From: an uncultured virus (IMG/VR IMGVR_UViG_3300021964_000046)
Taxonomy: Duplodnaviria > Heunggongvirae > Uroviricota > Caudoviricetes
Virus record (IMG/VR): IMGVR_UViG_3300021964_000046
Length of the DNA stretch: 64,000 nucleotides
Direction: 5' to 3' (one strand)
Part shown: piece after piece, positions 1 through 64,000 of the stretch
How positions within the stretch are numbered: position 1 is the first letter of the stretch
Layout of the letters: each line of letters begins with the position of its first letter
Program-made: the position numbers and the translations under genes
Notes under the pieces: model-generated
Told to the model about the DNA's origin: nothing
Databases searched by the model: none
What the model saw: only the letters and a program-made list of their open reading frames with translations

Positions 1-2
1 CA

Positions 3-698
3 CCAGCAGGCGGCGGCGAAACAGATGGTGGAGCAACAGCACAAGCAGGTGGTGGAGCAACAGCACAAGATGGAGCAACAGCACAAACAGGTGGTGGAGC
101 AACAGCACAAGATGGAGCAACAGCACAAACAGGTGGTGGAGCAACAGCACAAAGTGGCACAGATACTAAAGCAGGCGCAGATGGTGGTTCTAACGCGGAT
201 ACAGCGTCAACAAGCGGTGGTCAAGGTGGTGGTGCTACTGCTGGAGCAAAAGGCGAAAGACGTGCTACAAAAGACGAAATTGCTAAATGGGTTAAGAAAG
301 ATGCCGCACTTGTAGATAAGAATCCTGCACTTGATGGTGCTATCGAACCAGATAGAGATGGTAGAAATATTGGACTTGTTAGACAAGCAGACGGTGCAGA
401 TCATATTTGGGTAGGTCAGACATGGACAAATATGACAACTGGTAAAGCAGTAAGTGCTGACACACCGGGTTTAGGAAGACCAGATCTTGAAGAACTTGCT
501 AAAGAAATTCAAAAAGCAAACATTGCTAAACTTGTTAAAGATCAACTAACATCACCGGGTGTTCAAGCAAAAACTAAAGATGCTCAAATTACAAAACAAT
601 TAAAATCTAAAGCGGCAACAACTGCACCAGCACCGGGCGGTGCTAAAGCAGGAACAAGATTCCAAGACACTTCAAAACAAGGCGCTACCATTCAGTAA
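3..698 (+). CDS. 3' part of a hypothetical protein (start lies before the window) with a Gly/Ala/Thr low-complexity linker
   Basis: Frame 3 is open from base 3 to TAA 696-698 (PAGGGETDGGATAQAGGGATAQDG...RATKDEIAKWVKKD...MTTGKAVS...). The 432..698 track ORF is its C-terminus. Confidence 0.75.
   Translation, partial: PAGGGETDGGATAQAGGGATAQDGATAQTGGGATAQDGATAQTGGGATAQSGTDTKAGADGGSNADTASTSGGQGGGATAGAKGERRATKDEIAKWVKKDAALVDKNPALDGAIEPDRDGRNIGLVRQADGADHIWVGQTWTNMTTGKAVSADTPGLGRPDLEELAKEIQKANIAKLVKDQLTSPGVQAKTKDAQITKQLKSKAATTAPAPGGAKAGTRFQDTSKQGATIQ
30..152 (+). repeat. Coding tandem repeat: six copies of GGAGCAACAGCACAA (GATAQ) in a 42-bp higher-order unit
   Basis: Copies start at 30, 54, 72, 96, 114 and 138 (spacing 24/18/24/18/24), all in frame. 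Confidence 0.95.
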
Positions 699-935
699 TT
701 AAAAGAATGGTAATCCGGACTTCTTAGTTGTTTCAAGATTATCGTCGATAACTTTTTTAACAATTTCTCTGTCCTCTGGACCAAACTCATATGCTTCTGT
801 TAACGAAACGCCTCCACGCATATACCAAACAATTTTTAACGTATCATGTTTGATCTGTTTAGCATCGGCTTCGAGGCGTTTAATTTCCTTTAAGATTTGG
901 TCAAGAGGCAGACGTGCTATCGACGTGCGAAAAAA
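699..935 (-). CDS. gp51-like baseplate hub/tail assembly chaperone segment, probably made as a -1 frameshift extension of the upstream ORF
   Basis: Open frame FFRTSIARLPLDQILKEIKRLEADAKQIKHDTLKIVWYMRGGVSLTEAYEFGPEDREIVKKVIDDNLETTKKSGLPFF*. Its only ATG (821) is internal and has no SD. The frame opens at the slippery run at the end of 917..1816. Position matches the T4 gene 26-51 pair. Confidence 0.6.
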   Translation of the reverse strand, partial: FFRTSIARLPLDQILKEIKRLEADAKQIKHDTLKIVWYMRGGVSLTEAYEFGPEDREIVKKVIDDNLETTKKSGLPFF

Positions 936-1816
936 TTTGATTGATCAAACGAGATAGGTACTTCAAATTTTTCTGGAGCACCTGCTTTACGTTCCTCTTC
1001 ATCAGTAATAACTGTAAGTGGCTTGATGTTAAACTCGTTCTTCATTTTTTCAAGATGTGCTTTTACAGCCTCAAAAATTTCACCATCTGTTCCTTCAAAG
1101 AAATCTCTAATATGATTTACATTGGTAACTATATCTTCATTTTGAAACTGTATACTAACAACCTGTTGAACAACCATCTCTAAGTTGTGTTGTGTTAGTT
1201 TTTGAAAACTAACATTAAACTTCGCTAACTTTTCTTCTTCATTAAGTTCAGAGTCGTCAATTGATTTAACCATCCTCTGTTCTTCAAATGCCTTTAAAGC
1301 CGCTTGAGTAAACTGTAGATAATCACTTGGCTTTAACATAAATGTAAAACCATGACTATGAATACGGTCTTCCCAAACTCTTGTTTGCATAGTATCTAAA
1401 AGTTCAACTAAGTTAACTTGATATTCCTTTTCAATCTTTGTGTTTGGAATTTCAGTAGTAATTGTTAATGTTTCTCCATAGGTTGCAATTCTAATTGCAA
1501 CAAGGATTGCATCAAGATCCAAACTTGGAATTGCAAAACCATCTTTAATTGCTGGAATACAACTCTTAATCAGATTAACAGTTGATTGACCGTTAATAAG
1601 TGCGTCTGGAGTTTTCAAGACCAATTCGTCTTTTGCGGTCATTGAATAGACTGGCAACTCACCGTTTTCAGGCATATCAATTGAACCTTCCGGCCAATAC
1701 TTGCCGCCTGTAGGCAATCTAAGATAGATCTTAGGCTGTCTAAAGTGTTTTGCCAGCGGGTTTTGACCTTGAGGCTGAATTGGTATAGGGCCTCGTGGTG
1801 TATTATTTTCTGCCAT
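917..1816 (-). CDS. T4 gp26-like baseplate hub assembly protein / tail assembly chaperone
   Basis: N-terminal LPTGG...PVYSMTAKDELVL...DLDAILVAIRIATYGE motif and C-terminal NFF are typical of T4-like gp26 homologs. SD AGGAG upstream; adjacent to the tape measure gene. Confidence 0.7.
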   Translation of the reverse strand: MAENNTPRGPIPIQPQGQNPLAKHFRQPKIYLRLPTGGKYWPEGSIDMPENGELPVYSMTAKDELVLKTPDALINGQSTVNLIKSCIPAIKDGFAIPSLDLDAILVAIRIATYGETLTITTEIPNTKIEKEYQVNLVELLDTMQTRVWEDRIHSHGFTFMLKPSDYLQFTQAALKAFEEQRMVKSIDDSELNEEEKLAKFNVSFQKLTQHNLEMVVQQVVSIQFQNEDIVTNVNHIRDFFEGTDGEIFEAVKAHLEKMKNEFNIKPLTVITDEEERKAGAPEKFEVPISFDQSNFFARR

Positions 1817-1829
1817 TTTTTTCTCCTGC

Positions 1830-1835
1830 TAAATA
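1830..1835 (+). promoter_or_regulatory. T4-type late promoter core (TAAATA) for the tape measure/portal operon
   Basis: CTAAATAG in the intergenic gap; the same hexamer recurs before most structural genes. Confidence 0.55.
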
Positions 1836-1848
1836 GTATTAGCACATA

Positions 1849-1856
1849 TATTTATA
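1849..1856 (-). promoter_or_regulatory. T4 late promoter TATAAATA for the gp26-like gene
   Basis: Exact TATAAATA on the minus strand 32 nt upstream of ATG 1816. Confidence 0.7.
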
Positions 1857-1883
1857 GTGTATGATAAAGTGAGTACTTAATTA

Positions 1884-4337
1884 ATGGCAGTTCAGGTAGA
1901 TATACCAGGTTTTGGCGTCGTAGAAGCAAAAAACGCGGCCGAAGAATCAACAATGAAGGAAATACTTCGTGCCTTACAAGGCAAGGGGAGTAGTTCTCGC
2001 GGCGGCGCAGGCGGTGCCGGTGGTGGTGGTGGTGCTGGCGCACAAGGCGGCATGGCTGGCGTTATGCAAAAAGCATCAAAAAGCACAGGAAAATACACTG
2101 CCGAAATAAACAACACAACAACTGCACTCCAAGATTTTGGAAGAGGTCTAAAAATGATAGGCGGCATGGTTTCCGGCGCATTTGGAATGGCCGCTACAAG
2201 TGCCCAAGGGTTAGCAATGGAATTAATTTCCGGTGGTAACAGAATGTCAGACTTTCTTCAGCATATTCCTATTGTTGGAAATGCACTTGGTGGATTAACA
2301 AGTATGTTAGAAGGACAGGTTGATAATTTTAGAGACTTATCAGAAGTTGGTGCAGGTTTTGGTAACAGCGTTTTAGGATTAACCAGAGCGGCAACTGATG
2401 CTGGTATGGGTGTAGCACAGTTTTCAGAATTTGTAGGACAAAATTCACAAAACATGATGCTATTAGGAGGCACAACCACAGAAGGTGCAAAACAGTTTGG
2501 ACAACTAACAAGACAGATAAGAAATAGTAACAAAGATTTCCAGGGCATGGGTTTCACTTTTGAGGCTCTTAACGAACACACTGTAGAATACATGGATCAG
2601 TTGGCAATGCAGGGCAGACTGTCTGGCATGAGTCAAGACCAATTAAGAAAAGGCAGTGAAGATTATTTAATGCAGATTGATAGACTTGCAAAAGTTACAG
2701 GTAAGTCGCGTAAAGAAGCAGAAGCACTGTTAAAGAAACAAAGTGCTGAAGCAAACGTACAGGTTATGGCAAGTAAACTGTCTGGCAAAGCATTAGAAAA
2801 CTTTCAAAGTAATATTGCGTTTGTTGATTCAGAACTTCCTGGTTTCAGTAACGCAATCAAAGACATGGCAGACGGTGTAGCACAAACACCACTTGCACAA
2901 AAACTTGCTTCAACAATTCCAGGATTCCAAGATTTGCAAGTACAAATGGCCAACGGTAGTTTGAGCCAAGAAGAATATGCCAAGAAGATGGCGGCGTTTG
3001 GTCCACAGATTAACGACTTTGTTAAATCAATGGATCCTGCTATGGTTCAATCATTAATGGGTAAAGACGGCTTTGGCGAAATGATGAGCGGTATGGCAGA
3101 ATACAACAAGTTCTCAACAAAATACAGAGATGCCGACTTTAAGAAAATGGCTGAAGAACAAAAAGAACGTGACAAGATGACCAAACAACTTGCAAACTTT
3201 GAAACAAAGATTGCTGAGATTAGAGCAAAGATTATGAAAGCCTTGCTCGACAGCGGTGTTCTTGATAAATTAGGCGACAAGTTTGGTGATCTACTAAAAT
3301 GGTTTACTGATAACGGTGAAGGTTTAACAGATTCTATTGGCAAGGTAATGGAAGATGCCCTTGTATATATTGACGAGTTCGCAGGGTTCTTAAAAGATGC
3401 TTGGAAAGCGGCCGATGGCGATTTGGGTAAATTCTTTTCAACGATCTGGGAAGAAAAACTTGCTCCAGCATTGTCAAGGGCAATGGCAAGTATTGGTAAA
3501 ATTTTTGGAAGTTGGTTTGGAGATTTCTTTACTAAACACATTGGAAAATTAATTGCTGGTACTATTGGAGCCTTAGCAGGAATAGTTGTAACCAAACTCG
3601 TTGTCGGATTGTTAGGCACTATTGTAGGAGCCATCGTGGGTCCAATTATAGCACCATTCCTTGCAATTGGTTTGGCATTGGCGGCAATCTTTGGTTGGGA
3701 AACAATTAAAAGTTGGGTAGGCGAAGCATTAGATATGATGTTCTATGTTTTTGAAAAAATAGGTGATATGTTTTCGTGGATATGGGAAAAGGTACAAGGT
3801 CCGATTAAATTTATTTGGAGTATATACTCGACAATGTTTGGATGGATAGGTGATACTTTTAGTTGGATATACGAGAAAGTAAAAGGTCCAATTACCACAA
3901 TCTACAATGTTATTAGCGGAATGTTTGGATGGATTGGTGATACTGTAGATTGGATTTGGGGTAAAATTAAAGCATTGAATCCATTTAGTTGGTTTGGTAG
4001 CGACGATGATGAAGACGAAGCAGAAGCAAAAATTGCCGAAGGAAAAGATAGAACAGTAGGATTATCAGCAGAAGAAAAAGCAAAATTGGACGGATATGGT
4101 CCAGAGCAAGTTACAGCCGCTATAATGCCAGACGCTCCGTCGGTTACAAACACAAGCGGTGATACTACTATGCCAGACTTTTCACAAAGTACCAGTTCGG
4201 GCGGTGAGACAGCAACTGCAAATGTAAATAATAGTAATGCATTGGCTGAATTGATATATGAACAAAATAAAATACTTAAGGCTCAATTAAGTGCAATTAA
4301 GGGTCTACAAGGTAATTTATTGAAAGGATTAGGATAA
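1884..4337 (+). CDS. Tail tape measure protein
   Basis: 817 aa, mostly helical and Ala/Gly/Gln-rich, with a hydrophobic segment (LIAGTIGALAGIVV...AAIFGW) and periodic aromatic repeats (FSWIWEKV, FGWIGDTFSWIYEKV, FGWIGDTVDWIWGKI). Confidence 0.75.
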   Translation: MAVQVDIPGFGVVEAKNAAEESTMKEILRALQGKGSSSRGGAGGAGGGGGAGAQGGMAGVMQKASKSTGKYTAEINNTTTALQDFGRGLKMIGGMVSGAFGMAATSAQGLAMELISGGNRMSDFLQHIPIVGNALGGLTSMLEGQVDNFRDLSEVGAGFGNSVLGLTRAATDAGMGVAQFSEFVGQNSQNMMLLGGTTTEGAKQFGQLTRQIRNSNKDFQGMGFTFEALNEHTVEYMDQLAMQGRLSGMSQDQLRKGSEDYLMQIDRLAKVTGKSRKEAEALLKKQSAEANVQVMASKLSGKALENFQSNIAFVDSELPGFSNAIKDMADGVAQTPLAQKLASTIPGFQDLQVQMANGSLSQEEYAKKMAAFGPQINDFVKSMDPAMVQSLMGKDGFGEMMSGMAEYNKFSTKYRDADFKKMAEEQKERDKMTKQLANFETKIAEIRAKIMKALLDSGVLDKLGDKFGDLLKWFTDNGEGLTDSIGKVMEDALVYIDEFAGFLKDAWKAADGDLGKFFSTIWEEKLAPALSRAMASIGKIFGSWFGDFFTKHIGKLIAGTIGALAGIVVTKLVVGLLGTIVGAIVGPIIAPFLAIGLALAAIFGWETIKSWVGEALDMMFYVFEKIGDMFSWIWEKVQGPIKFIWSIYSTMFGWIGDTFSWIYEKVKGPITTIYNVISGMFGWIGDTVDWIWGKIKALNPFSWFGSDDDEDEAEAKIAEGKDRTVGLSAEEKAKLDGYGPEQVTAAIMPDAPSVTNTSGDTTMPDFSQSTSSGGETATANVNNSNALAELIYEQNKILKAQLSAIKGLQGNLLKGLG

Positions 4338-4338
4338 T

Positions 4339-6096
4339 ATGAGTTGGAAAAGATACTTTACAAACGTACCAACTGCTGACAACAGTATGGGCACAATGAG
4401 TCCATTTAGTGGTCGCGGTGGTGCAGAACCTGGTCCTGCTCGTTCAAATTATTCAAGTTATCTTCCAGACGTATATGTTGGATCACCAAATCGTGTTGAA
4501 CGATATGGTCAATATAATGTAATGGATAATGATTCTGAAGTCAATGCGGCTTTGGATATTCTTGCAGAGTTTTGCTCTCAAAAAAATCCTGCTAACCACA
4601 CAAGTTTCAATTTACACTTTAATAACAAAGCAACAAATACCGAAGTTAAAATATTAAGCCAATACCTACAACAATGGAGTAAATTACAAAAGTTTGATAC
4701 TAAGATGTTTCGTATCTTACGTAATGTATTCAAATACGGAGATGCATTCTTTGTAAGAGATCCAGAAACTAAAAAATGGTATTATGTTGATCCTGCAAAA
4801 GTTTCTCGTATTATTGTAAATGAATCAGAAGGCAAAAAACCAGAACAGTATATCATTAAAGATATTAATTTTAACTTTAGAGATCAAGTAATTACCGATC
4901 CTTATGTTACATCAGGAAACGTAACAGGCGGTGGCGCTTCACAACCTGCTACAGGTTATCAAAGTGGTGGTGCACAAGGTATGGTAGGAAATACTGGAAC
5001 TTCACAGGCAGGTTCAAGATTCCAAACAGGACAAAGAGAATTTGCAATTGATGCTGAACACGTTGTACACTTATCATTATCAGAAGGATTAGACAACAAC
5101 TATCCATTTGGTAATTCACTATTAGAATCTATTTTTAAAGTTTACAAACAAAAAGAATTACTTGAAGATGCTATTATTATATACAGAACACAGAGAGCAC
5201 CAGAAAGACGTGTGTTCTATATTGACGTAGGTAATATGCCATCACACTTAGCAATGCAGTTTGTCGAACGTGTGAAAACAGAAATTCATCAAAGACGTAT
5301 TCCAAGTAGCACAGGTGGTTCTACGAGTGTTGTTGATAGTGCATATAATCCACTGTCAACTAACGAAGATTACTTCTTTCCACAAACAGCAGAAGGTAGA
5401 GGATCTAAAGTTGAAACATTACCGGGCGGTACTAACTTAGGTGAGATTGATGATCTTAAATATTTTACAAACAAACTATTAAGAGGGTTACGTATACCAA
5501 GTTCTTACTTGCCAAGTGCGGCACAAGACGAAGGACAAAGTCAATACAACGATGGTAGAGTTGGCACAGCATATATTCAAGAACTACGTTTTAACAAGTA
5601 CTGCGAACGTTTACAAAATCTTATTACAGAAGAATTTAACCAAGAGTTCAAACGTTATTTGTTAGAAAAAGGTGTTAATATTGATATTAGTATGTTCGAT
5701 CTTAAGATTGAACCACCTATGAATTTTGCAAGTTACAGACAATCAGAACTTGATAATGTTAGAATTCCTACATTTACACAAATCCAAGCAATTCCGTTTT
5801 TATCAAATCGTTATGCAATGAAACGTTTCTTAGGTTTAAGCGAAGAAGAGATCGCAGAAAACGAACGTATGTGGCGTGAAGAAAATGATGAAAATCTTAA
5901 ACCATTACCAACTGATGCCGCAGGCGAAATGCGTGGTGTTGGTATTAGTGGTGCAGGAATGGACGCAGACATGGGCGGCATGGAAGATGTTGATCCTGAA
6001 GCAGAACCAGCACCAGTTGATGGCGGCGCAGGCGCGGCACCTGATACAACAACAGGTACACCTCCAGTAGACGGCGGAGAAGCACCTCCAGCATAA
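4339..6096 (+). CDS. gp20: Portal protein, T4 gp20 family
   Basis: LLEDAIIIYRTQRAPERRVFYIDVGNMP, EDYFFP..EGRGSKVETLPGG.NLGEIDD..YF...L.RGLRIP.S, ELRFNKYCERLQ. Confidence 0.95.
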   Translation: MSWKRYFTNVPTADNSMGTMSPFSGRGGAEPGPARSNYSSYLPDVYVGSPNRVERYGQYNVMDNDSEVNAALDILAEFCSQKNPANHTSFNLHFNNKATNTEVKILSQYLQQWSKLQKFDTKMFRILRNVFKYGDAFFVRDPETKKWYYVDPAKVSRIIVNESEGKKPEQYIIKDINFNFRDQVITDPYVTSGNVTGGGASQPATGYQSGGAQGMVGNTGTSQAGSRFQTGQREFAIDAEHVVHLSLSEGLDNNYPFGNSLLESIFKVYKQKELLEDAIIIYRTQRAPERRVFYIDVGNMPSHLAMQFVERVKTEIHQRRIPSSTGGSTSVVDSAYNPLSTNEDYFFPQTAEGRGSKVETLPGGTNLGEIDDLKYFTNKLLRGLRIPSSYLPSAAQDEGQSQYNDGRVGTAYIQELRFNKYCERLQNLITEEFNQEFKRYLLEKGVNIDISMFDLKIEPPMNFASYRQSELDNVRIPTFTQIQAIPFLSNRYAMKRFLGLSEEEIAENERMWREENDENLKPLPTDAAGEMRGVGISGAGMDADMGGMEDVDPEAEPAPVDGGAGAAPDTTTGTPPVDGGEAPPA

Positions 6097-6102
6097 TAGG
6101 AC

Positions 6103-6108
6103 TAAATA
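6103..6108 (+). promoter_or_regulatory. Late promoter core TAAATA, 5 nt before ATG
   Basis: TAAATA-GTAAT-ATG(6114). Confidence 0.6.
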
Positions 6109-6113
6109 GTAAT

Positions 6114-6353
6114 ATGATATTGAGAGAATTATTTTATTTTGACAAAGAAACTTTAGAGCCGGTTGAGGACAAGTCCTACGATCCGCAAGACGATGAGTCT
6201 GTAATTAAAGTAGATGATACTCGCAAAACAAGATTAACACTCCGTCAGATTAACAAAGCACGTAGAGCATCAGAATTTCACAATGAAGAAAATCAAAAAG
6301 AACTTCATTTTGTAAGACAGATGTATGGTATCGCCGCACAACCTGAAGTTTAA
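6114..6353 (+). CDS. Small head-region protein (position of T4 prohead core genes 67/68)
   Basis: 79 aa directly after portal, with its own TAAATA motif and a basic TRKTRLTLRQINKARR segment. Function inferred from position only. Confidence 0.6.
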   Translation: MILRELFYFDKETLEPVEDKSYDPQDDESVIKVDDTRKTRLTLRQINKARRASEFHNEENQKELHFVRQMYGIAAQPEV

Positions 6354-6366
6354 GGGAGTTTAACAA

Positions 6367-6963
6367 ATGTCAACGGCGTTTGTTGTTGGTAACGGCACCA
6401 GCAGAAAAACAATCAACTTACAACCTCTAAGAAACATCGGACACATTTACGGTTGCAACGCTCTTTACAGAGAGTTTGAACCTGATCACCTTGTTGCTGT
6501 TGATGCTAAAATGATATTAGAAATAGCAAAAACAGGCTGGCAAAAGAAACATAAAGTATATACAAACCACAATAAAATGTTTGCAGATATACAAAATCTT
6601 AAAATCCTAAATCCGTCTAAAGGATGGAGTTCGGGTCCTACAGCGTTGGACTTAGCAACAGAACACGGCAACGAAACAATGTATATTTTAGGCTTCGATT
6701 TTAAAGGTACTACAGGCTCGGGTAAAGCAGGAGACCTTGTAAATAACCTATATGCAGGCACTTTTAACTACAAAAGACCAACAGATCCTGCAACATACTT
6801 TGGCAACTGGGAACGACAAGTTGGCATTATATTGCAAAGAAATAGCAAAAAAAGATATATAAGAGTAGTAGAAGAAGGAGACATTTTCGTACCTAAAAGT
6901 TTACAAAAATTCTCAAACCTATCACATATTACAGTTGAAGAATTCAAGAAAAACTTCAACTAA
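6367..6963 (+). CDS. GNGxS-motif glycosyltransferase-like protein (CstII/GT42 or Maf/MptE-like fold)
   Basis: AFVVGNGTS, IYGCNALYR, LVAVD, SSGPTA and MYILGFDF motifs match the pattern of CMP-sugar transferase/Maf-like proteins. Confidence 0.55.
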   Translation: MSTAFVVGNGTSRKTINLQPLRNIGHIYGCNALYREFEPDHLVAVDAKMILEIAKTGWQKKHKVYTNHNKMFADIQNLKILNPSKGWSSGPTALDLATEHGNETMYILGFDFKGTTGSGKAGDLVNNLYAGTFNYKRPTDPATYFGNWERQVGIILQRNSKKRYIRVVEEGDIFVPKSLQKFSNLSHITVEEFKKNFN

Positions 6964-7079
6964 TCACATTCGGGTTTCAAAATACTACGTTTTGAGCCTG
7001 TTTTCCACGTATATTTCCAATTATATGTAAATATTATTGACAGCCTTACCATATATAAAACATTACAGGAGGTACCAAA

Positions 7080-8051
7080 ATGGCAGATCGTAACAAATTC
7101 GAGGAAATGCTCGAAAAATTGGTTAACGAAGATCGCAAAGGTGCAGAAGAACTGTTCCACGAGATCGTAGTTGAAAAATCAAGAACAATTTATGAAAATC
7201 TACTTGAAGATGACATGGAAGACTTAGACGTCAACGAAGCATCTAAAGATGACGAAGAAGACGACAAAGACGAAGATGAAAAAGAAGTAGATGAAGCATC
7301 AGATAATGATGACGAAGAAACTAACGAAGCAACTGACGAAGATGAAAAAACTGACGAGTCTAAAGACGAAGAAGTAGACGAAGCATCTAAAGACGAAGAA
7401 GTTGCTGAGGAAATTCCAACAGAATTAACACCAGAAGGTGATGACGACATGGGCGGTGATCCAGCAGACGATATGATGGCTGACATCGAAGATGGCGACG
7501 ATGAAGACAAGCCAGAAGGCGATGAAGAAATCGAAGACCGTGTTGTAGACCTTGAAGACGCACTTGACGACCTTAAAGCCGAATTTGAAAAAATGATGGG
7601 CGACAAAGGTGAAGAAGGCGACGAAGGTGAAGAAGACTCAGAAGCACCAATGGATGACATGGGTGACGAAGAGAAGGAAGACGAGGCATTTGAGCCTGCT
7701 TCCGAACTTAGCGTAGACGAAGTACCAGCATTTGAAGGTACAAAGTCTCAGACAGAGCAAATGCGTGAGTACGTAGAAAAAGTTGCTGAGCCAAAAGGCG
7801 AAGATAACAAAGCGAAATCACCAGTTGCTGGCAAAAATGACATGGGTGGCACAACAGCAAATATTGCTAAAGGTTCAGCAGAAGAAAAAGGCGGAACTGG
7901 TGCAAGTGCTCCTAAAGAAGAAAACGCAGGGAACGTAAACGTACCAGGCGGAAAGGCTTCTAAGTCAATGTCAAACGCTAAAGGCCATGGCGCAGAGAAA
8001 AAAGGCGCAGGCGAAACTGGAGCCGATGGTAAAAGCATCATTGGTTCTTAA
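7080..8051 (+). CDS. Highly acidic prohead core / internal scaffold protein
   Basis: 323 aa, extremely D/E-rich, between portal and protease. Strong SD AGGAGG, TAAATA at 7028-7033, repeated xxE-A/S motifs. Confidence 0.65.
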   Translation: MADRNKFEEMLEKLVNEDRKGAEELFHEIVVEKSRTIYENLLEDDMEDLDVNEASKDDEEDDKDEDEKEVDEASDNDDEETNEATDEDEKTDESKDEEVDEASKDEEVAEEIPTELTPEGDDDMGGDPADDMMADIEDGDDEDKPEGDEEIEDRVVDLEDALDDLKAEFEKMMGDKGEEGDEGEEDSEAPMDDMGDEEKEDEAFEPASELSVDEVPAFEGTKSQTEQMREYVEKVAEPKGEDNKAKSPVAGKNDMGGTTANIAKGSAEEKGGTGASAPKEENAGNVNVPGGKASKSMSNAKGHGAEKKGAGETGADGKSIIGS

Positions 8052-8068
8052 TAGTTGAGGATTATTAA

Positions 8069-8689
8069 GTGATTAACTTATTACGTGAGAACTTGACATT
8101 CGACCAGGCGAAGATCGTTCTGGAATCTACTGAAGACGGCAAAGACCTTCATTTAAAAGGTATTTGTATCCAAGGGGGTGTACGCAATGCAAACCAGCGT
8201 GTGTATCCTGTTAGTGAAATCAGTAGGGCTGTCAACACTCTTAACGATCAGATAAGCGGTGGATATTCAGTACTCGGCGAAGTAGATCACCCAGAAGGAC
8301 TCAACATTAACCTTGACCGTGTGTCCCACATGATGAAAGAAATGTGGATGGATGGACCTAACGGTTATGGCAAGATGAAAATATTACCAACACCGATGGG
8401 ACAACTGGTTAAAACAATGCTGGAAAGCGGAGTTAAACTGGGCGTCTCATCACGTGGTAGTGGAAACGTAAACGAGGACAACAATGTGAGTGATTTCGAA
8501 ATTATCACAGTTGATATTGTTGCTCAACCATCTGCTCCTGGTGCATATCCAACACCAATTTACGAGCATTTGATGAATACCCCAGGCGGTATGCAGGCAT
8601 TTAATATGGCTCGCGAAGTTCAAGGCGACGCAAAGGCACAAAAGTATTTGAAAGAATCACTTGTACATATTATACAAGGATTGAAATAA
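8069..8689 (+). CDS. gp21: Prohead protease, T4 gp21 family
   Basis: GICIQGGVRNANQRVYP, LGEVDHP, INLDRVSH, ILPTPMG, GVSSRGSG, DIVAQPSAPGAY. Confidence 0.95.
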   Translation: MINLLRENLTFDQAKIVLESTEDGKDLHLKGICIQGGVRNANQRVYPVSEISRAVNTLNDQISGGYSVLGEVDHPEGLNINLDRVSHMMKEMWMDGPNGYGKMKILPTPMGQLVKTMLESGVKLGVSSRGSGNVNEDNNVSDFEIITVDIVAQPSAPGAYPTPIYEHLMNTPGGMQAFNMAREVQGDAKAQKYLKESLVHIIQGLK

Positions 8690-8699
8690 GGAGAACAAG

Positions 8700-9803
8700 A
8701 TGTTGGAAGCACTGAAATCACTCTTTGAGAACAATGCTATTTCGGAAGAAATTAAAGCCGACATTGAAGAAGCGTGGAACAATAAAGTTCAAGAGAACAA
8801 AATGCAAGCCACAGCAGAACTTCGCGAAGAATTTGCACAAAAGTATGAACACGATAAAGCCACTATGGTTGAAGCCGTGGAAAAAATGCTTGATGACAAA
8901 TTAAGTGAAGAGATTGCAGAGTTTGCAGACGATCGTTCCAAACTTGCAGAAGCAAGAGCAAAGTACCATGTAGCAATGCGTGAAAACGCTGACCTACTTA
9001 AAAACTTTGTTGTTGCACAACTCGGCAAGGAAGTTTCTGAACTACACGAAGACCAAAAAGTAATGTCAGAGAAATTTGGCAAACTTGAGGAATTTGTTGT
9101 AGAGGCTTTAGCAAAAGAAATTGCAGAGTTTCATGAAGATAAAAAAGATCTTGCAGAAACAAAAGTTCGACTAATTCGCGAAGCGAAAAAACACTTTGAT
9201 ACTGTTAAAGAGTCTTTCATTAAGAAAGGCGCAAAAGTTGTAGAAAACACTGTTGCAAAAACACTTTCTAAAGAGATTACTTCTCTTAAAGAAGATATTG
9301 ATGCGGCACGTAAAAATGACTTTGGACGTAAACTATTCGAAACATTCGCAGATGAATATCAGCATTCTTACTTAAATGAGAAATCTGAAACTGCAAAATT
9401 GATGAAAGTAGTTGAGTTAAAAGACAAACAACTTGCAGAGACTAAGCAAATCGCAGACGAAAAAGCGAAATTAATTGAATCAAAAGAAGCAGAAATTAAA
9501 ACTGCTGTTGATTCTGCAAAAAGAAAAGATATCATTTCTGAACTAACTGCTCCATTGAGCAAAGATCAGAAAGAGATTATGATAGACTTACTGGAGTCTG
9601 TTCAAACTGCTAATATCCAAAAACAGTTTGACAAGTATCTACCTTCTGTAATTGATGGTAATACTCCGGAAAAGAAGAAGGCAACGCTCACTGAGGCAAC
9701 TGAAGTAACAGGCAATAAAGAAGAATCTAACGTTAGAAATGGCGCAAGTAATTCTGCAACAGATAATGTCGTAGATATTAGAAGACTTGCAGGATTAAAA
9801 TAA
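8700..9803 (+). CDS. gp22: Prohead core scaffolding protein, T4 gp22-like
   Basis: 367-aa coiled-coil E/K-rich protein between protease and capsid; FGRKLFETF and C-terminal IRRLAGL. Confidence 0.85.
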   Translation: MLEALKSLFENNAISEEIKADIEEAWNNKVQENKMQATAELREEFAQKYEHDKATMVEAVEKMLDDKLSEEIAEFADDRSKLAEARAKYHVAMRENADLLKNFVVAQLGKEVSELHEDQKVMSEKFGKLEEFVVEALAKEIAEFHEDKKDLAETKVRLIREAKKHFDTVKESFIKKGAKVVENTVAKTLSKEITSLKEDIDAARKNDFGRKLFETFADEYQHSYLNEKSETAKLMKVVELKDKQLAETKQIADEKAKLIESKEAEIKTAVDSAKRKDIISELTAPLSKDQKEIMIDLLESVQTANIQKQFDKYLPSVIDGNTPEKKKATLTEATEVTGNKEESNVRNGASNSATDNVVDIRRLAGLK

Positions 9804-9814
9804 GGAGAAATCAA

Positions 9815-10978
9815 ATGTCAGAACTATTAGAAAGTAGATGGCAGGAAACTAAGAGCGCATTACTTGAAGGCCTACAAGGCACGAAGAAATCTGTGATGTC
9901 TGCTACTTTGGAGAATACTAAAAAGTATTTGGCAGAGACAGCAACAGCAGGTGCTACTTCAGCAGGTAACGTTGCAACTTTAAACAGAGTTATCCTACCG
10001 GTAATTAGAAGGGTTATGCCTACAGTTATCGCTAACGAGATCGTTGGCGTTCAACCTATGACAGGACCAGTGGGTCAAATCCACACATTAAGAGTACGTT
10101 ATGCAGACTCGTTCGATGACGTAACAGCAGGCGAAGAGGCACTTTCACCATTCCAAATTGGTGTTGGTTACTCAGGTGGCGGATCTACGGATAAAGCAGA
10201 TGCTACTGCAACCTTAGAAGGTACAGCAGGAAAGCGTATGTCAATCCAGATCTTAAAGCAAACAGTCGAAGCGAAGACACGTAAGTTAAGTGCTCGTTGG
10301 ACTTTTGAATCTGCACAAGACGCACAAGCACAACAAGGTATCGATGTTGAGGCAGAAATTATGGCGGCTTTAGCACAAGAAATTACTGCTGAAATCGACC
10401 AAGAAGTTCTTGCTTCTTTAAGAAACCTTGCTGGTACTGCTGAATCAGACGTACAGTATGATCAAAATGCTGTATCAGGTACTGCAACATTCGTCGGTGA
10501 CGAACACGCGGCACTTGCTGTTATGATTAACAGAGCGGCTAACAAAATTGCACAACGTACAAGACGTGGTGCTGGTAACTTTGCAGTGGTATCACCGCAT
10601 ACGTTAACAGTTCTTCAGTCTGCAACAACTTCAGCGTTCGCAAGAACAACTGAAGGTACGTTCGAAGCACCAACTAATACTAAATTAGTAGGTACTTTAA
10701 ATGGTGCAATGAAAGTATATGTTGATGCATATGCGGCTGACACAACAGACGTGCTTGTTGGTTACAAAGGAACATCAGAATCAGATGCGGCGGCATTCTA
10801 TTGCCCATACATTCCGCTAATGTCTTCAGGTGTTGTACTTGATCCAACTTCATTCGAACCAGTTGTGAGTTTCATGACAAGATATGGTTATGTAGAGTTA
10901 AACAACACTGCATCATCTCTTGGTAATGCGGCTGACTACTTGGCAAGAGTGTCTGTATCAAACGTATCTTTCGCATAA
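9815..10978 (+). CDS. gp23: Major capsid protein, T4 gp23 family
   Basis: ILPVIRRVMP..IA.EIVGVQPMTGPVGQI, VEAKTRKL.ARWT.E.AQD, EITAEIDQE, IAQRTRRGAGN, AAAFYCPYIPL, FMTRYG. Confidence 0.97.
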   Translation: MSELLESRWQETKSALLEGLQGTKKSVMSATLENTKKYLAETATAGATSAGNVATLNRVILPVIRRVMPTVIANEIVGVQPMTGPVGQIHTLRVRYADSFDDVTAGEEALSPFQIGVGYSGGGSTDKADATATLEGTAGKRMSIQILKQTVEAKTRKLSARWTFESAQDAQAQQGIDVEAEIMAALAQEITAEIDQEVLASLRNLAGTAESDVQYDQNAVSGTATFVGDEHAALAVMINRAANKIAQRTRRGAGNFAVVSPHTLTVLQSATTSAFARTTEGTFEAPTNTKLVGTLNGAMKVYVDAYAADTTDVLVGYKGTSESDAAAFYCPYIPLMSSGVVLDPTSFEPVVSFMTRYGYVELNNTASSLGNAADYLARVSVSNVSFA

Positions 10979-10995
10979 GATATTATACAAAAACG

Positions 10996-11024
10996 AAAAG
11001 GGCGGCTTTATGTCGCCCTTTTTT
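10996..11024 (+). terminator. Rho-independent terminator after gp23
   Basis: AAAAGGGCGGC-TTTAT-GTCGCCCTTTT followed by a T-run. Confidence 0.9.
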
Positions 11025-11063
11025 ATTGACTATTCAAAATATATATTTTGGTTAACCTAACCA

Positions 11064-11092
11064 TTGCTTTTTTCACAAAGATTTGTTATATT
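11064..11092 (+). promoter_or_regulatory. sigma70-type promoter with extended -10
   Basis: TTGCTT (11064-69), 17-nt spacer, TGT-TATATT (11084-92). Confidence 0.6.
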
Positions 11093-11099
11093 AGTATTA

Positions 11100-11346
11100 T
11101 AAGTTACAAAGGATTTAGCGGTCCGATGTATATAGTGCAAGGAAGAGGCGTTTACCAGAGCGTCGAACTTGGCTGTAAAGGGGTGGTACCCAGGCATGGT
11201 TGCAGAAATGCGTTGTGTCACATCGCTCTACCGAGCGGCTACAGGCTCCCTGGTTTCAGAATGGTATCTGCGGCGAGGGGTTGGAGGTATAACCGAGTCC
11301 TCCCTATTTTGCTTATATTTTAAAAAGACTCTTCGGAGTCTTTTTT
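11100..11346 (+). ncRNA. Putative free-standing structured RNA (~245 nt), family unknown
   Basis: About 56% GC over 11141-11300 in an AT-rich genome, many hairpins (GCA-GAAA-TGC, CGCTC-TACC-GAGCG, GGAGG/CCTCC, CAGA/TCTG), bracketed by its own promoter and terminator, no credible ORF. Confidence 0.7.
11322..11346 (+). terminator. Rho-independent terminator with C(UUCG)G tetraloop
   Basis: AAAAAGACTC-TTCG-GAGTCTTTTT followed by T. Confidence 0.92.
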
Positions 11347-11363
11347 CTTGACTAAATAATTGT

Positions 11364-11783
11364 ATGAAGGACGAATATACAACGGCCTTTTACGACATTG
11401 TCAAGGAGGCATCCGAGACTACAGGTTATCAATTACCTTTAGAAATTGAAGCCTATGTAGTAATGCTTCTTGCAGATAAAATAGATAAACCAAACTTCCT
11501 ACCAGAAACTTCATTTGCAGAATCACTTTTAGCATTAAAACAACCCTATAGATTAACTGCTAAAGAATTAGGAGATACTTGTTTGTTTGTAACAGGTGTA
11601 TTTCCAGAATATGGTATTAGTGTAGATTACTATTCAAGTATTGGAAAAAACAGTTACACACTAATACAACAAGGTATGCATATAGAATTGTTCAGTTCAC
11701 TTGCTACTCGCTTTGATTTTATACGTAAATTTATAAATCTAACTGTAAACCCTAAAAATTCGCCATTAAGTTTAATTAGATAA
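11364..11783 (+). CDS. Hypothetical protein
   Basis: 139 aa with KELGDTCLFVTGVF..ISVDYY motif; preceded by TAAATA (11353-58)-N5-ATG. Confidence 0.75.
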   Translation: MKDEYTTAFYDIVKEASETTGYQLPLEIEAYVVMLLADKIDKPNFLPETSFAESLLALKQPYRLTAKELGDTCLFVTGVFPEYGISVDYYSSIGKNSYTLIQQGMHIELFSSLATRFDFIRKFINLTVNPKNSPLSLIR

Positions 11784-11786
11784 ATA

Positions 11787-11885
11787 CTTGTGTCAGATAG
11801 TGTGCCGCATATGTGGCGGACTTATGCTGTTACCCACAGCGTACCGGATAGAACCCGGATAGGACTACTTTATAGGAGAAAACAA
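11787..11885 (+). promoter_or_regulatory. Structured 5' leader (four-way junction) after late promoter TAAATA 11781-86
   Basis: Stems 11804-08/11813-17, 11823-30/11836-43 and 11844-47/11855-58, closed by 11798-801/11864-67, then SD AGGAG and ATG 11886. Confidence 0.6.
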
Positions 11886-12335
11886 ATGGGAAGACCAATT
11901 AACAAAAGATATTTTGGACCGGCTACAGCAGGCGGTAACGAAATCAAAGTTGACCTTTACAACGGTTCAGCCGTAGTTGAAGGTTACATTGTAAAACAAT
12001 TAGGATCAAAGAAGTTTCGTGTAGCGGCGATCGGTACACCAGGAACTACATATGATCGTTTTTTAACAACAGGTAAATTAGCAACAGCACTAACAGGTAC
12101 TGAAATGGCAATTACTGTATTAGGTGATGATTCAGAAACATATCAAATTTCTAAAATCTCTGGTAGAAAAGCAACTATAATTGCACCAGACGGTACAGGA
12201 TCAAATGCTTTAACAGGTACATCAGTAGCATGGAACTTTACAGCATCTACAGGTGATGGTGCAGTACAAGTTGAAGAAGCAGGTGACGACGATATATTAG
12301 TTGGCACAGACGACGACGATTTCGCTAATGCATAA
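11886..12335 (+). CDS. Probable virion structural protein (MGRPINKRYFG...)
   Basis: SD-supported ATG at 11886 rather than GTG 11790; 149 aa, beta-rich, late promoter upstream. Confidence 0.75.
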   Translation: MGRPINKRYFGPATAGGNEIKVDLYNGSAVVEGYIVKQLGSKKFRVAAIGTPGTTYDRFLTTGKLATALTGTEMAITVLGDDSETYQISKISGRKATIIAPDGTGSNALTGTSVAWNFTASTGDGAVQVEEAGDDDILVGTDDDDFANA

Positions 12336-12346
12336 TTAGAATATAT

Positions 12347-12368
12347 TGTGGGGGAGCAATCCCCCACA
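12347..12368 (+). other. Stable GNRA hairpin without U-tract
   Basis: TGTGGGGGA-GCAA-TCCCCCACA, perfect 9-bp stem. Confidence 0.75.
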
Positions 12369-12385
12369 TAGTTTAAGGATTTAAA

Positions 12386-13357
12386 ATGTCAAAATATGTT
12401 TCAGTACCAAATGGTAACTTTACAGTAAAGGTTCAAAACAACGGATCAATTAGACTTGACACAGGTGCAGGTGTCGGTGAAGTTAGAGTTACGGGTGATT
12501 TGGTAGTTGAAGGTGAAACTGTAACAGTAAGTTCGACTAATTTAGAAATTGAAGATAATATCTTACTAATCAACAGAGGCGAAACTGGCGCAGGTGTTGG
12601 AGAAACTACAGCAGGTATTAGAATCGATAGAGGTACTTTAGACGATGCACAGATATTATTTGACGAAAGTTTAGAATATGTAAATCCAAATGCTCCAGCA
12701 GTTCAATCATTTGGTACATTTACATTCAAAGATACAGCAGGAAATTATTTAGGTATAAGAGCACCAAGTATTCAAACAGGTGGTAGTGAATTATTTCTTG
12801 ACACAAATAGCAGACCGGTAACAATCGTTGGATCTGCAACTGCTTATGGAACTGCTATCATTGGAGTCGACGAGGCATTGGCAAACGTAGCATATGTAGA
12901 CGGTGCTATTGATCAAACACTTACAGATTTGCAAATTAGAAAAATTGCTGATGGTAATACACAGGTTGAAGTAACAGATGCAACTGATGGTGTAGGATTA
13001 AGTAGAGTAGACTTTATGATGGATAGTTCTGTCATTGCTACATATTTTCCAGACAGAATCGAACTTAATGACTTACGAATTGTAGGACAAACAATTTCAG
13101 GAACTGTAAGTAATGGAGATATTGTATTAGACGCACCAGGAACTGGTACAGTTAAAATCAATGATGTATTACAAATTACAGAAACTCCAGGAACTGACGA
13201 TCCAATTGTAGATCCATTAGCACCAACTGATGGAATCAAATTGTATTCTAAGTCAGAAGGTACAGGTAATACCGGCTTATTTTTTGTAAATACAAATAAT
13301 ACAAACGATGAACTAATTAGTAAAAATAGAGCCCTACTTTATGGGTATCTATTGTAA
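12386..13357 (+). CDS. Tail fibre/baseplate-associated structural protein
   Basis: VTGDLVVEGET.TV.STNLEIEDN.LLIN.GE..AG...AGI.IDRG motif typical of T4-like fibre proteins. Confidence 0.65.
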   Translation: MSKYVSVPNGNFTVKVQNNGSIRLDTGAGVGEVRVTGDLVVEGETVTVSSTNLEIEDNILLINRGETGAGVGETTAGIRIDRGTLDDAQILFDESLEYVNPNAPAVQSFGTFTFKDTAGNYLGIRAPSIQTGGSELFLDTNSRPVTIVGSATAYGTAIIGVDEALANVAYVDGAIDQTLTDLQIRKIADGNTQVEVTDATDGVGLSRVDFMMDSSVIATYFPDRIELNDLRIVGQTISGTVSNGDIVLDAPGTGTVKINDVLQITETPGTDDPIVDPLAPTDGIKLYSKSEGTGNTGLFFVNTNNTNDELISKNRALLYGYLL

Positions 13358-13371
13358 GGATAAATATTACG

Positions 13372-13719
13372 ATGGCAATAGCAAATATTTTAGTAGATAA
13401 CACACAACAAGCAATAATAACTGTTCCAGCGGATAAACAGTATGCAATTCTTACATTAGTTGTTTGTAACCATGCCGCAGAAGATTTAACAGGTGCAAAT
13501 GATGCAACATTTGATCTTTATTTTGTGCCAGCAGATGCCGCAAACGGTGCAATCACAGTAGGCGCACAAACACAAATTGCAAAAGCAGTTAAAGTTGCAG
13601 GTTCTGATAGTTTTACGTTTGATACTGAAAAGATGGTATTATCTACAGGAGACAGAATTATCTTAACAGGACAAGCACCATATAATTTAAGTGCTACAGT
13701 TAGTTACTTGGAAGTGTAA
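13372..13719 (+). CDS. Small virion adaptor-like protein (paralog 1 of 3)
   Basis: TVP...AILTLVVCN...KMVLSTGDRI, similar to 20989 and 35091. Confidence 0.65.
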   Translation: MAIANILVDNTQQAIITVPADKQYAILTLVVCNHAAEDLTGANDATFDLYFVPADAANGAITVGAQTQIAKAVKVAGSDSFTFDTEKMVLSTGDRIILTGQAPYNLSATVSYLEV

Positions 13720-14246
13720 TGAAATTTTTAAAAGCACAAACAACAAATCGTAGAGGTGTATTTAGAGGCAAAGGAGCATTTTATAATGCTAACGGAGTCT
13801 TTGAGTTTAGATCAAATGCGGCAATGACTGTTCCAGTTGGTGCTAATGCTGATAGACCTTCTGCTCCTGCATTAGGTATGATGCGTTTTAACACTGACAA
13901 TAACAGTGTTGAATTTTATGATAACGGTGTGTGGAAAGAAATTAGACTTAAAGAACCTACACCTATTACTCAACAAAGTTTAGGAACAGGCGACGGTGTG
14001 GAAACTGTGTTTGGTCCTCTTGATGCAAACGACAGTTCATATCCAGTGCCAAGTTCAGCACAGAGTGTATTTGTTATTGTAGAAAACGTACTTCAAATTT
14101 CAACCACAAACTACACATTAGAACAAAGTTCAAGTGGTAATCTTGCAGGACCTAACAGTCCTTACGCAGACGGTTATTACATTAAATTCCTTTCACCAGT
14201 GCCAAACGGCAAAGCAGTAACAGTCCTACATAACTTCGACAAGTAA
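13719..14246 (+). CDS. Virion structural protein
   Basis: VPVGANADRP....GMMRFNTD...EFY..G.W domain shared with 14278 and 17275; translationally coupled (TAATG). Confidence 0.65.
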   Translation: MKFLKAQTTNRRGVFRGKGAFYNANGVFEFRSNAAMTVPVGANADRPSAPALGMMRFNTDNNSVEFYDNGVWKEIRLKEPTPITQQSLGTGDGVETVFGPLDANDSSYPVPSSAQSVFVIVENVLQISTTNYTLEQSSSGNLAGPNSPYADGYYIKFLSPVPNGKAVTVLHNFDK

Positions 14247-14277
14247 ATCCAATAAATATAGTTAAGGAGTATTAACT

Positions 14278-17139
14278 ATGAGCCTTGGAAGAATTTCCGG
14301 ACCGCTTTTAAAAGCAAATTTACAAAGAGAAGCAGACCTTGCAGTTGAAACAGATCTACTGTACATAGGCCATACCGATGGAAAAATTGGTATTAATACT
14401 CTTACACGCCCAAGAGAATTTACAGTTGACGGTACACTTAGAGCAAGAAGTACTGGACAAGATCTTACAATTACAAATAAACTAAACATAGGTGACTTAG
14501 CGTTTGATTCAAACGGTATAAGCACACTTGCAGGAAATATTAATATTAATCATGCCGGCGGCGCAGGCAGTGGAGTAGTTGTTAGTGGTATTAGAACATC
14601 GTCAGTTGACATACAGAATAATTATATTGGCTCACACACAACAAATGCAGATGTAGATTTTATACCAAACGGTACAGGAACTATTGAATTAATTACCGCG
14701 GCAAAAACTATAACAGCAGATGGTAATATTCATGCTACTGGTAACATTACATTTGATGGAAATATTTTTATCGGTGGTGACGGCGATGAAGATAATGTAG
14801 CATTTAGAGGTGACATTGATGGTAATTTAATGCCAGATGTTACAGATACATTTAATATTGGTGCAAATCTAAAAAGATTTAATTTAGAATCAACAGCACT
14901 CAGTGTTGATAATGTCATTAGTGCAGAGAACGTAACTATTGACGGAATCGAAGTTACACTTTCACAAGGTAAAATATGGTATGTTGCTGTTAACGGCGAT
15001 AATACAAGACGTGGTACAAGTCCTCAAGGTCCTTTAGGTACAATTAAGTATGCTCTAAGTCGAGCACAAGCAGGAGATACTGTTTACGTTAATGCAGGTG
15101 ATTACGAAGAAGAATTTCCTTTAGAAGTACCTGTAGGAGTTACAGTAAAAGGACAAGATATTCGTAACGTAGAAATACGTCCTACTACAGATAATCAAAG
15201 TGAAGATGCATTTTTACTAAACGGTGAAAGCACAGTTGAAAACTTAACAATTAAGAACTTCTTCTATGATAGTGCAAACAACAAAGGTCATGCTTTTAGA
15301 TTCGCCGGAGATGCAAGAGTTACAACACGTTCTCCATACATAAGAAACATAACAGTAATTACACAAGGCAGTGCAGTAAGTGCAACAGATCCAAGAGGAT
15401 TTGCAAGTGGAGACGCAGGTCGCGGTGCTTATATTGACGGAAGTGTTTTAGATCACGATACAAATGAAGCAAGTATGCTGTTCCATAGTGTAACATTTAT
15501 TACACCCGGAGTAGATGCTGTTACAATGACTAACGGTGTTAGAGTAGAGTGGTTAAATTCTTTCACATATTTTGCTAACAGATCGTACTATATTGTTAAC
15601 GGTCCAGGAAGATGGCGAAGTGACAGTGTACTAATCAAAGGTGGAGAATTACGTTCAATTGGATCAGCAAGTATCTATGGTAATTACGGTATTGTTGCTG
15701 ACGGTGACGAAACACTTGCATATTTGATTTCGCATAACTTTGCTTACATTGGCGTAGGTAAAGATGTAACTAATGATAATACACTAAACATTACAGCAAA
15801 TGAAGTTGTAAAAATTAACAATGGTACTGTTTATTTTCAATCACAGGATCAAATAGGTAACTTTAGAGTTGGTGATAACTTCTTTGTAAATCTAAAAGAC
15901 GGTACAACAAGTATTGATGCCGACACAGTTGATGCAAGTGGAATATCAAGTTTACGTGTAACAACTCCGGGCGGCGAAACTTCATTTTTTGACGGCGGCA
16001 ATATTGAAACTGGTGCTATAAGAATTATTGCACCTAACACAATTAAATCAGTTGCAGGACCAATTAATTTTGCTTCACCTTCCAATATACACAACATTCC
16101 TACAAATGTTAGAATGGATCAACTTACACTTGATGGAAGTTTAACAATTGGTGGCTCATTGGTAAGAATTGGTGATCAAGCAAGTGATACAGTAGACTTT
16201 AATACACCTTTTGATCAAGATTTGTATCCTAATGTTACGAACACATATGACTTAGGAACATCTACAAAAAGATGGAAAAAATCTTACCTAAATGGTTTAG
16301 AACTTGATAGTTTTACATTTAATGAAAACTATATTCAAGTAAACAATACAAACGAAGATTTAGAATTACGTGCAAGTAGTACAGGAAATGTAGTTTTTGA
16401 TAATGTTACTGCTCGAAACAATATTTTAGGATCTTACATAGACGATTTACAATTACAACCTAATACAAAACTTACTATAGACAGTACAACACGTATTCAA
16501 CTTCCTGTAGGTACAAATGCACAGCGTAAAGACAACGTAGGTGATATACGTTACAACAGTTCGATTGGTATTTTTGAAGGATACAGTGGGGGTAATGTAA
16601 GTTTTCCTGGAGTATACGATACTGACAGAGACACATTCTTTGATTTACAAAACAATGAATTTAGATTTGTTACAGGAAACGCGACAAATACATTGCTAAA
16701 TGGTCAGATTCTTGAAACTAACAGATTTGATTCTGATAACAGTTTAAGTATTGACGGTAACACAATAACAAGTGCTACCCCTAATGCAGATATTCAGTTT
16801 TTATCTAATGGTTTAGGATCTATTGGACAAGAAGATCTTATCTTTAAAAATAACACAATTACTAATACTCTTAATACTCCTTTTACCTTCCAATTAGCAG
16901 ATATATACTCGTTTGTTAAATTTGATCAAACTATGGGGCTTGTTGTACCATACGGTGATAATACAACAAGACAGTCAAATCCAGAAGTAGGAACCACACG
17001 TTTTAATACTGATCCAAGCAAATTATTCCTTGAAACATATAACGGAACTGAATGGGTATTAGCATCAGGTGGGGGTGAATCTGTAACCTTAGAATACGCT
17101 GAAGAATTGAACTTTCTTTATAGTGTTGTACTTGGGTAA
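14278..17139 (+). CDS. Large tail fibre/spike-like protein with beta-helix-like region
   Basis: GRISGPLLKANL start; YVAVNGD...GTIKYAL..AQAGDTVYV.AG.YEE.FPL motif; paralog of 17275. Confidence 0.7.
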   Translation: MSLGRISGPLLKANLQREADLAVETDLLYIGHTDGKIGINTLTRPREFTVDGTLRARSTGQDLTITNKLNIGDLAFDSNGISTLAGNININHAGGAGSGVVVSGIRTSSVDIQNNYIGSHTTNADVDFIPNGTGTIELITAAKTITADGNIHATGNITFDGNIFIGGDGDEDNVAFRGDIDGNLMPDVTDTFNIGANLKRFNLESTALSVDNVISAENVTIDGIEVTLSQGKIWYVAVNGDNTRRGTSPQGPLGTIKYALSRAQAGDTVYVNAGDYEEEFPLEVPVGVTVKGQDIRNVEIRPTTDNQSEDAFLLNGESTVENLTIKNFFYDSANNKGHAFRFAGDARVTTRSPYIRNITVITQGSAVSATDPRGFASGDAGRGAYIDGSVLDHDTNEASMLFHSVTFITPGVDAVTMTNGVRVEWLNSFTYFANRSYYIVNGPGRWRSDSVLIKGGELRSIGSASIYGNYGIVADGDETLAYLISHNFAYIGVGKDVTNDNTLNITANEVVKINNGTVYFQSQDQIGNFRVGDNFFVNLKDGTTSIDADTVDASGISSLRVTTPGGETSFFDGGNIETGAIRIIAPNTIKSVAGPINFASPSNIHNIPTNVRMDQLTLDGSLTIGGSLVRIGDQASDTVDFNTPFDQDLYPNVTNTYDLGTSTKRWKKSYLNGLELDSFTFNENYIQVNNTNEDLELRASSTGNVVFDNVTARNNILGSYIDDLQLQPNTKLTIDSTTRIQLPVGTNAQRKDNVGDIRYNSSIGIFEGYSGGNVSFPGVYDTDRDTFFDLQNNEFRFVTGNATNTLLNGQILETNRFDSDNSLSIDGNTITSATPNADIQFLSNGLGSIGQEDLIFKNNTITNTLNTPFTFQLADIYSFVKFDQTMGLVVPYGDNTTRQSNPEVGTTRFNTDPSKLFLETYNGTEWVLASGGGESVTLEYAEELNFLYSVVLG

Positions 17140-17158
17140 TTCCAAAAAACGATAAATA

Positions 17159-17274
17159 CTATTAATGCAACAAAGGCCGACCAAGCCGTTGCAGGACAAA
17201 CCGTGGTTAACCAGCGATTGGGAAGGTCAAAACAGGTTAGAGGGACAAAATGATCCCCGCAAAAGGAGAAAAAG
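17159..17274 (+). promoter_or_regulatory. Structured 5' leader after late promoter TAAATA 17153-58
   Basis: TGCAAC/GTTGCA (17166-71/17188-93), GGC/GCC, TGG-TTAA-CCA, GGGA/TCCC, possible GACC/GGTC pseudoknot; SD AGGAG before GTG 17275. Confidence 0.55.
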
Positions 17275-20200
17275 GTGGCAGTTGGTCGTATATCCGGTCC
17301 GCTCTTAAAGGCAAATCTATTGCGCCAAGGCGTAGATTTAGCGTTTGAAACGGATCTACTTTACTTAGATGTTAATAATAGCCGAGTTGGAATTAAGACT
17401 GCATCTCCTCAAGCGGAATTAGATGTAAACGGATCAGCAAGAATTCAAACATTAGATATTTTAGACACCATATTACCTATCGGTAATATTACTATTGACG
17501 GTGGTACTAATACTATTTCTACTACACAATCAATATTCAATATTGCTACACCAAACAGTGTAATTTATCAGGATAGATTACAGGTAGATGATATTGAAAT
17601 TGACGGTAGTGTAATCCGTACATTAGGAACTAATCAAAACTTAGAGTTTCGTCCTAATGGTACAGGTACTATTAATTTTTATGGTAACACAAATGTTACA
17701 GGTAATTTACACGCTACTGGAAACATCAGTGCAGATGGTGATATTACTATTGGTGATCAAGACACTGACACAGTTACAATTAACGCAGACATTGCGTCTG
17801 ACTTAATTCCAGATGTAACAAATACATACACAATTGGTAATGCTACTAAGAAGTGGGCACACGGTTATTTTAATGATTTAACAGCAACAAGTATTACAAC
17901 TGCTGGTCTTACCATTGGAGATTTAGATCTTACATTAACTCCAGGAAATGTTTTTTATGTTGCTAAAAACGGTGACGATGTACACAGCGGAGAACATCCA
18001 CAAGATCCATTCTTAACTATCGCTCAAGCATTGAGTGTAGCAAGTGTAGGTGACACAATTCACATTTATCCTGGAGATTATGAAGAAGTATTTCCACTAA
18101 ACGTTCCAGCAGGCGTTACAATTATTGGCGAAGGAATTAGATCAGTAAAAGTTACACCAACATCAGGTACAAATAATAACAACGCTTTTGTACTACAAGG
18201 CGAATCAAGTGTAATGAATTTAACTGTTGCAGACTTTTACTATGACAGCGTAAATGACACAGGCTGGGCATTTAGTTTTGCAAATAATTTTGAAGTTACT
18301 TCAAGATCACCTTACATTAAAAATATTAGTGTAATTACAAAAGGTAGTGTAACATCAGCAAGTGATCCAAGAGGATTTGATCAAGCCGATGCAGGTAGGG
18401 GTGCAAAACTTGATGGCGAACAAGCAACAGCAAACTCAAAAGAAGCAAGTATGCTGTTCCACAGTGTTACATTTATTACTCCAGGAGCAGTAGGCCTTTA
18501 TGCAACAAATGGTGCAAGAATAGAATGGCTTAACTCATTTGTGTATTTTGCTGATAAAGCAATGCTTGGTGAAAACGGTACTAACGGATTAAAAGGCACT
18601 GGACGCACAAAAGTTAAGTTAAGCGGACTTGTAGGAACACCGACAGCAGGGGAAGTATTTCAATATACAGATTCACAAGGCACAGTTGTTAATGCAACAG
18701 TAAATGAAGTTGATGGAAATTACATCTATCTAAACAACAACGTTTTAGGATTAGAAACAAAATATGAGCGTGGCGGAAAAACTGTTGTTGCAGTAGACAA
18801 TGCACAAATTGATACAGCAATTAAAAAGTTTGGTACAGGTTCTTTATTATTAGATGGTACAGATGATTATATCTCAGTTGCTACAGATCCAGACTTTGGA
18901 TTTGGTACAGGTAACTTTACAATTGAAGGTTGGTTCTATGCAAATAGTGTAACAGGAACAAGAGCACTTGTTGACATGAGAGCAGGAACTGCAATCGATA
19001 CTGGTTTATATCTTTATGCAGACGCTGGTGTTGTTAAAGTTTATTACAATGGTGCAGAACTATTAAGTGGTGGATTACTATCAACAACAACATGGACACA
19101 CGTTGCTGTAACAAGATCAAGTTCAACAATAAATTTATATGTAAATGGTACAAGAGTTGATTCTGATAACGCATTTAGTTCAGACATAGGAGCAAGTAAA
19201 CCTTTATTAATTGGTTCGGCTTTTAATGCATCATCTTTCTGGGACGGACACGTTGACGATTTTAGATTGTCAGCAGTTGCAAGATACACATTAGGATCTT
19301 ACACACCGCCATTAAATGAAGTTTCAAATGATACAGATTCAAGAATACTTTTAAGATTTAATGGTGTAGATAGTTCAAGCACTTTTGAAGATGACGTTAT
19401 TGTATTACAGAACATTGGCTTTGGCGGCGGAGCATACGCTACAGGAATTGAATTAGCAGACTTTTCAGACTTTGGTTGTGAAATACGTTCAATAGGTAGT
19501 GCTTGTGTTTACGGTAATTATGGTATTTACGGAGACGGTAATGGTGTTGTTATGTACCTTATCTCTCAGAACCTTGCATACATTGGTAACGGCAAAGCAG
19601 TTGATAATGATCCAACTACTGTAATTCAAAGTCAAGAAGTTACAAAACTAAACGAAGCAAATGTTTACTTTAGTTCAGTTGACCATAAAGGTGATTTTAG
19701 AGTTGGCGATGTTTTCCATGTTAATCAAGCAGATGGTACAGTCAACTTTACAAATGCAAACTTTAATATTGATACATTACAAAGTGTAAGATTTAGCACA
19801 GGTTCGTCGACTACAATTATCGACGGAGACAAAATTCAAACAGGCAATATTAGACTAAGCGGTAATACTGTTGAAAGTTTAAGTGGCGACTTAAACATTG
19901 ATGCACAAAGCGGAATAGTTAATTTTTCAGATGATGTTAATATTACAGGCGACCTTGATGTAACAGGTGATGTTACTATTGGCGGTAACATTACAATAGG
20001 TGACGAAGCAACTGATAGCATTGAAATTGTTGCAGGTATTGCAAGTAATCTTGTACCAAGTGAAGACGGAACATTTACTTTAGGTACAGTGACAAACGAA
20101 TGGCGTAAATTATATGCTGGTGAAGCACAAATTGACGACATTAATATTAACACAAACGTAATTCAAACTACAAATACAAATCAAGATTTAGAATTACGTG

Positions 20201-20985
20201 CAAGTGGTACAGGATCAATCAAAGTTGACGATTTAAGTTTTAAAACAAATATTATTTCATCGACAGGGGATATGATTCTTGATCCAGGCAGTGAAACAGT
20301 TGACATTAATTCAACTGGTAGTTTGACATTACCAAGAGGTACAACAGCACAACGTCCAGGTACTCCAGCAGATGGTATGCTACGTTATAACACAGACACA
20401 GATGTGTTTGAAGGTTATGACGGGCAATGGATTACACTAAATGGTGTTCGTGATGTTGACCAAGATACATACATCACAGCAGAAGCAACACCAGGTGCAG
20501 ACGACGACACACTTTATTTTTATGCTGGTGGCCAACTCATTGCAGACGCTAACCAGACACGTTTTAATGTTGCCAAATTAGCAGTTGACGACATTGAAAT
20601 TGAAGGAAATACTGTCAGAGCAGTTACAACAAACAGTGATTTGAACCTTAGAGCCAACGGAACAGGGCGAGTTATTGTTGAAAATTTTGGTTTCAACGCA
20701 AATTCGATAACTAATACTGTAGCCGGTGCAGTTACATCATTGGCTCAAACTGGTGACGGATATTTTAAAATTGAAGGACAAGGCGGATTTGTTATTCCAG
20801 TTGGTGATTTGTCAAATAGACATCCTACACCAGAAACAGGAATGATGCGTTTTAATACTCAAGACGATAGAGTTGAAATTTATGATCCGGCAGGCGTTTG
20901 GGTATCAGTAGCAGGTAGTTCGGGTGCGGTTTCGGCGCAAGACGCTGAGGAGATAGCAATACAAATGGCGATTTCGTTAGGATAA
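17275..20985 (+). CDS. Large tail fibre protein with inserted LamG/ConA-like domain
   Basis: Paralog of 14278 with an insert KFGTGSLLLDG..DY...FGTGNFTIEGWFY...WTHVAVTR...LYVNG...GHVDDFR, characteristic of LamG-like domains. Confidence 0.75.
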   Translation: MAVGRISGPLLKANLLRQGVDLAFETDLLYLDVNNSRVGIKTASPQAELDVNGSARIQTLDILDTILPIGNITIDGGTNTISTTQSIFNIATPNSVIYQDRLQVDDIEIDGSVIRTLGTNQNLEFRPNGTGTINFYGNTNVTGNLHATGNISADGDITIGDQDTDTVTINADIASDLIPDVTNTYTIGNATKKWAHGYFNDLTATSITTAGLTIGDLDLTLTPGNVFYVAKNGDDVHSGEHPQDPFLTIAQALSVASVGDTIHIYPGDYEEVFPLNVPAGVTIIGEGIRSVKVTPTSGTNNNNAFVLQGESSVMNLTVADFYYDSVNDTGWAFSFANNFEVTSRSPYIKNISVITKGSVTSASDPRGFDQADAGRGAKLDGEQATANSKEASMLFHSVTFITPGAVGLYATNGARIEWLNSFVYFADKAMLGENGTNGLKGTGRTKVKLSGLVGTPTAGEVFQYTDSQGTVVNATVNEVDGNYIYLNNNVLGLETKYERGGKTVVAVDNAQIDTAIKKFGTGSLLLDGTDDYISVATDPDFGFGTGNFTIEGWFYANSVTGTRALVDMRAGTAIDTGLYLYADAGVVKVYYNGAELLSGGLLSTTTWTHVAVTRSSSTINLYVNGTRVDSDNAFSSDIGASKPLLIGSAFNASSFWDGHVDDFRLSAVARYTLGSYTPPLNEVSNDTDSRILLRFNGVDSSSTFEDDVIVLQNIGFGGGAYATGIELADFSDFGCEIRSIGSACVYGNYGIYGDGNGVVMYLISQNLAYIGNGKAVDNDPTTVIQSQEVTKLNEANVYFSSVDHKGDFRVGDVFHVNQADGTVNFTNANFNIDTLQSVRFSTGSSTTIIDGDKIQTGNIRLSGNTVESLSGDLNIDAQSGIVNFSDDVNITGDLDVTGDVTIGGNITIGDEATDSIEIVAGIASNLVPSEDGTFTLGTVTNEWRKLYAGEAQIDDININTNVIQTTNTNQDLELRASGTGSIKVDDLSFKTNIISSTGDMILDPGSETVDINSTGSLTLPRGTTAQRPGTPADGMLRYNTDTDVFEGYDGQWITLNGVRDVDQDTYITAEATPGADDDTLYFYAGGQLIADANQTRFNVAKLAVDDIEIEGNTVRAVTTNSDLNLRANGTGRVIVENFGFNANSITNTVAGAVTSLAQTGDGYFKIEGQGGFVIPVGDLSNRHPTPETGMMRFNTQDDRVEIYDPAGVWVSVAGSSGAVSAQDAEEIAIQMAISLG

Positions 20986-20988
20986 GAT

Positions 20989-21318
20989 ATGGCAACATTT
21001 TTTAAAAATAAAGTAATTAAAGAAATAGGTAAAGTTGAAGTACCAATTTATGAGGCTCCGGCGTCAGCCAGAACAACGGTGATTGGATTAAGTTTAGCAA
21101 ACCTTACAGAGTCGGTAGTTAGTGCAAGTGTGCTGATTGCTGATGATACTTCTGTAAAAGGTTTTTACCTCAAAGACGTTTTAGTGCCACCTAACAGTAC
21201 ATTGAAAGTATTAAACGGCGGAGAAAAAATAATTTTAGGATCTACAAATCAAGTGTTTGCAGTTTCTGACATTGATGCAAGTTTAGATGCAATCATAAGT
21301 TTTGTGGAGATAGTGTAA
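20989..21318 (+). CDS. Small virion adaptor-like protein (paralog 2 of 3)
   Basis: IYEAP..ARTTVIGLSLAN...EKIILG. Confidence 0.65.
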   Translation: MATFFKNKVIKEIGKVEVPIYEAPASARTTVIGLSLANLTESVVSASVLIADDTSVKGFYLKDVLVPPNSTLKVLNGGEKIILGSTNQVFAVSDIDASLDAIISFVEIV

Positions 21319-21319
21319 T

Positions 21320-21778
21320 ATGTCAGTTTTTTATACAGGTCAAACAATTACTCAAACTATTGAAGATAATCTTGGAGAAAGATACTTCTATGGTTTACGT
21401 AGATCTGATGAAGGCGAACTATTTTTAGGAAAACTTGATCAGTTAAGTTTAAATGATTCTATTGCAATCAACAACGAAGGCAATCCAATTGATAACTTTA
21501 CAGAATTTGACGAAGGCGCAGAATTTTTTGAAGGAAGAGATTCTGCACATAATCTAACATATAAGAATTTAAATTATGAACAATTTCGTTGGGACGATGC
21601 CAATTTATTTTATTATGTAAACGACGAAGGCGAACTTGTTGTAAGAATTAATCAAGGACCTAATGATGGTGCAGTAGAATATGCAGGTGATACAATTACT
21701 ATTACAGACAGTGATAGAGAATGGGATAACACCAACCTTACATTAGATAATAACAATATTACATACGACCAAACATAG
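21320..21778 (+). CDS. Virion structural protein (paralog of 23270)
   Basis: RYFYGLRR..GEL, FFEGRD, YEQFRWDD.NL.YY.DEG.LV.RINQ shared with 23270. Confidence 0.7.
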   Translation: MSVFYTGQTITQTIEDNLGERYFYGLRRSDEGELFLGKLDQLSLNDSIAINNEGNPIDNFTEFDEGAEFFEGRDSAHNLTYKNLNYEQFRWDDANLFYYVNDEGELVVRINQGPNDGAVEYAGDTITITDSDREWDNTNLTLDNNNITYDQT

Positions 21779-21795
21779 GAGAGTAGGAGTAGGAT

Positions 21796-23259
21796 ATGAC
21801 AAAACAAGTAGTAAATGTAGGAATTTTGCCCAACGATGGTCAAGGTGATAACCTGAGGGCAGGTGCTACAAAAATTAATAATAACTTTAATGAGTTGTAT
21901 ACAGCATTAGGAGATGGAGATCAATTAACGGTTATTTCTAATAACGTTTTAAATTCTTTTCCACCAACAGCAACAGGTAGTAACAAAATCACTTTCCTAT
22001 ATCCTACATTTGGTGCACTACCTAATCCTACAACTTATGATGGTATGTTGGCAAAAGTGACTGCTGATGCGGCAGTATATTATGCTCACAACAACTCCTG
22101 GAATAAAATGTTAGATACAACGAGTGACCTTGGTGACTTGAGTAATGTATCTGCTACAGCGGCAACAGATGGTCAAGCACTTGTTTGGGATAATGATGCA
22201 GGACAATGGGGACCAGGCACAGTAGCAGGTGAAGGCGGCGGAGCGTCTGCATTTACAGACTTAACTGATTCCCCAACAAATTACACAAGTGCAAATGGAA
22301 AAATTGTTAGAGTTAATTCAGGGGGTACAGGAGTTGAATTTAGTGATGCTGTTACAGCGGCAGAAGTTGGCAGTATTGCAATTGGCGCATTAAGTAATGT
22401 TTCAACTTCGTCTCCGAGCACAGGTGATGTTCTTAAGTGGGACGGATCACAATGGGCACCAGGTGCTGACGTTGCATCAGGTGGTTCAGGATTAGATGCT
22501 GATACACTTGACGGATTTGACAGTGCTTATTTCTTAAATTATAATAACTTTTCAAACACACCAACACTGTTTGGAGAAACATTTTTAGATTTAACAGATA
22601 CTCCAAGTGCATTTACTGGCGCGGCAAATAGATTTGTTAAAGTTAACTCAGCAGGCGATGGATTAGAATTTGTTGTTGATCAATCAACAGACCAAAACTT
22701 GTTTGCAACAGTAGCAGGTGATACAGGTTCAACAACAGCAAGTGGTTTAACAGACACATTAACTATTGCAGGCGGTACTGATATTGAAACTGAAATGGAC
22801 GCAGGCACATTAACAATTAATTTTAATGGCACAACTGGTGCAACAGAGTTAAATGAATTAAGTGATGTAACCACAGCAAATGCAGTTAGAGGATCATATA
22901 TTGGATATAATGGTACAAGTTATGCTCCATTAAATGGTGCAAGTATTACTTGGACACTTGGTGCTAATGGGTCAAGTGATTATACATTTACAGGACCAGG
23001 ATTTCCAACAACTACAAATGATCCAGTTTTATACTTAATGCGTGGAATGACTTATTATTTTAATAATAACAGTGGTGGCGGACATCCATTTGAAATTAGA
23101 GTTTCAAATGGCGGCGCGGCATACAACACAGGTGTTGTTAACAACAATGCGTCAACAGGATATATTGTGTTTACAGTACCAATGAATGCACCAAATACTT
23201 TGTACTATCAATGTACTGCACACAGTAACATGGGGAATACAATTAATATTGTAACTTAA
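21796..23259 (+). CDS. gp9/gp10-like baseplate tail-fibre connector with a C-terminal cupredoxin-like domain
   Basis: N-terminus MTKQVVNVGILPNDGQGDNLRAGATKINNNFNELY (T4 gp9/gp10 type); C-terminal HPF...LYYQCTAHSNM. Confidence 0.75.
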   Translation: MTKQVVNVGILPNDGQGDNLRAGATKINNNFNELYTALGDGDQLTVISNNVLNSFPPTATGSNKITFLYPTFGALPNPTTYDGMLAKVTADAAVYYAHNNSWNKMLDTTSDLGDLSNVSATAATDGQALVWDNDAGQWGPGTVAGEGGGASAFTDLTDSPTNYTSANGKIVRVNSGGTGVEFSDAVTAAEVGSIAIGALSNVSTSSPSTGDVLKWDGSQWAPGADVASGGSGLDADTLDGFDSAYFLNYNNFSNTPTLFGETFLDLTDTPSAFTGAANRFVKVNSAGDGLEFVVDQSTDQNLFATVAGDTGSTTASGLTDTLTIAGGTDIETEMDAGTLTINFNGTTGATELNELSDVTTANAVRGSYIGYNGTSYAPLNGASITWTLGANGSSDYTFTGPGFPTTTNDPVLYLMRGMTYYFNNNSGGGHPFEIRVSNGGAAYNTGVVNNNASTGYIVFTVPMNAPNTLYYQCTAHSNMGNTINIVT

Positions 23260-23269
23260 GGAATAGATT

Positions 23270-23638
23270 ATGGCAAGTTTTTATCAAGGTACAGAAATTG
23301 GAACAATCCTTAAAACAGTTAAGGGTAGTAGATACTTTTACGGCCTACGAAGAACACAAGATGGCGAATTATACTTGGTAAAATCAGACCAAACAAAAAG
23401 CACAGATGGTGTACAAGTTAACCAACCTGGAGATCCTGTACAAAACTATCCAGACTTTCAAAGAGGAATTGAGTTTTTTGAAGGTAGAGATGAAGAGCAT
23501 GAGATTTCATTTGAAAACTTACGCTACGAACAGTTTAGATGGGACGATAGAAACTTAGTTTATTACATAGACGATGAAGGAAACTTAGTAATTAGAATCA
23601 ATCAAGATTATGATTTTCCAGATGGGGTATCACCATAA
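23270..23638 (+). CDS. Virion structural protein (paralog of 21320)
   Basis: Same motifs as 21320. Confidence 0.7.
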   Translation: MASFYQGTEIGTILKTVKGSRYFYGLRRTQDGELYLVKSDQTKSTDGVQVNQPGDPVQNYPDFQRGIEFFEGRDEEHEISFENLRYEQFRWDDRNLVYYIDDEGNLVIRINQDYDFPDGVSP

Positions 23639-23671
23639 TGGTTAAATACAGTAATAGAAACGGAAAAATAA

Positions 23672-26600
23672 ATGGCTGAATTTAAAATTGACAGAATCCG
23701 ATTTAGATGGACTGGCACTTGGCAGGCTTCTAAGCAATATATTAAAGATGATATTGTAAGTTATGGTGGTAAAACTTTTGTTTGTTTGAATGGTCATACA
23801 TCAGATCCAGACTTTTACATTGACTATCTAAATCAAATACTGCCTAAGTGGACACAAATGACAGACGGTGTACAATGGGTAGACCAATGGACTCCGGGTA
23901 CATATTATAAAGTAAATGACGTTATACGCTATGGTGGTCAAGTCTATGCGGCTATTGTTGGTCATACAGCAAGTCCGTATGAAGTTCCAGAAGGATCAAC
24001 AACTATTACAGTAACAGTTGATAGAGACAGTGGATCTATCACTGACACAGGTCGTGCTAACACTTCAACTGGTGCAATTTTCTTAAATGGAACTGAAAGA
24101 AATATTATTACAATACGTAAAGGACATACATACCTTTTTGATCAAACAGATCAATCAAATTTAGATTTCGGTGGACAAGAACACCCACTAAGATTTAGTG
24201 TATACGAAGACGGTGTGAATCCTGATACTCCTCTTATTGACTATTGGGACATTGGTACAAATCTTGTTTACTTTATTGACGGCATTGAAACAACAGAGGC
24301 AGTTTACCTAAGTTCGTTTGCAACAGCAAGTGATAGAAAAATTAGACTTACAGTCCCAGCAGATGCACCAGACAAAATTTATTACTTTGATGGCACACCA
24401 GATTCAAAAGACAAGGGTGCGTATCTAAATATTGAAACTCCAGGTGAAATTGGAATTAATGATTTTGGTAATTGGAAATTGGTTGTTTCAGATCAAAATT
24501 GGCGTTACGAATGGTTACCTCAAGTAATTTATAGAATTGGTGATGTTGTTAAGTACGGCGGTATTATATATCGTTGTACAGTCGAACACACGTCATCAAC
24601 AACTGTTACAGGTCTTGAATTAGACTCAACTAAATGGACAGTTGTTACAAGATCAGATCAGTGGAAAGATTATTGGAAGCCAAGAACAAGATATGTAGCA
24701 GATGATGTTATACGTTACGGTGGTATTATATATCGTTGTGTAATTGGTCATTTAAGTGCAAATGATGACGCACTTGGTCTTGAAGAAGATATGCCAGGAG
24801 CACCTAACAATGCATGGGAAATTTTAATTGACGGCATCGAATATAAAGGACATTGGGTAGCAAGTAGAGATATTACATCAGAAGAAATTACAGGCGGTAT
24901 AGTAACAGTAACAAGTCACGGATTAACAACAGGTGATTTAGTTCAGTATACAACAACTGGAACAGACGGTGACGGATTAAGTGATAACACTTATTATTAT
25001 ATAAGAAATGTAACAGTAGATACATTTAAATTATACAGACGTTTAAATGATGCACTTGCTAATAGAAGTAATTTGGAAGTTGAAGCAGGTGACGGTACTG
25101 AAATTTTTGTTAAAAAAGAAAAATACAAAAAAGGTGATATTCTAAGATACGGACCAAGTATATGGTATTGTAACACAGGACATAACAGTGGAACAACTTT
25201 TGCAGAAAGTTTCTTTGATATTTGGTTGCCTGGATATGAATACGAACAACAGTGGGTAGAGAGTGCAACATATCAACCTGGCGATATTGTCAAATATGGT
25301 GGTTACAGTTATACATCATTAACAATTAATACAAACAGTATTCCGAGTGTAAATGGTATTACACAAGACACTGGCGATTGGGAATTACTAACACAAGGCT
25401 ACAGAATGGGTGGCCAAATAAATCAAAATCCTGATCTACAAGAAGAAGCATCATATTGGGACAGTGGTACATCATACCAAACTGGTGATGTTGTAAGATT
25501 TGGTGGTTACTTGTATATTGCATTACGTGATAATACAGGTGCAGAACCAGATGATCAAAATTCAACTGTTGATGTAACAATTACAGTAGGTAATCCTGGC
25601 AACGGTAACAAATATTATGTTAATGGTGTAGTTGGTGGAAACATTGATTTATACGAAGAAAACACATATAGATTTATACAGAACGATTCATCAAACCTAA
25701 CACATCCGTTGTATCTCAGCACATCAATTGATGGACACCATGACGGCGGTCAATACAATTACTTAGATAACGGTGTAACATACTGGTTAGATGGTGTACA
25801 GGTTGCTGATGCCGCGGCATATGACACAGGCTTTGCTGGAGCAACCGAAAGATATGTTCAGTATATTGTTCCAAGAGATGCATACAAAGCAAACTATCTT
25901 GTTTGTTACAATCACAGTGCTATGTATCAAGACGATCAAGGTGACGATGGCACACTAACAACTATCTACAGCAACAATCAATGGTTAACATTAATTGATG
26001 GTGATAGATTTAGAGGAAACTGGAAAGAAACAGTAATTGTAAATGCGGCTCCAGAAACTAATTCATACTTCCTTGGAGATATTGTTACATACAACGGTAC
26101 GCTATATCGTTGTATCAAACGCCACGAAGCATCTAACTCTGGTTCAAGACCAGATTTAGATATAGATTACACACAGGAAAATTTCTGGGTAACTGTTGCA
26201 GAAGGTGGTGTTAATAACGTATTACAATACAGAGGTGATATTAGAACACATGACGGAACAGATCACGCAAGGGTTGGAATTGGTAATCCAGGTGACTCGT
26301 TCAAAGTTATGGCAGATGACGACCTTGCATGGGAATCTTTAGAACAAACAGAAAATGTTTACTATGTTTCACCAGACGGTATTGATGCAAACTCAACAGG
26401 TAGAGGTTTAACTCCTACTGCTCCATTTAAAACAATTAAGTATGCAACACAATATATTTTAGAAGATGAAGGTACAAGGGCGCCAGCAACTATTCTTGTA
26501 AAAACTGGCCGCTATCAAGAAATTTGTCCTATCAGTGTACCTGCTAACGTTGCTATTGTTGGCGACGAACTACGTTCAACATTTGTAGAACCAACACCAG

Positions 26601-29600
26601 AAACTAAAGGCAACGATATGTTCCGAGTACGTAATGGTTGTGGTATTAGAAATATGACACTATCGGGTCTACAAGGTCAATTTACAGATCCAGATGAATA
26701 TTTAATTAAAAGGGTAACAGGCGGTGCGTTTGTAGCACTTGATCCGGGTGAAGGTCCAGACGATGAAACTGTTTGGATTACCACTAAATCAACTTATGTA
26801 CAAAACGTTTCAACATTTGGTAACAAGTGTGTAGGTATGAAAGTTGATGGCTCCTTACACAACGGCGGCAATAAATCAATTGTTGCTAACGACTTTACAC
26901 AAATTATTCAAGATGGTATCGGTTACTGGTGTAATGCAGATGGCTTATCAGAACTTGTATCAGTGTTTACATATTATTGTTATGTTGGTTATTTGTGTAC
27001 AGAGGGTGGTAAAGTACGTGCAACAAATGGTAACAACTCATACGGTGAATATGGTTCTGTAGCAATTGGCTTTAACAATGACGAAACACCGATTACTGCA
27101 AAAGTAAACAACTATTCTAAAGAAGCAGAAGTTGGAAAAGTTTATAACGATGAAAATAAATTATTTGCTGTAGGATATACCAACACTGGTAATCATTATA
27201 CACAAGGTACTGTAACTATTACAGGTTCAGGTCAAAATGCCGCAGGTAAACTAACAGAATTTAGAAACGGTTCAGTAACCGAAATTAGAATTACTGATCC
27301 AGGTGACTCATCAACTGTAGGAGGTGATAACTATACCTACGCTAACAATAGAGCACAAAGTGGTAATGCAACTGAAATTCAAATTGCTAACCAAGATGTA
27401 AACAACGAAGAATATTATCTTAACAAACTTATTACTATTATTGAAGGTGAAGGTAGAGGACAATACGGTCTTATTACAAGTTATGATTGGAACAACGGTG
27501 GTGTATTAAGTTGGAATGTAACCAGCGCCGCTGACCCAACGCTGACAGAAGGAACATACACAGGAATTAAAGGTGCAAGTAGTGATACAGATGCTACTGA
27601 ACCTACATTTGATGTAAGCATTGATGCTTTAGGTGTAGTAACACTTACACTTACAGATGAAGGAACACGCAACAGTGAGGGAGATATTATTACAATTAAT
27701 CCAACACAAGTTGGTAATAGTGGAAACCCTATTACTATTGAAATTACAGCAGTAAGTGCAGGTAGTAAAACAGTTACAGTTAAAAGACCTATTGACAATC
27801 AACCTGGTTGGCAACATCTATTACCAGGTGAGCCAATTAAAACTGTGTTAGACGAAACAACACGTTATGAAATTACACCATATATTTCATTTAGTGCACC
27901 GCCATACAATTCAAGTAATGCTACTGTTCAAACTGGAAGCAACTTCAAAGACAGTGCTGTGAAACTTGTAGACGGAACATATAGAACTGTTCTTGTTGGA
28001 GAAAACACAATTATGTGGACAGAAGATGGCACTTCGTTAACAGAAGCAACAAGTTATGCAGACTTAAATTATGTTGCTGTAGCCGACGGCCAAACTCAAT
28101 ACGTTGCTATTGATGCTAACGGTAGAGTTAAACAGTCAAACGATGCTACATCTTGGGGCGATGCACCTAACAACTTACTAAGTTTTGGAGTTACATTTGT
28201 TGGTTTAGAATATGGTAACGGAACACACATTGCAATCGCAAGTGGAACACAAAACATTTATAGATCAACAGATGGCGGCGGAACTTGGAGTCAAGTAACA
28301 GCAGGTGCAAGTGGAGCACAGTGGATAGTTTACGGTAACGGTAAATGGATTATTGCAAACGGTTCAGGTGATACTTGGGAAAGTATTGACGACGGAGCAA
28401 GTTGGAATGCAGGACAAAATATTGGTGATGTACAACACGATCTTGCTGATTTAAGATTTGGTAATGGCAGATTTGTTGCATCAACATATGATTCTCCAAA
28501 TGATATTTCAACAGTAAACAACAAATTTTTCTACAGTTTCACTGATGCAAGTACTTCATACAACGACACAGTCTGGTATGCAGGAGAAGATACAAACGTT
28601 GCAGATAACGTTTTAATAAATTATTGTCAAGGTGTATTTTTAGGAGTTACTGAAAGCGGAAGCATTATTCAATCAGAAGATGGTGTTTATTGGATCGACA
28701 AAGGAACAGTAAGTGGGTCATATGATAAAATGTTGTTTGGTGTAACAGATAGCGGTCCGATATTTTATCCTATCAACACTACAAGCACACTTTCAAGTAT
28801 TGAATATGTACAGACAGGTGCTACAACAAGAGCAACAGTTGAATTAGGTACAAGAAGAATCACACAGTTTTATATTCAAGAACCAGGATCAGGTTACGGT
28901 AACAATCCTCCAACTATTAGCATTGTTGATACCGGCAATACAAGAGATGTAACTTACGATGTAAGAATGAGAAACGGAACAGTTGGTCCGGTTGAATTTA
29001 CTAACAGAGGTACTGGTTATATTAACATTGGCGTTACTATTACTGGCGATGGTTATGCAGACTTATACCAACTTGGTGATAAAGTTGTTGTAAAAGAATT
29101 AACACGTGAACCTGGACCAGGAGATAACTTGTACATTGAAGGTATTAACGATATTTTTTATGCTGTTCAAGGTGTTACAAACATTACTGGTACAGAAGGA
29201 AACTTTGATGCTACATTAACAATTAGTCCTACTCTTGATAGAGCAGAATCTCCAGAACACGAAACTAATTTAACAATTAGACAACAATATTCACAGGTAC
29301 GTCTAACAGGACACGATTTCTTAGAAATTGGTAAAGGTAATTTATATAATTCACAGTATCCATTGTTGACTCCAATTGAAGGTTATGATGTTAGAGAGTT
29401 CCAAGAAACAGACAACGGCGGTGGCGGTAGAGTGTTCTACACATCCACAGACCAAGATGGTAACTTTAGGGTTGGTGAACTATTTAAAGTTGAACAAAGT
29501 ACTGGTATTGTTTCTTTAAATGCATCATATTTTGAATTAGACGGTTTAAGTGAATTACGATTAGGCGGTGTTACACTTGGTGGAACTAACGCTGTAATTA

Positions 29601-29929
29601 GAGAATTTTCAGTAGATCCTACATTTACTGCAAATAGTAATGAAATTGTACCAACACAAAAAGCAATCGCTGGATATATTGACAGTAGAATTAGTGGTGG
29701 TGGTACAAATGTTAACGTTAACGCTGTGATTGCAGGTGAAGTTCGTGTACAGGGTAACAATATTAGTTCTGAAGCCTTCAGAAAAATCAATATTAATACA
29801 CAAATGAACTTTGAAAAACCAATTGATGGCGATATGGCGGCTTTAACCTACTTTGTACAAGGTACAAACTTTGGACTTATCGATGAAGGAGATCCTGCAA
29901 CACCGCAAGAAGCAGGGGCAGGGAAATAA
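23672..29929 (+). CDS. Giant tail fibre protein with CBM5/12-like repeats, cupredoxin-like inserts, beta-helix and BNR/propeller-like region
   Basis: Repeats W....Y..GD(V/I)V.YGG..Y.C...H.S; HPLYL...CYNHSAM; STDGGGTW and SIDDGASW Asp-box-like motifs; TAAATA at 23643-48. Confidence 0.75.
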   Translation: MAEFKIDRIRFRWTGTWQASKQYIKDDIVSYGGKTFVCLNGHTSDPDFYIDYLNQILPKWTQMTDGVQWVDQWTPGTYYKVNDVIRYGGQVYAAIVGHTASPYEVPEGSTTITVTVDRDSGSITDTGRANTSTGAIFLNGTERNIITIRKGHTYLFDQTDQSNLDFGGQEHPLRFSVYEDGVNPDTPLIDYWDIGTNLVYFIDGIETTEAVYLSSFATASDRKIRLTVPADAPDKIYYFDGTPDSKDKGAYLNIETPGEIGINDFGNWKLVVSDQNWRYEWLPQVIYRIGDVVKYGGIIYRCTVEHTSSTTVTGLELDSTKWTVVTRSDQWKDYWKPRTRYVADDVIRYGGIIYRCVIGHLSANDDALGLEEDMPGAPNNAWEILIDGIEYKGHWVASRDITSEEITGGIVTVTSHGLTTGDLVQYTTTGTDGDGLSDNTYYYIRNVTVDTFKLYRRLNDALANRSNLEVEAGDGTEIFVKKEKYKKGDILRYGPSIWYCNTGHNSGTTFAESFFDIWLPGYEYEQQWVESATYQPGDIVKYGGYSYTSLTINTNSIPSVNGITQDTGDWELLTQGYRMGGQINQNPDLQEEASYWDSGTSYQTGDVVRFGGYLYIALRDNTGAEPDDQNSTVDVTITVGNPGNGNKYYVNGVVGGNIDLYEENTYRFIQNDSSNLTHPLYLSTSIDGHHDGGQYNYLDNGVTYWLDGVQVADAAAYDTGFAGATERYVQYIVPRDAYKANYLVCYNHSAMYQDDQGDDGTLTTIYSNNQWLTLIDGDRFRGNWKETVIVNAAPETNSYFLGDIVTYNGTLYRCIKRHEASNSGSRPDLDIDYTQENFWVTVAEGGVNNVLQYRGDIRTHDGTDHARVGIGNPGDSFKVMADDDLAWESLEQTENVYYVSPDGIDANSTGRGLTPTAPFKTIKYATQYILEDEGTRAPATILVKTGRYQEICPISVPANVAIVGDELRSTFVEPTPETKGNDMFRVRNGCGIRNMTLSGLQGQFTDPDEYLIKRVTGGAFVALDPGEGPDDETVWITTKSTYVQNVSTFGNKCVGMKVDGSLHNGGNKSIVANDFTQIIQDGIGYWCNADGLSELVSVFTYYCYVGYLCTEGGKVRATNGNNSYGEYGSVAIGFNNDETPITAKVNNYSKEAEVGKVYNDENKLFAVGYTNTGNHYTQGTVTITGSGQNAAGKLTEFRNGSVTEIRITDPGDSSTVGGDNYTYANNRAQSGNATEIQIANQDVNNEEYYLNKLITIIEGEGRGQYGLITSYDWNNGGVLSWNVTSAADPTLTEGTYTGIKGASSDTDATEPTFDVSIDALGVVTLTLTDEGTRNSEGDIITINPTQVGNSGNPITIEITAVSAGSKTVTVKRPIDNQPGWQHLLPGEPIKTVLDETTRYEITPYISFSAPPYNSSNATVQTGSNFKDSAVKLVDGTYRTVLVGENTIMWTEDGTSLTEATSYADLNYVAVADGQTQYVAIDANGRVKQSNDATSWGDAPNNLLSFGVTFVGLEYGNGTHIAIASGTQNIYRSTDGGGTWSQVTAGASGAQWIVYGNGKWIIANGSGDTWESIDDGASWNAGQNIGDVQHDLADLRFGNGRFVASTYDSPNDISTVNNKFFYSFTDASTSYNDTVWYAGEDTNVADNVLINYCQGVFLGVTESGSIIQSEDGVYWIDKGTVSGSYDKMLFGVTDSGPIFYPINTTSTLSSIEYVQTGATTRATVELGTRRITQFYIQEPGSGYGNNPPTISIVDTGNTRDVTYDVRMRNGTVGPVEFTNRGTGYINIGVTITGDGYADLYQLGDKVVVKELTREPGPGDNLYIEGINDIFYAVQGVTNITGTEGNFDATLTISPTLDRAESPEHETNLTIRQQYSQVRLTGHDFLEIGKGNLYNSQYPLLTPIEGYDVREFQETDNGGGGRVFYTSTDQDGNFRVGELFKVEQSTGIVSLNASYFELDGLSELRLGGVTLGGTNAVIREFSVDPTFTANSNEIVPTQKAIAGYIDSRISGGGTNVNVNAVIAGEVRVQGNNISSEAFRKININTQMNFEKPIDGDMAALTYFVQGTNFGLIDEGDPATPQEAGAGK

Positions 29930-29971
29930 ACATAATGATAAATACAATTAACATAGTGTTAGGAACCAAAA

Positions 29972-32900
29972 ATGGCTGAATTTAAACTCGGTAGAATTAG
30001 ATTTATTTGGAAAGGTGCATGGACATCTGCCAAACAATATTACAAAGACGACGTTGTAAGATACGGTGGACGTACCTATATCGTCAATACCGGGCACATT
30101 AGTTCTAACGCATTTACAACAGATATTTCATACTTTGACCTATTAGCAGACGGTACTGAATGGAAGGGCGAATGGGCTCTTACAACAGTATATAAACCTA
30201 ATGACGTTGTAAAATACGGAGGTTACTTATATGTTTGTAACACAGGTCATACTTCAGCGTCACAAGCGTCAGATGGTTTAGAGTTTGACCAAACAAAATG
30301 GGATTTATTTGCAGAAGGCTTTGACTGGAAAGGTGCTTGGGGAGTTGCAACAAGATATAAAGTAAACGACATTGTACGTTACGGTGGAGTAATGTATCTT
30401 TGTACAGAAGCACACACGTCAGCGGCAGACTCAGCAGATGGATTAGAACAAGATCAAACAAAATGGGATTTATTCGCTAATGGAATGACATGGCGAACTA
30501 CTTGGACTGCAACTACAAGATATAAAGTAGGTGATGTAGTACGCTATGGCGGACAGGTTTATATCTGTAACACAGGTCACACTGCTGGCGCAACAGATGC
30601 AGACGGTCTTGAAGCAGATCAAGCAAGTTGGGATTACTTACACAAAGGTATTGAATATTTAGGCAACTGGGCAACATCAACACGTTATAAAATTAATGAT
30701 GTTGTTAAGTATGGTGGAGACATTTGGATTTGTACAACGTTCCACACATCAGGTGCAACACTGGCGGCTGATGAATCAAACTGGTCAATATTTGTACCAG
30801 GATTAGAATTTGAAGATAGTTGGCAGAATAATGTAAACTATCAACCAGGTGACGTTGTAACATACGGTGGTTATTCATATATTTCAATCACAAATAACTT
30901 TGGACAAACTCCGTTTAATAACATTACCCATTGGGAATTATTTACAACAGGATTTACATTCCGTGGCGACTATGATAATAACTTTGCATACAAAGTTGGC
31001 GATGTTGTAAGACTTGGAGGATGGACTTACATTGCACTTGCAGACGGAACAGGTAACAGACCACCAGATGCAGTTTATTGGGATAAACTTAACGAAGGTT
31101 TATACTGGAAGGGTGAATGGCAGAATGCTGTTTACTATGACAAAGGTGATGTAGTTCGTGGTATTAATGATGTAAACTCTTATGTTTGTATCGCTCCACA
31201 CACTTCAGAACAAATCGGTGCTGGACAAAACAGACCAGACCAAGATCTTGCAGGTAACTACTGGAACTTACTAAGTGGTGGTGCTGAAGTTGGTAACTTG
31301 ACAACACGCGGTGACATTGTTTACTATAGTGGTGCAGGTCCAACAAGATTACCAGTTGGTGCACCAGGACAAGTATTAAAGGTTAATGGAGCAGGAACAG
31401 ATCCAGAATGGGCATACTTTGGTCAACTTGACGCAGTTTACTACACAGCACTTGATGGTGCTGACAGTGCAGTACCAGCGTCGGGTGTAACACTTGACAA
31501 ACCTTTTAGAACTGTAAACTTTGGTTTACGTCAAATTGAAGAAGGTGCAAGAAAACCTTATGCAACACAACTATTAAAAAGAAACAAAGCATTTATTCAA
31601 GATGAAACTCTTAGTTGGGTTGATACACAAATTGTAAACTCAAGTGCACCTTTTACAGGATCATTTACATATACTGCGGCAAACTGGCGTAGAGATTTAG
31701 GTACATTTATTGATGCACTTATTTGGGACTTATCACATGGTGGTAATAGAAAAACAAGATTAGAAACTCTTGCATACTTTGATTCAGATGCTGATCAATA
31801 TTATGTTTCAAATGATGGTATTACAGCAGAATTTGCGGCAACACTGACATTTATTACAACATTAATCGATGATGTAATTACACAAGACACACCTGCTACA
31901 GATTATCAAGTAGCAAGAAGTGTAGCAAACCCAACACTACAAATTACAGACAACACTATTGTTGAAGAACCAGAAGCACAACAAATTCTTGTTAATCTAA
32001 GAACTGTTGCAAGTGCGGCATTGACAGCAGGAAACACAAACAGTGTACCAGCAGAAATTGTTGCTAACGATACATTGTTTGTAAAAACAGGTTCTTTTGC
32101 AGAAGTACTTCCAATGGTAATTCCAGAAAGTTGTGCAGTTGTTGGTGATGAATTACGTTCAACAAAAATTACTCCAGCAGGTTCACTTGTTGATTCAAGT
32201 GATACACAATATTCAATTGCTGGTATTACACACATGGCAAGTATCATTGATGATATTATTACAAACACAGCAGTAACAGCACAAACAGGTAATACAGAAA
32301 CACAAGATACAGCATTACCAGCAGGTTCGGCGGCGGCAGGAACTGCGGCGGCGACTATTGCTACAGATATTAAAAATAAAATTGATTTTGTATTAAATTC
32401 TGTAGGTTCAGATGTTGCAATGACAGGTAGTAACACTCCAAACAAAACAGCAGATTATACAGATGCTGTACTAAGACTTACAGAAAACAAAGATTTTATT
32501 GCAGAAGATGTTAACAGATATATTATTGCTACATATCCTGCATACACAGATTATATTTCAGGACCTAATGCGGCGGCATTACAAGCAAGTTGTAAACGTG
32601 ATGTAAAACGTTACATTGAAGCAATACAACATGACTTAATTTACACTGGAAACTACAAAGCACAAAGAGCCGCAGAACAGTATTATAGAAGCGTTGGTGG
32701 TTCTACACTAAACGATATGTTCTATGTAAGAAATGGTACAGGTTTAAGAAACTGTACTGTACAAGGTTTAGACGGTGTTTTAGGAACAGTAAACACTTAC
32801 GGTACAAAACGTCCAAGTGCGGGTGCTTATGTATCACTTGATCCAGGCTGGGGAACAGCACATGAAGACGCATGGGTTAAAAATAAATCGTGTTATGTAC

Positions 32901-35077
32901 AGAACGTAACAACGTTTGGTACAGGATGTGTTGGTCTTAAGATTGACGGCGATTTACACGCAGGCGGTAACGACTCTATTGTTGCTAACGACTTTACACA
33001 GGTATTAAGTGACGGTATTGGTGTATGGTGTACAAACTTAGGTAGAACAGAACTTGTTTCTGTGTTCTCATACTATGGTCACATTGGTTACCTTGCAGAA
33101 AACGGTGGTAAAATTCGTGCTACAAACGGTAACTCATCATATGGTGATTTTGGTTGTGTATCAGAAGGCGTAGATGCAACTGAAGTTCCAATTATTGCAT
33201 ACACTGATAACCGAGACAAACAGGCTCAAGTTGCTAAAATTATTACAGATAGCGATAGAATTCTTTCATTAGAATATCTTAATGCTGGTAGAGAATATGA
33301 TACTAATGGCGGCAATGCTGTTATTTCTATTGTAGGCGACGGCTTTGGTCTTGGTACTGTAACTCCTGTTTACAGAACAGCAGGTGTTATGGAAGTAAGA
33401 TTGCTTAACACAAACGATGAGTTTGGTGGAGAAGATTATATTACAGCAGGTAACGCGGCACAGATTGGTAATGCAACAAGTCTTACAATTTCAAACACAG
33501 ATACTGCAACATCTGGACAGTATATCGGAATGGCAATTTGGATTGAAGCAGGTTTAGGTGCTGGACAGTATGCTTATATTGACACATTTAACGCAGGTAC
33601 TAAACAAGCAACAGTAAGAAAATATTCAGATGGCACACCAGGATGGGATCACTTGTTAGGTGAGCCTATTGAATCATTGCTTGATAGTACAACAACATAT
33701 GTTATTGAACCAAGACTTGAATTTTCAACTCCAGTTGGTGACGGATCAAGTACTTCTATCAAAGCAATTGGTAGATGTAGAGTACAAGACGGTTTAATTA
33801 ACCAGATTAGAATTATTGAACCAGGACAAGGTTATGATAATACTGCGACATTAACTATTACAGATCCAAACAATACAACAGATGCACCATTCCAAATTAG
33901 AATTGCTGACGGTGTATTAGGACAACCAACATTTGCTGGAGCAACCAATGGCGGTAGAGGATCTGGTTATGAAACTGCTACTGCTACAATTACAGCAACA
34001 CAGATTGAAGAAACAATTACAGGAATTACACAAGCAAATCCAGCAGTAGTAACAATTACTGGACACAGCATTACACTCGATGGAACAAAAGTTAGAATTG
34101 CAGAAGCATTAGGATTAGCGTCAAGATTTTTTGACCCTACTTCATTCTTTGCAAAAGTTGTTGATGCAAACAGCATTGAATTATATGAAGATCCTAACTT
34201 AACAGTATCTATTGATACAAGTGCATTAGCACCATATACCACAGGCGGTAAAGTAACACACGGTGGTGGTTATATGGACAACTTACAATCAGGTAAGTTT
34301 GTTCAAGTTGCAGGATTAAGATCAAAACCGAGAGCAGGTTCAAACATAGAATTCTCAAATCAACAAAACGTATTCTACAAACTTGTTGCAATTACAAATT
34401 TATTAGGCGGTGATGATGGACCATTTACCGCACAGTTACAAGTATCACCTGAAATTCCAGTAGATGATGCACCTGCTCAGTATGAAAGTGCAGAAGTAAG
34501 AATTAGATACTCACAAGTACGATTAACAGGACATGACTTCCTGGATATCGGTACTGGTAACTTTACAAATACAAATTATCCAAACGTACCTTTACAAGAT
34601 CCACAGCCGGACAATGAAACAAAAGAAGGCGGTGGCGGTAGAGTGTTCTACACATCCACAGACCAAGACGGTAACTTTAGAGTTGGTGGATTGTTTAACG
34701 TTGAACAGTCAACAGGTGTTGCAACATTGAATGCTGATGCATTTAATATTTCAGGACTACAAGAACTGTCATTGGGTAATCTTGCGGTTGGTAACACAGG
34801 CGCAACAATTAACGAGTTTAGCACCGATGGTACATTCTCCGCAAACAGCGATAGTATTGTACCAACTCAAAGAGCAATTAGAACATATATTACTTCACAG
34901 ATTGGTGGTGGTGCATCTACTCTTAACGTTAACCAAATTATTGCTGGTTTAGTACAAATTTCCGGACAGGAAATTACAACAACTACAGTAGTGCCGATTA
35001 ATGTTAAGGCTCAATTCAATTTCCAAGGCGGAGTTGATGGAGCACCTGTGGCACTAAATATGTTTTTAATGGGATAA
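29972..35077 (+). CDS. Giant tail fibre protein, paralog of 23672
   Basis: MAEFKLGRIRF start, CBM-like repeats, shared YSQVRLTGHDFL.IG.G and FYTSTDQDGNFRVG; TAAATA at 29939-44. Confidence 0.75.
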   Translation: MAEFKLGRIRFIWKGAWTSAKQYYKDDVVRYGGRTYIVNTGHISSNAFTTDISYFDLLADGTEWKGEWALTTVYKPNDVVKYGGYLYVCNTGHTSASQASDGLEFDQTKWDLFAEGFDWKGAWGVATRYKVNDIVRYGGVMYLCTEAHTSAADSADGLEQDQTKWDLFANGMTWRTTWTATTRYKVGDVVRYGGQVYICNTGHTAGATDADGLEADQASWDYLHKGIEYLGNWATSTRYKINDVVKYGGDIWICTTFHTSGATLAADESNWSIFVPGLEFEDSWQNNVNYQPGDVVTYGGYSYISITNNFGQTPFNNITHWELFTTGFTFRGDYDNNFAYKVGDVVRLGGWTYIALADGTGNRPPDAVYWDKLNEGLYWKGEWQNAVYYDKGDVVRGINDVNSYVCIAPHTSEQIGAGQNRPDQDLAGNYWNLLSGGAEVGNLTTRGDIVYYSGAGPTRLPVGAPGQVLKVNGAGTDPEWAYFGQLDAVYYTALDGADSAVPASGVTLDKPFRTVNFGLRQIEEGARKPYATQLLKRNKAFIQDETLSWVDTQIVNSSAPFTGSFTYTAANWRRDLGTFIDALIWDLSHGGNRKTRLETLAYFDSDADQYYVSNDGITAEFAATLTFITTLIDDVITQDTPATDYQVARSVANPTLQITDNTIVEEPEAQQILVNLRTVASAALTAGNTNSVPAEIVANDTLFVKTGSFAEVLPMVIPESCAVVGDELRSTKITPAGSLVDSSDTQYSIAGITHMASIIDDIITNTAVTAQTGNTETQDTALPAGSAAAGTAAATIATDIKNKIDFVLNSVGSDVAMTGSNTPNKTADYTDAVLRLTENKDFIAEDVNRYIIATYPAYTDYISGPNAAALQASCKRDVKRYIEAIQHDLIYTGNYKAQRAAEQYYRSVGGSTLNDMFYVRNGTGLRNCTVQGLDGVLGTVNTYGTKRPSAGAYVSLDPGWGTAHEDAWVKNKSCYVQNVTTFGTGCVGLKIDGDLHAGGNDSIVANDFTQVLSDGIGVWCTNLGRTELVSVFSYYGHIGYLAENGGKIRATNGNSSYGDFGCVSEGVDATEVPIIAYTDNRDKQAQVAKIITDSDRILSLEYLNAGREYDTNGGNAVISIVGDGFGLGTVTPVYRTAGVMEVRLLNTNDEFGGEDYITAGNAAQIGNATSLTISNTDTATSGQYIGMAIWIEAGLGAGQYAYIDTFNAGTKQATVRKYSDGTPGWDHLLGEPIESLLDSTTTYVIEPRLEFSTPVGDGSSTSIKAIGRCRVQDGLINQIRIIEPGQGYDNTATLTITDPNNTTDAPFQIRIADGVLGQPTFAGATNGGRGSGYETATATITATQIEETITGITQANPAVVTITGHSITLDGTKVRIAEALGLASRFFDPTSFFAKVVDANSIELYEDPNLTVSIDTSALAPYTTGGKVTHGGGYMDNLQSGKFVQVAGLRSKPRAGSNIEFSNQQNVFYKLVAITNLLGGDDGPFTAQLQVSPEIPVDDAPAQYESAEVRIRYSQVRLTGHDFLDIGTGNFTNTNYPNVPLQDPQPDNETKEGGGGRVFYTSTDQDGNFRVGGLFNVEQSTGVATLNADAFNISGLQELSLGNLAVGNTGATINEFSTDGTFSANSDSIVPTQRAIRTYITSQIGGGASTLNVNQIIAGLVQISGQEITTTTVVPINVKAQFNFQGGVDGAPVALNMFLMG

Positions 35078-35090
35078 AGGAGAAAAAACT

Positions 35091-35408
35091 ATGGCATCAG
35101 GAAGATTAGGAGCGGCAGACTTAGTATCCGCTACCGACACCACCGTATATACTGTGCCAACTGACAACTATGCAGTTGTTACATTATCGGTGTGTAATAG
35201 AGGAAATCAAGCAATTGGCGTACAAGTAGCCGTTGCGGCCGCGGCAACCCCGACAGCGGCCGAATACATTGAGTGGGAAACAGAAGTGTTAGCACACGGT
35301 GTATTAGAAAGATCGGGAATAGTAATGGACGCTGGAAAGAGGTTGGTTGTAAAATCAAGTTCAGGAAATGTTAGTGCAGTTGCGTTCGGTATTGAGACTG
35401 CGGCATAA
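35091..35408 (+). CDS. Small virion adaptor-like protein (paralog 3 of 3)
   Basis: VYTVPTDNYAVVTLSVCN...GIVMDAGKRL. Confidence 0.65.
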   Translation: MASGRLGAADLVSATDTTVYTVPTDNYAVVTLSVCNRGNQAIGVQVAVAAAATPTAAEYIEWETEVLAHGVLERSGIVMDAGKRLVVKSSSGNVSAVAFGIETAA

Positions 35409-35429
35409 ATACAATAGAAGGATATAACA

Positions 35430-35756
35430 ATGGGAAGATATATTACTACAACTGGAACCGCTGGTACTGTATTGAGAACAACAGGCACGAGTTATGCGGC
35501 CCAAGTTAACGATAGAGTATTGTGTACATCAGGTGGAATTACAATTACACTACCTCTTAACACAAGTTTGTTAGAGAATGACACAATTCAGATCGTTGAT
35601 GTTACGGGTGCATTTAGTGCGTCTAATGTGACAGTAGCACGTAACGGCGCGAAAATCCAGAATTTAAGCGAAGATTTAACACTTGATATTAACAACTCTG
35701 CTGTTACACTTGTTTACACAGGTGCAACGTACGGTTGGATTATTAGTGGAACATAA
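35430..35756 (+). CDS. Tail fibre-associated small domain protein
   Basis: TSGGITITLP...D.IQIVD..G.F...NVTVARNG.KIQ...EDLTLD...VTLVY...GW, typical of T4-like fibre repeat domains; TAAATA at 35406-11. Confidence 0.6.
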   Translation: MGRYITTTGTAGTVLRTTGTSYAAQVNDRVLCTSGGITITLPLNTSLLENDTIQIVDVTGAFSASNVTVARNGAKIQNLSEDLTLDINNSAVTLVYTGATYGWIISGT

Positions 35757-35773
35757 GATAGGAAGTATATAGC

Positions 35774-36505
35774 ATGGCAACACTTAGAGGATTACTTAGT
35801 GATGTTGAGCCGGCAAAGTCAGGCGTACAACGACAGTTTTGGGTTTGGAATGAATCAGATGGCATCGGCAACGGTGGTCGTTGTTGTCTGTGGACAGTTC
35901 CAACCGGTTCTGTAAACGTCACGTATGAATTATGGGGCGGCGGTGGAGGCGGTCACGGCGGTTGCTGTTGTCAGTTTCCAAATAGACCAGCGGCAGGCGG
36001 AAGTTATGCTATTAGAACTATTCAAACTATAGCAGGATGTCAATATACAATCTGTGCAGGCGGTTCAACAGTATGTTGCTGTTTCGGATGTATTGGCGGA
36101 AATGGCTATCCAAGTTTTGTAACAGGTTCAAGTATTGCTACTACCTGTGCACCAGGTGGCTGTGCTGGTAAAGCGTGTTGTTTCACTGATGCATACACTT
36201 GTCACCCAAGTTTTGTGTGGCAATGTGGTACAGGTGATTGGGGACTTCCACAAGTATCTGGAAGTTCAAAGAGAAGTCAATATTGTCATAACCAAATGTG
36301 GAACTTTACAGGAGGTACTCCACTGTTTGGTCATGCAAGAAGATCAAGAGACTGGTGTGCTGGTGAATTTACCAACACCGGCTCATGTTTCCACTGTTTA
36401 GCAGAATTCCCCGGAGGGGGTGGCGGCGGCGGAGCGGCCTGTGGAGAACCTTGTTGCTGGGGCGGCTGGGGTCAAGCAGGTGCGGTAAAAATTAGTTATA
36501 GTTAA
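35774..36505 (+). CDS. Cys-rich glycine-rich adhesin-like fibre-tip protein A
   Basis: WTVP.G...ELWGGGGGG...GGSY...YTICAGG...FPGGGG...GAVKISY scaffold; about 24 Cys in 243 aa. Confidence 0.7.
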   Translation: MATLRGLLSDVEPAKSGVQRQFWVWNESDGIGNGGRCCLWTVPTGSVNVTYELWGGGGGGHGGCCCQFPNRPAAGGSYAIRTIQTIAGCQYTICAGGSTVCCCFGCIGGNGYPSFVTGSSIATTCAPGGCAGKACCFTDAYTCHPSFVWQCGTGDWGLPQVSGSSKRSQYCHNQMWNFTGGTPLFGHARRSRDWCAGEFTNTGSCFHCLAEFPGGGGGGGAACGEPCCWGGWGQAGAVKISYS

Positions 36506-36525
36506 TAAGGAAATGGAGATAAAAA

Positions 36526-37245
36526 ATGCCAAGTAACACAATTATTACACAGACATTTACATATGATTTGCCTGATGACTATCTTGCCCAAACAAATGAT
36601 GACGGGAGAACCGCAACTGCTGAGTATAACGGGCCAGATAAAATTTGGGTATTCATTGATAGAGATACAGGACGTTCAGATACATCACGTCTTGTACTAA
36701 CAGAAGAAGAAAATGGTGCAGATTTTCCTGTACCAGAAGATCAGTACAAAGTAGAAATTAACTGTGCAACTGATCCTGTGCTTTGCTCATTATTTGATGC
36801 AAAAGTAGAATGGGACACTGTACAAGGACAAACAAATATTGTAGTTGATTTACCAGATGGTACTACATACGAAAGACCAGATCCAACAGACGTTGATCAT
36901 ACATATGAATTAGATATGTGTACATACAACTTAGATGGAACATTAACAGATGGCAAATATGTAGGCGGCACATGGACAATGCAATGGAAGCAACCGTGGA
37001 CATCATGGGAACAATTAATTACAGTAAGAAATAATGGATTAGCAGGTTCGGACAGTAAAATTGCTGACGATATGCCTGCGGCAACTAAGCAACAATGGTT
37101 AGATTATAGACAAGAATTGCGTGATTTACCAGCAACATTTGGTTACGGAACAGATACTGAAATTCCGGCCTACATGGTTAATTTTCCAGTAGAGCCAGGT
37201 GCTGATATTGCGGCGGTGGATGCAGACGAAAACCCACCGAGATAA
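36526..37245 (+). CDS. Tail fibre assembly chaperone-like protein A
   Basis: C-terminal RNNGLAGSD..IADDMP....QWLDYRQELRDLP matches the phage tail assembly chaperone pattern; paralog of 38750. Confidence 0.7.
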   Translation: MPSNTIITQTFTYDLPDDYLAQTNDDGRTATAEYNGPDKIWVFIDRDTGRSDTSRLVLTEEENGADFPVPEDQYKVEINCATDPVLCSLFDAKVEWDTVQGQTNIVVDLPDGTTYERPDPTDVDHTYELDMCTYNLDGTLTDGKYVGGTWTMQWKQPWTSWEQLITVRNNGLAGSDSKIADDMPAATKQQWLDYRQELRDLPATFGYGTDTEIPAYMVNFPVEPGADIAAVDADENPPR

Positions 37246-37260
37246 AAGGAGCAGTAGAAT

Positions 37261-38001
37261 ATGTCAAGTTTAAGAACACTATTACAGTACGGTAGTACAT
37301 CAACAGGCTCCACTCCGTTGAGAAGTTTACGTGTTTACAACACAAGTATTACTTCACAAAACAACGGTGGTAGATGTTGTCAATGGACAGTACCTGCAGG
37401 TGCTGTTTGGGCGGCCTTTGAAGTTTGGGGTGGTGGTGGTCCAGGCGCAGGAGTTTGCTGTTGCCAACAAGGATGGTCCGGTGGTTCTGGTTCTTATGGT
37501 AGACGTATTATTGAAACAGATGCAGGAGAGCAATTTACAATTTGTGCGGCAGGATCAACTTGTTGTCACTCAAGATGTTATTCATGTAAAGGATTTCCAA
37601 GTTATGTTTGTGGACCAAACGGATTTTGTATGTGTTCATCAGGTGGTTCAGAAGGGGCTTCAAAATGTTTTTGGAGTCAAAACTGTTCATACAGCGGATG
37701 TCAAATGTATAACTGCGGATGTGTTAATGGAGCAACTTTAGCAATTTGTGGTACAACTGGTGGCGGACATGGGTCTGCTCACTGTGCAAGTGATATGCAC
37801 CAGTTTATACCAAGTGCACCATTTACATCACACACAAGAATGTCACGTTCAGGCTGTTATAAAACAGATGGACAAGGTCAAGGTGATCATGGCGTGTTCC
37901 CAGGAGGCGGTGGTGCTTCAGGGGTAACACATAACGAAACTTGTTACTGTGGAGCAAAAGGAATGGGCGGATTAGTAACAGTATACTATACGTCAACATA
38001 A
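37261..38001 (+). CDS. Cys-rich glycine-rich adhesin-like fibre-tip protein B
   Basis: GGRCCQWTVP...EVWGGGG..AGVCCCQ; about 23 Cys in 246 aa. Confidence 0.7.
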   Translation: MSSLRTLLQYGSTSTGSTPLRSLRVYNTSITSQNNGGRCCQWTVPAGAVWAAFEVWGGGGPGAGVCCCQQGWSGGSGSYGRRIIETDAGEQFTICAAGSTCCHSRCYSCKGFPSYVCGPNGFCMCSSGGSEGASKCFWSQNCSYSGCQMYNCGCVNGATLAICGTTGGGHGSAHCASDMHQFIPSAPFTSHTRMSRSGCYKTDGQGQGDHGVFPGGGGASGVTHNETCYCGAKGMGGLVTVYYTST

Positions 38002-38016
38002 GGAGTAAATAGTAGT

Positions 38017-38739
38017 ATGTCAACTTTAAGAGATTTTTTGTTTGGTTACGATGACCCGAAAGCAATTCCAAATGAATTTGCAGTCTATAACACAAGTACG
38101 ACTACTCCAAATAATGGCGGAAGATGCTGTTTATGGACAATACCAGCAGGAATAGCATATGCAACATTTGAAATTTGGGGCGGCGGTGCCGCAGGTGAAG
38201 GCGCTTGTTGCTGTCAAATGGGATATCCATCATCAGGTGGAACATATGGCCAAAGAGCAACAGATGTTACTCCGGGTCAACAATACACAATTTGTGCGGC
38301 AGGGTCAACTTGCTGTAGACAAAGAGGAAACTGTCAAAGAGGTTGTGATTCATACGTATGTAGATCAGGTTCATGGTGTGCAAGAGCGTGTGGAGGTAGA
38401 GTATTACGTACAGAATGTTTTATGTACAGAACTTGTTATTCATGTTGTAGAATGAGATATTGTGTTCACGGACACAGTGGTATGGACTTTGGAGTTGGAG
38501 TAACACAAGCAACTTCACAATTAAGTCAATACTGTCATGATAGAGGCAACCAGATGACAACAGGTTCATACGGTAACCCAGGATTTAGAAACGGCCCTAA
38601 TGGTTGTTGTGCTTGGGGTGGATCGCAAGGATTTGGCTTGTTCCCAGGTGGTGGCGGAATGTCAGCACAGGCATACGGCGAAGTTTGTTGTTGCGGATCT
38701 CCAGGAGCAGGCGGATTAGTGTACGTAGTATATTACTAA
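38017..38739 (+). CDS. Cys-rich glycine-rich adhesin-like fibre-tip protein C
   Basis: GGRCCLWTIP...EIWGGG..GEGACCCQ; about 24 Cys in 240 aa; TAAATA at 38006-11. Confidence 0.7.
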   Translation: MSTLRDFLFGYDDPKAIPNEFAVYNTSTTTPNNGGRCCLWTIPAGIAYATFEIWGGGAAGEGACCCQMGYPSSGGTYGQRATDVTPGQQYTICAAGSTCCRQRGNCQRGCDSYVCRSGSWCARACGGRVLRTECFMYRTCYSCCRMRYCVHGHSGMDFGVGVTQATSQLSQYCHDRGNQMTTGSYGNPGFRNGPNGCCAWGGSQGFGLFPGGGGMSAQAYGEVCCCGSPGAGGLVYVVYY

Positions 38740-38749
38740 GAGGAAAACG

Positions 38750-39709
38750 ATGGCACATATTAGAAAAACATTTACATATCCTAAACCAGATGAGTATCTT
38801 GGACAATTTGACAATCAGCAATTAACTGGTGAGCATACATATGAAGGTCCAGACACTATGTGGGTATTCATTGATAATGTAACAAACAAAATTTCACCAG
38901 ATGCATACATGGAAGAAGAAGAAGGTATGGACTTTACACCACCAAGTAACCTAAGAAAAGTGCTTGTTGACTGTGATGAAAATCCAATTATTTGTTCACT
39001 TATGGAATGTGATGTTGATGACGATGAGCATGAATTAACTGAAGAAACATTACCAAACGGTGTAACATATTGGACATATCAAGATCCACCGCCTGATCAT
39101 ACATATGAAAAATTTGATATTGAATGTAATTCTAATAACCAATTTATTAAAGTAGCAAGTTCAACAAACGGCGGCACACCACATTATCCGTGGAAACAAC
39201 CACACGTTAAATGGGCACACTTGCGTAGACACAGAACTTCATTACTACAATGGAGTGATGATAAAGTAAACACAGATATGCCACAGTCGGTACAAGATTC
39301 TTGGAATACATATCGTCAACAATTAAGAGATATTCCAGTACTATTTGGTGATAGTTTTGATGTTGAAATTACTGCTGGCGGCACAGGTTATGAAGTAGGT
39401 GATAAGATTAAATTTGCGGCAAGCGAATTAGAAGATTATATCATTGCAGACGAACTTGTTGCAACAGTTAAGACAGTAGACGGCGGTGCTATAACAGCAG
39501 TAACATTAAGCGGTAATCAAGCAGTTAACGATGGTAACGATATTGTTGTAGGTAGAGCGGCAAAAGATTTTGCTAATGTTACATACACATATGAAGCAGT
39601 TGCTGACGGCGCTGGTGCTGGTGCAGATGCTACATTTAGAGTACACAAATGTCAACGCTATGCGGCATGGAAAGTAGATACTCCACGTTCACCTTGCGGA
39701 ACTGCATAA
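38750..39709 (+). CDS. Tail fibre assembly chaperone-like protein B with C-terminal extension
   Basis: RTSLLQWSDD.V.TDMP....WNTYRQQLRDIP; N-terminal half aligns with 36526 (TFTY..PD.YL.Q, YxGPD..WVFID, C-x6-CSL, DHTYE, WKQP). Confidence 0.7.
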   Translation: MAHIRKTFTYPKPDEYLGQFDNQQLTGEHTYEGPDTMWVFIDNVTNKISPDAYMEEEEGMDFTPPSNLRKVLVDCDENPIICSLMECDVDDDEHELTEETLPNGVTYWTYQDPPPDHTYEKFDIECNSNNQFIKVASSTNGGTPHYPWKQPHVKWAHLRRHRTSLLQWSDDKVNTDMPQSVQDSWNTYRQQLRDIPVLFGDSFDVEITAGGTGYEVGDKIKFAASELEDYIIADELVATVKTVDGGAITAVTLSGNQAVNDGNDIVVGRAAKDFANVTYTYEAVADGAGAGADATFRVHKCQRYAAWKVDTPRSPCGTA

Positions 39710-39753
39710 TCCAAATCTAAAAAAATTACACACCCGCATACTTAAATAATTGT

Positions 39754-40587
39754 ATGAACAATACAGTTAGATTTGCGGGTGCTCAAATACCTGTAACTCA
39801 AAATCTCGAAGAAAATAAACAAGCAATTCTCAAAGCAATAGACTGGGCAGAAGAAAATAACTGCGACTGGCTATTAACTCCTGAAGGTTCATTATCAGGT
39901 TATTTTCCAAGTTTTGATTTAGTATTACCAAATGGTGTATCAGATCTTGCAAAAGCAGTGTTTGAAGTTGTTTCGTATGCAAATAAAAAAGGTATGGGTA
40001 TTGCATTAGGCACATTATGGGTAGATATAGAACACAGAGGCACAATTAGAAGGAATCAAATTAGATATTATGATAAACAAGGCGAACTATTAGGTGCAAC
40101 AAACAAACAGTACATTGTAGGTGGAGAAGATGCTCCACATCACAGTTGGGATCAGGTATTAGCAGATCCTCCAGGCACAACAAAAACACACTACCTTGAT
40201 GGTGTGCGTACCTGCGGTATGATCTGTAATGACTTTTGGGGTAATGGATTTAGATTTAATGCTCCAAGTTTGCCTTTAATGGCAAGTGTTCATTCTGTAA
40301 ATTTGATATTACACAGTACAAATGGTGATAGAGGGAACGATGCTGATCAACTTTGGATGGATTGGCATGATGTACATTTAAGAATGATGAGCCACACATA
40401 TAGTATTCCAATTATTACTGTTGATAGTTGTTGCGATAAATTCGGTGAAAACCGTGAACTACCCACAAGTTCTCAAAGTGGCGTAATACATAACGGAGAA
40501 TGGCAAGTAAAAGTGCCAAGGACAGGTCAACAACATTTTTATTGGGACTATGTCAAGAAAGAGAACGATATAATCAATACACAATAA
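39754..40587 (+). CDS. Carbon-nitrogen hydrolase (nitrilase superfamily)
   Basis: AGAQIP...N...I, TPEGSLSGY (Glu), NKQY (Lys), ICNDFW (Cys) triad; TAAATA at 39743-48. Confidence 0.85.
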   Translation: MNNTVRFAGAQIPVTQNLEENKQAILKAIDWAEENNCDWLLTPEGSLSGYFPSFDLVLPNGVSDLAKAVFEVVSYANKKGMGIALGTLWVDIEHRGTIRRNQIRYYDKQGELLGATNKQYIVGGEDAPHHSWDQVLADPPGTTKTHYLDGVRTCGMICNDFWGNGFRFNAPSLPLMASVHSVNLILHSTNGDRGNDADQLWMDWHDVHLRMMSHTYSIPIITVDSCCDKFGENRELPTSSQSGVIHNGEWQVKVPRTGQQHFYWDYVKKENDIINTQ

Positions 40588-40614
40588 GTAATTGCAACAA
40601 AGGAATTAATTAGA

Positions 40615-41601
40615 ATGTCAAAAAGAAATACAGCCTTTTTTATTAACGGTGGAGCAGGAAGGGTTATTACCAGCATTCCAGCACTTGAAAAATATCACGA
40701 AGAAAATCCAGATGACGATTTTATTTTAGTATGCGAAGGTGGCACAGACTTCTACAAAGGCCATCCAATTTTACATAAAAAAGCATACGATACTTGGCAC
40801 AAAAATTTGTTTGAAGACAAGTTAAAAGATATGAATCTTGTAACACCAGAACCTTATAGGGTTTTTGAATACTATAATCAACAAGCAAGTTTAGCACAGT
40901 GTTATGATATTGAAATTAACAATAAAGGTGTAAGAGAATTACCTCGTCCTACAATTAAACTAAGTCAACAAGAAGTAATGACAGGACAAAAATTAATTCA
41001 AGAAGTAAAAGAAAAAACTAAAAAAGATAAAATTATTGTATTTCAACCTTTTGGTAGAGGAACTATGCACGAGAACGGCATGATTGCTGATCCAAGCGGT
41101 AGAAGTTTTGAACCAGAAAATGTAATAAGCATTATTAAAAAATTAAGCAAAGACTACGGTATTATTTTTATGAGTGAAATTGCTATTGAATTTAACAAAC
41201 ACGGCGTAGAAGAACCAGTTGCAATTCCACAAAATATTGAATTAAGATTCTGGGCAGGTATTATCCATGCCGCAGATCATTTCTTAGGTTGTGATAGTGT
41301 TGGTCAACACATTGCTTATGCACTTGATCAGAAAGCAACAGTTGTTATTGGATCTACATTTAAAGAAAATATCTCTTATCCAGCCAATTTAAATTTTGAT
41401 ATTCTTGATATGGGCGAAGGCGCAAGAGTATATTCTCCAATTAGAATTACAATGGACGAATTCTCAGACAGAACCAATGAAGGTATTATGGCAATGAATG
41501 ATACAGTAGAAGATATTGTAGTTAAGTCAGTGCATAGTATGATTAAAGATGGAAAACGTGTCGAAATCCCAGATACCAGCAAACTCGACAAAGCATCGTA
41601 G
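40615..41601 (+). CDS. GT9 (heptosyltransferase-like, GT-B) glycosyltransferase
   Basis: GGAGRVITSIPAL, IIVFQPFG, and ADHFLGCDSVGQHIAYALDQKATVVIGST matching the GT9 DSG..H.A.A......FG.T donor motif. Confidence 0.7.
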   Translation: MSKRNTAFFINGGAGRVITSIPALEKYHEENPDDDFILVCEGGTDFYKGHPILHKKAYDTWHKNLFEDKLKDMNLVTPEPYRVFEYYNQQASLAQCYDIEINNKGVRELPRPTIKLSQQEVMTGQKLIQEVKEKTKKDKIIVFQPFGRGTMHENGMIADPSGRSFEPENVISIIKKLSKDYGIIFMSEIAIEFNKHGVEEPVAIPQNIELRFWAGIIHAADHFLGCDSVGQHIAYALDQKATVVIGSTFKENISYPANLNFDILDMGEGARVYSPIRITMDEFSDRTNEGIMAMNDTVEDIVVKSVHSMIKDGKRVEIPDTSKLDKAS

Positions 41602-42466
41602 ACTTTTTACTTTTGGCTGTAGTTTTACAATGTATGCGTGGCCTACGTATGCAGATATTCTTGGCGATCATTTTGAAGTATACGAAAACTGGGCATTTCC
41701 AGGTTTAGGGAATCGTGCTATTGCAGAACGTGTAGCAGAATGTCATGCAAAAAATAAATTTACAAAAGACGATGTAGTAATAGTACAATGGAGTACACAT
41801 ATAAGGAACGATTATCATACTTTTGTTCCTATGCAGTTTGACACTAAAAGTTTTTTACACGTATGGTTTAGAAAAAATAATCAAATAGGTTGGAAAACGC
41901 AAGGGAGTATTTTTAATCCTAACAACAGACAGTTTGTTTACAACGATAAATGGGTAAACACATTCTGGGACGAACACAGTTACTTAATGTATAGTTTAAA
42001 TGACATGAGTTTAACACAAGGGTTATTAGATAGTACACAGTGTACTTGGTACATGACAAGCATTGGCGATTTTGCAAAAATGTGTACTGACATTCCTAAT
42101 GCTCATGATGAAAATATATCAGACCAAGATAACCTTTATAACAGCAAACCAGAATTAGAAATTTATAAAAGTGTTTTAGAACATCCTAATTGGTTAGAGC
42201 CAATTGGTACATACAGTTGGAAACATCAGAATGATAGTTATGAGTTTGACGGAGATAACGGCAAGTGGTTAGAAGTACACCCAAGTCATAAACAACATTT
42301 TAACTATGCAGATCAGATTGTAAATTTAGATATAGATTTAACAGAATATAAAAATAAAATTAGTAATACTATTGAAGATATTAAGTTAAATGAATCTAAT
42401 TTCTTAACATTCCAAGAAGAAGTTAGTAAAGCAGTAAAGCACGAACCAATGTATAGAGGATTTTAA
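41549..42466 (+). CDS. SGNH/GDSL-like protein, paralog 1
   Basis: FGCSFT, WPT, NWAFPGLGN..I, VQWST..R, C-terminal EVHPS...H. Confidence 0.6.
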   Translation: MENVSKSQIPANSTKHRRLFTFGCSFTMYAWPTYADILGDHFEVYENWAFPGLGNRAIAERVAECHAKNKFTKDDVVIVQWSTHIRNDYHTFVPMQFDTKSFLHVWFRKNNQIGWKTQGSIFNPNNRQFVYNDKWVNTFWDEHSYLMYSLNDMSLTQGLLDSTQCTWYMTSIGDFAKMCTDIPNAHDENISDQDNLYNSKPELEIYKSVLEHPNWLEPIGTYSWKHQNDSYEFDGDNGKWLEVHPSHKQHFNYADQIVNLDIDLTEYKNKISNTIEDIKLNESNFLTFQEEVSKAVKHEPMYRGF

Positions 42467-43347
42467 TGAAAAGATTATTTGCATTTGGCTGTAGTTTTAC
42501 AATGTATGCGTGGCCTACATATGCAGATATTCTTGGCATGGAATTTGATCATTATGAGAATTGGGGATTTCCTGGATTAGGTAATAGAGCAATAGCACAG
42601 CGAGTAGCAGAGTGTAATGCAAAAAATAAGTTTACAAAAGATGATACAATTATTGTTCAATGGACAACACATATTAGGCATGATTGGCATACGTTCAAAG
42701 ATGTTAAATTAACTCAAAGAGGTGATCCTGTAAGAAACACAGATGACACAGGCTGGAAAACAAAAGGCAGTATTTTTAACTATATGAATAGAGAAATCTG
42801 TTTTGATGATAATTGGTTGAATAATTTCTGGAGTGAAGAAAGTTATTATATGTATGGTCAAAACAATATAGTGCTTGTAAGAGGATTATTAGACAGCATA
42901 GGCTGTAATTACAAAATGTTATCAATTAGTGATATGAATAAATTAGGAACAGATATGCCTGATGCTCCGGGTTTCGGAGAAAAAACACAGGAAAAAATAA
43001 ATGTGTTAGATACTAATCCTACATTTTCTGTGTATAACAGGGATGACTTTTTAGAACCGTTAGGAATTTTTGCATGGAATAAACAGGACCAACTATATTC
43101 TTTTTATGATCCTAATACTAAAAAAGATTGGACAGAATTACACCCCAGTCATTGGCATCATTTTGATTATTACAAAGAAATTGTTCGTCCAAGTTTGAAA
43201 CTTACAAACAAAATTCCGGATAAAATACAGTATACAATGAACAAACTTGACACACTAAAAGAAACAAACAAAGACTTAATAAGTTTTGAAGAAGGTATTC
43301 TTAAAGAAATTGTAGAATACAGTCATATAGGTTACATAGGATATTAA
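42466..43347 (+). CDS. SGNH/GDSL-like protein, paralog 2
   Basis: Same motifs (FGCSFT, GLGN, QWTT..R, ELHPS...H); coupled by TAATG. Confidence 0.6.
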   Translation: MKRLFAFGCSFTMYAWPTYADILGMEFDHYENWGFPGLGNRAIAQRVAECNAKNKFTKDDTIIVQWTTHIRHDWHTFKDVKLTQRGDPVRNTDDTGWKTKGSIFNYMNREICFDDNWLNNFWSEESYYMYGQNNIVLVRGLLDSIGCNYKMLSISDMNKLGTDMPDAPGFGEKTQEKINVLDTNPTFSVYNRDDFLEPLGIFAWNKQDQLYSFYDPNTKKDWTELHPSHWHHFDYYKEIVRPSLKLTNKIPDKIQYTMNKLDTLKETNKDLISFEEGILKEIVEYSHIGYIGY

Positions 43348-43348
43348 T

Positions 43349-45157
43349 ATGAAAAAACCAGATTTATGGATTGCCGCTATTGCAAGAGGACACAATGCAG
43401 GAGTGTGTTTACTTAAGAACGGAGAAGTAATTTTTAGCATTGAAGAAGAACGTTTAAGTAGACACAAATACGACGGCGGACCGTTTGCTTCAATGATTAA
43501 GATTCTTGATTACACTGACAAGTTGGATTATCTTGTAGTAGCACATACACAGGGGTTAGAACAAACAGCAGGTAAAGTAGATTTTACAGGAGACGATGTT
43601 TACACAGGTCTTGCACGTAAATTAGGATTAATTGATAGAGATCCTAAATTATTACCAAATCATCCTCAAGTAATTGATCTAAGTTATTATCATCACAAAC
43701 TACACGCGGCACTAAGTTTTTATAACTCTGGTTTTAATGATGCCGTTGCTGTTATTGTTGACGGCGCAGGAACATTTTTTGATGCCCACTTAGATGGTGA
43801 ACACAATCCTCCTACAACATTATGGGAAACAGAAACTATCTTTGATTGTGCATATCCTACTATGTTTAAAACATTGTACAAACACTTAGGAACAAGAGGA
43901 CCTCTGGTTGGCGCAGAGTTTAAAGACTTTGACGCAGGATTCTTTGGTGAAGAAGGTAAAGTGCCTGAGGTAGTATTATCTGAAACTGCTGGTATTGTTA
44001 AAACATATGAAGCAGTTACAGACTATTGTGGATTTAGTTTTATCGAAGCAGGTAAAACTATGGGACTTTTTCCGTATGGTGAATTAAACCGAGAATATAA
44101 ACTGTTTACTAACGATCAAACAAGTCCGTTGTCAAATAGAAATATGATTATCCCAACATATCCTAACGGTGCTCATGTTAATAGAAATTATTTTGAATCG
44201 TTAAGAGATAGAACAGGACAAGATGAAGATGTTACCAAGTTAAACAATAGAAGAGATATGGCATATGCTGTACAAACACAAACCCAAGAACAAGTTGCAA
44301 ACGTAATTCGTAAAGCAGTTAAGATGAGCGGTAAAAAGAATGTTGTTCTTTCAGGTGGTTACGGACTAAACTGTGTTGCAAATTACTACTATCTCAAAGA
44401 ATTAGAAAACGAAGGTATTAATTTATACGTTGAGCCTGTTTCTAACGATGCTGGTACAGCAATGGGTGCGGCACTGTTACAACATAGGGCAATCACTAAA
44501 GACAATACAGTACACCCACAAAAAGAAACGTTGTATAACGGACCGCAATATCATTACAGCGATTCAGAAATTACACAAGTTGCAGAAAAATATGAAGCAA
44601 CAGTAAGCGGTGTTGAACATAAAGATGTGGTTGAATTAATTACAAATAAAAATATTGTTGCAGTATTTCAAGGGCGTTCAGAGAACGGGCCACGTGCATT
44701 AGGCAATAGAAGTTTCTTGTATGATCCAACAGATCCAAACGGCAAAGACCATGTTAATAAAGTTAAGCGTAGGGAATATTTCCGTCCGTTTGCAGGTAGT
44801 ATTTTAGAAGAAGATGTACATGAATGGTTTGATTTACGTGGTATGAAATCATCACCTACAATGATGTATGCTGTAAACTGCCAGCCTGGTATCGAAGAAA
44901 AGATACCTGCTATTATACACGTAGATGGAACCTGCCGAATTCAAACAGTAAACAAAGAACAGAACCCACACTATTATAATTTAATCAAAGCATTTAAAGA
45001 AAAAACAGGATGTCCTATTATCTTTAATACGAGTTTTAATTTAGGTGGAGATCCTTTGGTAGAAACATTAGATCACGCTATTGCTACACTTGCTAAAAGT
45101 GACGTAGAATACCTATATTTGCCTGAATATGCTACATTAATCACAGTCAAAAATTAA
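43349..45157 (+). CDS. Carbamoyltransferase, NodU/CmcH/TobZ family
   Basis: GHNAG, EEERLSRHK, HHKLHA, VDGAG, GKTMGL..YG, SGGYGLNCVAN, DAGTAMGAA, ENGPRALGNRS, VKRREYFRPFA, HVDGTCRIQTV, NTSFN. Confidence 0.95.
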   Translation: MKKPDLWIAAIARGHNAGVCLLKNGEVIFSIEEERLSRHKYDGGPFASMIKILDYTDKLDYLVVAHTQGLEQTAGKVDFTGDDVYTGLARKLGLIDRDPKLLPNHPQVIDLSYYHHKLHAALSFYNSGFNDAVAVIVDGAGTFFDAHLDGEHNPPTTLWETETIFDCAYPTMFKTLYKHLGTRGPLVGAEFKDFDAGFFGEEGKVPEVVLSETAGIVKTYEAVTDYCGFSFIEAGKTMGLFPYGELNREYKLFTNDQTSPLSNRNMIIPTYPNGAHVNRNYFESLRDRTGQDEDVTKLNNRRDMAYAVQTQTQEQVANVIRKAVKMSGKKNVVLSGGYGLNCVANYYYLKELENEGINLYVEPVSNDAGTAMGAALLQHRAITKDNTVHPQKETLYNGPQYHYSDSEITQVAEKYEATVSGVEHKDVVELITNKNIVAVFQGRSENGPRALGNRSFLYDPTDPNGKDHVNKVKRREYFRPFAGSILEEDVHEWFDLRGMKSSPTMMYAVNCQPGIEEKIPAIIHVDGTCRIQTVNKEQNPHYYNLIKAFKEKTGCPIIFNTSFNLGGDPLVETLDHAIATLAKSDVEYLYLPEYATLITVKN

Positions 45158-45194
45158 ATCCTTCTAAGCGATAAATATACTAAAGAGGAATAAA

Positions 45195-45614
45195 ATGTTT
45201 GATATTGGTAAGTTTTTCGGCAAAGGATTAAAGAACACAGTACTAATGAAAAATGGTACTAATCTAAGTTATCACGGACCGTGGAAGAAAATCACAGAAG
45301 ATACACTACTTGATAGATGGCTTGTTGGCGATTTTTGTGCGGCTGAATATACTATTGTTGCAGACTTATCAACTTTCCAAAAAGAAATAGTTAAATGTTT
45401 AGTAGTTGCAGGACCAAGCACAGCAGAACTTGTTGTGTATGGTAGATCTAATCTTGGAAACCAGATTATTGATTTATCTGTAAGCGTTAATGACAGTTAT
45501 GTAAATGTAATTGTTAATGCTAAACCATTAGACGACTCTGCACCAGGACGTGGTGCAAAGTGTGTGTTTAGTGCAAACTATTTCCAAACGCAAAACGTTT
45601 TAGTGCCTGCATAA
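45195..45614 (+). CDS. Probable virion structural protein
   Basis: 139 aa, beta-rich; TAAATA at 45172-77 and SD GAGG. Confidence 0.55.
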   Translation: MFDIGKFFGKGLKNTVLMKNGTNLSYHGPWKKITEDTLLDRWLVGDFCAAEYTIVADLSTFQKEIVKCLVVAGPSTAELVVYGRSNLGNQIIDLSVSVNDSYVNVIVNAKPLDDSAPGRGAKCVFSANYFQTQNVLVPA

Positions 45615-45646
45615 AGTAGGATAAATATGGGTACTTGGAGTAAACT

Positions 45647-46684
45647 ATGGCTGTAACTTATAATCCGTTTGAATCAGAATATGGCTTTAAAAGTCCTGGC
45701 TTCACTGTGGATACTGAAGGCAATGTTACACTAAAAAGTATTACATATCTTGTTGAAGAAGAAGATATTGTTGCTGATAGATTTTACATGAACCAAGTTG
45801 GTACTGGTGAAGGATCAGCATTTACACAAGACGGTGTATTTACTGACGGTACATCTATCCTTAGAGAAAACCCAAGTATTGCTCTTACACGTGGCACTTC
45901 TTACAGTTTTAGTCTAAACAATTTTACTTTCTTAACTTGGAATATTTTTTATGAAGATCCAGAAGGAACTTCACAACTTATTATCAACAATGTACCAGTG
46001 TTATTATATAACGAAGGTGTTTCTTATAAAGAAACCGACGCTTCATCAACAACTTTAACAGGTTTATCTGCACAAGGTAAAACTACAGGTATATTTTTCT
46101 TTGAAGTACCGGCACTTGCACCGTCTACATTATATTACGCAACAGGTGACGGAACTATATATGGAACAATCACAACAGCAGATCCAACAATTACTGGTAT
46201 TGGTAGTTTTAGCAGTTTAAACGTAATCGGCGATGTAACATTTACAGGACAAGATGCTGAAATTGCAATTAGTCCACAAGGTGCATACGGAACAGTAACT
46301 ATTAATCCTGCAGGCGAAGGTACATTAAGTAATATGTACGTTAATGCATTGACATTAAATGCATCTCAATCAGTTAATTTGAGTCCTGTAGACGAAAATG
46401 TAACTATTAGTCCAAGCGGAACAGGTGTTTTAACTGTTAATAGTGGGCAAGAGGGAACAATTAACAATATGAGTGTAGGACAAACTACACCAAGCGACGG
46501 ATCGTTCTTAGCGTTAAATGCAGAAAATGGGTTAAATAGTACAGTAATAGGAAATGTAACACCAGAAGATGCTACATTTAAACAAGCAACAGGACAGAAC
46601 GCACCAGTGACAAGCCAACATTTAACAAACAAACAGTACGTGGATAATACAGCAACAGCATTAGCGATTGCATTAGGAGTTTAA
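45647..46684 (+). CDS. Tail fibre-associated protein
   Basis: Degenerate cupredoxin-like domain (LTRGTSYSF...VPALAPSTLYY); ends HLTNKQYVD..ATALAIALGV; TAAATA at 45622-27. Confidence 0.6.
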   Translation: MAVTYNPFESEYGFKSPGFTVDTEGNVTLKSITYLVEEEDIVADRFYMNQVGTGEGSAFTQDGVFTDGTSILRENPSIALTRGTSYSFSLNNFTFLTWNIFYEDPEGTSQLIINNVPVLLYNEGVSYKETDASSTTLTGLSAQGKTTGIFFFEVPALAPSTLYYATGDGTIYGTITTADPTITGIGSFSSLNVIGDVTFTGQDAEIAISPQGAYGTVTINPAGEGTLSNMYVNALTLNASQSVNLSPVDENVTISPSGTGVLTVNSGQEGTINNMSVGQTTPSDGSFLALNAENGLNSTVIGNVTPEDATFKQATGQNAPVTSQHLTNKQYVDNTATALAIALGV

Positions 46685-46690
46685 AGGCAG

Positions 46691-49600
46691 ATGGCAAAAA
46701 GAAAAATTAATGATTATATTTTCCACAACGGTATTCCTTATAGTGAAAACCGTAGACCTAATGCGTATTGGTTAATTCAAAACAACGTAGAATTCATTAA
46801 AGACGAAGTAAGAGCATTTATTAATGCTGAAATAGCAATCGGTGCACAGCATACACCATCAGAAGTCACATACAACACTGCAAATGGAAATATGGTTCTT
46901 ACTATTGGCACACACGGCTTCAGTGTTGGTTCGTATATCTATCTTGCTGATGGCGGATTAACTTTTTCACCTGCACTTACCATTGATTATACAGATATTT
47001 TTCTTGTTACAGCAACGACTGCAACAACAATTACAATCAATATACCAACTACAGATGCAACACCAAGAAGTTTTCAAACTGCGGCATCAAACTCTGTTGT
47101 AAACGTGTTTTACAATTACACCAATGACAGTAATGATAAGTGTGAAAGAGATATGGGATATAACCTTATTGGTGGAGATCCTAAAAACCCTATACAAGAT
47201 CAACCAGGCGGATTGCTTTACGATCTAAGGTACAACGGTAACGAACAAGCACGTTATCTTGCATCAACATATTGGGACGGTGCTATTCCTCAAATCGACG
47301 GAGATAGAAATCCAGAGAGAGCGGCTAAACGTTTTTGTGCTTGGTTAATTAACAATTACATTACTACAAACACAGCATGGACAACTAATCAAAGTCCAGT
47401 AGTAACTACACAAACTATTAATTCAGAATATATCAAAGAATTAAACAGTGATGCACAAGTTACAAAAGTACTTTCAGATACTATTGGCGAAGTTATTTAC
47501 TTTGGTACTGAAAGTATGCCAGACTTTCACCGTGCAGAAATTAGTAGAGCAATTTTTCCTACAAAAGTTACACAAGATAACTTACTTTTAATTACTGATA
47601 CAACAAACAACACAGTGTTGTTTAACTTTAGTGATCCTACAAAAGGTGCAGATGTAAAATACACATATGATTCTGTTGAGTTTACACCTACATACTTTTA
47701 CTTTCAAAAGTTTTTAGAAACTACTGATACAATTACACAGGTATTATTTGAGTTAGATACTACAAACGAAGAGTATCTTGTAAACTGTAGAGCATTAGTT
47801 AAAAATAACAAAGAATTTATCAAAGACGAAGTCCGTGCTTGGATTGCAGATCAAGTAGCAAATGCATCTGCAGGAAGTATTTGGGAAGGATATACCTATA
47901 ATGCGGCTAAGTGTGAAAGAGATACAGGACTAAATCTTGATGCTATTGTTGCTGATATGCAATATGGTGGTAATGCAAATACAAGAAGCACAGCAAGTAA
48001 ATATTGGAAAGGTCCTACACCACAAATTGATGGTTCTCGTGAACAAGAAATTGCGGCTAAAAACTTTATGCGTGATTTAGTTAATAATTATATTTTAACT
48101 AAAGCAGTATATCCAACTAAACAAGGTGGCTCTCCAGAAACTACACAATATTTCTTAGGTGGAGATTGCGAACTTGGAGCGAGTAGTAGGGTAACAGAAC
48201 TTGTTGCACTTATTACTGAAGTAATTGAAAAAGGTTTAGCATTCCTACCAGTTGAAGATAAACCTGTACTTTTTGCAGAGTCTGACACACTTCAAATTTT
48301 TGTTGACCAAGGTGAATTAAGAACAAGACCATACGATTTTGGTACTGATGCTATTGAAAGACAAAGGGTTGCGAACTCACTATCAATGCTTGATGCTGAC
48401 TTTGAGTATGGCTTACAGCCTACAAAGTGGCAAGCAATTGGTACAATGCGTGGATATCCTTCAACATATGAAGTACCGGGTACAGATACAGATGTTAACA
48501 CAGTAAGTACTGATGCTTCTTCAGGATCGAGCGGCGTTGGTCAATCATTAATTACAGTTACAACAGTTGGTCCACATGGTGTTGAACCAGGACAGCCAAT
48601 TACTATTAGAGGTTTAGATGCTTCTGTTGCTGGTAATGGTAGAGCAGAAGGTACATTTATTGTAAACACAGTACCTTCAACAACACAGTTTACCTATTAT
48701 GCTAAAGCAAAAGTAGGAACAAGTGCAGGTACAAGTTTAGAAACATTTTATACAATTTTAAGACAAGCGGCATTTTACACAGGCGCGGCAATTCAAGGTG
48801 ACACAGCAACGTATGTAGTAACAAGTCAAGGTTCAAGTGGTTCGTTTACACTTGCACTTGGATCAGAAAGTGGTGAAGATAGACTTGCTGTCCAAGGTAC
48901 ACAACCACCACTTGGTGCTCCACTTCAAGCACAAGGTGGAGGTATTCCTTTAGGTTCTCAGGTAACTGGTACAGTTGGTGATGGAAGCATTATTACTACA
49001 CCAGTTCTTACAGCAGATGTAGCACAAGGAGCGTTTACACTACCAGTTGAAGATTCGGCGGCAGTTGACGTAGGTGCGGCAGTAGACAGAGGTGACGGCA
49101 CAGCGGCGTTTGTAACAAACGTGGTTGGTAATGATTTAACAATTAGTAGTGCAACTACAAGAACACTTGTTGGTAACACAGTTCTTTATCAAGGACTAAC
49201 AGGTACAAATGATCAATCAATTGGTAATAATGCTACATTTGATGTTACAAGAACAACCGGAGTATATGCTGTAGTTCTTAACAACGCTGGTCAAGATTAT
49301 GAAATTGGGGATAGAATTATTATCAGTGGCGGCCAAGTTGGCGGTTCTGATACTACTAATGATATTACTATTACTGTAGAAACTGTAGATACAGGCGGAG
49401 AAATTTTAACATTTACTTTTGTAGGTACAGGATTTGACGGTAATGGTTCGTTCTTTGATGTTACTGGAGAGTACCAAGGCGGTACAGGTACTAATCCTGT
49501 TTTTGATATTACGTACACAAATAATGCATACACAGCAGACGTAACATCACCAGATACATCCTCAGGTTACACTGTAGGTGATCAAATTGTTATTGATGGA

Positions 49601-52600
49601 TTTCAATTAGGTGGACAAACAGCAACCAATGACGTTACTTTAAGAGTTACAGCAGTTGGTGCTGGAGGAAGTATCACAACAGTTGAAGCATCGGGTACAG
49701 CAGTTGATGCTGATGTAAGTTATCCTTCACCAACATATACTACAACAACAGTAAATGGTGTTGATGCAGACTTTAATGTTCAAAGAATTGGTACAGCATA
49801 CACTATCAATGTTACAAATGCTGGTACAGGTTATTTGGCCGCAGAAACATTTACATTCCTTGGTTCAGACTTAGGTGGTGTTGATGGTACAAATAACTTA
49901 ACAGTAACAATTACAACTGTTGATGTTAACGGTGCTATTACAGGAACAACTACAGCAGGTACTGCGGCAAATACAAAATCGTATCCAGCAGTAAATGTTG
50001 GACAAAATTTAATTGGGTCAGGCTTACAATTCCAAATTGATTTAGCAGGAGGCATTTATACAATTAGTGTTCAAGATGCAGGTTTAAATTACGGTATTGA
50101 TCAAGAATTTTTAATCAGTGGTACAACAGTAGGCGGAGCAAGTCCTGCAAATGATATTACAATAACAGTAACAAGTGTAAATGCAGGTGACGGAGGAGTA
50201 AGTGGAGTTTCATTCACAGGTAGTGGAGCAACAGGCAGTGGAAGTTATCCAGAACAAAGTGGTTCAAATGATGCAAACTCTGGTGCAAATGCAACGTTTA
50301 ATGTAACAAGAAGTTCAGGAACATACAGTATTGTTGTTGCAACAGATGACGGTGCTGGATATCAGGTAGGTGATAGAATTATTATTCCAGGTGATCAACT
50401 TGGCGGTGATACTCCTACAAATGATTTAACACTACGTTGTACAGTTGAATCAACAGAAGGAAATTTTGTTGGTATTGCATTTACAGGTACAGCAGTTGCA
50501 GGTGAACAATTAGATTTATACAGTACAGTTACAATGACTGAAGAAACTACTTCTACAATTAACCAAGCAACAGTAATTACCTACAGTGCGTTGGCAAGTA
50601 TTCGAGTAACATTCCCTACACCACACGGACTTGTACCTGGAGATAGTTTTGCTGTAACTATATCATCTGACGATGGTGCAAACAATCACAACTTGGCGGC
50701 AGGTCCGTTTAGTGCTACAGCAGTTCCTGCAACTAATCAACTTGAATACCAGTGTAGATCACCAGGATTTATTGACACAGGTACTAATAACGATCAACCT
50801 GTGATTGGTACAATTTATCCAAGACCGGACTCGTTCTTTATTCACAGACCATATGATGGTGGTGTGCAGTTAGGAACAGGTGGACCACAACACGGTGCAC
50901 AAGCAATACGTCAAAGTAAAAAATATATTAGATATCAGTCTGGTAAAGGTATTATGTACACAACTGGTGCACTGTTTGCTCCAAGTTATAATATTCTAAA
51001 TATTACAGCATCATCACAAGACATTGGTGCAACTATTACTGTAACAACCGATGAAACAGAACACGGTTTACAGGTTGGTGCAGGTGTAAGACTTATTGGT
51101 ATTGATACTGTAGGATTTAATGGAGAATACACAGTATCAGATGTTAATGACGAAAACGAATTTGAAGTAATTGCAACAACAGCATTAGGATCATTAACGC
51201 CTGAATTAAGTTCAGAAGCACAAGTATCATTAAGATCATTCCACGGTGCAACTGTACGTTCGGGAGCATTTGATGATCAAAACGGTATCTTCTTTGAATA
51301 TGATGGTACACAATTTAGTGCTGTACAAAGAACTGCTACTTTACAGTTAGCAGGTGTTGTTGACATTGATGTTGACTCTAACACCTGTACAGGTATAGGA
51401 ACAAGATTTAGAGAACAATTAAAAGCAGGTGACAGAATTGTACTTAAAGGTATGACTCATGTTGTGTCACAGGTTGTAGATAATACTACAATGTATCTAA
51501 CACCAGACTTCCGTGGTGTTACTAATGTGCGTTCAAGTAAAATTTGTTTGGTTAGAGATAAGAAAACAGAACAAAAAGACTTTAACAGAGATAGAGGTGA
51601 CGGAACAGGACCAAGTGGATATGATATTGATATCAGTAAGATGCAGATGGTAGGTATTCAATATTCATGGTATGGTGCTGGTTTTATTGACTATATGTTA
51701 CGTGGCGCAGACGGTAACTTTGTGTTTATGCACAGAATGCGTAACTCAAACGTTAATACAGAAGCATTTATGCGTACTGGTAATATGCCTGTGCGTTATG
51801 AAATTACCAACGAAGGACCTGTTGGCAAACTATCTAAGGATATTGACGATTCACAACAAACTATATCATTGCAAGACGCATCATTTATGCCACCAGAAGG
51901 CGGTACAGTATTAATTGATGCTGAAATGATACGTTTCACAGGTGTTGCCGGCAAAGATCTAACAGGTTGTACCAGAGCATCTACTATGACAAATTTTGCT
52001 TCGGGTGCAACAAGAACATACAGCGGAGGCAGTGCCGCGGCACACACAAGAAATACAGGAGTTGTGCTTATTAGTAACACAGCATCACCGGTTATTTCAC
52101 ACTGGGGTTCAGCGTTTATTACAGATGGCGGCTTTGACTCAGATCGTGGATACTTATTCTCATACAAATCAACTGGTGTTCAAGTTAGTACAACAAGAGC
52201 AACATCGTTCCTATTAAGACTTGCACCAAGTGTTAGTAATGCACTTGTAGGTGATTTAGGTGAAAGAGAACTACTTAACAGAGCACAGTTACTACTTGAA
52301 GGTCTTGAGATTACCACAGACCAACCAAGTGCATCAGATACAGGAGGTATTGTTATTGAAGGTATTCTAAATCCACAGAACTATCCACTTAACCCAAGTG
52401 ACGTTGGTTGGCAGGGACTGTCAGGACTTGCACAAGGTGGACAACCAAGTTTTGCACAGGTAGCACCGGGTGGTTCTACTAACTGGAACTCGGGTGCTAT
52501 ACCTACTACTGCACTGGTTACAACACAAGGACCTATTACTGCTACAACAAACGCAATAGATAGAGGTTATACATCTGCAAATAGAAACTGGGATAACGCT

Positions 52601-53308
52601 TTAGACAACGGTAGAAATTACTTCTGGGTGCTTGAATCATTCTATCAGTCCAACACAGCACTTTTCGAAGTTGGTGTTGGTGTACAAAGTACCAGTAACA
52701 ACTATTATCCTGCTGGTACTACAATTACTTCAATTGCAACATACCAAGACAGTTCAAGATCACAGGGTAACTTAAGAAGAATCTTTACATCACAGCGTCC
52801 AATTCAAGATGTGATTAACCAGAATGTTGGTATTACACTATCCAAGACATTTAAAGATGCACCTACCAACAACATTTTCTTCCAAGCGGCAGACTACGAA
52901 GCGGCAGGTGTTACACAAGGTACTGTTGTAAGTGATTCAAGATTCCCAGCGGGAACACAGGTTTCCACAGTGTCGTTAGAAGAATATGCTGGTGTGTCAT
53001 ACTACAATGTTACATTTAACCAAACTTCAGATAACTCTACTATTACAGCAGGTACAACAGACATTGAATTTGAATTTGTAAATCCACCTTATGCACAACC
53101 AGGTGAAACAATCTTCTCATTCATTGCACAACCAGGTGAAAGATCTACATTGGATCTATCATTCATTAAAGAATTAACCAATACTACACTTGGTGGTAGA
53201 GGTACATTCCCGAACGGACCAGACGTCCTTGCAATTAACGTGTTTAAAACATCAGGTGCAACAGTTAACTCGAATATTGTACTGCGATGGTCAGAAGCAC
53301 AAGCATAA
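46691..53308 (+). CDS. Giant virion structural protein (2205 aa)
   Basis: Duplicated NxEFIKDEVRA...KCERD.G domain; several G.GY..GD.I.I.G..LGG.T..ND.T..V repeats; DADFEYGLQPTKW motif. Confidence 0.7.
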   Translation: MAKRKINDYIFHNGIPYSENRRPNAYWLIQNNVEFIKDEVRAFINAEIAIGAQHTPSEVTYNTANGNMVLTIGTHGFSVGSYIYLADGGLTFSPALTIDYTDIFLVTATTATTITINIPTTDATPRSFQTAASNSVVNVFYNYTNDSNDKCERDMGYNLIGGDPKNPIQDQPGGLLYDLRYNGNEQARYLASTYWDGAIPQIDGDRNPERAAKRFCAWLINNYITTNTAWTTNQSPVVTTQTINSEYIKELNSDAQVTKVLSDTIGEVIYFGTESMPDFHRAEISRAIFPTKVTQDNLLLITDTTNNTVLFNFSDPTKGADVKYTYDSVEFTPTYFYFQKFLETTDTITQVLFELDTTNEEYLVNCRALVKNNKEFIKDEVRAWIADQVANASAGSIWEGYTYNAAKCERDTGLNLDAIVADMQYGGNANTRSTASKYWKGPTPQIDGSREQEIAAKNFMRDLVNNYILTKAVYPTKQGGSPETTQYFLGGDCELGASSRVTELVALITEVIEKGLAFLPVEDKPVLFAESDTLQIFVDQGELRTRPYDFGTDAIERQRVANSLSMLDADFEYGLQPTKWQAIGTMRGYPSTYEVPGTDTDVNTVSTDASSGSSGVGQSLITVTTVGPHGVEPGQPITIRGLDASVAGNGRAEGTFIVNTVPSTTQFTYYAKAKVGTSAGTSLETFYTILRQAAFYTGAAIQGDTATYVVTSQGSSGSFTLALGSESGEDRLAVQGTQPPLGAPLQAQGGGIPLGSQVTGTVGDGSIITTPVLTADVAQGAFTLPVEDSAAVDVGAAVDRGDGTAAFVTNVVGNDLTISSATTRTLVGNTVLYQGLTGTNDQSIGNNATFDVTRTTGVYAVVLNNAGQDYEIGDRIIISGGQVGGSDTTNDITITVETVDTGGEILTFTFVGTGFDGNGSFFDVTGEYQGGTGTNPVFDITYTNNAYTADVTSPDTSSGYTVGDQIVIDGFQLGGQTATNDVTLRVTAVGAGGSITTVEASGTAVDADVSYPSPTYTTTTVNGVDADFNVQRIGTAYTINVTNAGTGYLAAETFTFLGSDLGGVDGTNNLTVTITTVDVNGAITGTTTAGTAANTKSYPAVNVGQNLIGSGLQFQIDLAGGIYTISVQDAGLNYGIDQEFLISGTTVGGASPANDITITVTSVNAGDGGVSGVSFTGSGATGSGSYPEQSGSNDANSGANATFNVTRSSGTYSIVVATDDGAGYQVGDRIIIPGDQLGGDTPTNDLTLRCTVESTEGNFVGIAFTGTAVAGEQLDLYSTVTMTEETTSTINQATVITYSALASIRVTFPTPHGLVPGDSFAVTISSDDGANNHNLAAGPFSATAVPATNQLEYQCRSPGFIDTGTNNDQPVIGTIYPRPDSFFIHRPYDGGVQLGTGGPQHGAQAIRQSKKYIRYQSGKGIMYTTGALFAPSYNILNITASSQDIGATITVTTDETEHGLQVGAGVRLIGIDTVGFNGEYTVSDVNDENEFEVIATTALGSLTPELSSEAQVSLRSFHGATVRSGAFDDQNGIFFEYDGTQFSAVQRTATLQLAGVVDIDVDSNTCTGIGTRFREQLKAGDRIVLKGMTHVVSQVVDNTTMYLTPDFRGVTNVRSSKICLVRDKKTEQKDFNRDRGDGTGPSGYDIDISKMQMVGIQYSWYGAGFIDYMLRGADGNFVFMHRMRNSNVNTEAFMRTGNMPVRYEITNEGPVGKLSKDIDDSQQTISLQDASFMPPEGGTVLIDAEMIRFTGVAGKDLTGCTRASTMTNFASGATRTYSGGSAAAHTRNTGVVLISNTASPVISHWGSAFITDGGFDSDRGYLFSYKSTGVQVSTTRATSFLLRLAPSVSNALVGDLGERELLNRAQLLLEGLEITTDQPSASDTGGIVIEGILNPQNYPLNPSDVGWQGLSGLAQGGQPSFAQVAPGGSTNWNSGAIPTTALVTTQGPITATTNAIDRGYTSANRNWDNALDNGRNYFWVLESFYQSNTALFEVGVGVQSTSNNYYPAGTTITSIATYQDSSRSQGNLRRIFTSQRPIQDVINQNVGITLSKTFKDAPTNNIFFQAADYEAAGVTQGTVVSDSRFPAGTQVSTVSLEEYAGVSYYNVTFNQTSDNSTITAGTTDIEFEFVNPPYAQPGETIFSFIAQPGERSTLDLSFIKELTNTTLGGRGTFPNGPDVLAINVFKTSGATVNSNIVLRWSEAQA

Positions 53309-53724
53309 ACAAAAGCCGCTGGCAACGATTTAAAGAGTGGTGGACTATTGACCACGTCGTTGATCTATGCATTGACGCATTACTTTTATTATGGGAAGTA
53401 GTTACAAGTCCAATCTTAATTGTTGTTAGAATTGCAAGACACTTTATAGGTGATTGGTTTGTTGGTGGCCTTAAACGTATTACAAGAACAATAGTGCATT
53501 GGTTTGCACGTAAACGTGAATATCGCAAAGCACACGGACACGGTATATTTAGAACCTATTGGTGGTTAATACTGCTAAGTCCTTTTATATTGTTTTTTCT
53601 TGCTATTTTGTTTGCTGTGATATCAGGTGTAGCACAGGATCTTCCTGAAATATTGGAATTATTAATACGAGGTTGTGATTCTCTTGCACCTGGTGCAGAA
53701 CAATATTGGTGCAATATTAGTTAA
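53287..53724 (+). CDS. Hypothetical membrane protein
   Basis: Two hydrophobic segments separated by a basic loop; overlaps the upstream gene by 22 nt; start uncertain. Confidence 0.55.
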   Translation: MVRSTSINKSRWQRFKEWWTIDHVVDLCIDALLLLWEVVTSPILIVVRIARHFIGDWFVGGLKRITRTIVHWFARKREYRKAHGHGIFRTYWWLILLSPFILFFLAILFAVISGVAQDLPEILELLIRGCDSLAPGAEQYWCNIS

Positions 53725-54125
53725 GTAGGCATTGGTGGCGGATTATTTTTCTTAATAATGTCTTTTTGACTATCGCCTGGAATAATTCTATAATTATCTT
53801 CAACAGAATCGGGTGTACTTACTTCACTTACCGAACTACCGTCTTCAAGAGCAATAAGTTGATGCGGTTGTAGTGGCGGATTGTGCCAAGTGTCTCCTGA
53901 TTTAAGTTCTTTGCTGTATAATACAGCATCTTTTGTGTCGATCCACTTAACTTCAAAACGTCCACTGTTCACAAACCATGTTTCTTCCTTCTCTCTGTGA
54001 AAATGCATGGAGAATTTTGAGCCTGCTTTTGCAAATACCATAATTTTACCACAATACTTGTCATTGGTTGCCCAGATTAGTTCATACCCCCAACCTTTTT
54101 CAACTTTACCTTCGAGCCTGCTCAT
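53721..54125 (-). CDS. Cupin-domain sugar isomerase-like protein
   Basis: KGWGYE, SMHFHREKEETW, GDTWHNPP..PH, EVST cupin motifs. Confidence 0.8.
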   Translation of the reverse strand: MSRLEGKVEKGWGYELIWATNDKYCGKIMVFAKAGSKFSMHFHREKEETWFVNSGRFEVKWIDTKDAVLYSKELKSGDTWHNPPLQPHQLIALEDGSSVSEVSTPDSVEDNYRIIPGDSQKDIIKKNNPPPMPT

Positions 54126-54823
54126 TTTTTACTCCATTTGTCTTTGAATTTTTTGTATGCTCCACGAAATTTGCTTTGAAAAATCATATTGCTTACAAAA
54201 CTTGCTTCATACTTGTCTTTGTCTTCGTCTTGCACTGTAGTTTCAAGGTCAGTAAGCCTTATTGGAACATACATTGCTAAAGGAGTACCTTTTTCTATTA
54301 AAAATTCCCCTTCTTTTTTAATTAGTAGTTGTTGATTGATCTGATGGCTCCATTCGGTATGGGTTACACCAGGCATACATTCAAAATATTCATTAAATTC
54401 ATAAAACATTGGTAGTTGCATCATTGCCCAACCCGGACTTGTACGAACACGCCATGGACAATCGGTTTTTGCAACGCATAAAAAATCGTTTTTTGCATTT
54501 TCTGGCAAGTAATCTCTAAATTGGTTGCTATAGTGTAAACTCATTGTAAAGTCTTGATTACTTGAATTCCATGCAAAGTCATTTTTATCAACCTTCAGAT
54601 GAAAATCACACCACATAGTAATTACATATGCATTTTTATAGTAATCTACAAACCCAGGACAGTTTTTTAGTGTACCTTTATCAGTATAATTGTCTTCTTC
54701 TAAAAATCTTGGCATATTCTTAAACCAAGTGGGTATAAACTTAGTAGCAGACTGCACAGGTTCAACTTTTGTTAGACCTGGCACTACACTCCACCATTCA
54801 ACTTTGCAATTATTTTGACTCAT
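54122..54823 (-). CDS. Hypothetical protein (possibly dUTPase-like beta fold)
   Basis: TLKNCPGFVD, PWRVRTSPGW, PGVTHTE, IEKGTPLAMYVP; coupled within the operon. Confidence 0.55.
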   Translation of the reverse strand: MSQNNCKVEWWSVVPGLTKVEPVQSATKFIPTWFKNMPRFLEEDNYTDKGTLKNCPGFVDYYKNAYVITMWCDFHLKVDKNDFAWNSSNQDFTMSLHYSNQFRDYLPENAKNDFLCVAKTDCPWRVRTSPGWAMMQLPMFYEFNEYFECMPGVTHTEWSHQINQQLLIKKEGEFLIEKGTPLAMYVPIRLTDLETTVQDEDKDKYEASFVSNMIFQSKFRGAYKKFKDKWSKK

Positions 54824-55634
54824 GTATCCATTCTTCTGGTCTAATAAAATCGTGGTTGATGTGTGATAGTGTTTTTGTCATATCAGCACAGGTATATTCT
54901 TGGTATTGGCCACGTAGTTTTTCAGGCATAGATATATACTCTATTCTTGCGTCATATTTTTTACTAATTGTTAGAGCAATATCTTTGAATGAACGAGCAG
55001 TGCCTGTACCTAAGTTAAAAATACCACTTTGATCAACATCTAACATTTTTTCATGTACTAAGCAAACGTCCTGAACACTTATAAAATCACGCAAGTAGTT
55101 TTCACTATTTTCAAATAGTGTAATCACTCCTCTTTCCTTAGCCTGTTTGGTAAATTTTGTCACAGGACTTGCTTGGTCACCTTTATGATCTTCATAATTT
55201 CCATATACATTGAAGTATCTAAATCCTTGTATTGTGATTTTGAAGTCATCTTGGTATTCTGATATCCATCGGTCAATTAAATACTTGCTCCAAGCATATG
55301 GACTTTGTGGTAGGCATTTAGATGTTTCGGCAAAACCGTCTAACCCTTGGCCATACACACTTGCTGAACTTGCAAACTGCATACTGGTCCCCATCATATC
55401 ACAAATTTCGATAAGTTTCATAGTAAACTCATAATTTTGTTTCATAACTTTTTCAACATCTGTTTCAGTTGTTGAACTTATAGCACCACAGTGGATTACT
55501 CTATCGTATTGTTGGGCATCTGGGTATTTGTTTTCTTGCCATTCCCAGCCTTCTACTTCATGACCTTTGTGTTGCAAATATGATGCAAGGTTCCTACCAA
55601 TAAATCCTTCGTGTCCTGTTACTAAAATTTTCAT
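54810..55634 (-). CDS. hldD: ADP-L-glycero-D-manno-heptose 6-epimerase
   Basis: ILVTGHEGFIG, HCGAISSTTETD, ASSASVYG, YAWSK, FRYFNVYG..E.HKG.QAS, RDFISV.D, YQEYTCAD. Confidence 0.9.
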   Translation of the reverse strand: MKILVTGHEGFIGRNLASYLQHKGHEVEGWEWQENKYPDAQQYDRVIHCGAISSTTETDVEKVMKQNYEFTMKLIEICDMMGTSMQFASSASVYGQGLDGFAETSKCLPQSPYAWSKYLIDRWISEYQDDFKITIQGFRYFNVYGNYEDHKGDQASPVTKFTKQAKERGVITLFENSENYLRDFISVQDVCLVHEKMLDVDQSGIFNLGTGTARSFKDIALTISKKYDARIEYISMPEKLRGQYQEYTCADMTKTLSHINHDFIRPEEWIHESK

Positions 55635-56878
55635 TTGATACTCTCTATAATTTTTGTAGTAGAACTACCTTCTACTGTTGGAAAAATTTCAACAGGATAA
55701 TCTTCATGTCCGACTACTGTTTCTATTGTATAGTCTCCGCCCTTAATAATCAAGTCCGGATTAAACTGTTTGATAACATTTATTGGTGTGTCTTCATCAA
55801 AAATTACAACATCATCTACCCAAGGCAGTAATTCTAAGTTCATTTTACGTTGTAATTGATTGTTAATAGGTCGAGTTTCACCTTTTAAACGTTTTGTACT
55901 TGCATCACTGTTAATGCCTACTATTAACTTCTTACCTTTTGACTTTGCAAATTTTAATAGTTTAAAATGTCCTTCATGTAGTATATCAAATACACCATTG
56001 GTCCATACTGTGGTGGGTTTTAAGTCATCGACGGTAATAGTTACTACACCTCTTTTTTCAACAGTTCGAGCCGCGGCATAACACGCCAATTTACAACTAT
56101 CTGCAACTGACACATTTCTTTCAATGCCATAAGCAATCACTGCTAAAACAGTGTCTCCAGCACCAGTTACATCTGCTACTTCATGTACTTCTTCTTTAAA
56201 ATGATAATACTTGTTTTCTTCATCAATTACATGAATACCATTTGCACCATCCGTAACAACTAAGTTCTTCCAGTTATATTCACGCATTTTTAAAATTGCT
56301 TTTTCTTTGGTATATTTGCCAAACCAACTTTCGTATTCTTTCATATTAGGTTTAACAATATATGCACCTTTGTAAACGTCTGGAGTTTGTTTAGGATCTA
56401 CTAAAACCTTATCAGTTATTTGTAAAATTTTCTCTATGGTATCTTTTCTAACAACACCTTTGTTGTAGTCACTTACACAAACAATATCATTTTCTTGTAA
56501 TCTACTCACTAACCGCTCTTGTGGATTAATACCTTTATACTGTTCTTCTCTATCCCAACGTAAAATATGCTGGCCTCCTTGACCTACAAGTCTTGTTTTT
56601 GTAGTAGTTATTACATTTTCCGAAGACGCATTACAGTTAACATTAGTTTGTGAAATTATTTCTAATAACTTAAATCCTTCTTTGTCTTGTCCTACTGAGC
56701 CATATAATTCTACGTTACTGTTAATCGAAGAAATATTTAATGCTAAGTTACCAGCGCCACCTACACTAAAACTTTGTGATTCTTCTAATAAAACAGGGAT
56801 AGGTGCTTCTGGACTAACACGATCAGCAGAGCCAAATATCCAACGATCCAGCATAATGTCTCCATATACTTTGATCAT
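55631..56878 (-). CDS. hldE: Bifunctional heptose-7-phosphate kinase / heptose-1-phosphate adenylyltransferase
   Basis: GDIMLD, RVSPEAPIPV, GGAGN.A.N, SDYNKG, VDPK, DVTGAGDT, then TNGVFDILHEGH, GINSDAS.KRLKG..RP, KGGDY, STT.II. Confidence 0.93.
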   Translation of the reverse strand: MIKVYGDIMLDRWIFGSADRVSPEAPIPVLLEESQSFSVGGAGNLALNISSINSNVELYGSVGQDKEGFKLLEIISQTNVNCNASSENVITTTKTRLVGQGGQHILRWDREEQYKGINPQERLVSRLQENDIVCVSDYNKGVVRKDTIEKILQITDKVLVDPKQTPDVYKGAYIVKPNMKEYESWFGKYTKEKAILKMREYNWKNLVVTDGANGIHVIDEENKYYHFKEEVHEVADVTGAGDTVLAVIAYGIERNVSVADSCKLACYAAARTVEKRGVVTITVDDLKPTTVWTNGVFDILHEGHFKLLKFAKSKGKKLIVGINSDASTKRLKGETRPINNQLQRKMNLELLPWVDDVVIFDEDTPINVIKQFNPDLIIKGGDYTIETVVGHEDYPVEIFPTVEGSSTTKIIESIK

Positions 56879-56880
56879 AG

Positions 56881-57321
56881 TTATTCCTCTAATAGTTTGA
56901 CTAAATCAAATACAGTTTCTAACTTTGTAAGGTTAGTTTTATTTTGTAATGTATTACGCAGTCCTTGGTGTAATGGTTTAGGCCATTTGCCAAAACTTGC
57001 CCAAGCATATCCGTCATGCTCTTCATTTAGATTTGGTAAGAATTCTTTTTTGATTACAATAAGATATGTATGAAAATTAAATTTTTCGTCAGTACTTACA
57101 AAAGTTTCAAGAGGTATGTTCTTAATAACATTAGGAACCTCTCCCACTTCTTCTGCAATTTCTCTTGTAAGTGCATTAAACGGAGTTTCTTCGGTGGTGT
57201 TTTTACCGCCTACTAATCCCCAAACATTGTTTTGTTTGCTTTGTGTTCTATGCAAGAACAAGAAACGTTTAGTTTCTAACGCATAGAATAATGCTCCGCT
57301 ACAGGTAATTTTACTGCTCAT
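56881..57321 (-). CDS. NUDIX hydrolase
   Basis: Nudix box WGLVGGK...ETPFNALTREIAEEVG. Confidence 0.9.
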   Translation of the reverse strand: MSSKITCSGALFYALETKRFLFLHRTQSKQNNVWGLVGGKNTTEETPFNALTREIAEEVGEVPNVIKNIPLETFVSTDEKFNFHTYLIVIKKEFLPNLNEEHDGYAWASFGKWPKPLHQGLRNTLQNKTNLTKLETVFDLVKLLEE

Positions 57322-57330
57322 ACAAGTAAT

Positions 57331-57336
57331 TATTTA
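57331..57336 (-). promoter_or_regulatory. Late promoter core TAAATA in front of the NUDIX-hldE-hldD module
   Basis: TAAATA on the minus strand, overlapping the gp15 stop, 9 nt before ATG 57321. Confidence 0.5.
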
Positions 57337-58752
57337 AAATTGTATGCGCCAGGTTCCGTTTCGATATTCACCCTCGAATGCAAGTATCCATTCTGTACCA
57401 GTCCATTTATACTGGATTCCGGTATTTAGATTGGTTGTGTAAGATACGTCTGTTTCTGTACTTGCATCAAATAGTATGTTCCATGCTGTTCCAGTCCATT
57501 CAATAATATCATTTTCTGAAGCAACAAAATCTGTATTATCTGTATTTTTCCAAGCAGTAGGTCCAGATGCATTATCAGCATCGCCGATATTGCCTAATAA
57601 TAATATTCGTACACCTGCATTTTTAATGTCACTTGGATTATACTTTAGTGGATCTATGATATAATCAATTTTATTCCTATCGCCTGTTACACCTGTAATA
57701 ACTTTATCACTTGGTAATGTATCATTGTCCCAGGTAATTGAAAGTTTTGTGTCATCTGTTGGATTAATAGCAACTGAACCGTTTATGCTTTGTGAACGAT
57801 CTTGGCGGGTCAATTGTAGTTGACTTAAACCAGGACGGAATGTGCCAGGTAATGCGTCTATAAAACCTTGCCATGATGTTCCACCAACAACACCTTTGTG
57901 AATTAGTTGTGCTTGAGTACCCATTACAAGTACATCGTAATTGTTGTAGGCAGTAAGTGCAATACCAGCAGTATCTTTTCTTGATGCAGTACCGTCATTT
58001 GGTTCTTGTGCAGGTCTTTCTGCGTATTCATCGTTGTAGGCTTTTAATTCAGGGAAACTTTCACCTAAGTCAATTGTGCCTTGTTCTTCATTAAAAATAC
58101 TCATTACAATATCTGTAATAACACCAAGTTTTTTAACTTTAGCAGGAGGCGAAATGTATATAGGAGTTTTAAATCCTAAAGTACCAACATCAATTTCGCT
58201 TTCAGTTCCTGTAGGAATACTTCTACTACTAAAAGTTATACTTTCTAATTCTACAACACTTAAACTTGTCCAGTCTACATAGTTGTCAGTAGTTTGAATT
58301 TCTAAACTTGGATTAAACAGCATTAATATCTGTTCCATAATTTGTAATTTTTGATCTGTATTTGTTGACCAGATGTCAGCGTTTACTGTTAGACTGTATG
58401 GTGTTGGCATAAGACGTTCTACAGTTACGTTTTTACCTTGCGTGTTTAAATATTCTTGATTATCTTCATCATAAGCACGTTCTCTTAAATGAACCTTACC
58501 TACATATGATGCATCAGCAAGTCTATCACGATCTAATTCTAATCCTGTCATGTACACAGCAATACGTGGTGCACTTGGAATTTTGTTTTCTGAATTATCT
58601 CTCATGATGTGCCCAACTTGACGTGTAATGTCACCGTACATTACAGGAATTTGTTTTAGGTTTCCATCACCGTCTTTGTAAGAAAAATTACTCATAAGTC
58701 TAATCAACTGAGTAACATATCTTCTTATTTGTCCATCATAAAAATGTTGCAT
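57334..58752 (-). CDS. gp15: Tail sheath stabilizer / completion protein, T4 gp15-like, with C-terminal extension
   Basis: MQHFYDGQIRRY...F, QIPVMYG, PRIAV, PTPYSL...IW..NTDQKLQIMEQIL.LFNP. Confidence 0.8.
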   Translation of the reverse strand: MQHFYDGQIRRYVTQLIRLMSNFSYKDGDGNLKQIPVMYGDITRQVGHIMRDNSENKIPSAPRIAVYMTGLELDRDRLADASYVGKVHLRERAYDEDNQEYLNTQGKNVTVERLMPTPYSLTVNADIWSTNTDQKLQIMEQILMLFNPSLEIQTTDNYVDWTSLSVVELESITFSSRSIPTGTESEIDVGTLGFKTPIYISPPAKVKKLGVITDIVMSIFNEEQGTIDLGESFPELKAYNDEYAERPAQEPNDGTASRKDTAGIALTAYNNYDVLVMGTQAQLIHKGVVGGTSWQGFIDALPGTFRPGLSQLQLTRQDRSQSINGSVAINPTDDTKLSITWDNDTLPSDKVITGVTGDRNKIDYIIDPLKYNPSDIKNAGVRILLLGNIGDADNASGPTAWKNTDNTDFVASENDIIEWTGTAWNILFDASTETDVSYTTNLNTGIQYKWTGTEWILAFEGEYRNGTWRIQF

Positions 58753-59915
58753 TAATTATCCGCCTTAGGTTTAAGTGCTTGAGATAGACTTTGTCTTTCT
58801 TTTACAGATTCACCACCGATATCATTTGCTGTTGTGTTGTTAACGAATCCAGTTTTTTGTGTCTGTCTGTCGTCAGTGTTTGTCATTGTCATTCTAACAC
58901 CGTCTTCCATCTTGACCCAACGTTGACCGTCGTATCTAAATAATCTATTAGGTAAAAAATCTGTACGCAAAAAGTAATCTCCTGTAACCTGTGTAAGAGG
59001 AAAACTACTACCAAACCCAAATTCTTCTCCATTGGGTGGAATACCGTCACCGATAAGATATCCTGAATATCCTTCTCTATCTGGTGTTTGGTTTACTCTA
59101 CTTGCATCTAAGTTTCCTGCATTAACACTTGCATCAATTGTTGCTTCGTCGGCAGTTACAAGTTCTGGTTTACCTTGTGCATCTGTTTGTAACGTGTATA
59201 ATGAAGTTGTATCATAACCACTCTTAGGAGCATCGTCCTCTGCTTGTGCAAGTACAGCATTATTAATTTGCATTTCTTTTTCATATGTAGAAAGCACATC
59301 ACGTAACGATTGTGAACTACCTTCTTCTGCCGGTAAATCAAGTATGTCTTTAAACTCTTGAGAGTCAACTATTTGTTTTAATTTAACTCTATATAAATGT
59401 GGGTACCAAGTTTGTGTAAATCCTTCTGCGGCCCTGTTTACATCTTCTACAACATAAAAACGTTTCAATGCTACATTATAATCATTAAGTGCATTTTCGT
59501 CTTTTAAGTGAGGTAATTCAAATACGTCACCTGGCATAACTTTTCTACCTAATGTTTTAACACTGTAATTGATTGGAATAGTCATAAACAGCGTATCATT
59601 AGTTAAGAACAGGCCAAACTGGCTCATATCAAAGTCTACATCTTGTACATTGTAAATACCACGCATTACATAGATATCTGGATCGTACTTGCGATCTCTG
59701 TTTTCCATAAACAACATATCTTGGATATTTGTTTCTTTGATAGCATCGTAATGAGGCTGAGATGGCGTAGCATCTGCTTCATCAGGATTTTTAGGACCTA
59801 AATATTTGTGTACAAAGACATCAGTGCCACCTACAGTAAACATTTCTGTGATAGTTCTGTCTAAAAAATCGTAGTCTTTGCCCTTTTCAGGTTTGTATAA
59901 ACTAATTCTCGGCAT
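58752..59915 (-). CDS. gp14: Neck protein, T4 gp14-like
   Basis: EMFTVGGTDVFVHKY, SQFGLFLTND, PGDVFELPHL, FYVVEDV, LYRVKLK; upstream of gp15. Confidence 0.7.
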   Translation of the reverse strand: MPRISLYKPEKGKDYDFLDRTITEMFTVGGTDVFVHKYLGPKNPDEADATPSQPHYDAIKETNIQDMLFMENRDRKYDPDIYVMRGIYNVQDVDFDMSQFGLFLTNDTLFMTIPINYSVKTLGRKVMPGDVFELPHLKDENALNDYNVALKRFYVVEDVNRAAEGFTQTWYPHLYRVKLKQIVDSQEFKDILDLPAEEGSSQSLRDVLSTYEKEMQINNAVLAQAEDDAPKSGYDTTSLYTLQTDAQGKPELVTADEATIDASVNAGNLDASRVNQTPDREGYSGYLIGDGIPPNGEEFGFGSSFPLTQVTGDYFLRTDFLPNRLFRYDGQRWVKMEDGVRMTMTNTDDRQTQKTGFVNNTTANDIGGESVKERQSLSQALKPKADN

Positions 59916-59923
59916 AGTACTTG

Positions 59924-59944
59924 TATTTAGCGTTTGTATAAATA
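59924..59944. promoter_or_regulatory. Back-to-back late promoters for gp14 (TAAATA, minus, 59924-29) and gp13 (TATAAATA, plus, 59937-44)
   Basis: Both motifs lie in the 48-bp divergent gap. Confidence 0.7.
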
Positions 59945-59963
59945 CATATGGAGACGTTAATTT

Positions 59964-60722
59964 ATGGCTACATTACAAACACAAAAACAAGAAATATTTG
60001 ATTACGTAGATGCTATGCTTGGCGGAGGCATGGTTGACGTCGAGTTAGATCCTAAGCATTATGAAATAGCATTACGAAGTTCTATGGACAAATTCAGACA
60101 AAGATCTGATAATTCAGTAGAAGAAAGTTACGTATTTTTAGAAACAGTAATTGATCAGAATGATTATATTTTAGATCCTAATATTGTTGAAGTACGCCAA
60201 ATTTTCCGTAGATCAATTGGTTCAAGAACAGGCGGCGGCGATGGCGGTACATTGTTTGAACCATTCAACTTAGCCTATACAAATACATATTTGCTTTCAA
60301 GTTCAAATATGGGCGGACTTGCAACTTACAATTTGTTTGCAAGTTATCAAGAACTTGTGGGACGTATGTTTGGGTCGTTTATTGAATTCAAATGGAATAC
60401 TACAACAAAAAAACTTACGATCTTACAAAGACCAAGAGCAGAAGAAAATTTACTGTTGTACGTATACAATTACAGACCAGATTCAGAACTATTCACAGAT
60501 TATCTTGCAAAACAGTGGATCAAAGATTATACACTTGCCAAGTGCAAATATATGCTTGGTGAAGCACGTTCAAAGTTTGCTACTATTGCTGGACCACAGG
60601 GTGGATCAACACTAAACGGTGATGCACTCAAAGCAGAAGCACAAGGTGAAATGGAAAAACTTGAGGAAGACCTAAAAACTCAAGTTGCTGGCGGTGCCGG
60701 ATACGGCTTCACAATTGGCTAA
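59964..60722 (+). CDS. gp13: Neck protein, T4 gp13-like
   Basis: LGGGMVDVEL, WIKDYTLAKCK..LGEARSKF..I.GP.GG.TLNG..L..EA..E.EKL. Confidence 0.85.
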   Translation: MATLQTQKQEIFDYVDAMLGGGMVDVELDPKHYEIALRSSMDKFRQRSDNSVEESYVFLETVIDQNDYILDPNIVEVRQIFRRSIGSRTGGGDGGTLFEPFNLAYTNTYLLSSSNMGGLATYNLFASYQELVGRMFGSFIEFKWNTTTKKLTILQRPRAEENLLLYVYNYRPDSELFTDYLAKQWIKDYTLAKCKYMLGEARSKFATIAGPQGGSTLNGDALKAEAQGEMEKLEEDLKTQVAGGAGYGFTIG

Positions 60723-60729
60723 AAATCAC

Positions 60730-60758
60730 TTGACAATCTAAAACAAATATCATATACT
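60730..60758 (+). promoter_or_regulatory. Consensus sigma70 (early-type) promoter
   Basis: TTGACA (60730-35), 17-nt spacer, TATACT (60753-58), then SD AGGAG. Confidence 0.85.
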
Positions 60759-60783
60759 ATATACTTCTACTTAGGAGATATAG

Positions 60784-61395
60784 ATGATTATTGGTATATG
60801 CGGTTTAATTGGTTCAGGTAAAGATACTGTCGCTCAATATCTAATTGACAATCACAATTTTGTAAAAATATCATTTGCAGATAAATTAAAAGATGCTGTA
60901 GGTGTTATGTTTAATTGGGATAGAGAACTACTTGACGGTAAAACTGACGAATCAAGAGCATGGCGCGAAACAGAAGATCCGTATTGGACAGCAGAAACTG
61001 GTAGATCTATTACTCCAAGACTTGTATTACAAGAGTTTGGCACAGAGTGTATGCGTAACGGGTTTTATGATGGTATTTGGGTAAGTCTAACAAAACAGCA
61101 TATCCTTAATAATCCAGATACTAATTTTGTTTTACCTGATACACGTTTTCCTAACGAAGCAAAAATGTTATACGAAATTAATGGCGAAGTTTGGAGAGTA
61201 AAACGTGGACAAGATCCTGTATGGTTTAGAATATATCAAGATGTAGGTGTTGAACCAAAGGATGTACACCCTTCAGAATGGGCATGGGCTCATACTAAAT
61301 TTACACAAACTATAGAAAACAACGGAACACTTGAGCAACTTAGAAATCAGGTGCAAGATCGCCTTGTTTCCACCGGGCGCCTACTCTCTGCATAG
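60784..61395 (+). CDS. Deoxynucleoside monophosphate kinase (T4 gp1-like)
   Basis: IIGICGLIGSGKDT, SFADKLKD, TPRLVLQEFGTE, DTRFPNE, HPSE. Confidence 0.9.
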   Translation: MIIGICGLIGSGKDTVAQYLIDNHNFVKISFADKLKDAVGVMFNWDRELLDGKTDESRAWRETEDPYWTAETGRSITPRLVLQEFGTECMRNGFYDGIWVSLTKQHILNNPDTNFVLPDTRFPNEAKMLYEINGEVWRVKRGQDPVWFRIYQDVGVEPKDVHPSEWAWAHTKFTQTIENNGTLEQLRNQVQDRLVSTGRLLSA

Positions 61396-61678
61396 CAATC
61401 TGACAGTTAGCACACACAGTTTTTAAATTACCAGGTCTACAATTATTAAGATCACCGTCTATATGATATACTCTTAATTGTTCTTTGAAAGAGGCTTTGA
61501 AGTTACATTTTTCACAATGATCTTTTTGACGGTAACCTGCTAAGTACCATTTTGGATTGCCTCTATTTTTACCTTTATTCCTTACACAAACATCACATTG
61601 GCTTCTATAGAAAGTTTTATTACCTTTCTTATAGTTTATAGCGACAGGACGCTTACCACATTTGCATAATGGACGCAT
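61340..61678 (-). CDS. Zn-binding HNH-like protein
   Basis: CxC, CxxC, CEKC...VYHIDGDLNN..PGNL.TVCANC; TAAATA (61684-89)-N5-ATG. Confidence 0.75.
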   Translation of the reverse strand: MRPLCKCGKRPVAINYKKGNKTFYRSQCDVCVRNKGKNRGNPKWYLAGYRQKDHCEKCNFKASFKEQLRVYHIDGDLNNCRPGNLKTVCANCQIAMQRVGARWKQGDLAPDF

Positions 61679-61746
61679 AGTGTTATTTACCTAACCTTTT
61701 TATGCCCTTTTACACCGTGTATTTTGGTTAAATTATCTGACTTCTG

Positions 61747-61754
61747 TATAAATA
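61747..61754 (+). promoter_or_regulatory. T4 late promoter TATAAATA for tail sheath
   Basis: Exact consensus 30 nt upstream of ATG 61785, with SD AGGAG. Confidence 0.8.
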
Positions 61755-61784
61755 CATATAATAAGTTCAACAGGAGAACACAAG

Positions 61785-64000
61785 ATGGCAAACTTAGTAT
61801 CACCAGGTGTATCGGTCAGCGTAATAGACGAGAGTTTTTATACTCCGGCTGAACCAGGTACTACCCCTATGATTTTCGTTGCTACTGCACAAGACAAAGC
61901 GAATGCAAGTGGCACAGGAACAGCGAGAGGAACGACTAAAGCAAACGCTGGCGTACCTTTCTTATTAACTTCACAAAGAGATTTATCCGAGACTTTCGGA
62001 GATCCATCATTTTATACAGACAATAACAACAATCCAATACACGGCGGTGAGTTGAATGAATATGGTCTACAAACTGCTTACTCATACTTAGGCGTTTCTA
62101 ACAGAGCGTGGGTAGTAAGAGCAGACATTGACACTAATCAACTTCAAGCATCTGCTACTGCACCAAGTGCAGATCCAGAAAGCGGAACTTATTGGTTTGA
62201 TACACAAATTTCAAGAGTTGGTATTTTTGAATGGAATGGCAATGCCGTAACAGCAACTGGCGGACAGACATTCACAATGAAAACACCTACTGTAATTACA
62301 GACAAAACAAAATTAGTTGGCGATCAAGCAACTGGTAACCCTAAACCTTCTGTTGGACAAATTGGGGACTACGTTGTTGTTGCTACAACTACAATTAACA
62401 AAATCTTTTACAAAAATTCAAGTGGTACTTGGGTTAAAGTGGGAACTGACGCATGGATTGCATCTTGGCCAGTAGCGGCAGGCTCACAAAATGCTTCAGT
62501 AACACAAGGCTTAACATTTACAATCAACAGTGGCACAATTACTGCTGGTGCAGATGTTGCCGCAACTGTTGCCGCTATTAATACAGCAGGAACAGGTAAC
62601 GGATTTAGTGCTTCAGTAACTGATAGCAGAGTAAACTTATTCTCAACAGATGGTACAGATCTTGTTGTTGCAGAAGGAACAGGCTTAATGGCAGAATTAG
62701 GCTTTAGTGCTAAAACTTACAACGCACCAAAATTAAGCGTTGGACCACACACTTCAATTCCAGAGTTTAAATCAAGAGACACTGAGCCAGCACCAACTGG
62801 TTCTATTTGGTTTAAAACTACTGATGCAAACTTAGGTGCAAAACTTTACGTTAAAGAGTTTAATGGCGATACAGCACTTTGGGAAAATAAAAATGTTCCA
62901 ATTTATGCTAACAACATGAAGGCTCTTAAAGCACTTGATGCAACAGGCGGTGGCGCAAATCTTTCTGTAGACACTTACTACGCACAATCAAATGTGTCAG
63001 AAGATGCTCAAGCAGAATTTGATTTTAAAATCTTTAAACGTGTAGCAACTGGTGGAACAAAAATTACATCAGACATTATTGATACACAAGTAACAGCAAG
63101 TACATACACATTTACTATTGCTGAATCAATTACTAATCAAGATACATTGAACGCACCAATTCAAGTATCAATTACAGCAACAGGTGCTTCAGCAGATGCT
63201 GAAGAAATTGCAGGTCAAATCAACAGTGCAGGATTTACTAACATTGTTGCAAGTGTTGACAGTGCAAACAGAGTTGTAATTGAACATAATGACGGCGGTG
63301 AGTTTAGAATTGTTGATACAGACGGTGGATTAACACTTGCAGGTTACACACCATATGTAGATGCAAACAACGGTACAGCAAACTTATATTATGTACCAGG
63401 CACAGACGGTTCTACAAATCCAAAACAATATATGGCATCAAACTGGCAAGTACTTTCATATACTGCTGGCGATGATGCACCAAATGCTTTAGCGGCAGAT
63501 GGTACACTTTGGTACAACTCAGTTGTTGACGAAGCAGATATTATGATCCACAATGGTACTACTTGGGTAGGTTACCAGAACTATATTTCAGGACAAGTTA
63601 ACTACTCTTCAACAGATCCAAATGGTCCGATTGTTTCAGCAACAGAACCAACTAAACAATCAGATGGTTCAGGACTTGTTGACGGTGACATTTGGGTGTC
63701 CACAGCAGATCTTGAAAATTATCCACAAATTTATCAATACAATGGTCAAACACTTAAATTTGTATTAAGAGATAGTTCAGATCAGTCAACAGACAACGGC
63801 GTACTATTTGCAGATGCACGTTACAACACAGCAGGTGCTAACAGTGGCACAGCAGGTGAAATCAAAGACTTGCTAACAAGCAACTACTTAGATCCAGATG
63901 CTCCAGATCCAGCACTATATCCAAAAGGTATGATGCTGTTCAATCTAAGACGTTCAGGTTTCAATGTTAAGAAATTTGTACGTAACTATATTGATCTTGC
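61785..64000 (+). CDS. gp18: Tail sheath protein, T4 gp18-like (5' part; runs off the window)
   Basis: Own translation: MANLVSPGVSVSVIDESFY...LLTSQRDLSETFGDP.F...ELNEYGLQTAYSYLG...AWVVRAD. Appears open to the window end; absent from the track because it has no stop. Confidence 0.9.
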   Translation, partial: MANLVSPGVSVSVIDESFYTPAEPGTTPMIFVATAQDKANASGTGTARGTTKANAGVPFLLTSQRDLSETFGDPSFYTDNNNNPIHGGELNEYGLQTAYSYLGVSNRAWVVRADIDTNQLQASATAPSADPESGTYWFDTQISRVGIFEWNGNAVTATGGQTFTMKTPTVITDKTKLVGDQATGNPKPSVGQIGDYVVVATTTINKIFYKNSSGTWVKVGTDAWIASWPVAAGSQNASVTQGLTFTINSGTITAGADVAATVAAINTAGTGNGFSASVTDSRVNLFSTDGTDLVVAEGTGLMAELGFSAKTYNAPKLSVGPHTSIPEFKSRDTEPAPTGSIWFKTTDANLGAKLYVKEFNGDTALWENKNVPIYANNMKALKALDATGGGANLSVDTYYAQSNVSEDAQAEFDFKIFKRVATGGTKITSDIIDTQVTASTYTFTIAESITNQDTLNAPIQVSITATGASADAEEIAGQINSAGFTNIVASVDSANRVVIEHNDGGEFRIVDTDGGLTLAGYTPYVDANNGTANLYYVPGTDGSTNPKQYMASNWQVLSYTAGDDAPNALAADGTLWYNSVVDEADIMIHNGTTWVGYQNYISGQVNYSSTDPNGPIVSATEPTKQSDGSGLVDGDIWVSTADLENYPQIYQYNGQTLKFVLRDSSDQSTDNGVLFADARYNTAGANSGTAGEIKDLLTSNYLDPDAPDPALYPKGMMLFNLRRSGFNVKKFVRNYIDL

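Follow-up and report, generated by a model that had tools for sequence, protein, structure and literature searches.

Gene content and features of the locus

The sequence analysed here (hereafter the window) is a stretch of 64,000 nucleotides from an uncultured virus of the Caudoviricetes, and its genes are those of a late structural module from a T4-like myovirus, encoding the portal, gp21-type prohead protease, scaffold, gp23-type capsid, baseplate wedge, tail fibre and tail sheath proteins. The capsid gene is separated from the next ORF, which begins at 11364, by a gap of 385 nt. The features of this gap and of its immediate surroundings are as follows:

9815-10978, plus strand: major capsid protein gene (gp23 type), directly upstream of the RNA (PF07068 Gp23, E 3.1e-98; phrog_138 major head protein, E 2.7e-103)
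10996-11024, plus strand: intrinsic terminator of the capsid gene, AAAAGGGCG-9 nt loop-CGCCCTTTTTT (CGCCC), then TTTTTT; read by eye
11064-11092, plus strand: predicted sigma70-type promoter, with -35 box TTGCTT (11064-11069), 17-nt spacer, extended -10 box TG-n-TATATT (11084-11092) and predicted start at about 11099
11099-11316, plus strand: manA-class RNA body, holding helices P1-P9 within closing helix P0 (5' strand 11099-11106, 3' strand 11309-11316)
11322-11346, plus strand: intrinsic terminator of the RNA, AAAAAGACTC-TTCG-GAGTCTTTTT, then a T run
11352-11358, plus strand: T4-late-promoter-like box CTAAATA, between the RNA terminator and orfA, 5 nt before the orfA ATG
11364-11783, plus strand: orfA (139 aa), the downstream gene, found beside the RNA in some loci only
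11803-11888, plus strand: freshwater-2 RNA (RF02980; 75.5 bits, gathering score 49.9), a second structured element that lies in the orfB leader (ATG at 11886) and is separate from the manA unit

A preliminary description of this DNA had placed a gp23 terminator, a sigma70-type promoter, a GC-rich tract and a UUCG terminator in succession behind the capsid gene, and all four lie at the coordinates it had given. The terminator of the capsid gene was missed by our hairpin scan, which allowed loops of 3-8 nt only, because its loop spans 9 nt; the same hairpin is shared by a further locus, L001. G+C content is 53.5% in the tract 11116-11313, compared with 37.7% in the window and 27.5% in the flank at 10979-11098. 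No tRNA or tmRNA gene was detected in the window by ARAGORN, and orfA matched no family in Pfam or PHROGs.

Boxes of the form [TGC][AC]TAAATA occur 21 times in the window, 11 of them no more than 120 nt before an ORF of 100 aa or longer, and L001 has a canonical late box, GATAAATA, before the start at the same 5-nt spacing that is seen at orfA. These boxes fit T4-type late promoters, and their presumed activity would make orfA a gene with a late promoter of its own.

Assignment of the RNA to the manA family

At Rfam gathering thresholds the sole match in the window was the freshwater-2 RNA at 11803-11888, and nothing was reported within 11064-11346. In a permissive scan of 10950-11400 (451 nt), manA (RF01745) matched 11116-11313 end to end, covering model positions 1-192 of 192 with 44.8 bits and an E-value of 2e-10, a score that falls below the gathering score of 55.2 used as the operational cut-off. 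An exact 16-mer from the L5/P5 core of this RNA (defined below) was found in at least 120 IMG/VR viral contigs, from which we chose 20 by eye for diversity. All 20 of these relatives gave full-length manA matches, with scores from 45.0 to 75.4 bits, and 14 reached the gathering score; an identical copy of the window RNA (L157) again scored 44.8 bits. Since the scores of the relatives rise past the gathering score, the copies grade continuously within manA, with the window copy at the bottom of the series. Judged by sequence homology, the window RNA is a divergent member of manA and not a new class of RNA, its membership resting on the continuous series and not on the score. The preliminary description had held it to be an undescribed phage RNA, and had noted that a strong match to a known Rfam family would remove its novelty; in substance this is so, the full-length match lying below the cut-off at 44.8 bits but those of close relatives above it, and the claim is not supported.

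The likeness to manA as described (PMC2864571) extends to helix order, conserved sequence and carriers. The helix order is the same, with a P1 hairpin, an outer P2 enclosing P3, a P4 that bears three hairpins (P5-P7, with GGUGGU-type, GNRA and ACC loops, respectively), and P8 and P9. The conserved blocks are also shared, namely GUG..GAA at the P2/P3 junction, the GGUGGU-type loop L5, the GNRA loop L6, ACC in L7 and GGU...UCC in P9. The carriers of the family are T4-like phages of aquatic bacteria, or marine bacteria, in keeping with the T4-type portal, gp21, gp23, baseplate and sheath genes of the window. The window RNA differs from the catalogued family in several respects besides its score: it adds the closing helix P0, which lies outside the Rfam model; UACCA in its loop L3 and UGGUA in its loop L8 are fixed; it lies in a late structural module right after gp23; and it is flanked by a promoter and a terminator of its own, whereas the family has been described in 5' UTRs. 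Position in a 5' UTR (Rfam type "Cis-reg") is not found here, a terminator standing between the RNA and the next gene; this position is a contextual annotation of manA and not part of the RNA itself.

Several other families of orphan, ornate non-coding RNAs, among them ROOL, GOLLD and the raiA/OLE class, are often borne by phages and sometimes lie near tRNAs, and RNA-only multimers have been reported for them. They are several hundred nucleotides long and unrelated to the manA RNA in sequence and fold, and none of them matched this stretch in Rfam.

All copies collected for the comparisons below were baited with the exact L5/P5 16-mer, and the sample accordingly represents one sub-branch of the manA family. 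In a genome collection of 596 Gb the 16-mer occurred at 66 loci, where about 280 would be expected by chance at even base composition; four of the 66 held a full-length match to an nhmmer profile of the RNA (built from alignment A2, below), and all four were contigs of metagenome bins. The record nearest to the window, a fragment of 38.9 kb (G001), gave no manA match, but control genomes equally gave none, and this search carries no weight. A copy of the RNA that had escaped annotation is present in a cultured phage, Pelagibacter phage Mosig EXVC030M (MT647606.1, 108165-108348, minus strand; 64 bits). It is 73.9% identical to the window copy over 182 nt and has the same type of promoter (TTGACA-17-TATATT); it differs in lying among replication genes, in having no terminator and in continuing directly into the ribosome-binding site of a gene for a putative rubrerythrin.

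A conserved fold maintained by compensatory substitution

The elements of the fold to which positions can be assigned in the window are these:

11111-11114/11121-11124, plus strand: P1, a hairpin
11147-11153/11158-11164, plus strand: P3b
11152-11158, plus strand: loop L3 (UUACCAG, carrying UACCA)
11173-11177/11240-11244, plus strand: P4, enclosing P5, P6 (GAAA loop) and P7
11183-11188, plus strand: loop L5 (GUGGUA), carried by the GGG/CCC stem P5, which is invariant; the Rfam consensus loop is GUGGUG, and the invariance among the collected copies arises by construction from the search pattern
11205-11208, plus strand: GAAA (GNRA) tetraloop L6 on P6
11229-11232, plus strand: loop L7 (UACC), complementary to L5
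11247-11251/11276-11280, plus strand: P8, whose register may shift by one base; its inner stem is CAGA/TCTG
11261-11266, plus strand: loop L8 (AUGGUA, carrying UGGUA)

Helix P9 (GGAGG/CCTCC), on the same strand, completes the set. Folded as a single sequence, the RNA has a z-score of -3.3, and none of 200 shuffled sequences folded as well. An alignment of 82 distinct copies (alignment A2) was given to RNAalifold without the Rfam model and yielded 44 pairs, 35 of them with compensatory changes, which form P2, P3a/b, P4 enclosing P5-P7, P8 and P9. Adding the closing helix P0 and the inner P8 stem to these helices gave a structure of 56 pairs. Across the 82 copies, 94.3% of its cells are paired, compared with 77.6% in column shuffles (0 of 500 reached the observed value), and pairing falls to 30-51% when the partners are slid by 1-3 columns. 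Changes on both sides were found in 46 of the 56 pairs. The invariance of P5 is that of a helix that served as search bait, and P0 is the weakest helix, at 78.8% paired. In the P1 region, a hairpin of at least 4 bp is present in 82 of 82 copies, with stems that differ between them, and the junction nucleotides are highly conserved across the alignment. The fold, comprising P0, P1 and the multi-helix core P2-P9, is thus kept by compensatory substitutions across 82 phage copies. The helices proposed in the preliminary description were essentially right, being recovered independently by RNAalifold, and its reading of the tract as a structured non-coding RNA is borne out by the excess of pairing and, as detailed below, by variation that is flat across codon positions.

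A predicted independent transcription unit

Promoters and terminators were counted in a set of 88 distinct extended copies. A loose sigma70-type pattern precedes the RNA in 78 of these and a strict one (TTGACN-16..18-TATA[TAG]T) in 61, as against 35 and 3, respectively, of 4048 control windows from the same loci. The position of the promoter is also constant, a distance of 85-86 nt separating the end of the -10 box from the L5 motif in 68 of the 78 promoter-bearing copies, and the spacers vary from copy to copy as the boxes, an upstream A tract and the TG stay. The start predicted for the window copy coincides with the first base of P0. A scan with the promoter consensus chose a different pair of boxes (TTCACA/TATTAT, 11072-11100); the homologs show that TTGCTT/TATATT are the conserved ones. 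In that scan, promoter-like sites overall were no commoner in the window than in shuffles; likewise TTGACTAAATA was not enriched in the window (3 matches, 3.7 expected), nor was the promoter pattern with 2 mismatches (6 matches, 4.4 expected).

Some copies are preceded by other RNA genes. In two loci (L103 and L155) the RNA begins 6 nt after the ...CCA end of a tRNA, and in four others (L108, L141, L150 and L163) a permuted tmRNA takes the place of the promoter upstream of the RNA. On the contigs of some relatives the RNA lies beside tRNA, tmRNA and glutamine-riboswitch elements.

A strict terminator-like hairpin was found downstream in 64 of the 88 copies, starting about 10-25 nt behind P0 in 56, and was absent in 24; in L129, L138, L171 and L200 we read by eye an imperfect hairpin followed by a T run. 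The earlier proposal that the RNA has a promoter and a terminator of its own directly after gp23 is supported. These signals place an early-type sigma70 unit inside a late gene cluster.

Variable genomic neighbourhoods

The capsid gene is a frequent neighbour of the RNA: among 80 motif-bearing loci examined with flanks of 1500 nt, a relative of it adjoins the RNA in 59, upstream on the same strand in 57 and convergent in 2. The genes downstream vary. Among 128 RNA-bearing loci, many of them short so that neighbour counts are limited, a relative of orfA follows the RNA in 13 and a relative of orfB lies downstream in 47, often directly after the RNA.

Approached from the capsid gene, the association is looser. 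Relatives of the capsid protein in IMG/VR gave 80 loci, in which an RNA copy was detected in 8 by blastn and in 13 by the nhmmer profile. Where at least 450 nt of downstream sequence was present (56 capsid loci), the sub-family profile placed the RNA after the capsid gene in just 12, and among the other 44, no manA was found at gathering threshold in 20. On these figures, we regard the RNA as an optional cassette and not as a fixed feature of the capsid locus. In L001, the slot after the capsid gene holds a different sequence, without a match in Rfam.

Presence in RNA libraries

Parts of this stretch occur in seventeen listed RNA (metatranscriptome) runs drawn from several studies, and four of these runs (X1-X4) were compared. 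The contigs show presence only, and not ends, strand or level, and RNA libraries can contain DNA. A contig of X2 lies on 11107-11280 with no differences, one of X4 on 11126-11316, and several of X1 within 11147-11316; X3 yielded no contig on the RNA, only capsid-gene and intergenic pieces of a relative. None of the contigs of X1-X4 lies on 10962-10988, 11070-11096 or 11340-11366, and such contig gaps carry no weight. X3 alone is represented on 10989-11069, at low depth, and depth is also low in the downstream gene; contig depth, too, carries no weight. One contig of X1 stops at 11316 and continues with three unlike letters and then the Illumina adapter, which could at best hint, weakly, at a 3' terminus of the RNA immediately after P0.

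Together with the RNA's own promoter and terminator, or the tRNA or tmRNA gene before it in other copies, and with its fixed complementary loops (below), presence in RNA libraries argues for reclassifying at least this branch of manA from a cis-regulatory element to a gene for a small RNA. The family itself being already catalogued, the window RNA is a new, divergent manA whose context is uncommon yet recurs. In the openly accessible literature on manA, we found no report that assigns the family a function or describes a free-standing manA gene.

Complementary loops and predicted assembly

Four of the loops of this branch form two complementary classes, L3 and L7 carrying UACC(A) and L5 and L8 carrying UGGUA. 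For L3 and L8, at least 5 contiguous Watson-Crick pairs are possible in 54 of 82 copies (about 7% with shuffled loops) and at least 4 in 72 (about 29%); L5 and L7 can form a run of 4 or more contiguous pairs in 44 of the 82 copies, where the null is about 14%, and one of 3 or more in 72. These counts reflect mostly conservation among related sequences, and not covariation. Twelve copies with GGCAU in L8 keep only 3-4 of the L3-L8 pairs, and in one variant (L116) the loop pair is shifted to CCAG/CUGG. The TACCA (11153-11157) and TGGTA (11262-11266) loops to which the preliminary description had drawn attention as a possible kissing pair are present, complementary and conserved, being L3 and L8.

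A recent cryo-EM preprint (10.64898/2026.07.01.735769) gives these loops a structural context. According to it, manA RNAs assemble in vitro into octamers, decamers and an icosahedral-like cage of 60 subunits; the building blocks are pentamers, whose intermolecular contacts are the kissing loops L5-L7' together with either L8-L9' or L3-L8', and a GNRA contact, L6-P6'. The preprint still calls the family putatively cis-regulatory. We infer the correspondence between its loop numbers and the helices described here from the order of helices and from L6 being the GNRA loop. On that numbering, the TACCA/TGGTA pair would be the L3-L8' kissing contact, in agreement with the earlier suggestion of an oligomerising RNA. 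The window RNA belongs to the same family as the RNAs of the preprint and has the loop classes for L5-L7', L3-L8' and the L6 contact; the constructs reported there came from Photobacterium and metagenomes. By analogy with those assemblies, we take the RNA to be a self-contained and probably self-assembling manA particle.

Interpretation and alternatives

The explanation that we favour, and consider somewhat probable as a whole, is that 11099-11346 is a self-contained gene for a divergent manA RNA that acts as a self-assembling particle. Host RNA polymerase would start at about 11099, the first base of closing helix P0, and transcription would stop at the UUCG hairpin to give an RNA of about 248 nt, or of about 218 nt if it were trimmed to P0. 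The RNA would not be the leader of the next gene, orfA having its own late-type promoter box. By homology with the RNAs of the cryo-EM preprint, it would assemble itself into a particle that displays two UACC(A) loops (L3, L7), two UGGUA loops (L5, L8) and the GNRA loop L6, the classes of loop that hold manA pentamers, decamers and the 60-mer cage together via L5-L7' and L3-L8'. As a working guess, the particle may be produced at an early stage of infection and act in trans, either as a scaffold or by sequestration.

The same evidence for a free-standing RNA, the promoter and terminator counts included, would fit an RNA that works in monomeric form by binding a protein of the host or the phage, whether as a decoy, sponge or anti-defence RNA or as a partner of the translation or tRNA machinery, with the loop pairs serving as intramolecular tertiary contacts. 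L3 and L8, and L5 and L7, could in principle pair within one molecule, and tRNA, tmRNA and glutamine-riboswitch elements lie beside some relatives. However, L5-L7' and L3-L8' were resolved as intermolecular contacts in the manA assemblies of the preprint (10.64898/2026.07.01.735769), and no constant neighbouring gene suggests a protein partner; we regard the monomeric alternative as unlikely, if still credible.

Slightly less probable again is a cis-acting leader, either riboswitch or attenuator, which would sense a ligand or condition and set the level of read-through of the terminator at 11322-11346 into orfA and beyond. Its appeal comes from the family: Weinberg et al. (2010; PMC2864571) found manA mostly in potential 5' UTRs and rated these RNAs as probable riboswitches, and the Mosig copy, in which promoter, manA, ribosome-binding site and gene follow one another with no terminator, has the classic layout of a 5' leader and makes a cis role possible for the family. 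In the window, moreover, the terminator ends only 17 nt before the start of orfA, and the conserved junction nucleotides recall those of aptamers. The terminator itself speaks against such a mechanism. Its 5' arm pairs with the RNA body no better than chance (mean longest run 5.71, compared with 5.82 for shuffled arms, in 56 copies), and for lack of any excess complementarity no expression platform is seen, so that an anti-terminator reading was rejected; the terminator stems are unrelated in sequence between copies, in contrast to the conserved 3' end of the RNA; and P0 ends before the terminator begins. Nor is the arrangement of genes that of a leader and its target, since the downstream gene differs between loci (orfA in 13 and orfB in 47 of 128), a late-type box precedes orfA itself, its 5-nt spacing conserved, and some copies follow a tRNA or tmRNA gene.

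Finally, the chance that the locus instead encodes a small protein is negligible: a 91-aa ORF (11048-11323) and a 60-aa ORF (11169-11351) are open on the plus strand of the window and a stop-free stretch of at least 70 codons is present in 11 of 82 copies, but every frame is broken in the other 71, single-base indels separate the copies, substitutions across helices are compensatory, and column variation is flat (0.19-0.21 at all three codon positions), so that the coding reading was rejected for want of any 3-nt periodicity, in line with the preliminary description.

Implications for the manA family

Ever since its description in 2010 (PMC2864571), manA has remained a riboswitch candidate of the orphan kind. 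Within one large branch of manA, most copies of the RNA form transcription units of their own, others lie behind a tRNA or tmRNA gene, and the four loops that make intermolecular contacts are fixed as two complementary pairs. These findings add a biological context to the RNA-only cages reported in vitro in 2026 (10.64898/2026.07.01.735769), and they supply concrete constructs and loop mutants for approaching the in vivo role of RNA cages, with Pelagibacter phage Mosig on HTCC1062, the one cultured carrier found, as a phage-host pair for such work.

A bolder reading, to which we would give only a small chance of being correct, is that in this large clade of aquatic T4-like, probably jumbo, phages manA is an abundant early structural RNA and not a regulator, that it builds closed cages within infected cells through a code of UACCA (L3/L7) against UGGUA (L5/L8), and that its place beside the capsid gene reflects a role as compartment, scaffold or sequestering agent in virion production. 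Were this cage reading true, the RNA would be the first example in nature of an RNA "capsid" that does biological work.

Genomic settings of the manA RNA in relatives

Copies of the manA RNA (RF01745), which in the window follows the gp23-type capsid gene, occur in several other settings. One lies, unannotated, in the genome of Pelagibacter phage Mosig EXVC030M:

L201 2978-3185 (MT647606.1 108165-108348), minus strand: manA RNA, 64 bits, above the cut-off

This copy has a promoter (TTGACA-17-TATATT) and no terminator, and is situated among replication genes with a putative rubrerythrin gene directly downstream. In six viral contigs (L103, L155, L108, L141, L150 and L163) no promoter precedes the manA RNA, which instead starts a few bases past the 3' end (CCA) of a tRNA or past a permuted tmRNA gene, an arrangement suggesting that these copies are released by tRNA-processing enzymes. 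Full-length RNAs of the window type were also found on contigs of metagenome bins assigned to Neomarinimicrobiota, Gammaproteobacteria and Verrucomicrobiales (L256, L265, L258 and L228), both Neomarinimicrobiota contigs having the same nhmmer profile score (222.3 bits each); all four contigs are probably of phage origin and were drawn into the bins during binning.

A different sequence occupies the manA slot in L001, whose capsid is the closest relative of that of the window (94% amino acid identity) among 80 capsid-baited loci. The coordinates of this sequence, and those noted in L012, are:

L001 4290-4530: slot sequence
L012 4301-4477: slot sequence

The capsid terminator and sigma70 promoter of L001 are both as in the window, and the promoter is followed by ~240 nt of different non-coding sequence lacking a terminator. 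Rfam gave no match to this sequence at E <= 0.1, and its fold z was -1.76. It contains manA-like pieces, namely GUGGCAGAAUAA, GGAGGUGGUUGG and a GGAGG...CCUCC resembling helix P9. It could be a manA relative in reduced form, or else the RNA cassette could have been swapped.

In the metatranscriptome run X1, one contig from a close relative followed the window up to position 11316, ended three letters past the closing helix P0 and continued into Illumina adapter. It hints weakly that just past P0, and not at the terminator, lies the end of many inserts and perhaps of the mature manA RNA.

Late-type boxes and structured RNAs downstream of the capsid gene

The motif [TGC][AC]TAAATA occurs at 21 sites in the window (e.g., 13359, 29937, 45170, 45620 and 59937), 11 of them at most 120 nt upstream of an ORF of at least 100 residues, and many ORF starts have such a box 5-48 nt upstream. 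These boxes are consistent with T4-type late promoters and very short leaders. A box of this type also precedes a second, separate RNA ahead of the downstream gene orfB:

Window 11779-86: T4-late-type box GATAAATA
Within window 11779-11888: freshwater-2 RNA (RF02980), 75.5 bits (Rfam)
Downstream side of this RNA: Shine-Dalgarno TAGGAG and ATG 11886 of orfB

Because the freshwater-2 element lies between the box and this translation start, the listed orfB start, GTG 11790, is probably wrong, and the element is a 5' leader. Of 20 relatives scanned with Rfam at gathering score, 12 have a freshwater-2 RNA downstream of the capsid gene, as do several hand-picked loci carrying the manA core. Glutamine riboswitch aptamers (RF01739; 47-58 bits) occur in relatives L082, L143, L092 and L004, no more than a few hundred bases from manA and freshwater-2 RNAs. 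The region downstream of the capsid gene is a hotspot of structured RNAs.

Follow-up and report, generated by a model that had tools for sequence, protein, structure and literature searches.

In the LPS inner core of Pseudomonas, GT9 enzymes (WaaC/WaaF) are found together with a NodU/CmcH-type carbamoyltransferase (WapO) and an ADP-heptose supply. The O-carbamoyl-heptose attributed to WapO gives a cellular precedent for pairing a GT9 with a NodU-type enzyme, the combination that we describe here in a phage. The autotransporter heptosyltransferases TibC/AAH modify an adhesin in the cytoplasm from ADP-heptose, the same idea as proposed below, and have a GT-B/GT9-like fold similar to that of our protein (4rap and 4rb4, E 5e-8 to 1e-7). 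Among viruses, Freeman et al. 2023 reportedly describe virion glycosylation by virus-encoded enzymes. In mycobacteriophages and giant-virus fibrils, glycosyltransferases encoded by the virus modify structural proteins of the virion itself (accessible text of PMC9614988 and PMC10117803), and parts of this literature also describe virus-encoded sugar-nucleotide pathways in giant viruses. We found no heptose, carbamoyl or fibre-tip case in the literature searched on virus-encoded virion glycosylation. On the adhesin side, gp38 of the T2/S16 type is small, is encoded just after the long-fibre gene, carries Gly motifs between variable segments and has a chaperone encoded alongside, as far as the accessible text of PMC12032242 goes; the Cys-rich proteins described here resemble it in all these respects.

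From 2005-2010 onwards, the enzyme genes appear in the cyanophage literature as "LPS genes", with function unassigned there. They correspond to T4-GC 302-308 of the cyanophage 'LPS gene clusters' (Sullivan et al. 2010; PMC3037559), 302 being the GT9-like gene, 303 the carbamoyltransferase and 304-308 the heptose genes. The word "undescribed", used for this system in an earlier note, is therefore too strong for the genes. The accessible text of Sullivan et al. leaves function versus 'stuffer DNA' open and draws no link to fibre-tip genes; coupling of the cassette to such genes is something we did not find in print.

Gene content of the block

The window, by which we mean the whole analysed stretch of 64,000 nucleotides, belongs to a T4-like cyanomyovirus (Kyanoviridae). 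We propose that its fibre block joins a host-recognition module and a discrete enzyme cassette. The features are as follows.

29972..35077, + strand: long tail-fibre protein, 1701 aa, heading the fibre block (phrog_9851, E 4e-212)
35091..35756, + strand: two small fibre-associated proteins, 105 and 108 aa (phrog_11338, tail fibre, E 6e-11)
35774..36505, + strand: Cys/Gly-rich protein 1, 243 aa (Pfam Gly_rich_2, E 5.9e-7; phrog_4205, E 9e-29)
36526..37245, + strand: tail-fibre assembly chaperone 1, 239 aa (Phage_tail_APC, E 4.8e-9; phrog_9740, E 7e-37)
37261..38739, + strand: Cys/Gly-rich proteins 2 and 3, 246 and 240 aa (phrog_4205, E 1e-31 and 3e-26)
38750..39709, + strand: tail-fibre assembly chaperone 2, 319 aa, with a C-terminal extension (Phage_tail_APC, E 2.7e-6; phrog_9740, E 4e-24)
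39754..40587, + strand: nitrilase-superfamily (CN_hydrolase) protein, cassette accessory (PF00795, E 6e-8)
40615..41601, + strand: GT9-fold glycosyltransferase-like protein, phrog_8954, cassette core (AF2 model and Foldseek)
41549..43347, + strand: two paralogous SGNH-fold proteins, 305 and 293 aa, cassette accessory (AF2 and Foldseek)
43349..45157, + strand: TobZ/NodU/CmcH-family carbamoyltransferase, 602 aa, cassette core (Carbam_trans_C, E 6.5e-60; phrog_1601, E 5e-165)
45195..46684, + strand: two conserved proteins, 139 and 345 aa, bounding the far side of the cassette
53721..57321, - strand: ADP-heptose supply array of NUDIX, HldE-like kinase/adenylyltransferase, HldD-like epimerase, DUF6065-like and cupin genes (NCBIfam and Pfam)

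The recognition module thus holds the long fibre, two small connector-like proteins, three Cys/Gly-rich proteins of about 245 aa and two Tfa-type chaperones. After the Cys-rich and chaperone genes come, in this order, the nitrilase-family hydrolase, the GT9-fold transferase, the two SGNH-fold paralogues and the TobZ/NodU-type carbamoyltransferase. Upstream, the block borders on the 1701-aa fibre gene, and downstream on the gene of a 2205-aa virion structural protein. Every call of the earlier note on gene content and order was borne out at its position by Pfam, PHROG or AF2/Foldseek.

The 1701-aa fibre carries Pfam CBM_5_12 in six stretches (repeats). The 105- and 108-aa proteins also have tail and tailspike N-terminal matches, and they are kept before the Cys-rich genes in 64/80 related loci. 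The three Cys-rich proteins (240-246 aa; genes 2 and 3 at 37261-38001 and 38017-38739) contain 9.3-10.0% Cys and 18-20% Gly (protein 1: 9.9% and 20.2%), and all match phrog_4205 with E of about 1e-26 to 1e-32. For proteins 2 and 3, the Cys and Gly columns are conserved in a 27-sequence alignment, and viral Gly_rich_2 clusters surround them in the Atlas. A sequence search of the Cys-rich proteins against solved chains gave no match. We regard them as candidate distal adhesins. Both chaperones score over the Pfam cut-off for Phage_tail_APC. Homologues of chaperone 1 occur in only 15 of 50,697 phage records, and the GT9-like gene is present in all 15. Pfam and PHROG searches of the 139- and 345-aa proteins gave zero matches; the latter, downstream of the carbamoyltransferase, has a fibre-like look.

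The transferase itself is the least canonical member. A Pfam search with it came back empty, the Pfam GT9 model included, and its AF2 model (pLDDT 81.7) retrieves GT9 structures at the top of the Foldseek list (3tov, E 2e-10, then WaaC, TibC and WaaF). There is a weak NCBIfam match to heptosyltransferase III, and homologues carry the JGI name ADP-heptose:LPS heptosyltransferase. A D-S-x-G-x-H motif is invariant in the family. So is Arg16, which occupies the position of WaaC Asp13, the canonical GT9 catalytic Asp. Given the failed model and this Arg, the enzyme cannot safely be called a heptosyltransferase. Vibrio phages of an unrelated group have a shorter homologue (26% identity over query residues ~1-248), whose neighbours are a 2109-aa protein on one side and a 1756-aa tail protein on the other.

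The carbamoyltransferase has both its N- and C-terminal Pfam domains and finds 7xb6, NovN, GdmN and TobZ in the PDB. The SGNH/GDSL fold was assigned on the 42466-43347 protein (AF2 pLDDT 88.5; every top Foldseek match SGNH/GDSL, best E 9e-5), of which the 41549-42466 protein is a 46%-identical paralogue. The G-C-S, G-x-G-N and [ED]-x-H-P motifs are kept in 46-47 of 47 sequences, and SGNH homologues number zero among the 50,697 phage records. The nitrilase-family protein passes CN_hydrolase with 32.7 bits (cut-off 23.2); its best PDB match, a weak one, is N-carbamoyl-D-amino-acid hydrolase (E 2e-4).

Conserved context and promoters in relatives

Carbamoyltransferase and GT9-like gene adjoin each other in 78/80 IMG/VR loci, both misses being contig ends, and in 11/12 contigs from MAG bins. 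Cys-rich or chaperone genes lie inside the fetched flanks of 75/80 loci, and the five misses are cut by the contig end on the expected side. When these are left out, the cassette stands beside Cys-rich or chaperone genes in all evaluable metagenomic loci (75/75). The block order is common to P-SSM2, S-SSM7, S-CAM3 and S-CAM1; together with the window, these four isolates make four or more genus-level lineages with the cassette in this position. Even the most distant relative, at 43% identity, has a Cys-rich ORF, a Tfa chaperone, the GT9-like and carbamoyltransferase genes, a HAD phosphatase and an epimerase. In nine loci the cassette alone has flipped, with the fibre genes on one side of it and the 139-aa gene on the other; the adjacency is kept and the 139- and 345-aa genes remain on the structural strand. 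Judged from gene order, it is not by chance that the enzymes stand beside the adhesin genes.

The invariable core of the cassette is the GT9-fold transferase and the TobZ/NodU-type O-carbamoyltransferase. Present in some loci only are one or two putative SGNH acyl-esterases/transferases (44/80), the nitrilase-family hydrolase (10/80 only), genes for ADP-heptose supply and a second carbamoyltransferase. In the window, the heptose module (53721-56878, minus strand; HldE-like E 4e-106, HldD-like E 2e-75) is a tight array 8.6 kb downstream of the block, behind gp14/gp15 and a late-like CTAAATA motif, much as the earlier note had it (about 9 kb, behind late structural genes). The heptose genes lie directly 3´ of the carbamoyltransferase in S-SSM7, S-CAM3 and P-SSM2 and in 25/80 loci, those with an HldE match inside the flanks. 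Because they abut the cassette in other lineages, the link to the distant module is credible. It is weakened by two long cassette-bearing contigs (223 kb and 165 kb, both incomplete) on which HldE and the epimerase were not found. A pattern-seeded search of 185,579 species genomes found no homologue on a contig of evident cellular origin; the 12 matches were MAG contigs, 11 of them with phage synteny.

Timing is less uniform than the phrase "under late promoters" had implied. The core ATAAATA precedes the genes at 29972 (34 nt upstream), 35430 (at 35405, before the 108-aa gene), 45195 and 45647 (at 45171 and 45621, one each for the 139- and 345-aa genes), and 7/10 plus-strand occurrences fall within 60 nt of a gene start. 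A late-type motif thus does stand in front of the block, but the T4 consensus TATAAATA is not found in it (whole window: 3 matches, 7.1 expected) and no ATAAATA lies directly before any enzyme gene of the window. Transcription of the enzyme genes from a late-type site would require read-through from 35405. The gaps in the block measure 1-44 nt and hold no terminator or sigma-70 signal exceeding shuffled controls. Among relatives, late-type [ACT]TAAATA precedes the cassette in 38/61 distinct upstream regions (5.6% of random 120-nt windows), and strong sigma-70-type promoters do so in at least 8/61 (background 0.6%) and in P-SSM2. Another group, of inverted loci, has a common TTGCT-N17-TGCTAAATT motif. 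These signals point to early transcription of the cassette in some lineages, by the polymerase of the host. In most relatives the cassette appears to have its own promoter; late expression would hold for part of them and is not general, the timing indicated by these motifs being mixed.

Candidate functions of the cassette

We suggest that phage HldE/HldD would make ADP-heptose, a sugar without counterpart in host LPS. The GT9-fold enzyme would move heptose, in the cytoplasm, onto fibre-tip proteins or another virion protein. The carbamoyltransferase would then O-carbamoylate the heptose via carbamoyl-AMP, and the SGNH proteins would add or trim an acyl group. The Cys/Gly-rich proteins would act as distal adhesins, folded by the two Tfa-type chaperones. 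We infer this mechanism as a whole (donor sugar, acceptor and chemistry) from the enzyme folds and families and from the tight genetic coupling that we observed. The accessible text of PMC4515613 describes LPS of marine Synechococcus WH8102 and CC9311 as free of heptose and Kdo; the canonical GT9 acceptor is then missing, and a phage-borne heptose supply makes sense. The sole direct hint at fibre proteins as acceptor, and a weak one, is a predicted complex of the GT9-like protein with Cys-rich protein 2 (median score 0.36; runs 0.36, 0.65 and 0.26, sharing at least 50% of contacts; best of three controls 0.00; partner pLDDT at least 77). The mark it passes is passed by 116/157 solved complexes and 2/215 mismatched pairs; at scores up to 0.60, by just 18/157 solved complexes plus both passing mismatches. 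By this calibration, a weak pass is misleading in most cases unless there are other grounds to expect the pairing, and support for the complex is weak. Cyanophage virion proteomes are reported only for S-SM1, S-PM2 and Syn9, none of which is among the GT9-like matches. Neither are S-SM2 and P-TIM68, which also have heptose genes (PMC7238727 supplement), and this counts against heptosylation of the phage's own virion.

Taken together, the phage probably uses a modified seven-carbon sugar either to decorate its own fibres or to mask the host surface. We tentatively favour a carbamoyl-heptose decoration on its fibres or virion over receptor masking, which we hold to be only somewhat less likely. 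A masking cassette would cap the host surface glycan bound by the neighbouring adhesins with carbamoyl-heptose, possibly acylated. Superinfection would thereby be blocked, or progeny spared from loss on infected cells and debris, and the cassette would lie beside adhesin genes because cap and adhesin must match. A masking system co-evolving with the adhesin predicts the adjacency equally well. The T5 receptor blocker Llp is encoded beside the receptor-binding protein gene. Solved GT9 structures are mostly LPS core heptosyltransferases, the sigma-70-type promoters fit early expression, and the inversion of the cassette shows it to be an independent unit that has its own promoter. Pseudomonas LPS HepII is carbamoylated through the putative carbamoyltransferase WapO (accessible text of PMC8005017), and the literature, in the parts accessible, reads the cassette genes as LPS or cell-surface genes (PMC3037559, PMC12801897). 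However, host-strain LPS offers no canonical acceptor, the late-type promoters of most relatives would leave little time for export of a new glycan, and the pattern-seeded search of species genomes gave no homologue of evident cellular origin. The enzymes are also far more conserved than the adhesins (66% identity for the GT9-like protein and 63% for the carbamoyltransferase, 32-45% for the Cys-rich genes, between locus L022 and the window), which one would not expect of enzymes whose specificity varies together with that for the receptor.

The cassette might also act elsewhere: on a small molecule, on a soluble glycan, or on a virion protein outside the fibres, for which the 2205-aa structural protein next door is a candidate. 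The link to Cys-rich genes would then mean a shared variable island only. Solved carbamoyltransferase relatives do use small molecules (tobramycin, novobiocin, geldanamycin), the Asp-to-Arg change suggests a non-canonical acceptor, and paralogues of the carbamoyltransferase sit in quite different places in Kyanoviridae (at thyX/phoH in S-RIM44, between gp24 and gp3 in ACG-2014d), another lying within a sugar/radical-SAM cluster of a pelagiphage. We consider this improbable, as the adjacency outlasts inversion and ~57% divergence of the GT9-like protein and the chaperone family is never without the cassette (15/15 phage records). Still less credit goes to the SGNH proteins, perhaps with others, being virion-borne receptor-processing enzymes that, for example, deacetylate host glycan at adsorption. 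Their genes do lie inside the fibre module, and phage fibres with SGNH domains deacetylate polysaccharide (accessible text of PMC9569702), but neither protein has a fibre or adaptor domain, the genes are missing from 36/80 related loci and they invert together with cytoplasmic-type enzymes. Least probable of all is hypermodification of phage DNA, in which the GT-B enzyme would attach heptose to a hydroxymethylated base before the sugar receives its carbamoyl group. Reconstituted phage GT-B enzymes do place mono- and di-heptose on 5hmC, and clusters of this kind are in some cases close to structural genes (accessible text of bioRxiv 10.1101/2023.12.21.572611). Those enzymes resemble T4 beta-glucosyltransferase, BshA and MshA, whereas the best matches of ours are GT9. 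In most relatives, a late promoter and the fibre-module position argue against this reading, and the accessible text of the DNA-glycosylation literature searched, that preprint included, does not mention 'carbamoyl'. A Tet/JBP family match was found in 0/5 long related contigs, which is weak evidence since control genomes were equally silent.

Comparison with known systems

Our preferred reading, decoration of fibres or virion, shares with mycobacteriophages and giant viruses the modification of own structural proteins, but sugars, enzyme families and hosts differ. The Cys-rich proteins depart from gp38 in their ~10% Cys, which the accessible gp38 text does not describe, and in having three paralogues per genome. 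TibC/AAH have no detectable sequence homology to the GT9-like protein, and their acceptors are autotransporter beta-helices, whereas the candidates in the window are Gly/Cys-rich fibre tips. Compared with WaaC, our transferase fails the Pfam GT9 model and carries Arg at the Asp13 position. Compared with the Pseudomonas inner core, the cassette is phage-encoded and tied to tail-fibre genes, and the host LPS lacks heptose and Kdo. By analogy, that inner-core module is the best model for the chemistry proposed for the cassette, O-carbamoyl-heptose.

The fibre block and its cyanophage relatives

The window is a dense, mostly plus-strand run of T4-like structural genes (baseplate, fibre, neck, sheath) with 33-43% G+C. 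A near-identical DNA search of 50,697 phage records gave no match to the block. At the protein level, the window comes closest to marine cyanomyoviruses (Kyanoviridae) among isolates. Its carbamoyltransferase shares about 65% identity with the proteins of S-SSM7, S-SSM6a and Sf-FS3, and 47-49% with those of S-CAM1/3 and P-SSM2/5. Every gene that the earlier note had named is present, and the features on which our argument rests are as follows.

Block, in this order: gene of the 1701-aa CBM_5_12 fibre protein, two genes of small fibre-associated proteins, Cys-rich and chaperone genes, enzyme genes
54810-56878, minus strand: HldE-like and HldD-like genes, accompanied by cupin, DUF6065-like and NUDIX proteins

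Two giant fibre proteins of 2085 and 1701 aa (23672-35077) carry six CBM_5_12 carbohydrate-binding repeats apiece, according to Pfam. The three Cys-rich proteins that follow are 240-246 aa long, contain 9.3-10.0% Cys and 18-20% Gly, and belong to phrog_4205; one of them scores above the Pfam model Gly_rich_2. Their genes are interleaved with those of two Tfa-type chaperones (PF16778; 36.4 and 27.5 bits, cut-off 26.6). The likeness of the Cys-rich proteins to the polyglycine adhesins of gp38 type is limited to size, position and Gly motifs, and no PDB chain at E <= 10 links them by sequence to gp38 of S16 or T2. PDB sequence searches with Cys-rich protein 2 and a chaperone likewise returned nothing usable.

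A discrete cassette beside adhesin genes

The GT9-like gene and the carbamoyltransferase gene form the core of a cassette that is coupled to adhesin and chaperone genes. We searched 80 IMG/VR loci with GT9-like copies of 58-84% identity, which are relatives and not independent samples, using the proteins of the window. The carbamoyltransferase gene comes after the GT9-like gene in 78 of the 80, the two misses lying at a contig edge. In 75 loci there are Cys-rich or chaperone genes, and the remaining five are cut by the contig end on the expected side. The order is that of the window in 66 loci. In nine others (L023, L024, L030, L032, L035, L039, L041, L048, L067) the cassette alone, made up of the GT9-like gene, SGNH genes and the carbamoyltransferase gene, has been inverted in place. 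It lies there between the fibre/chaperone genes and the u139/u345 (the genes past the carbamoyltransferase) and structural genes, which stay on the other strand. Since the cassette inverts in place, it is a discrete unit, and it still remains beside the adhesins. Accessory genes vary: SGNH genes occur in 44 of the 80 loci, the nitrilase gene in 10, and a second carbamoyltransferase gene in some.

In a third layout, a split HldE, a cupin and HldD directly follow the carbamoyltransferase. Heptose genes occupy this place also in S-SSM7, S-CAM3 and P-SSM2, where the order is fibre gene, two small genes, two to three proteins with 8-12% Cys, chaperone and cassette. Even the most distant relative (43% identity) combines fibre genes, a Cys-rich ORF and a Tfa chaperone with the GT9-like and carbamoyltransferase genes, a HAD phosphatase and an epimerase. 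It is because of such rearrangements and the spread over genera that the coupling pattern carries weight.

The reverse question, whether the Cys-rich genes occur without the cassette, was covered only through a chaperone search and Pfam on chosen neighbours, because tblastn with Cys-rich protein 2 gave three records and the low-complexity filter of BLAST probably hides others. Homologues of the chaperone were found in 15 phage records, each of which is also among the records of the GT9-like gene.

A scan of 185,579 species genomes yielded 12 MAG contigs. Cellular homologues of the GT9-like protein were considered for these and rejected, as the taxa are mutually inconsistent and 11 of the contigs have phage synteny. 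Labels such as Neomarinimicrobiota, Methanobacteriota, Chitinophagales, Flavobacteriales and Gammaproteobacteria stand on cyanophage-like contigs (loci L092-L102), whose presence in these MAGs is probably binning contamination.

More distant carbamoyltransferase paralogues are placed elsewhere: by thyX/phoH, between gp24 and gp3, and in a pelagiphage sugar cluster. In ACG-2014d (locus L089, 5497-6996), a shorter paralogue interrupts the core structural cluster, where it separates gp3 from the head vertex gene gp24. S-CAM8 (L086, 9562-10743) and S-TIM4 (L087, 9576-10739) have a 40%-identical paralogue tail-to-tail with a Gly_rich_2 fibre gene, which ends a fibre block and encodes 30-33% Gly and almost no Cys; the GT9-like gene is absent from both phages.

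The enzymes and the heptose supply

The 328-aa GT9-like protein matches no Pfam family at E <= 0.01, the GT9 model PF01075 included. Its AF2 model (pLDDT 81.7, pTM 0.84) has the GT-B fold of two Rossmann domains, and its ten best Foldseek matches in the PDB are all GT9 enzymes or TibC: a Veillonella GT9 (3tov, E 2e-10) leads, followed by WaaC, the protein heptosyltransferase TibC and WaaF. At the sequence level the relationship is faint. NCBIfam heptosyltransferase III gives E 0.005 and 16 bits against a cut-off of 170, a 43%-identical homologue reaches PF01075 at E 0.013, under the cut-off, and PDB searches with the sequence and its profile found nothing usable. In the C-terminal segment, hhalign sets G-C-D-S-V-G-Q-H on N-D-S-G-L-M-H of WaaF (weakly, E 0.12). 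D-S-G-x-x-H is the nucleotide-sugar motif of the GT9 family, and all 35 GT9-like sequences aligned share D227, S228, G230, Q231 and H232. At the other end, G-A-G-R is paired with S-M-G-D of WaaC (low probability, E 0.0035), which brings Arg16, again invariant in all 35, to the position of Asp13; we take this Asp, in the N-terminal G-D of WaaC, to be the catalytic one.

The GT9-like family comprises 3741 clusters at 90% identity in public metagenomes, and many of them bear the JGI pipeline label ADP-heptose:LPS heptosyltransferase. A 245-aa homologue of residues ~1-250 (26% identity) is encoded in the Vibrio phage D505 group (L084, 9001-9738), where its gene is flanked by those of a hypothetical protein of 2109 aa and a tail protein of 1756 aa; this short form occurs in 31 Vibrio phage records.

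The carbamoyltransferase (602 aa) consists of a Kae1-like N-terminal domain (PF02543, 82 bits, cut-off 24) and a YrdC-like C-terminal domain (PF16861, 202 bits, cut-off 27). It is homologous to the solved 7xb6, NovN, GdmN and TobZ (E 1e-53 to 1e-39) and misses the NodU equivalog cut-off (146.6 bits against 1000). For the two SGNH paralogues of about 300 aa, Pfam models gave no match and the PDB sequence search with the SGNH protein nothing usable. The 293-aa one (AF2 model, pLDDT 88.5) has the SGNH fold: almost all its listed Foldseek matches are GDSL/SGNH esterases, TesA or PatB, the best at E 9e-5. G8-C9-S10 is kept in 46 of 47 sequences, and G37, G39, N40 and [ED]224-x-H226 in all 47; these residues, in the conserved motifs G-C-S, G-x-G-N and [ED]-x-H-P, would correspond to the Ser, Gly, Asn and His blocks, with the acid residue two positions before the His and not three. 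The nitrilase-family protein (PF00795, 32.7 bits, cut-off 23.2) aligns to N-carbamoyl-D-amino-acid hydrolase with P-E-G on P-E-L and I-C-N-D on I-C-N-D, the Lys of the Glu-Lys-Cys triad not being placed.

The ADP-heptose module that had been proposed from the sequence is real: NCBIfam matches the HldE-like protein at E 4e-106 with 355 bits (equivalog cut-off 521) and the HldD-like protein at E 2e-75 with 254 bits (cut-off 275), so that both stay just under the equivalog level. The array is tight and lies behind gp14/gp15 and a CTAAATA motif. Two enzymes of the four expected in the pathway are thus found, and the set is incomplete: the window contains no gene of GmhA or GmhB type, neither a homologue of the HAD-type gene of P-SSM2 nor its D-x-D-G-T motif, and, in the general family scan of its ORFs, no match to the SIS isomerase family. 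A small cupin, annotated 'cysteine dioxygenase', is always part of the module and might stand in for GmhA; here (53721-54823, minus strand) the module also includes the DUF6065-like protein. HldE and the PF01370 epimerase were found on three long cassette-bearing contigs and not on two others of 223 and 165 kb, both incomplete. S-SM2 and P-TIM68, neither of which is among the GT9-like matches, have heptose genes as well (supplement of PMC7238727). Genetic linkage to the HldE/HldD-like genes makes ADP-heptose the putative donor of the GT9-like protein.

Some side observations belong here. The P-SSM2 gene annotated 'phosphoheptose isomerase' (L085, 16903-17247) contains D-x-D-G-T and so resembles a HAD phosphatase. 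In locus L094, a DUF6065-like homologue (32% identity) sits within the cassette, in the gap between the GT9-like and SGNH genes. Overlapping the 3' end of the gene for the 2205-aa structural protein is a 145-aa ORF at 53287-53724 (plus strand). Its product is strongly hydrophobic and may have membrane segments; family and profile scans of the window's ORFs gave no match for it.

Timing, acceptor and significance

The earlier note had described the block as lying under late promoters. The gene content and order it reported hold, and this detail does so only in part. The block contains no copy of the T4 late consensus TATAAATA, and a generic sigma-70/terminator scan did not rise above shuffled controls. 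The core ATAAATA clusters strongly at gene starts: of ten plus-strand occurrences, 7 are no more than 60 nt ahead of a gene on that strand. It is found before the fibre gene, before the gene of the second small protein (35405) and before each of the two genes past the carbamoyltransferase; none in the window stands directly before an enzyme gene. Because of this, and because the gaps in the block are short (1-44 nt), we infer that the enzymes of this phage are expressed by read-through from the fibre-module promoter.

Among relatives, the 120 nt ahead of the GT9-like gene exist in 61 distinct versions. Of these, 38 contain a late-type [ACT]TAAATA (background 5.6%), frequently right behind an intrinsic terminator. 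Eight of the 61 have a sigma-70-type promoter with a score of 11 or more out of 13 (background 0.6%), and two regions have both kinds. P-SSM2 has TTGACT-17-TATAAT with an extended -10 upstream of the cassette. The inverted cassettes have sigma-70-like promoters upstream in place of the late motifs, several of them in the common form TTGCT-N17-TGCTAAATT. Because of these promoters, the cassette is probably expressed early in some lineages. The supplements of PMC7238727 list the four orthologue groups in the orthologue definition table alone; none is among the genes given peak times. Four seawater metatranscriptomes yielded contigs that match pieces of the hydrolase, GT9-like, SGNH and carbamoyltransferase genes, each piece differing in 0-6 letters. 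These contigs show neither level, strand nor timing, the lower summed depth over the cassette is no guide to any of these, and DNA carry-over is not excluded.

What could such a cassette decorate? In Pseudomonas LPS, a heptose added by a GT9 enzyme bears an O-carbamoyl group ascribed to the NodU-type WapO (PMC8005017). Because of this precedent, we suggest that the core would make a carbamoyl-heptose unit, on which the SGNH proteins would add or trim an acyl group. The LPS of marine Synechococcus WH8102 and CC9311 contains neither heptose nor Kdo, as the review PMC4515613 states; the canonical acceptor is therefore gone, and a phage-borne supply of the sugar is explained. A virion acceptor, whether the fibre tips or some other protein, is the reading we prefer. 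In its favour are the strictness with which the cassette is tied to a special family of adhesins and chaperones, the predicted late promoters in the majority of relatives, the higher conservation of enzymes than of adhesins, and the short homologue between giant structural proteins in unrelated Vibrio phages. A complex predicted between the GT9-like protein and Cys-rich protein 2 points weakly in the same direction. Its median score is 0.36 (runs 0.36, 0.65, 0.26; best control 0.00). Of 157 solved complexes, 116 attain this mark, as do 2 of 215 mismatches; with scores up to 0.60 there are only 18 of the solved complexes, together with both of those mismatches. Partner pLDDT is 77 or more, and 50% or more of the contacts are common to the runs. 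Receptor masking, in which the cassette would alter a host receptor glycan, stays a strong rival, because it predicts the same synteny and the sigma-70 promoters fit it.

Heptosylation of DNA by the GT9-like protein is another alternative. The process does exist in phages, but the enzymes reported for it are like the T4 beta-GT and unlike the GT9-like protein (bioRxiv 10.1101/2023.12.21.572611). Nothing here points to a modified base; a search for the Tet/JBP family was silent in the test contigs, and equally in all 14 control genomes, which makes it uninformative. Returning to the fibre tips as acceptor, a more daring version would place the modification on cysteine, as S-linked heptose made by the GT9-fold enzyme and/or S-carbamoylation by the HypF-related carbamoyltransferase. 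We consider this very improbable. The GT9-fold enzyme, with its invariant Arg in place of the usual catalytic Asp, would transfer the heptose to thiolates, and the modification would be an obligatory maturation step, which would account for the adhesins never being found without the cassette. If true, it would give the first S-glycosylated or S-carbamoylated virion protein and a new route to receptor-binding surfaces in abundant ocean phages.

The interpretation offered in the earlier note, that the phage decorates its own fibres or virion, is thus partly supported: the cassette and its coupling to adhesin genes are real, and more general than could be seen from one sequence. A vague annotation is turned into two sharp alternatives, self-glycosylated receptor-binding tips or receptor masking, and either bears on host range, superinfection and the presentation of phage particles in seawater. 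T4-like cyanophages are among the most abundant marine viruses.

The purpose of cyanophage 'LPS genes' has been in question since 2005-2010. Sullivan et al. (2010) listed T4-GC 302-308 as LPS genes and asked whether they are functional or 'stuffer DNA' (PMC3037559), and later papers repeated readings as host-surface or DNA modification (PMC7378029, PMC12801897). We found no published link of the cassette genes to fibre-tip genes or to cyanophage virion glycosylation in the literature covered, which mostly excludes subscription journals, and virion proteomes are on record only for cyanophages without the cassette. A defined sub-cluster of these genes is now seen as a mobile cassette, locked to fibre-tip adhesin genes, that would supply a sugar not contained in host LPS. 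If fibre tips or another virion protein are indeed its acceptor, then the cassette represents a new variant of virus-encoded virion glycosylation.
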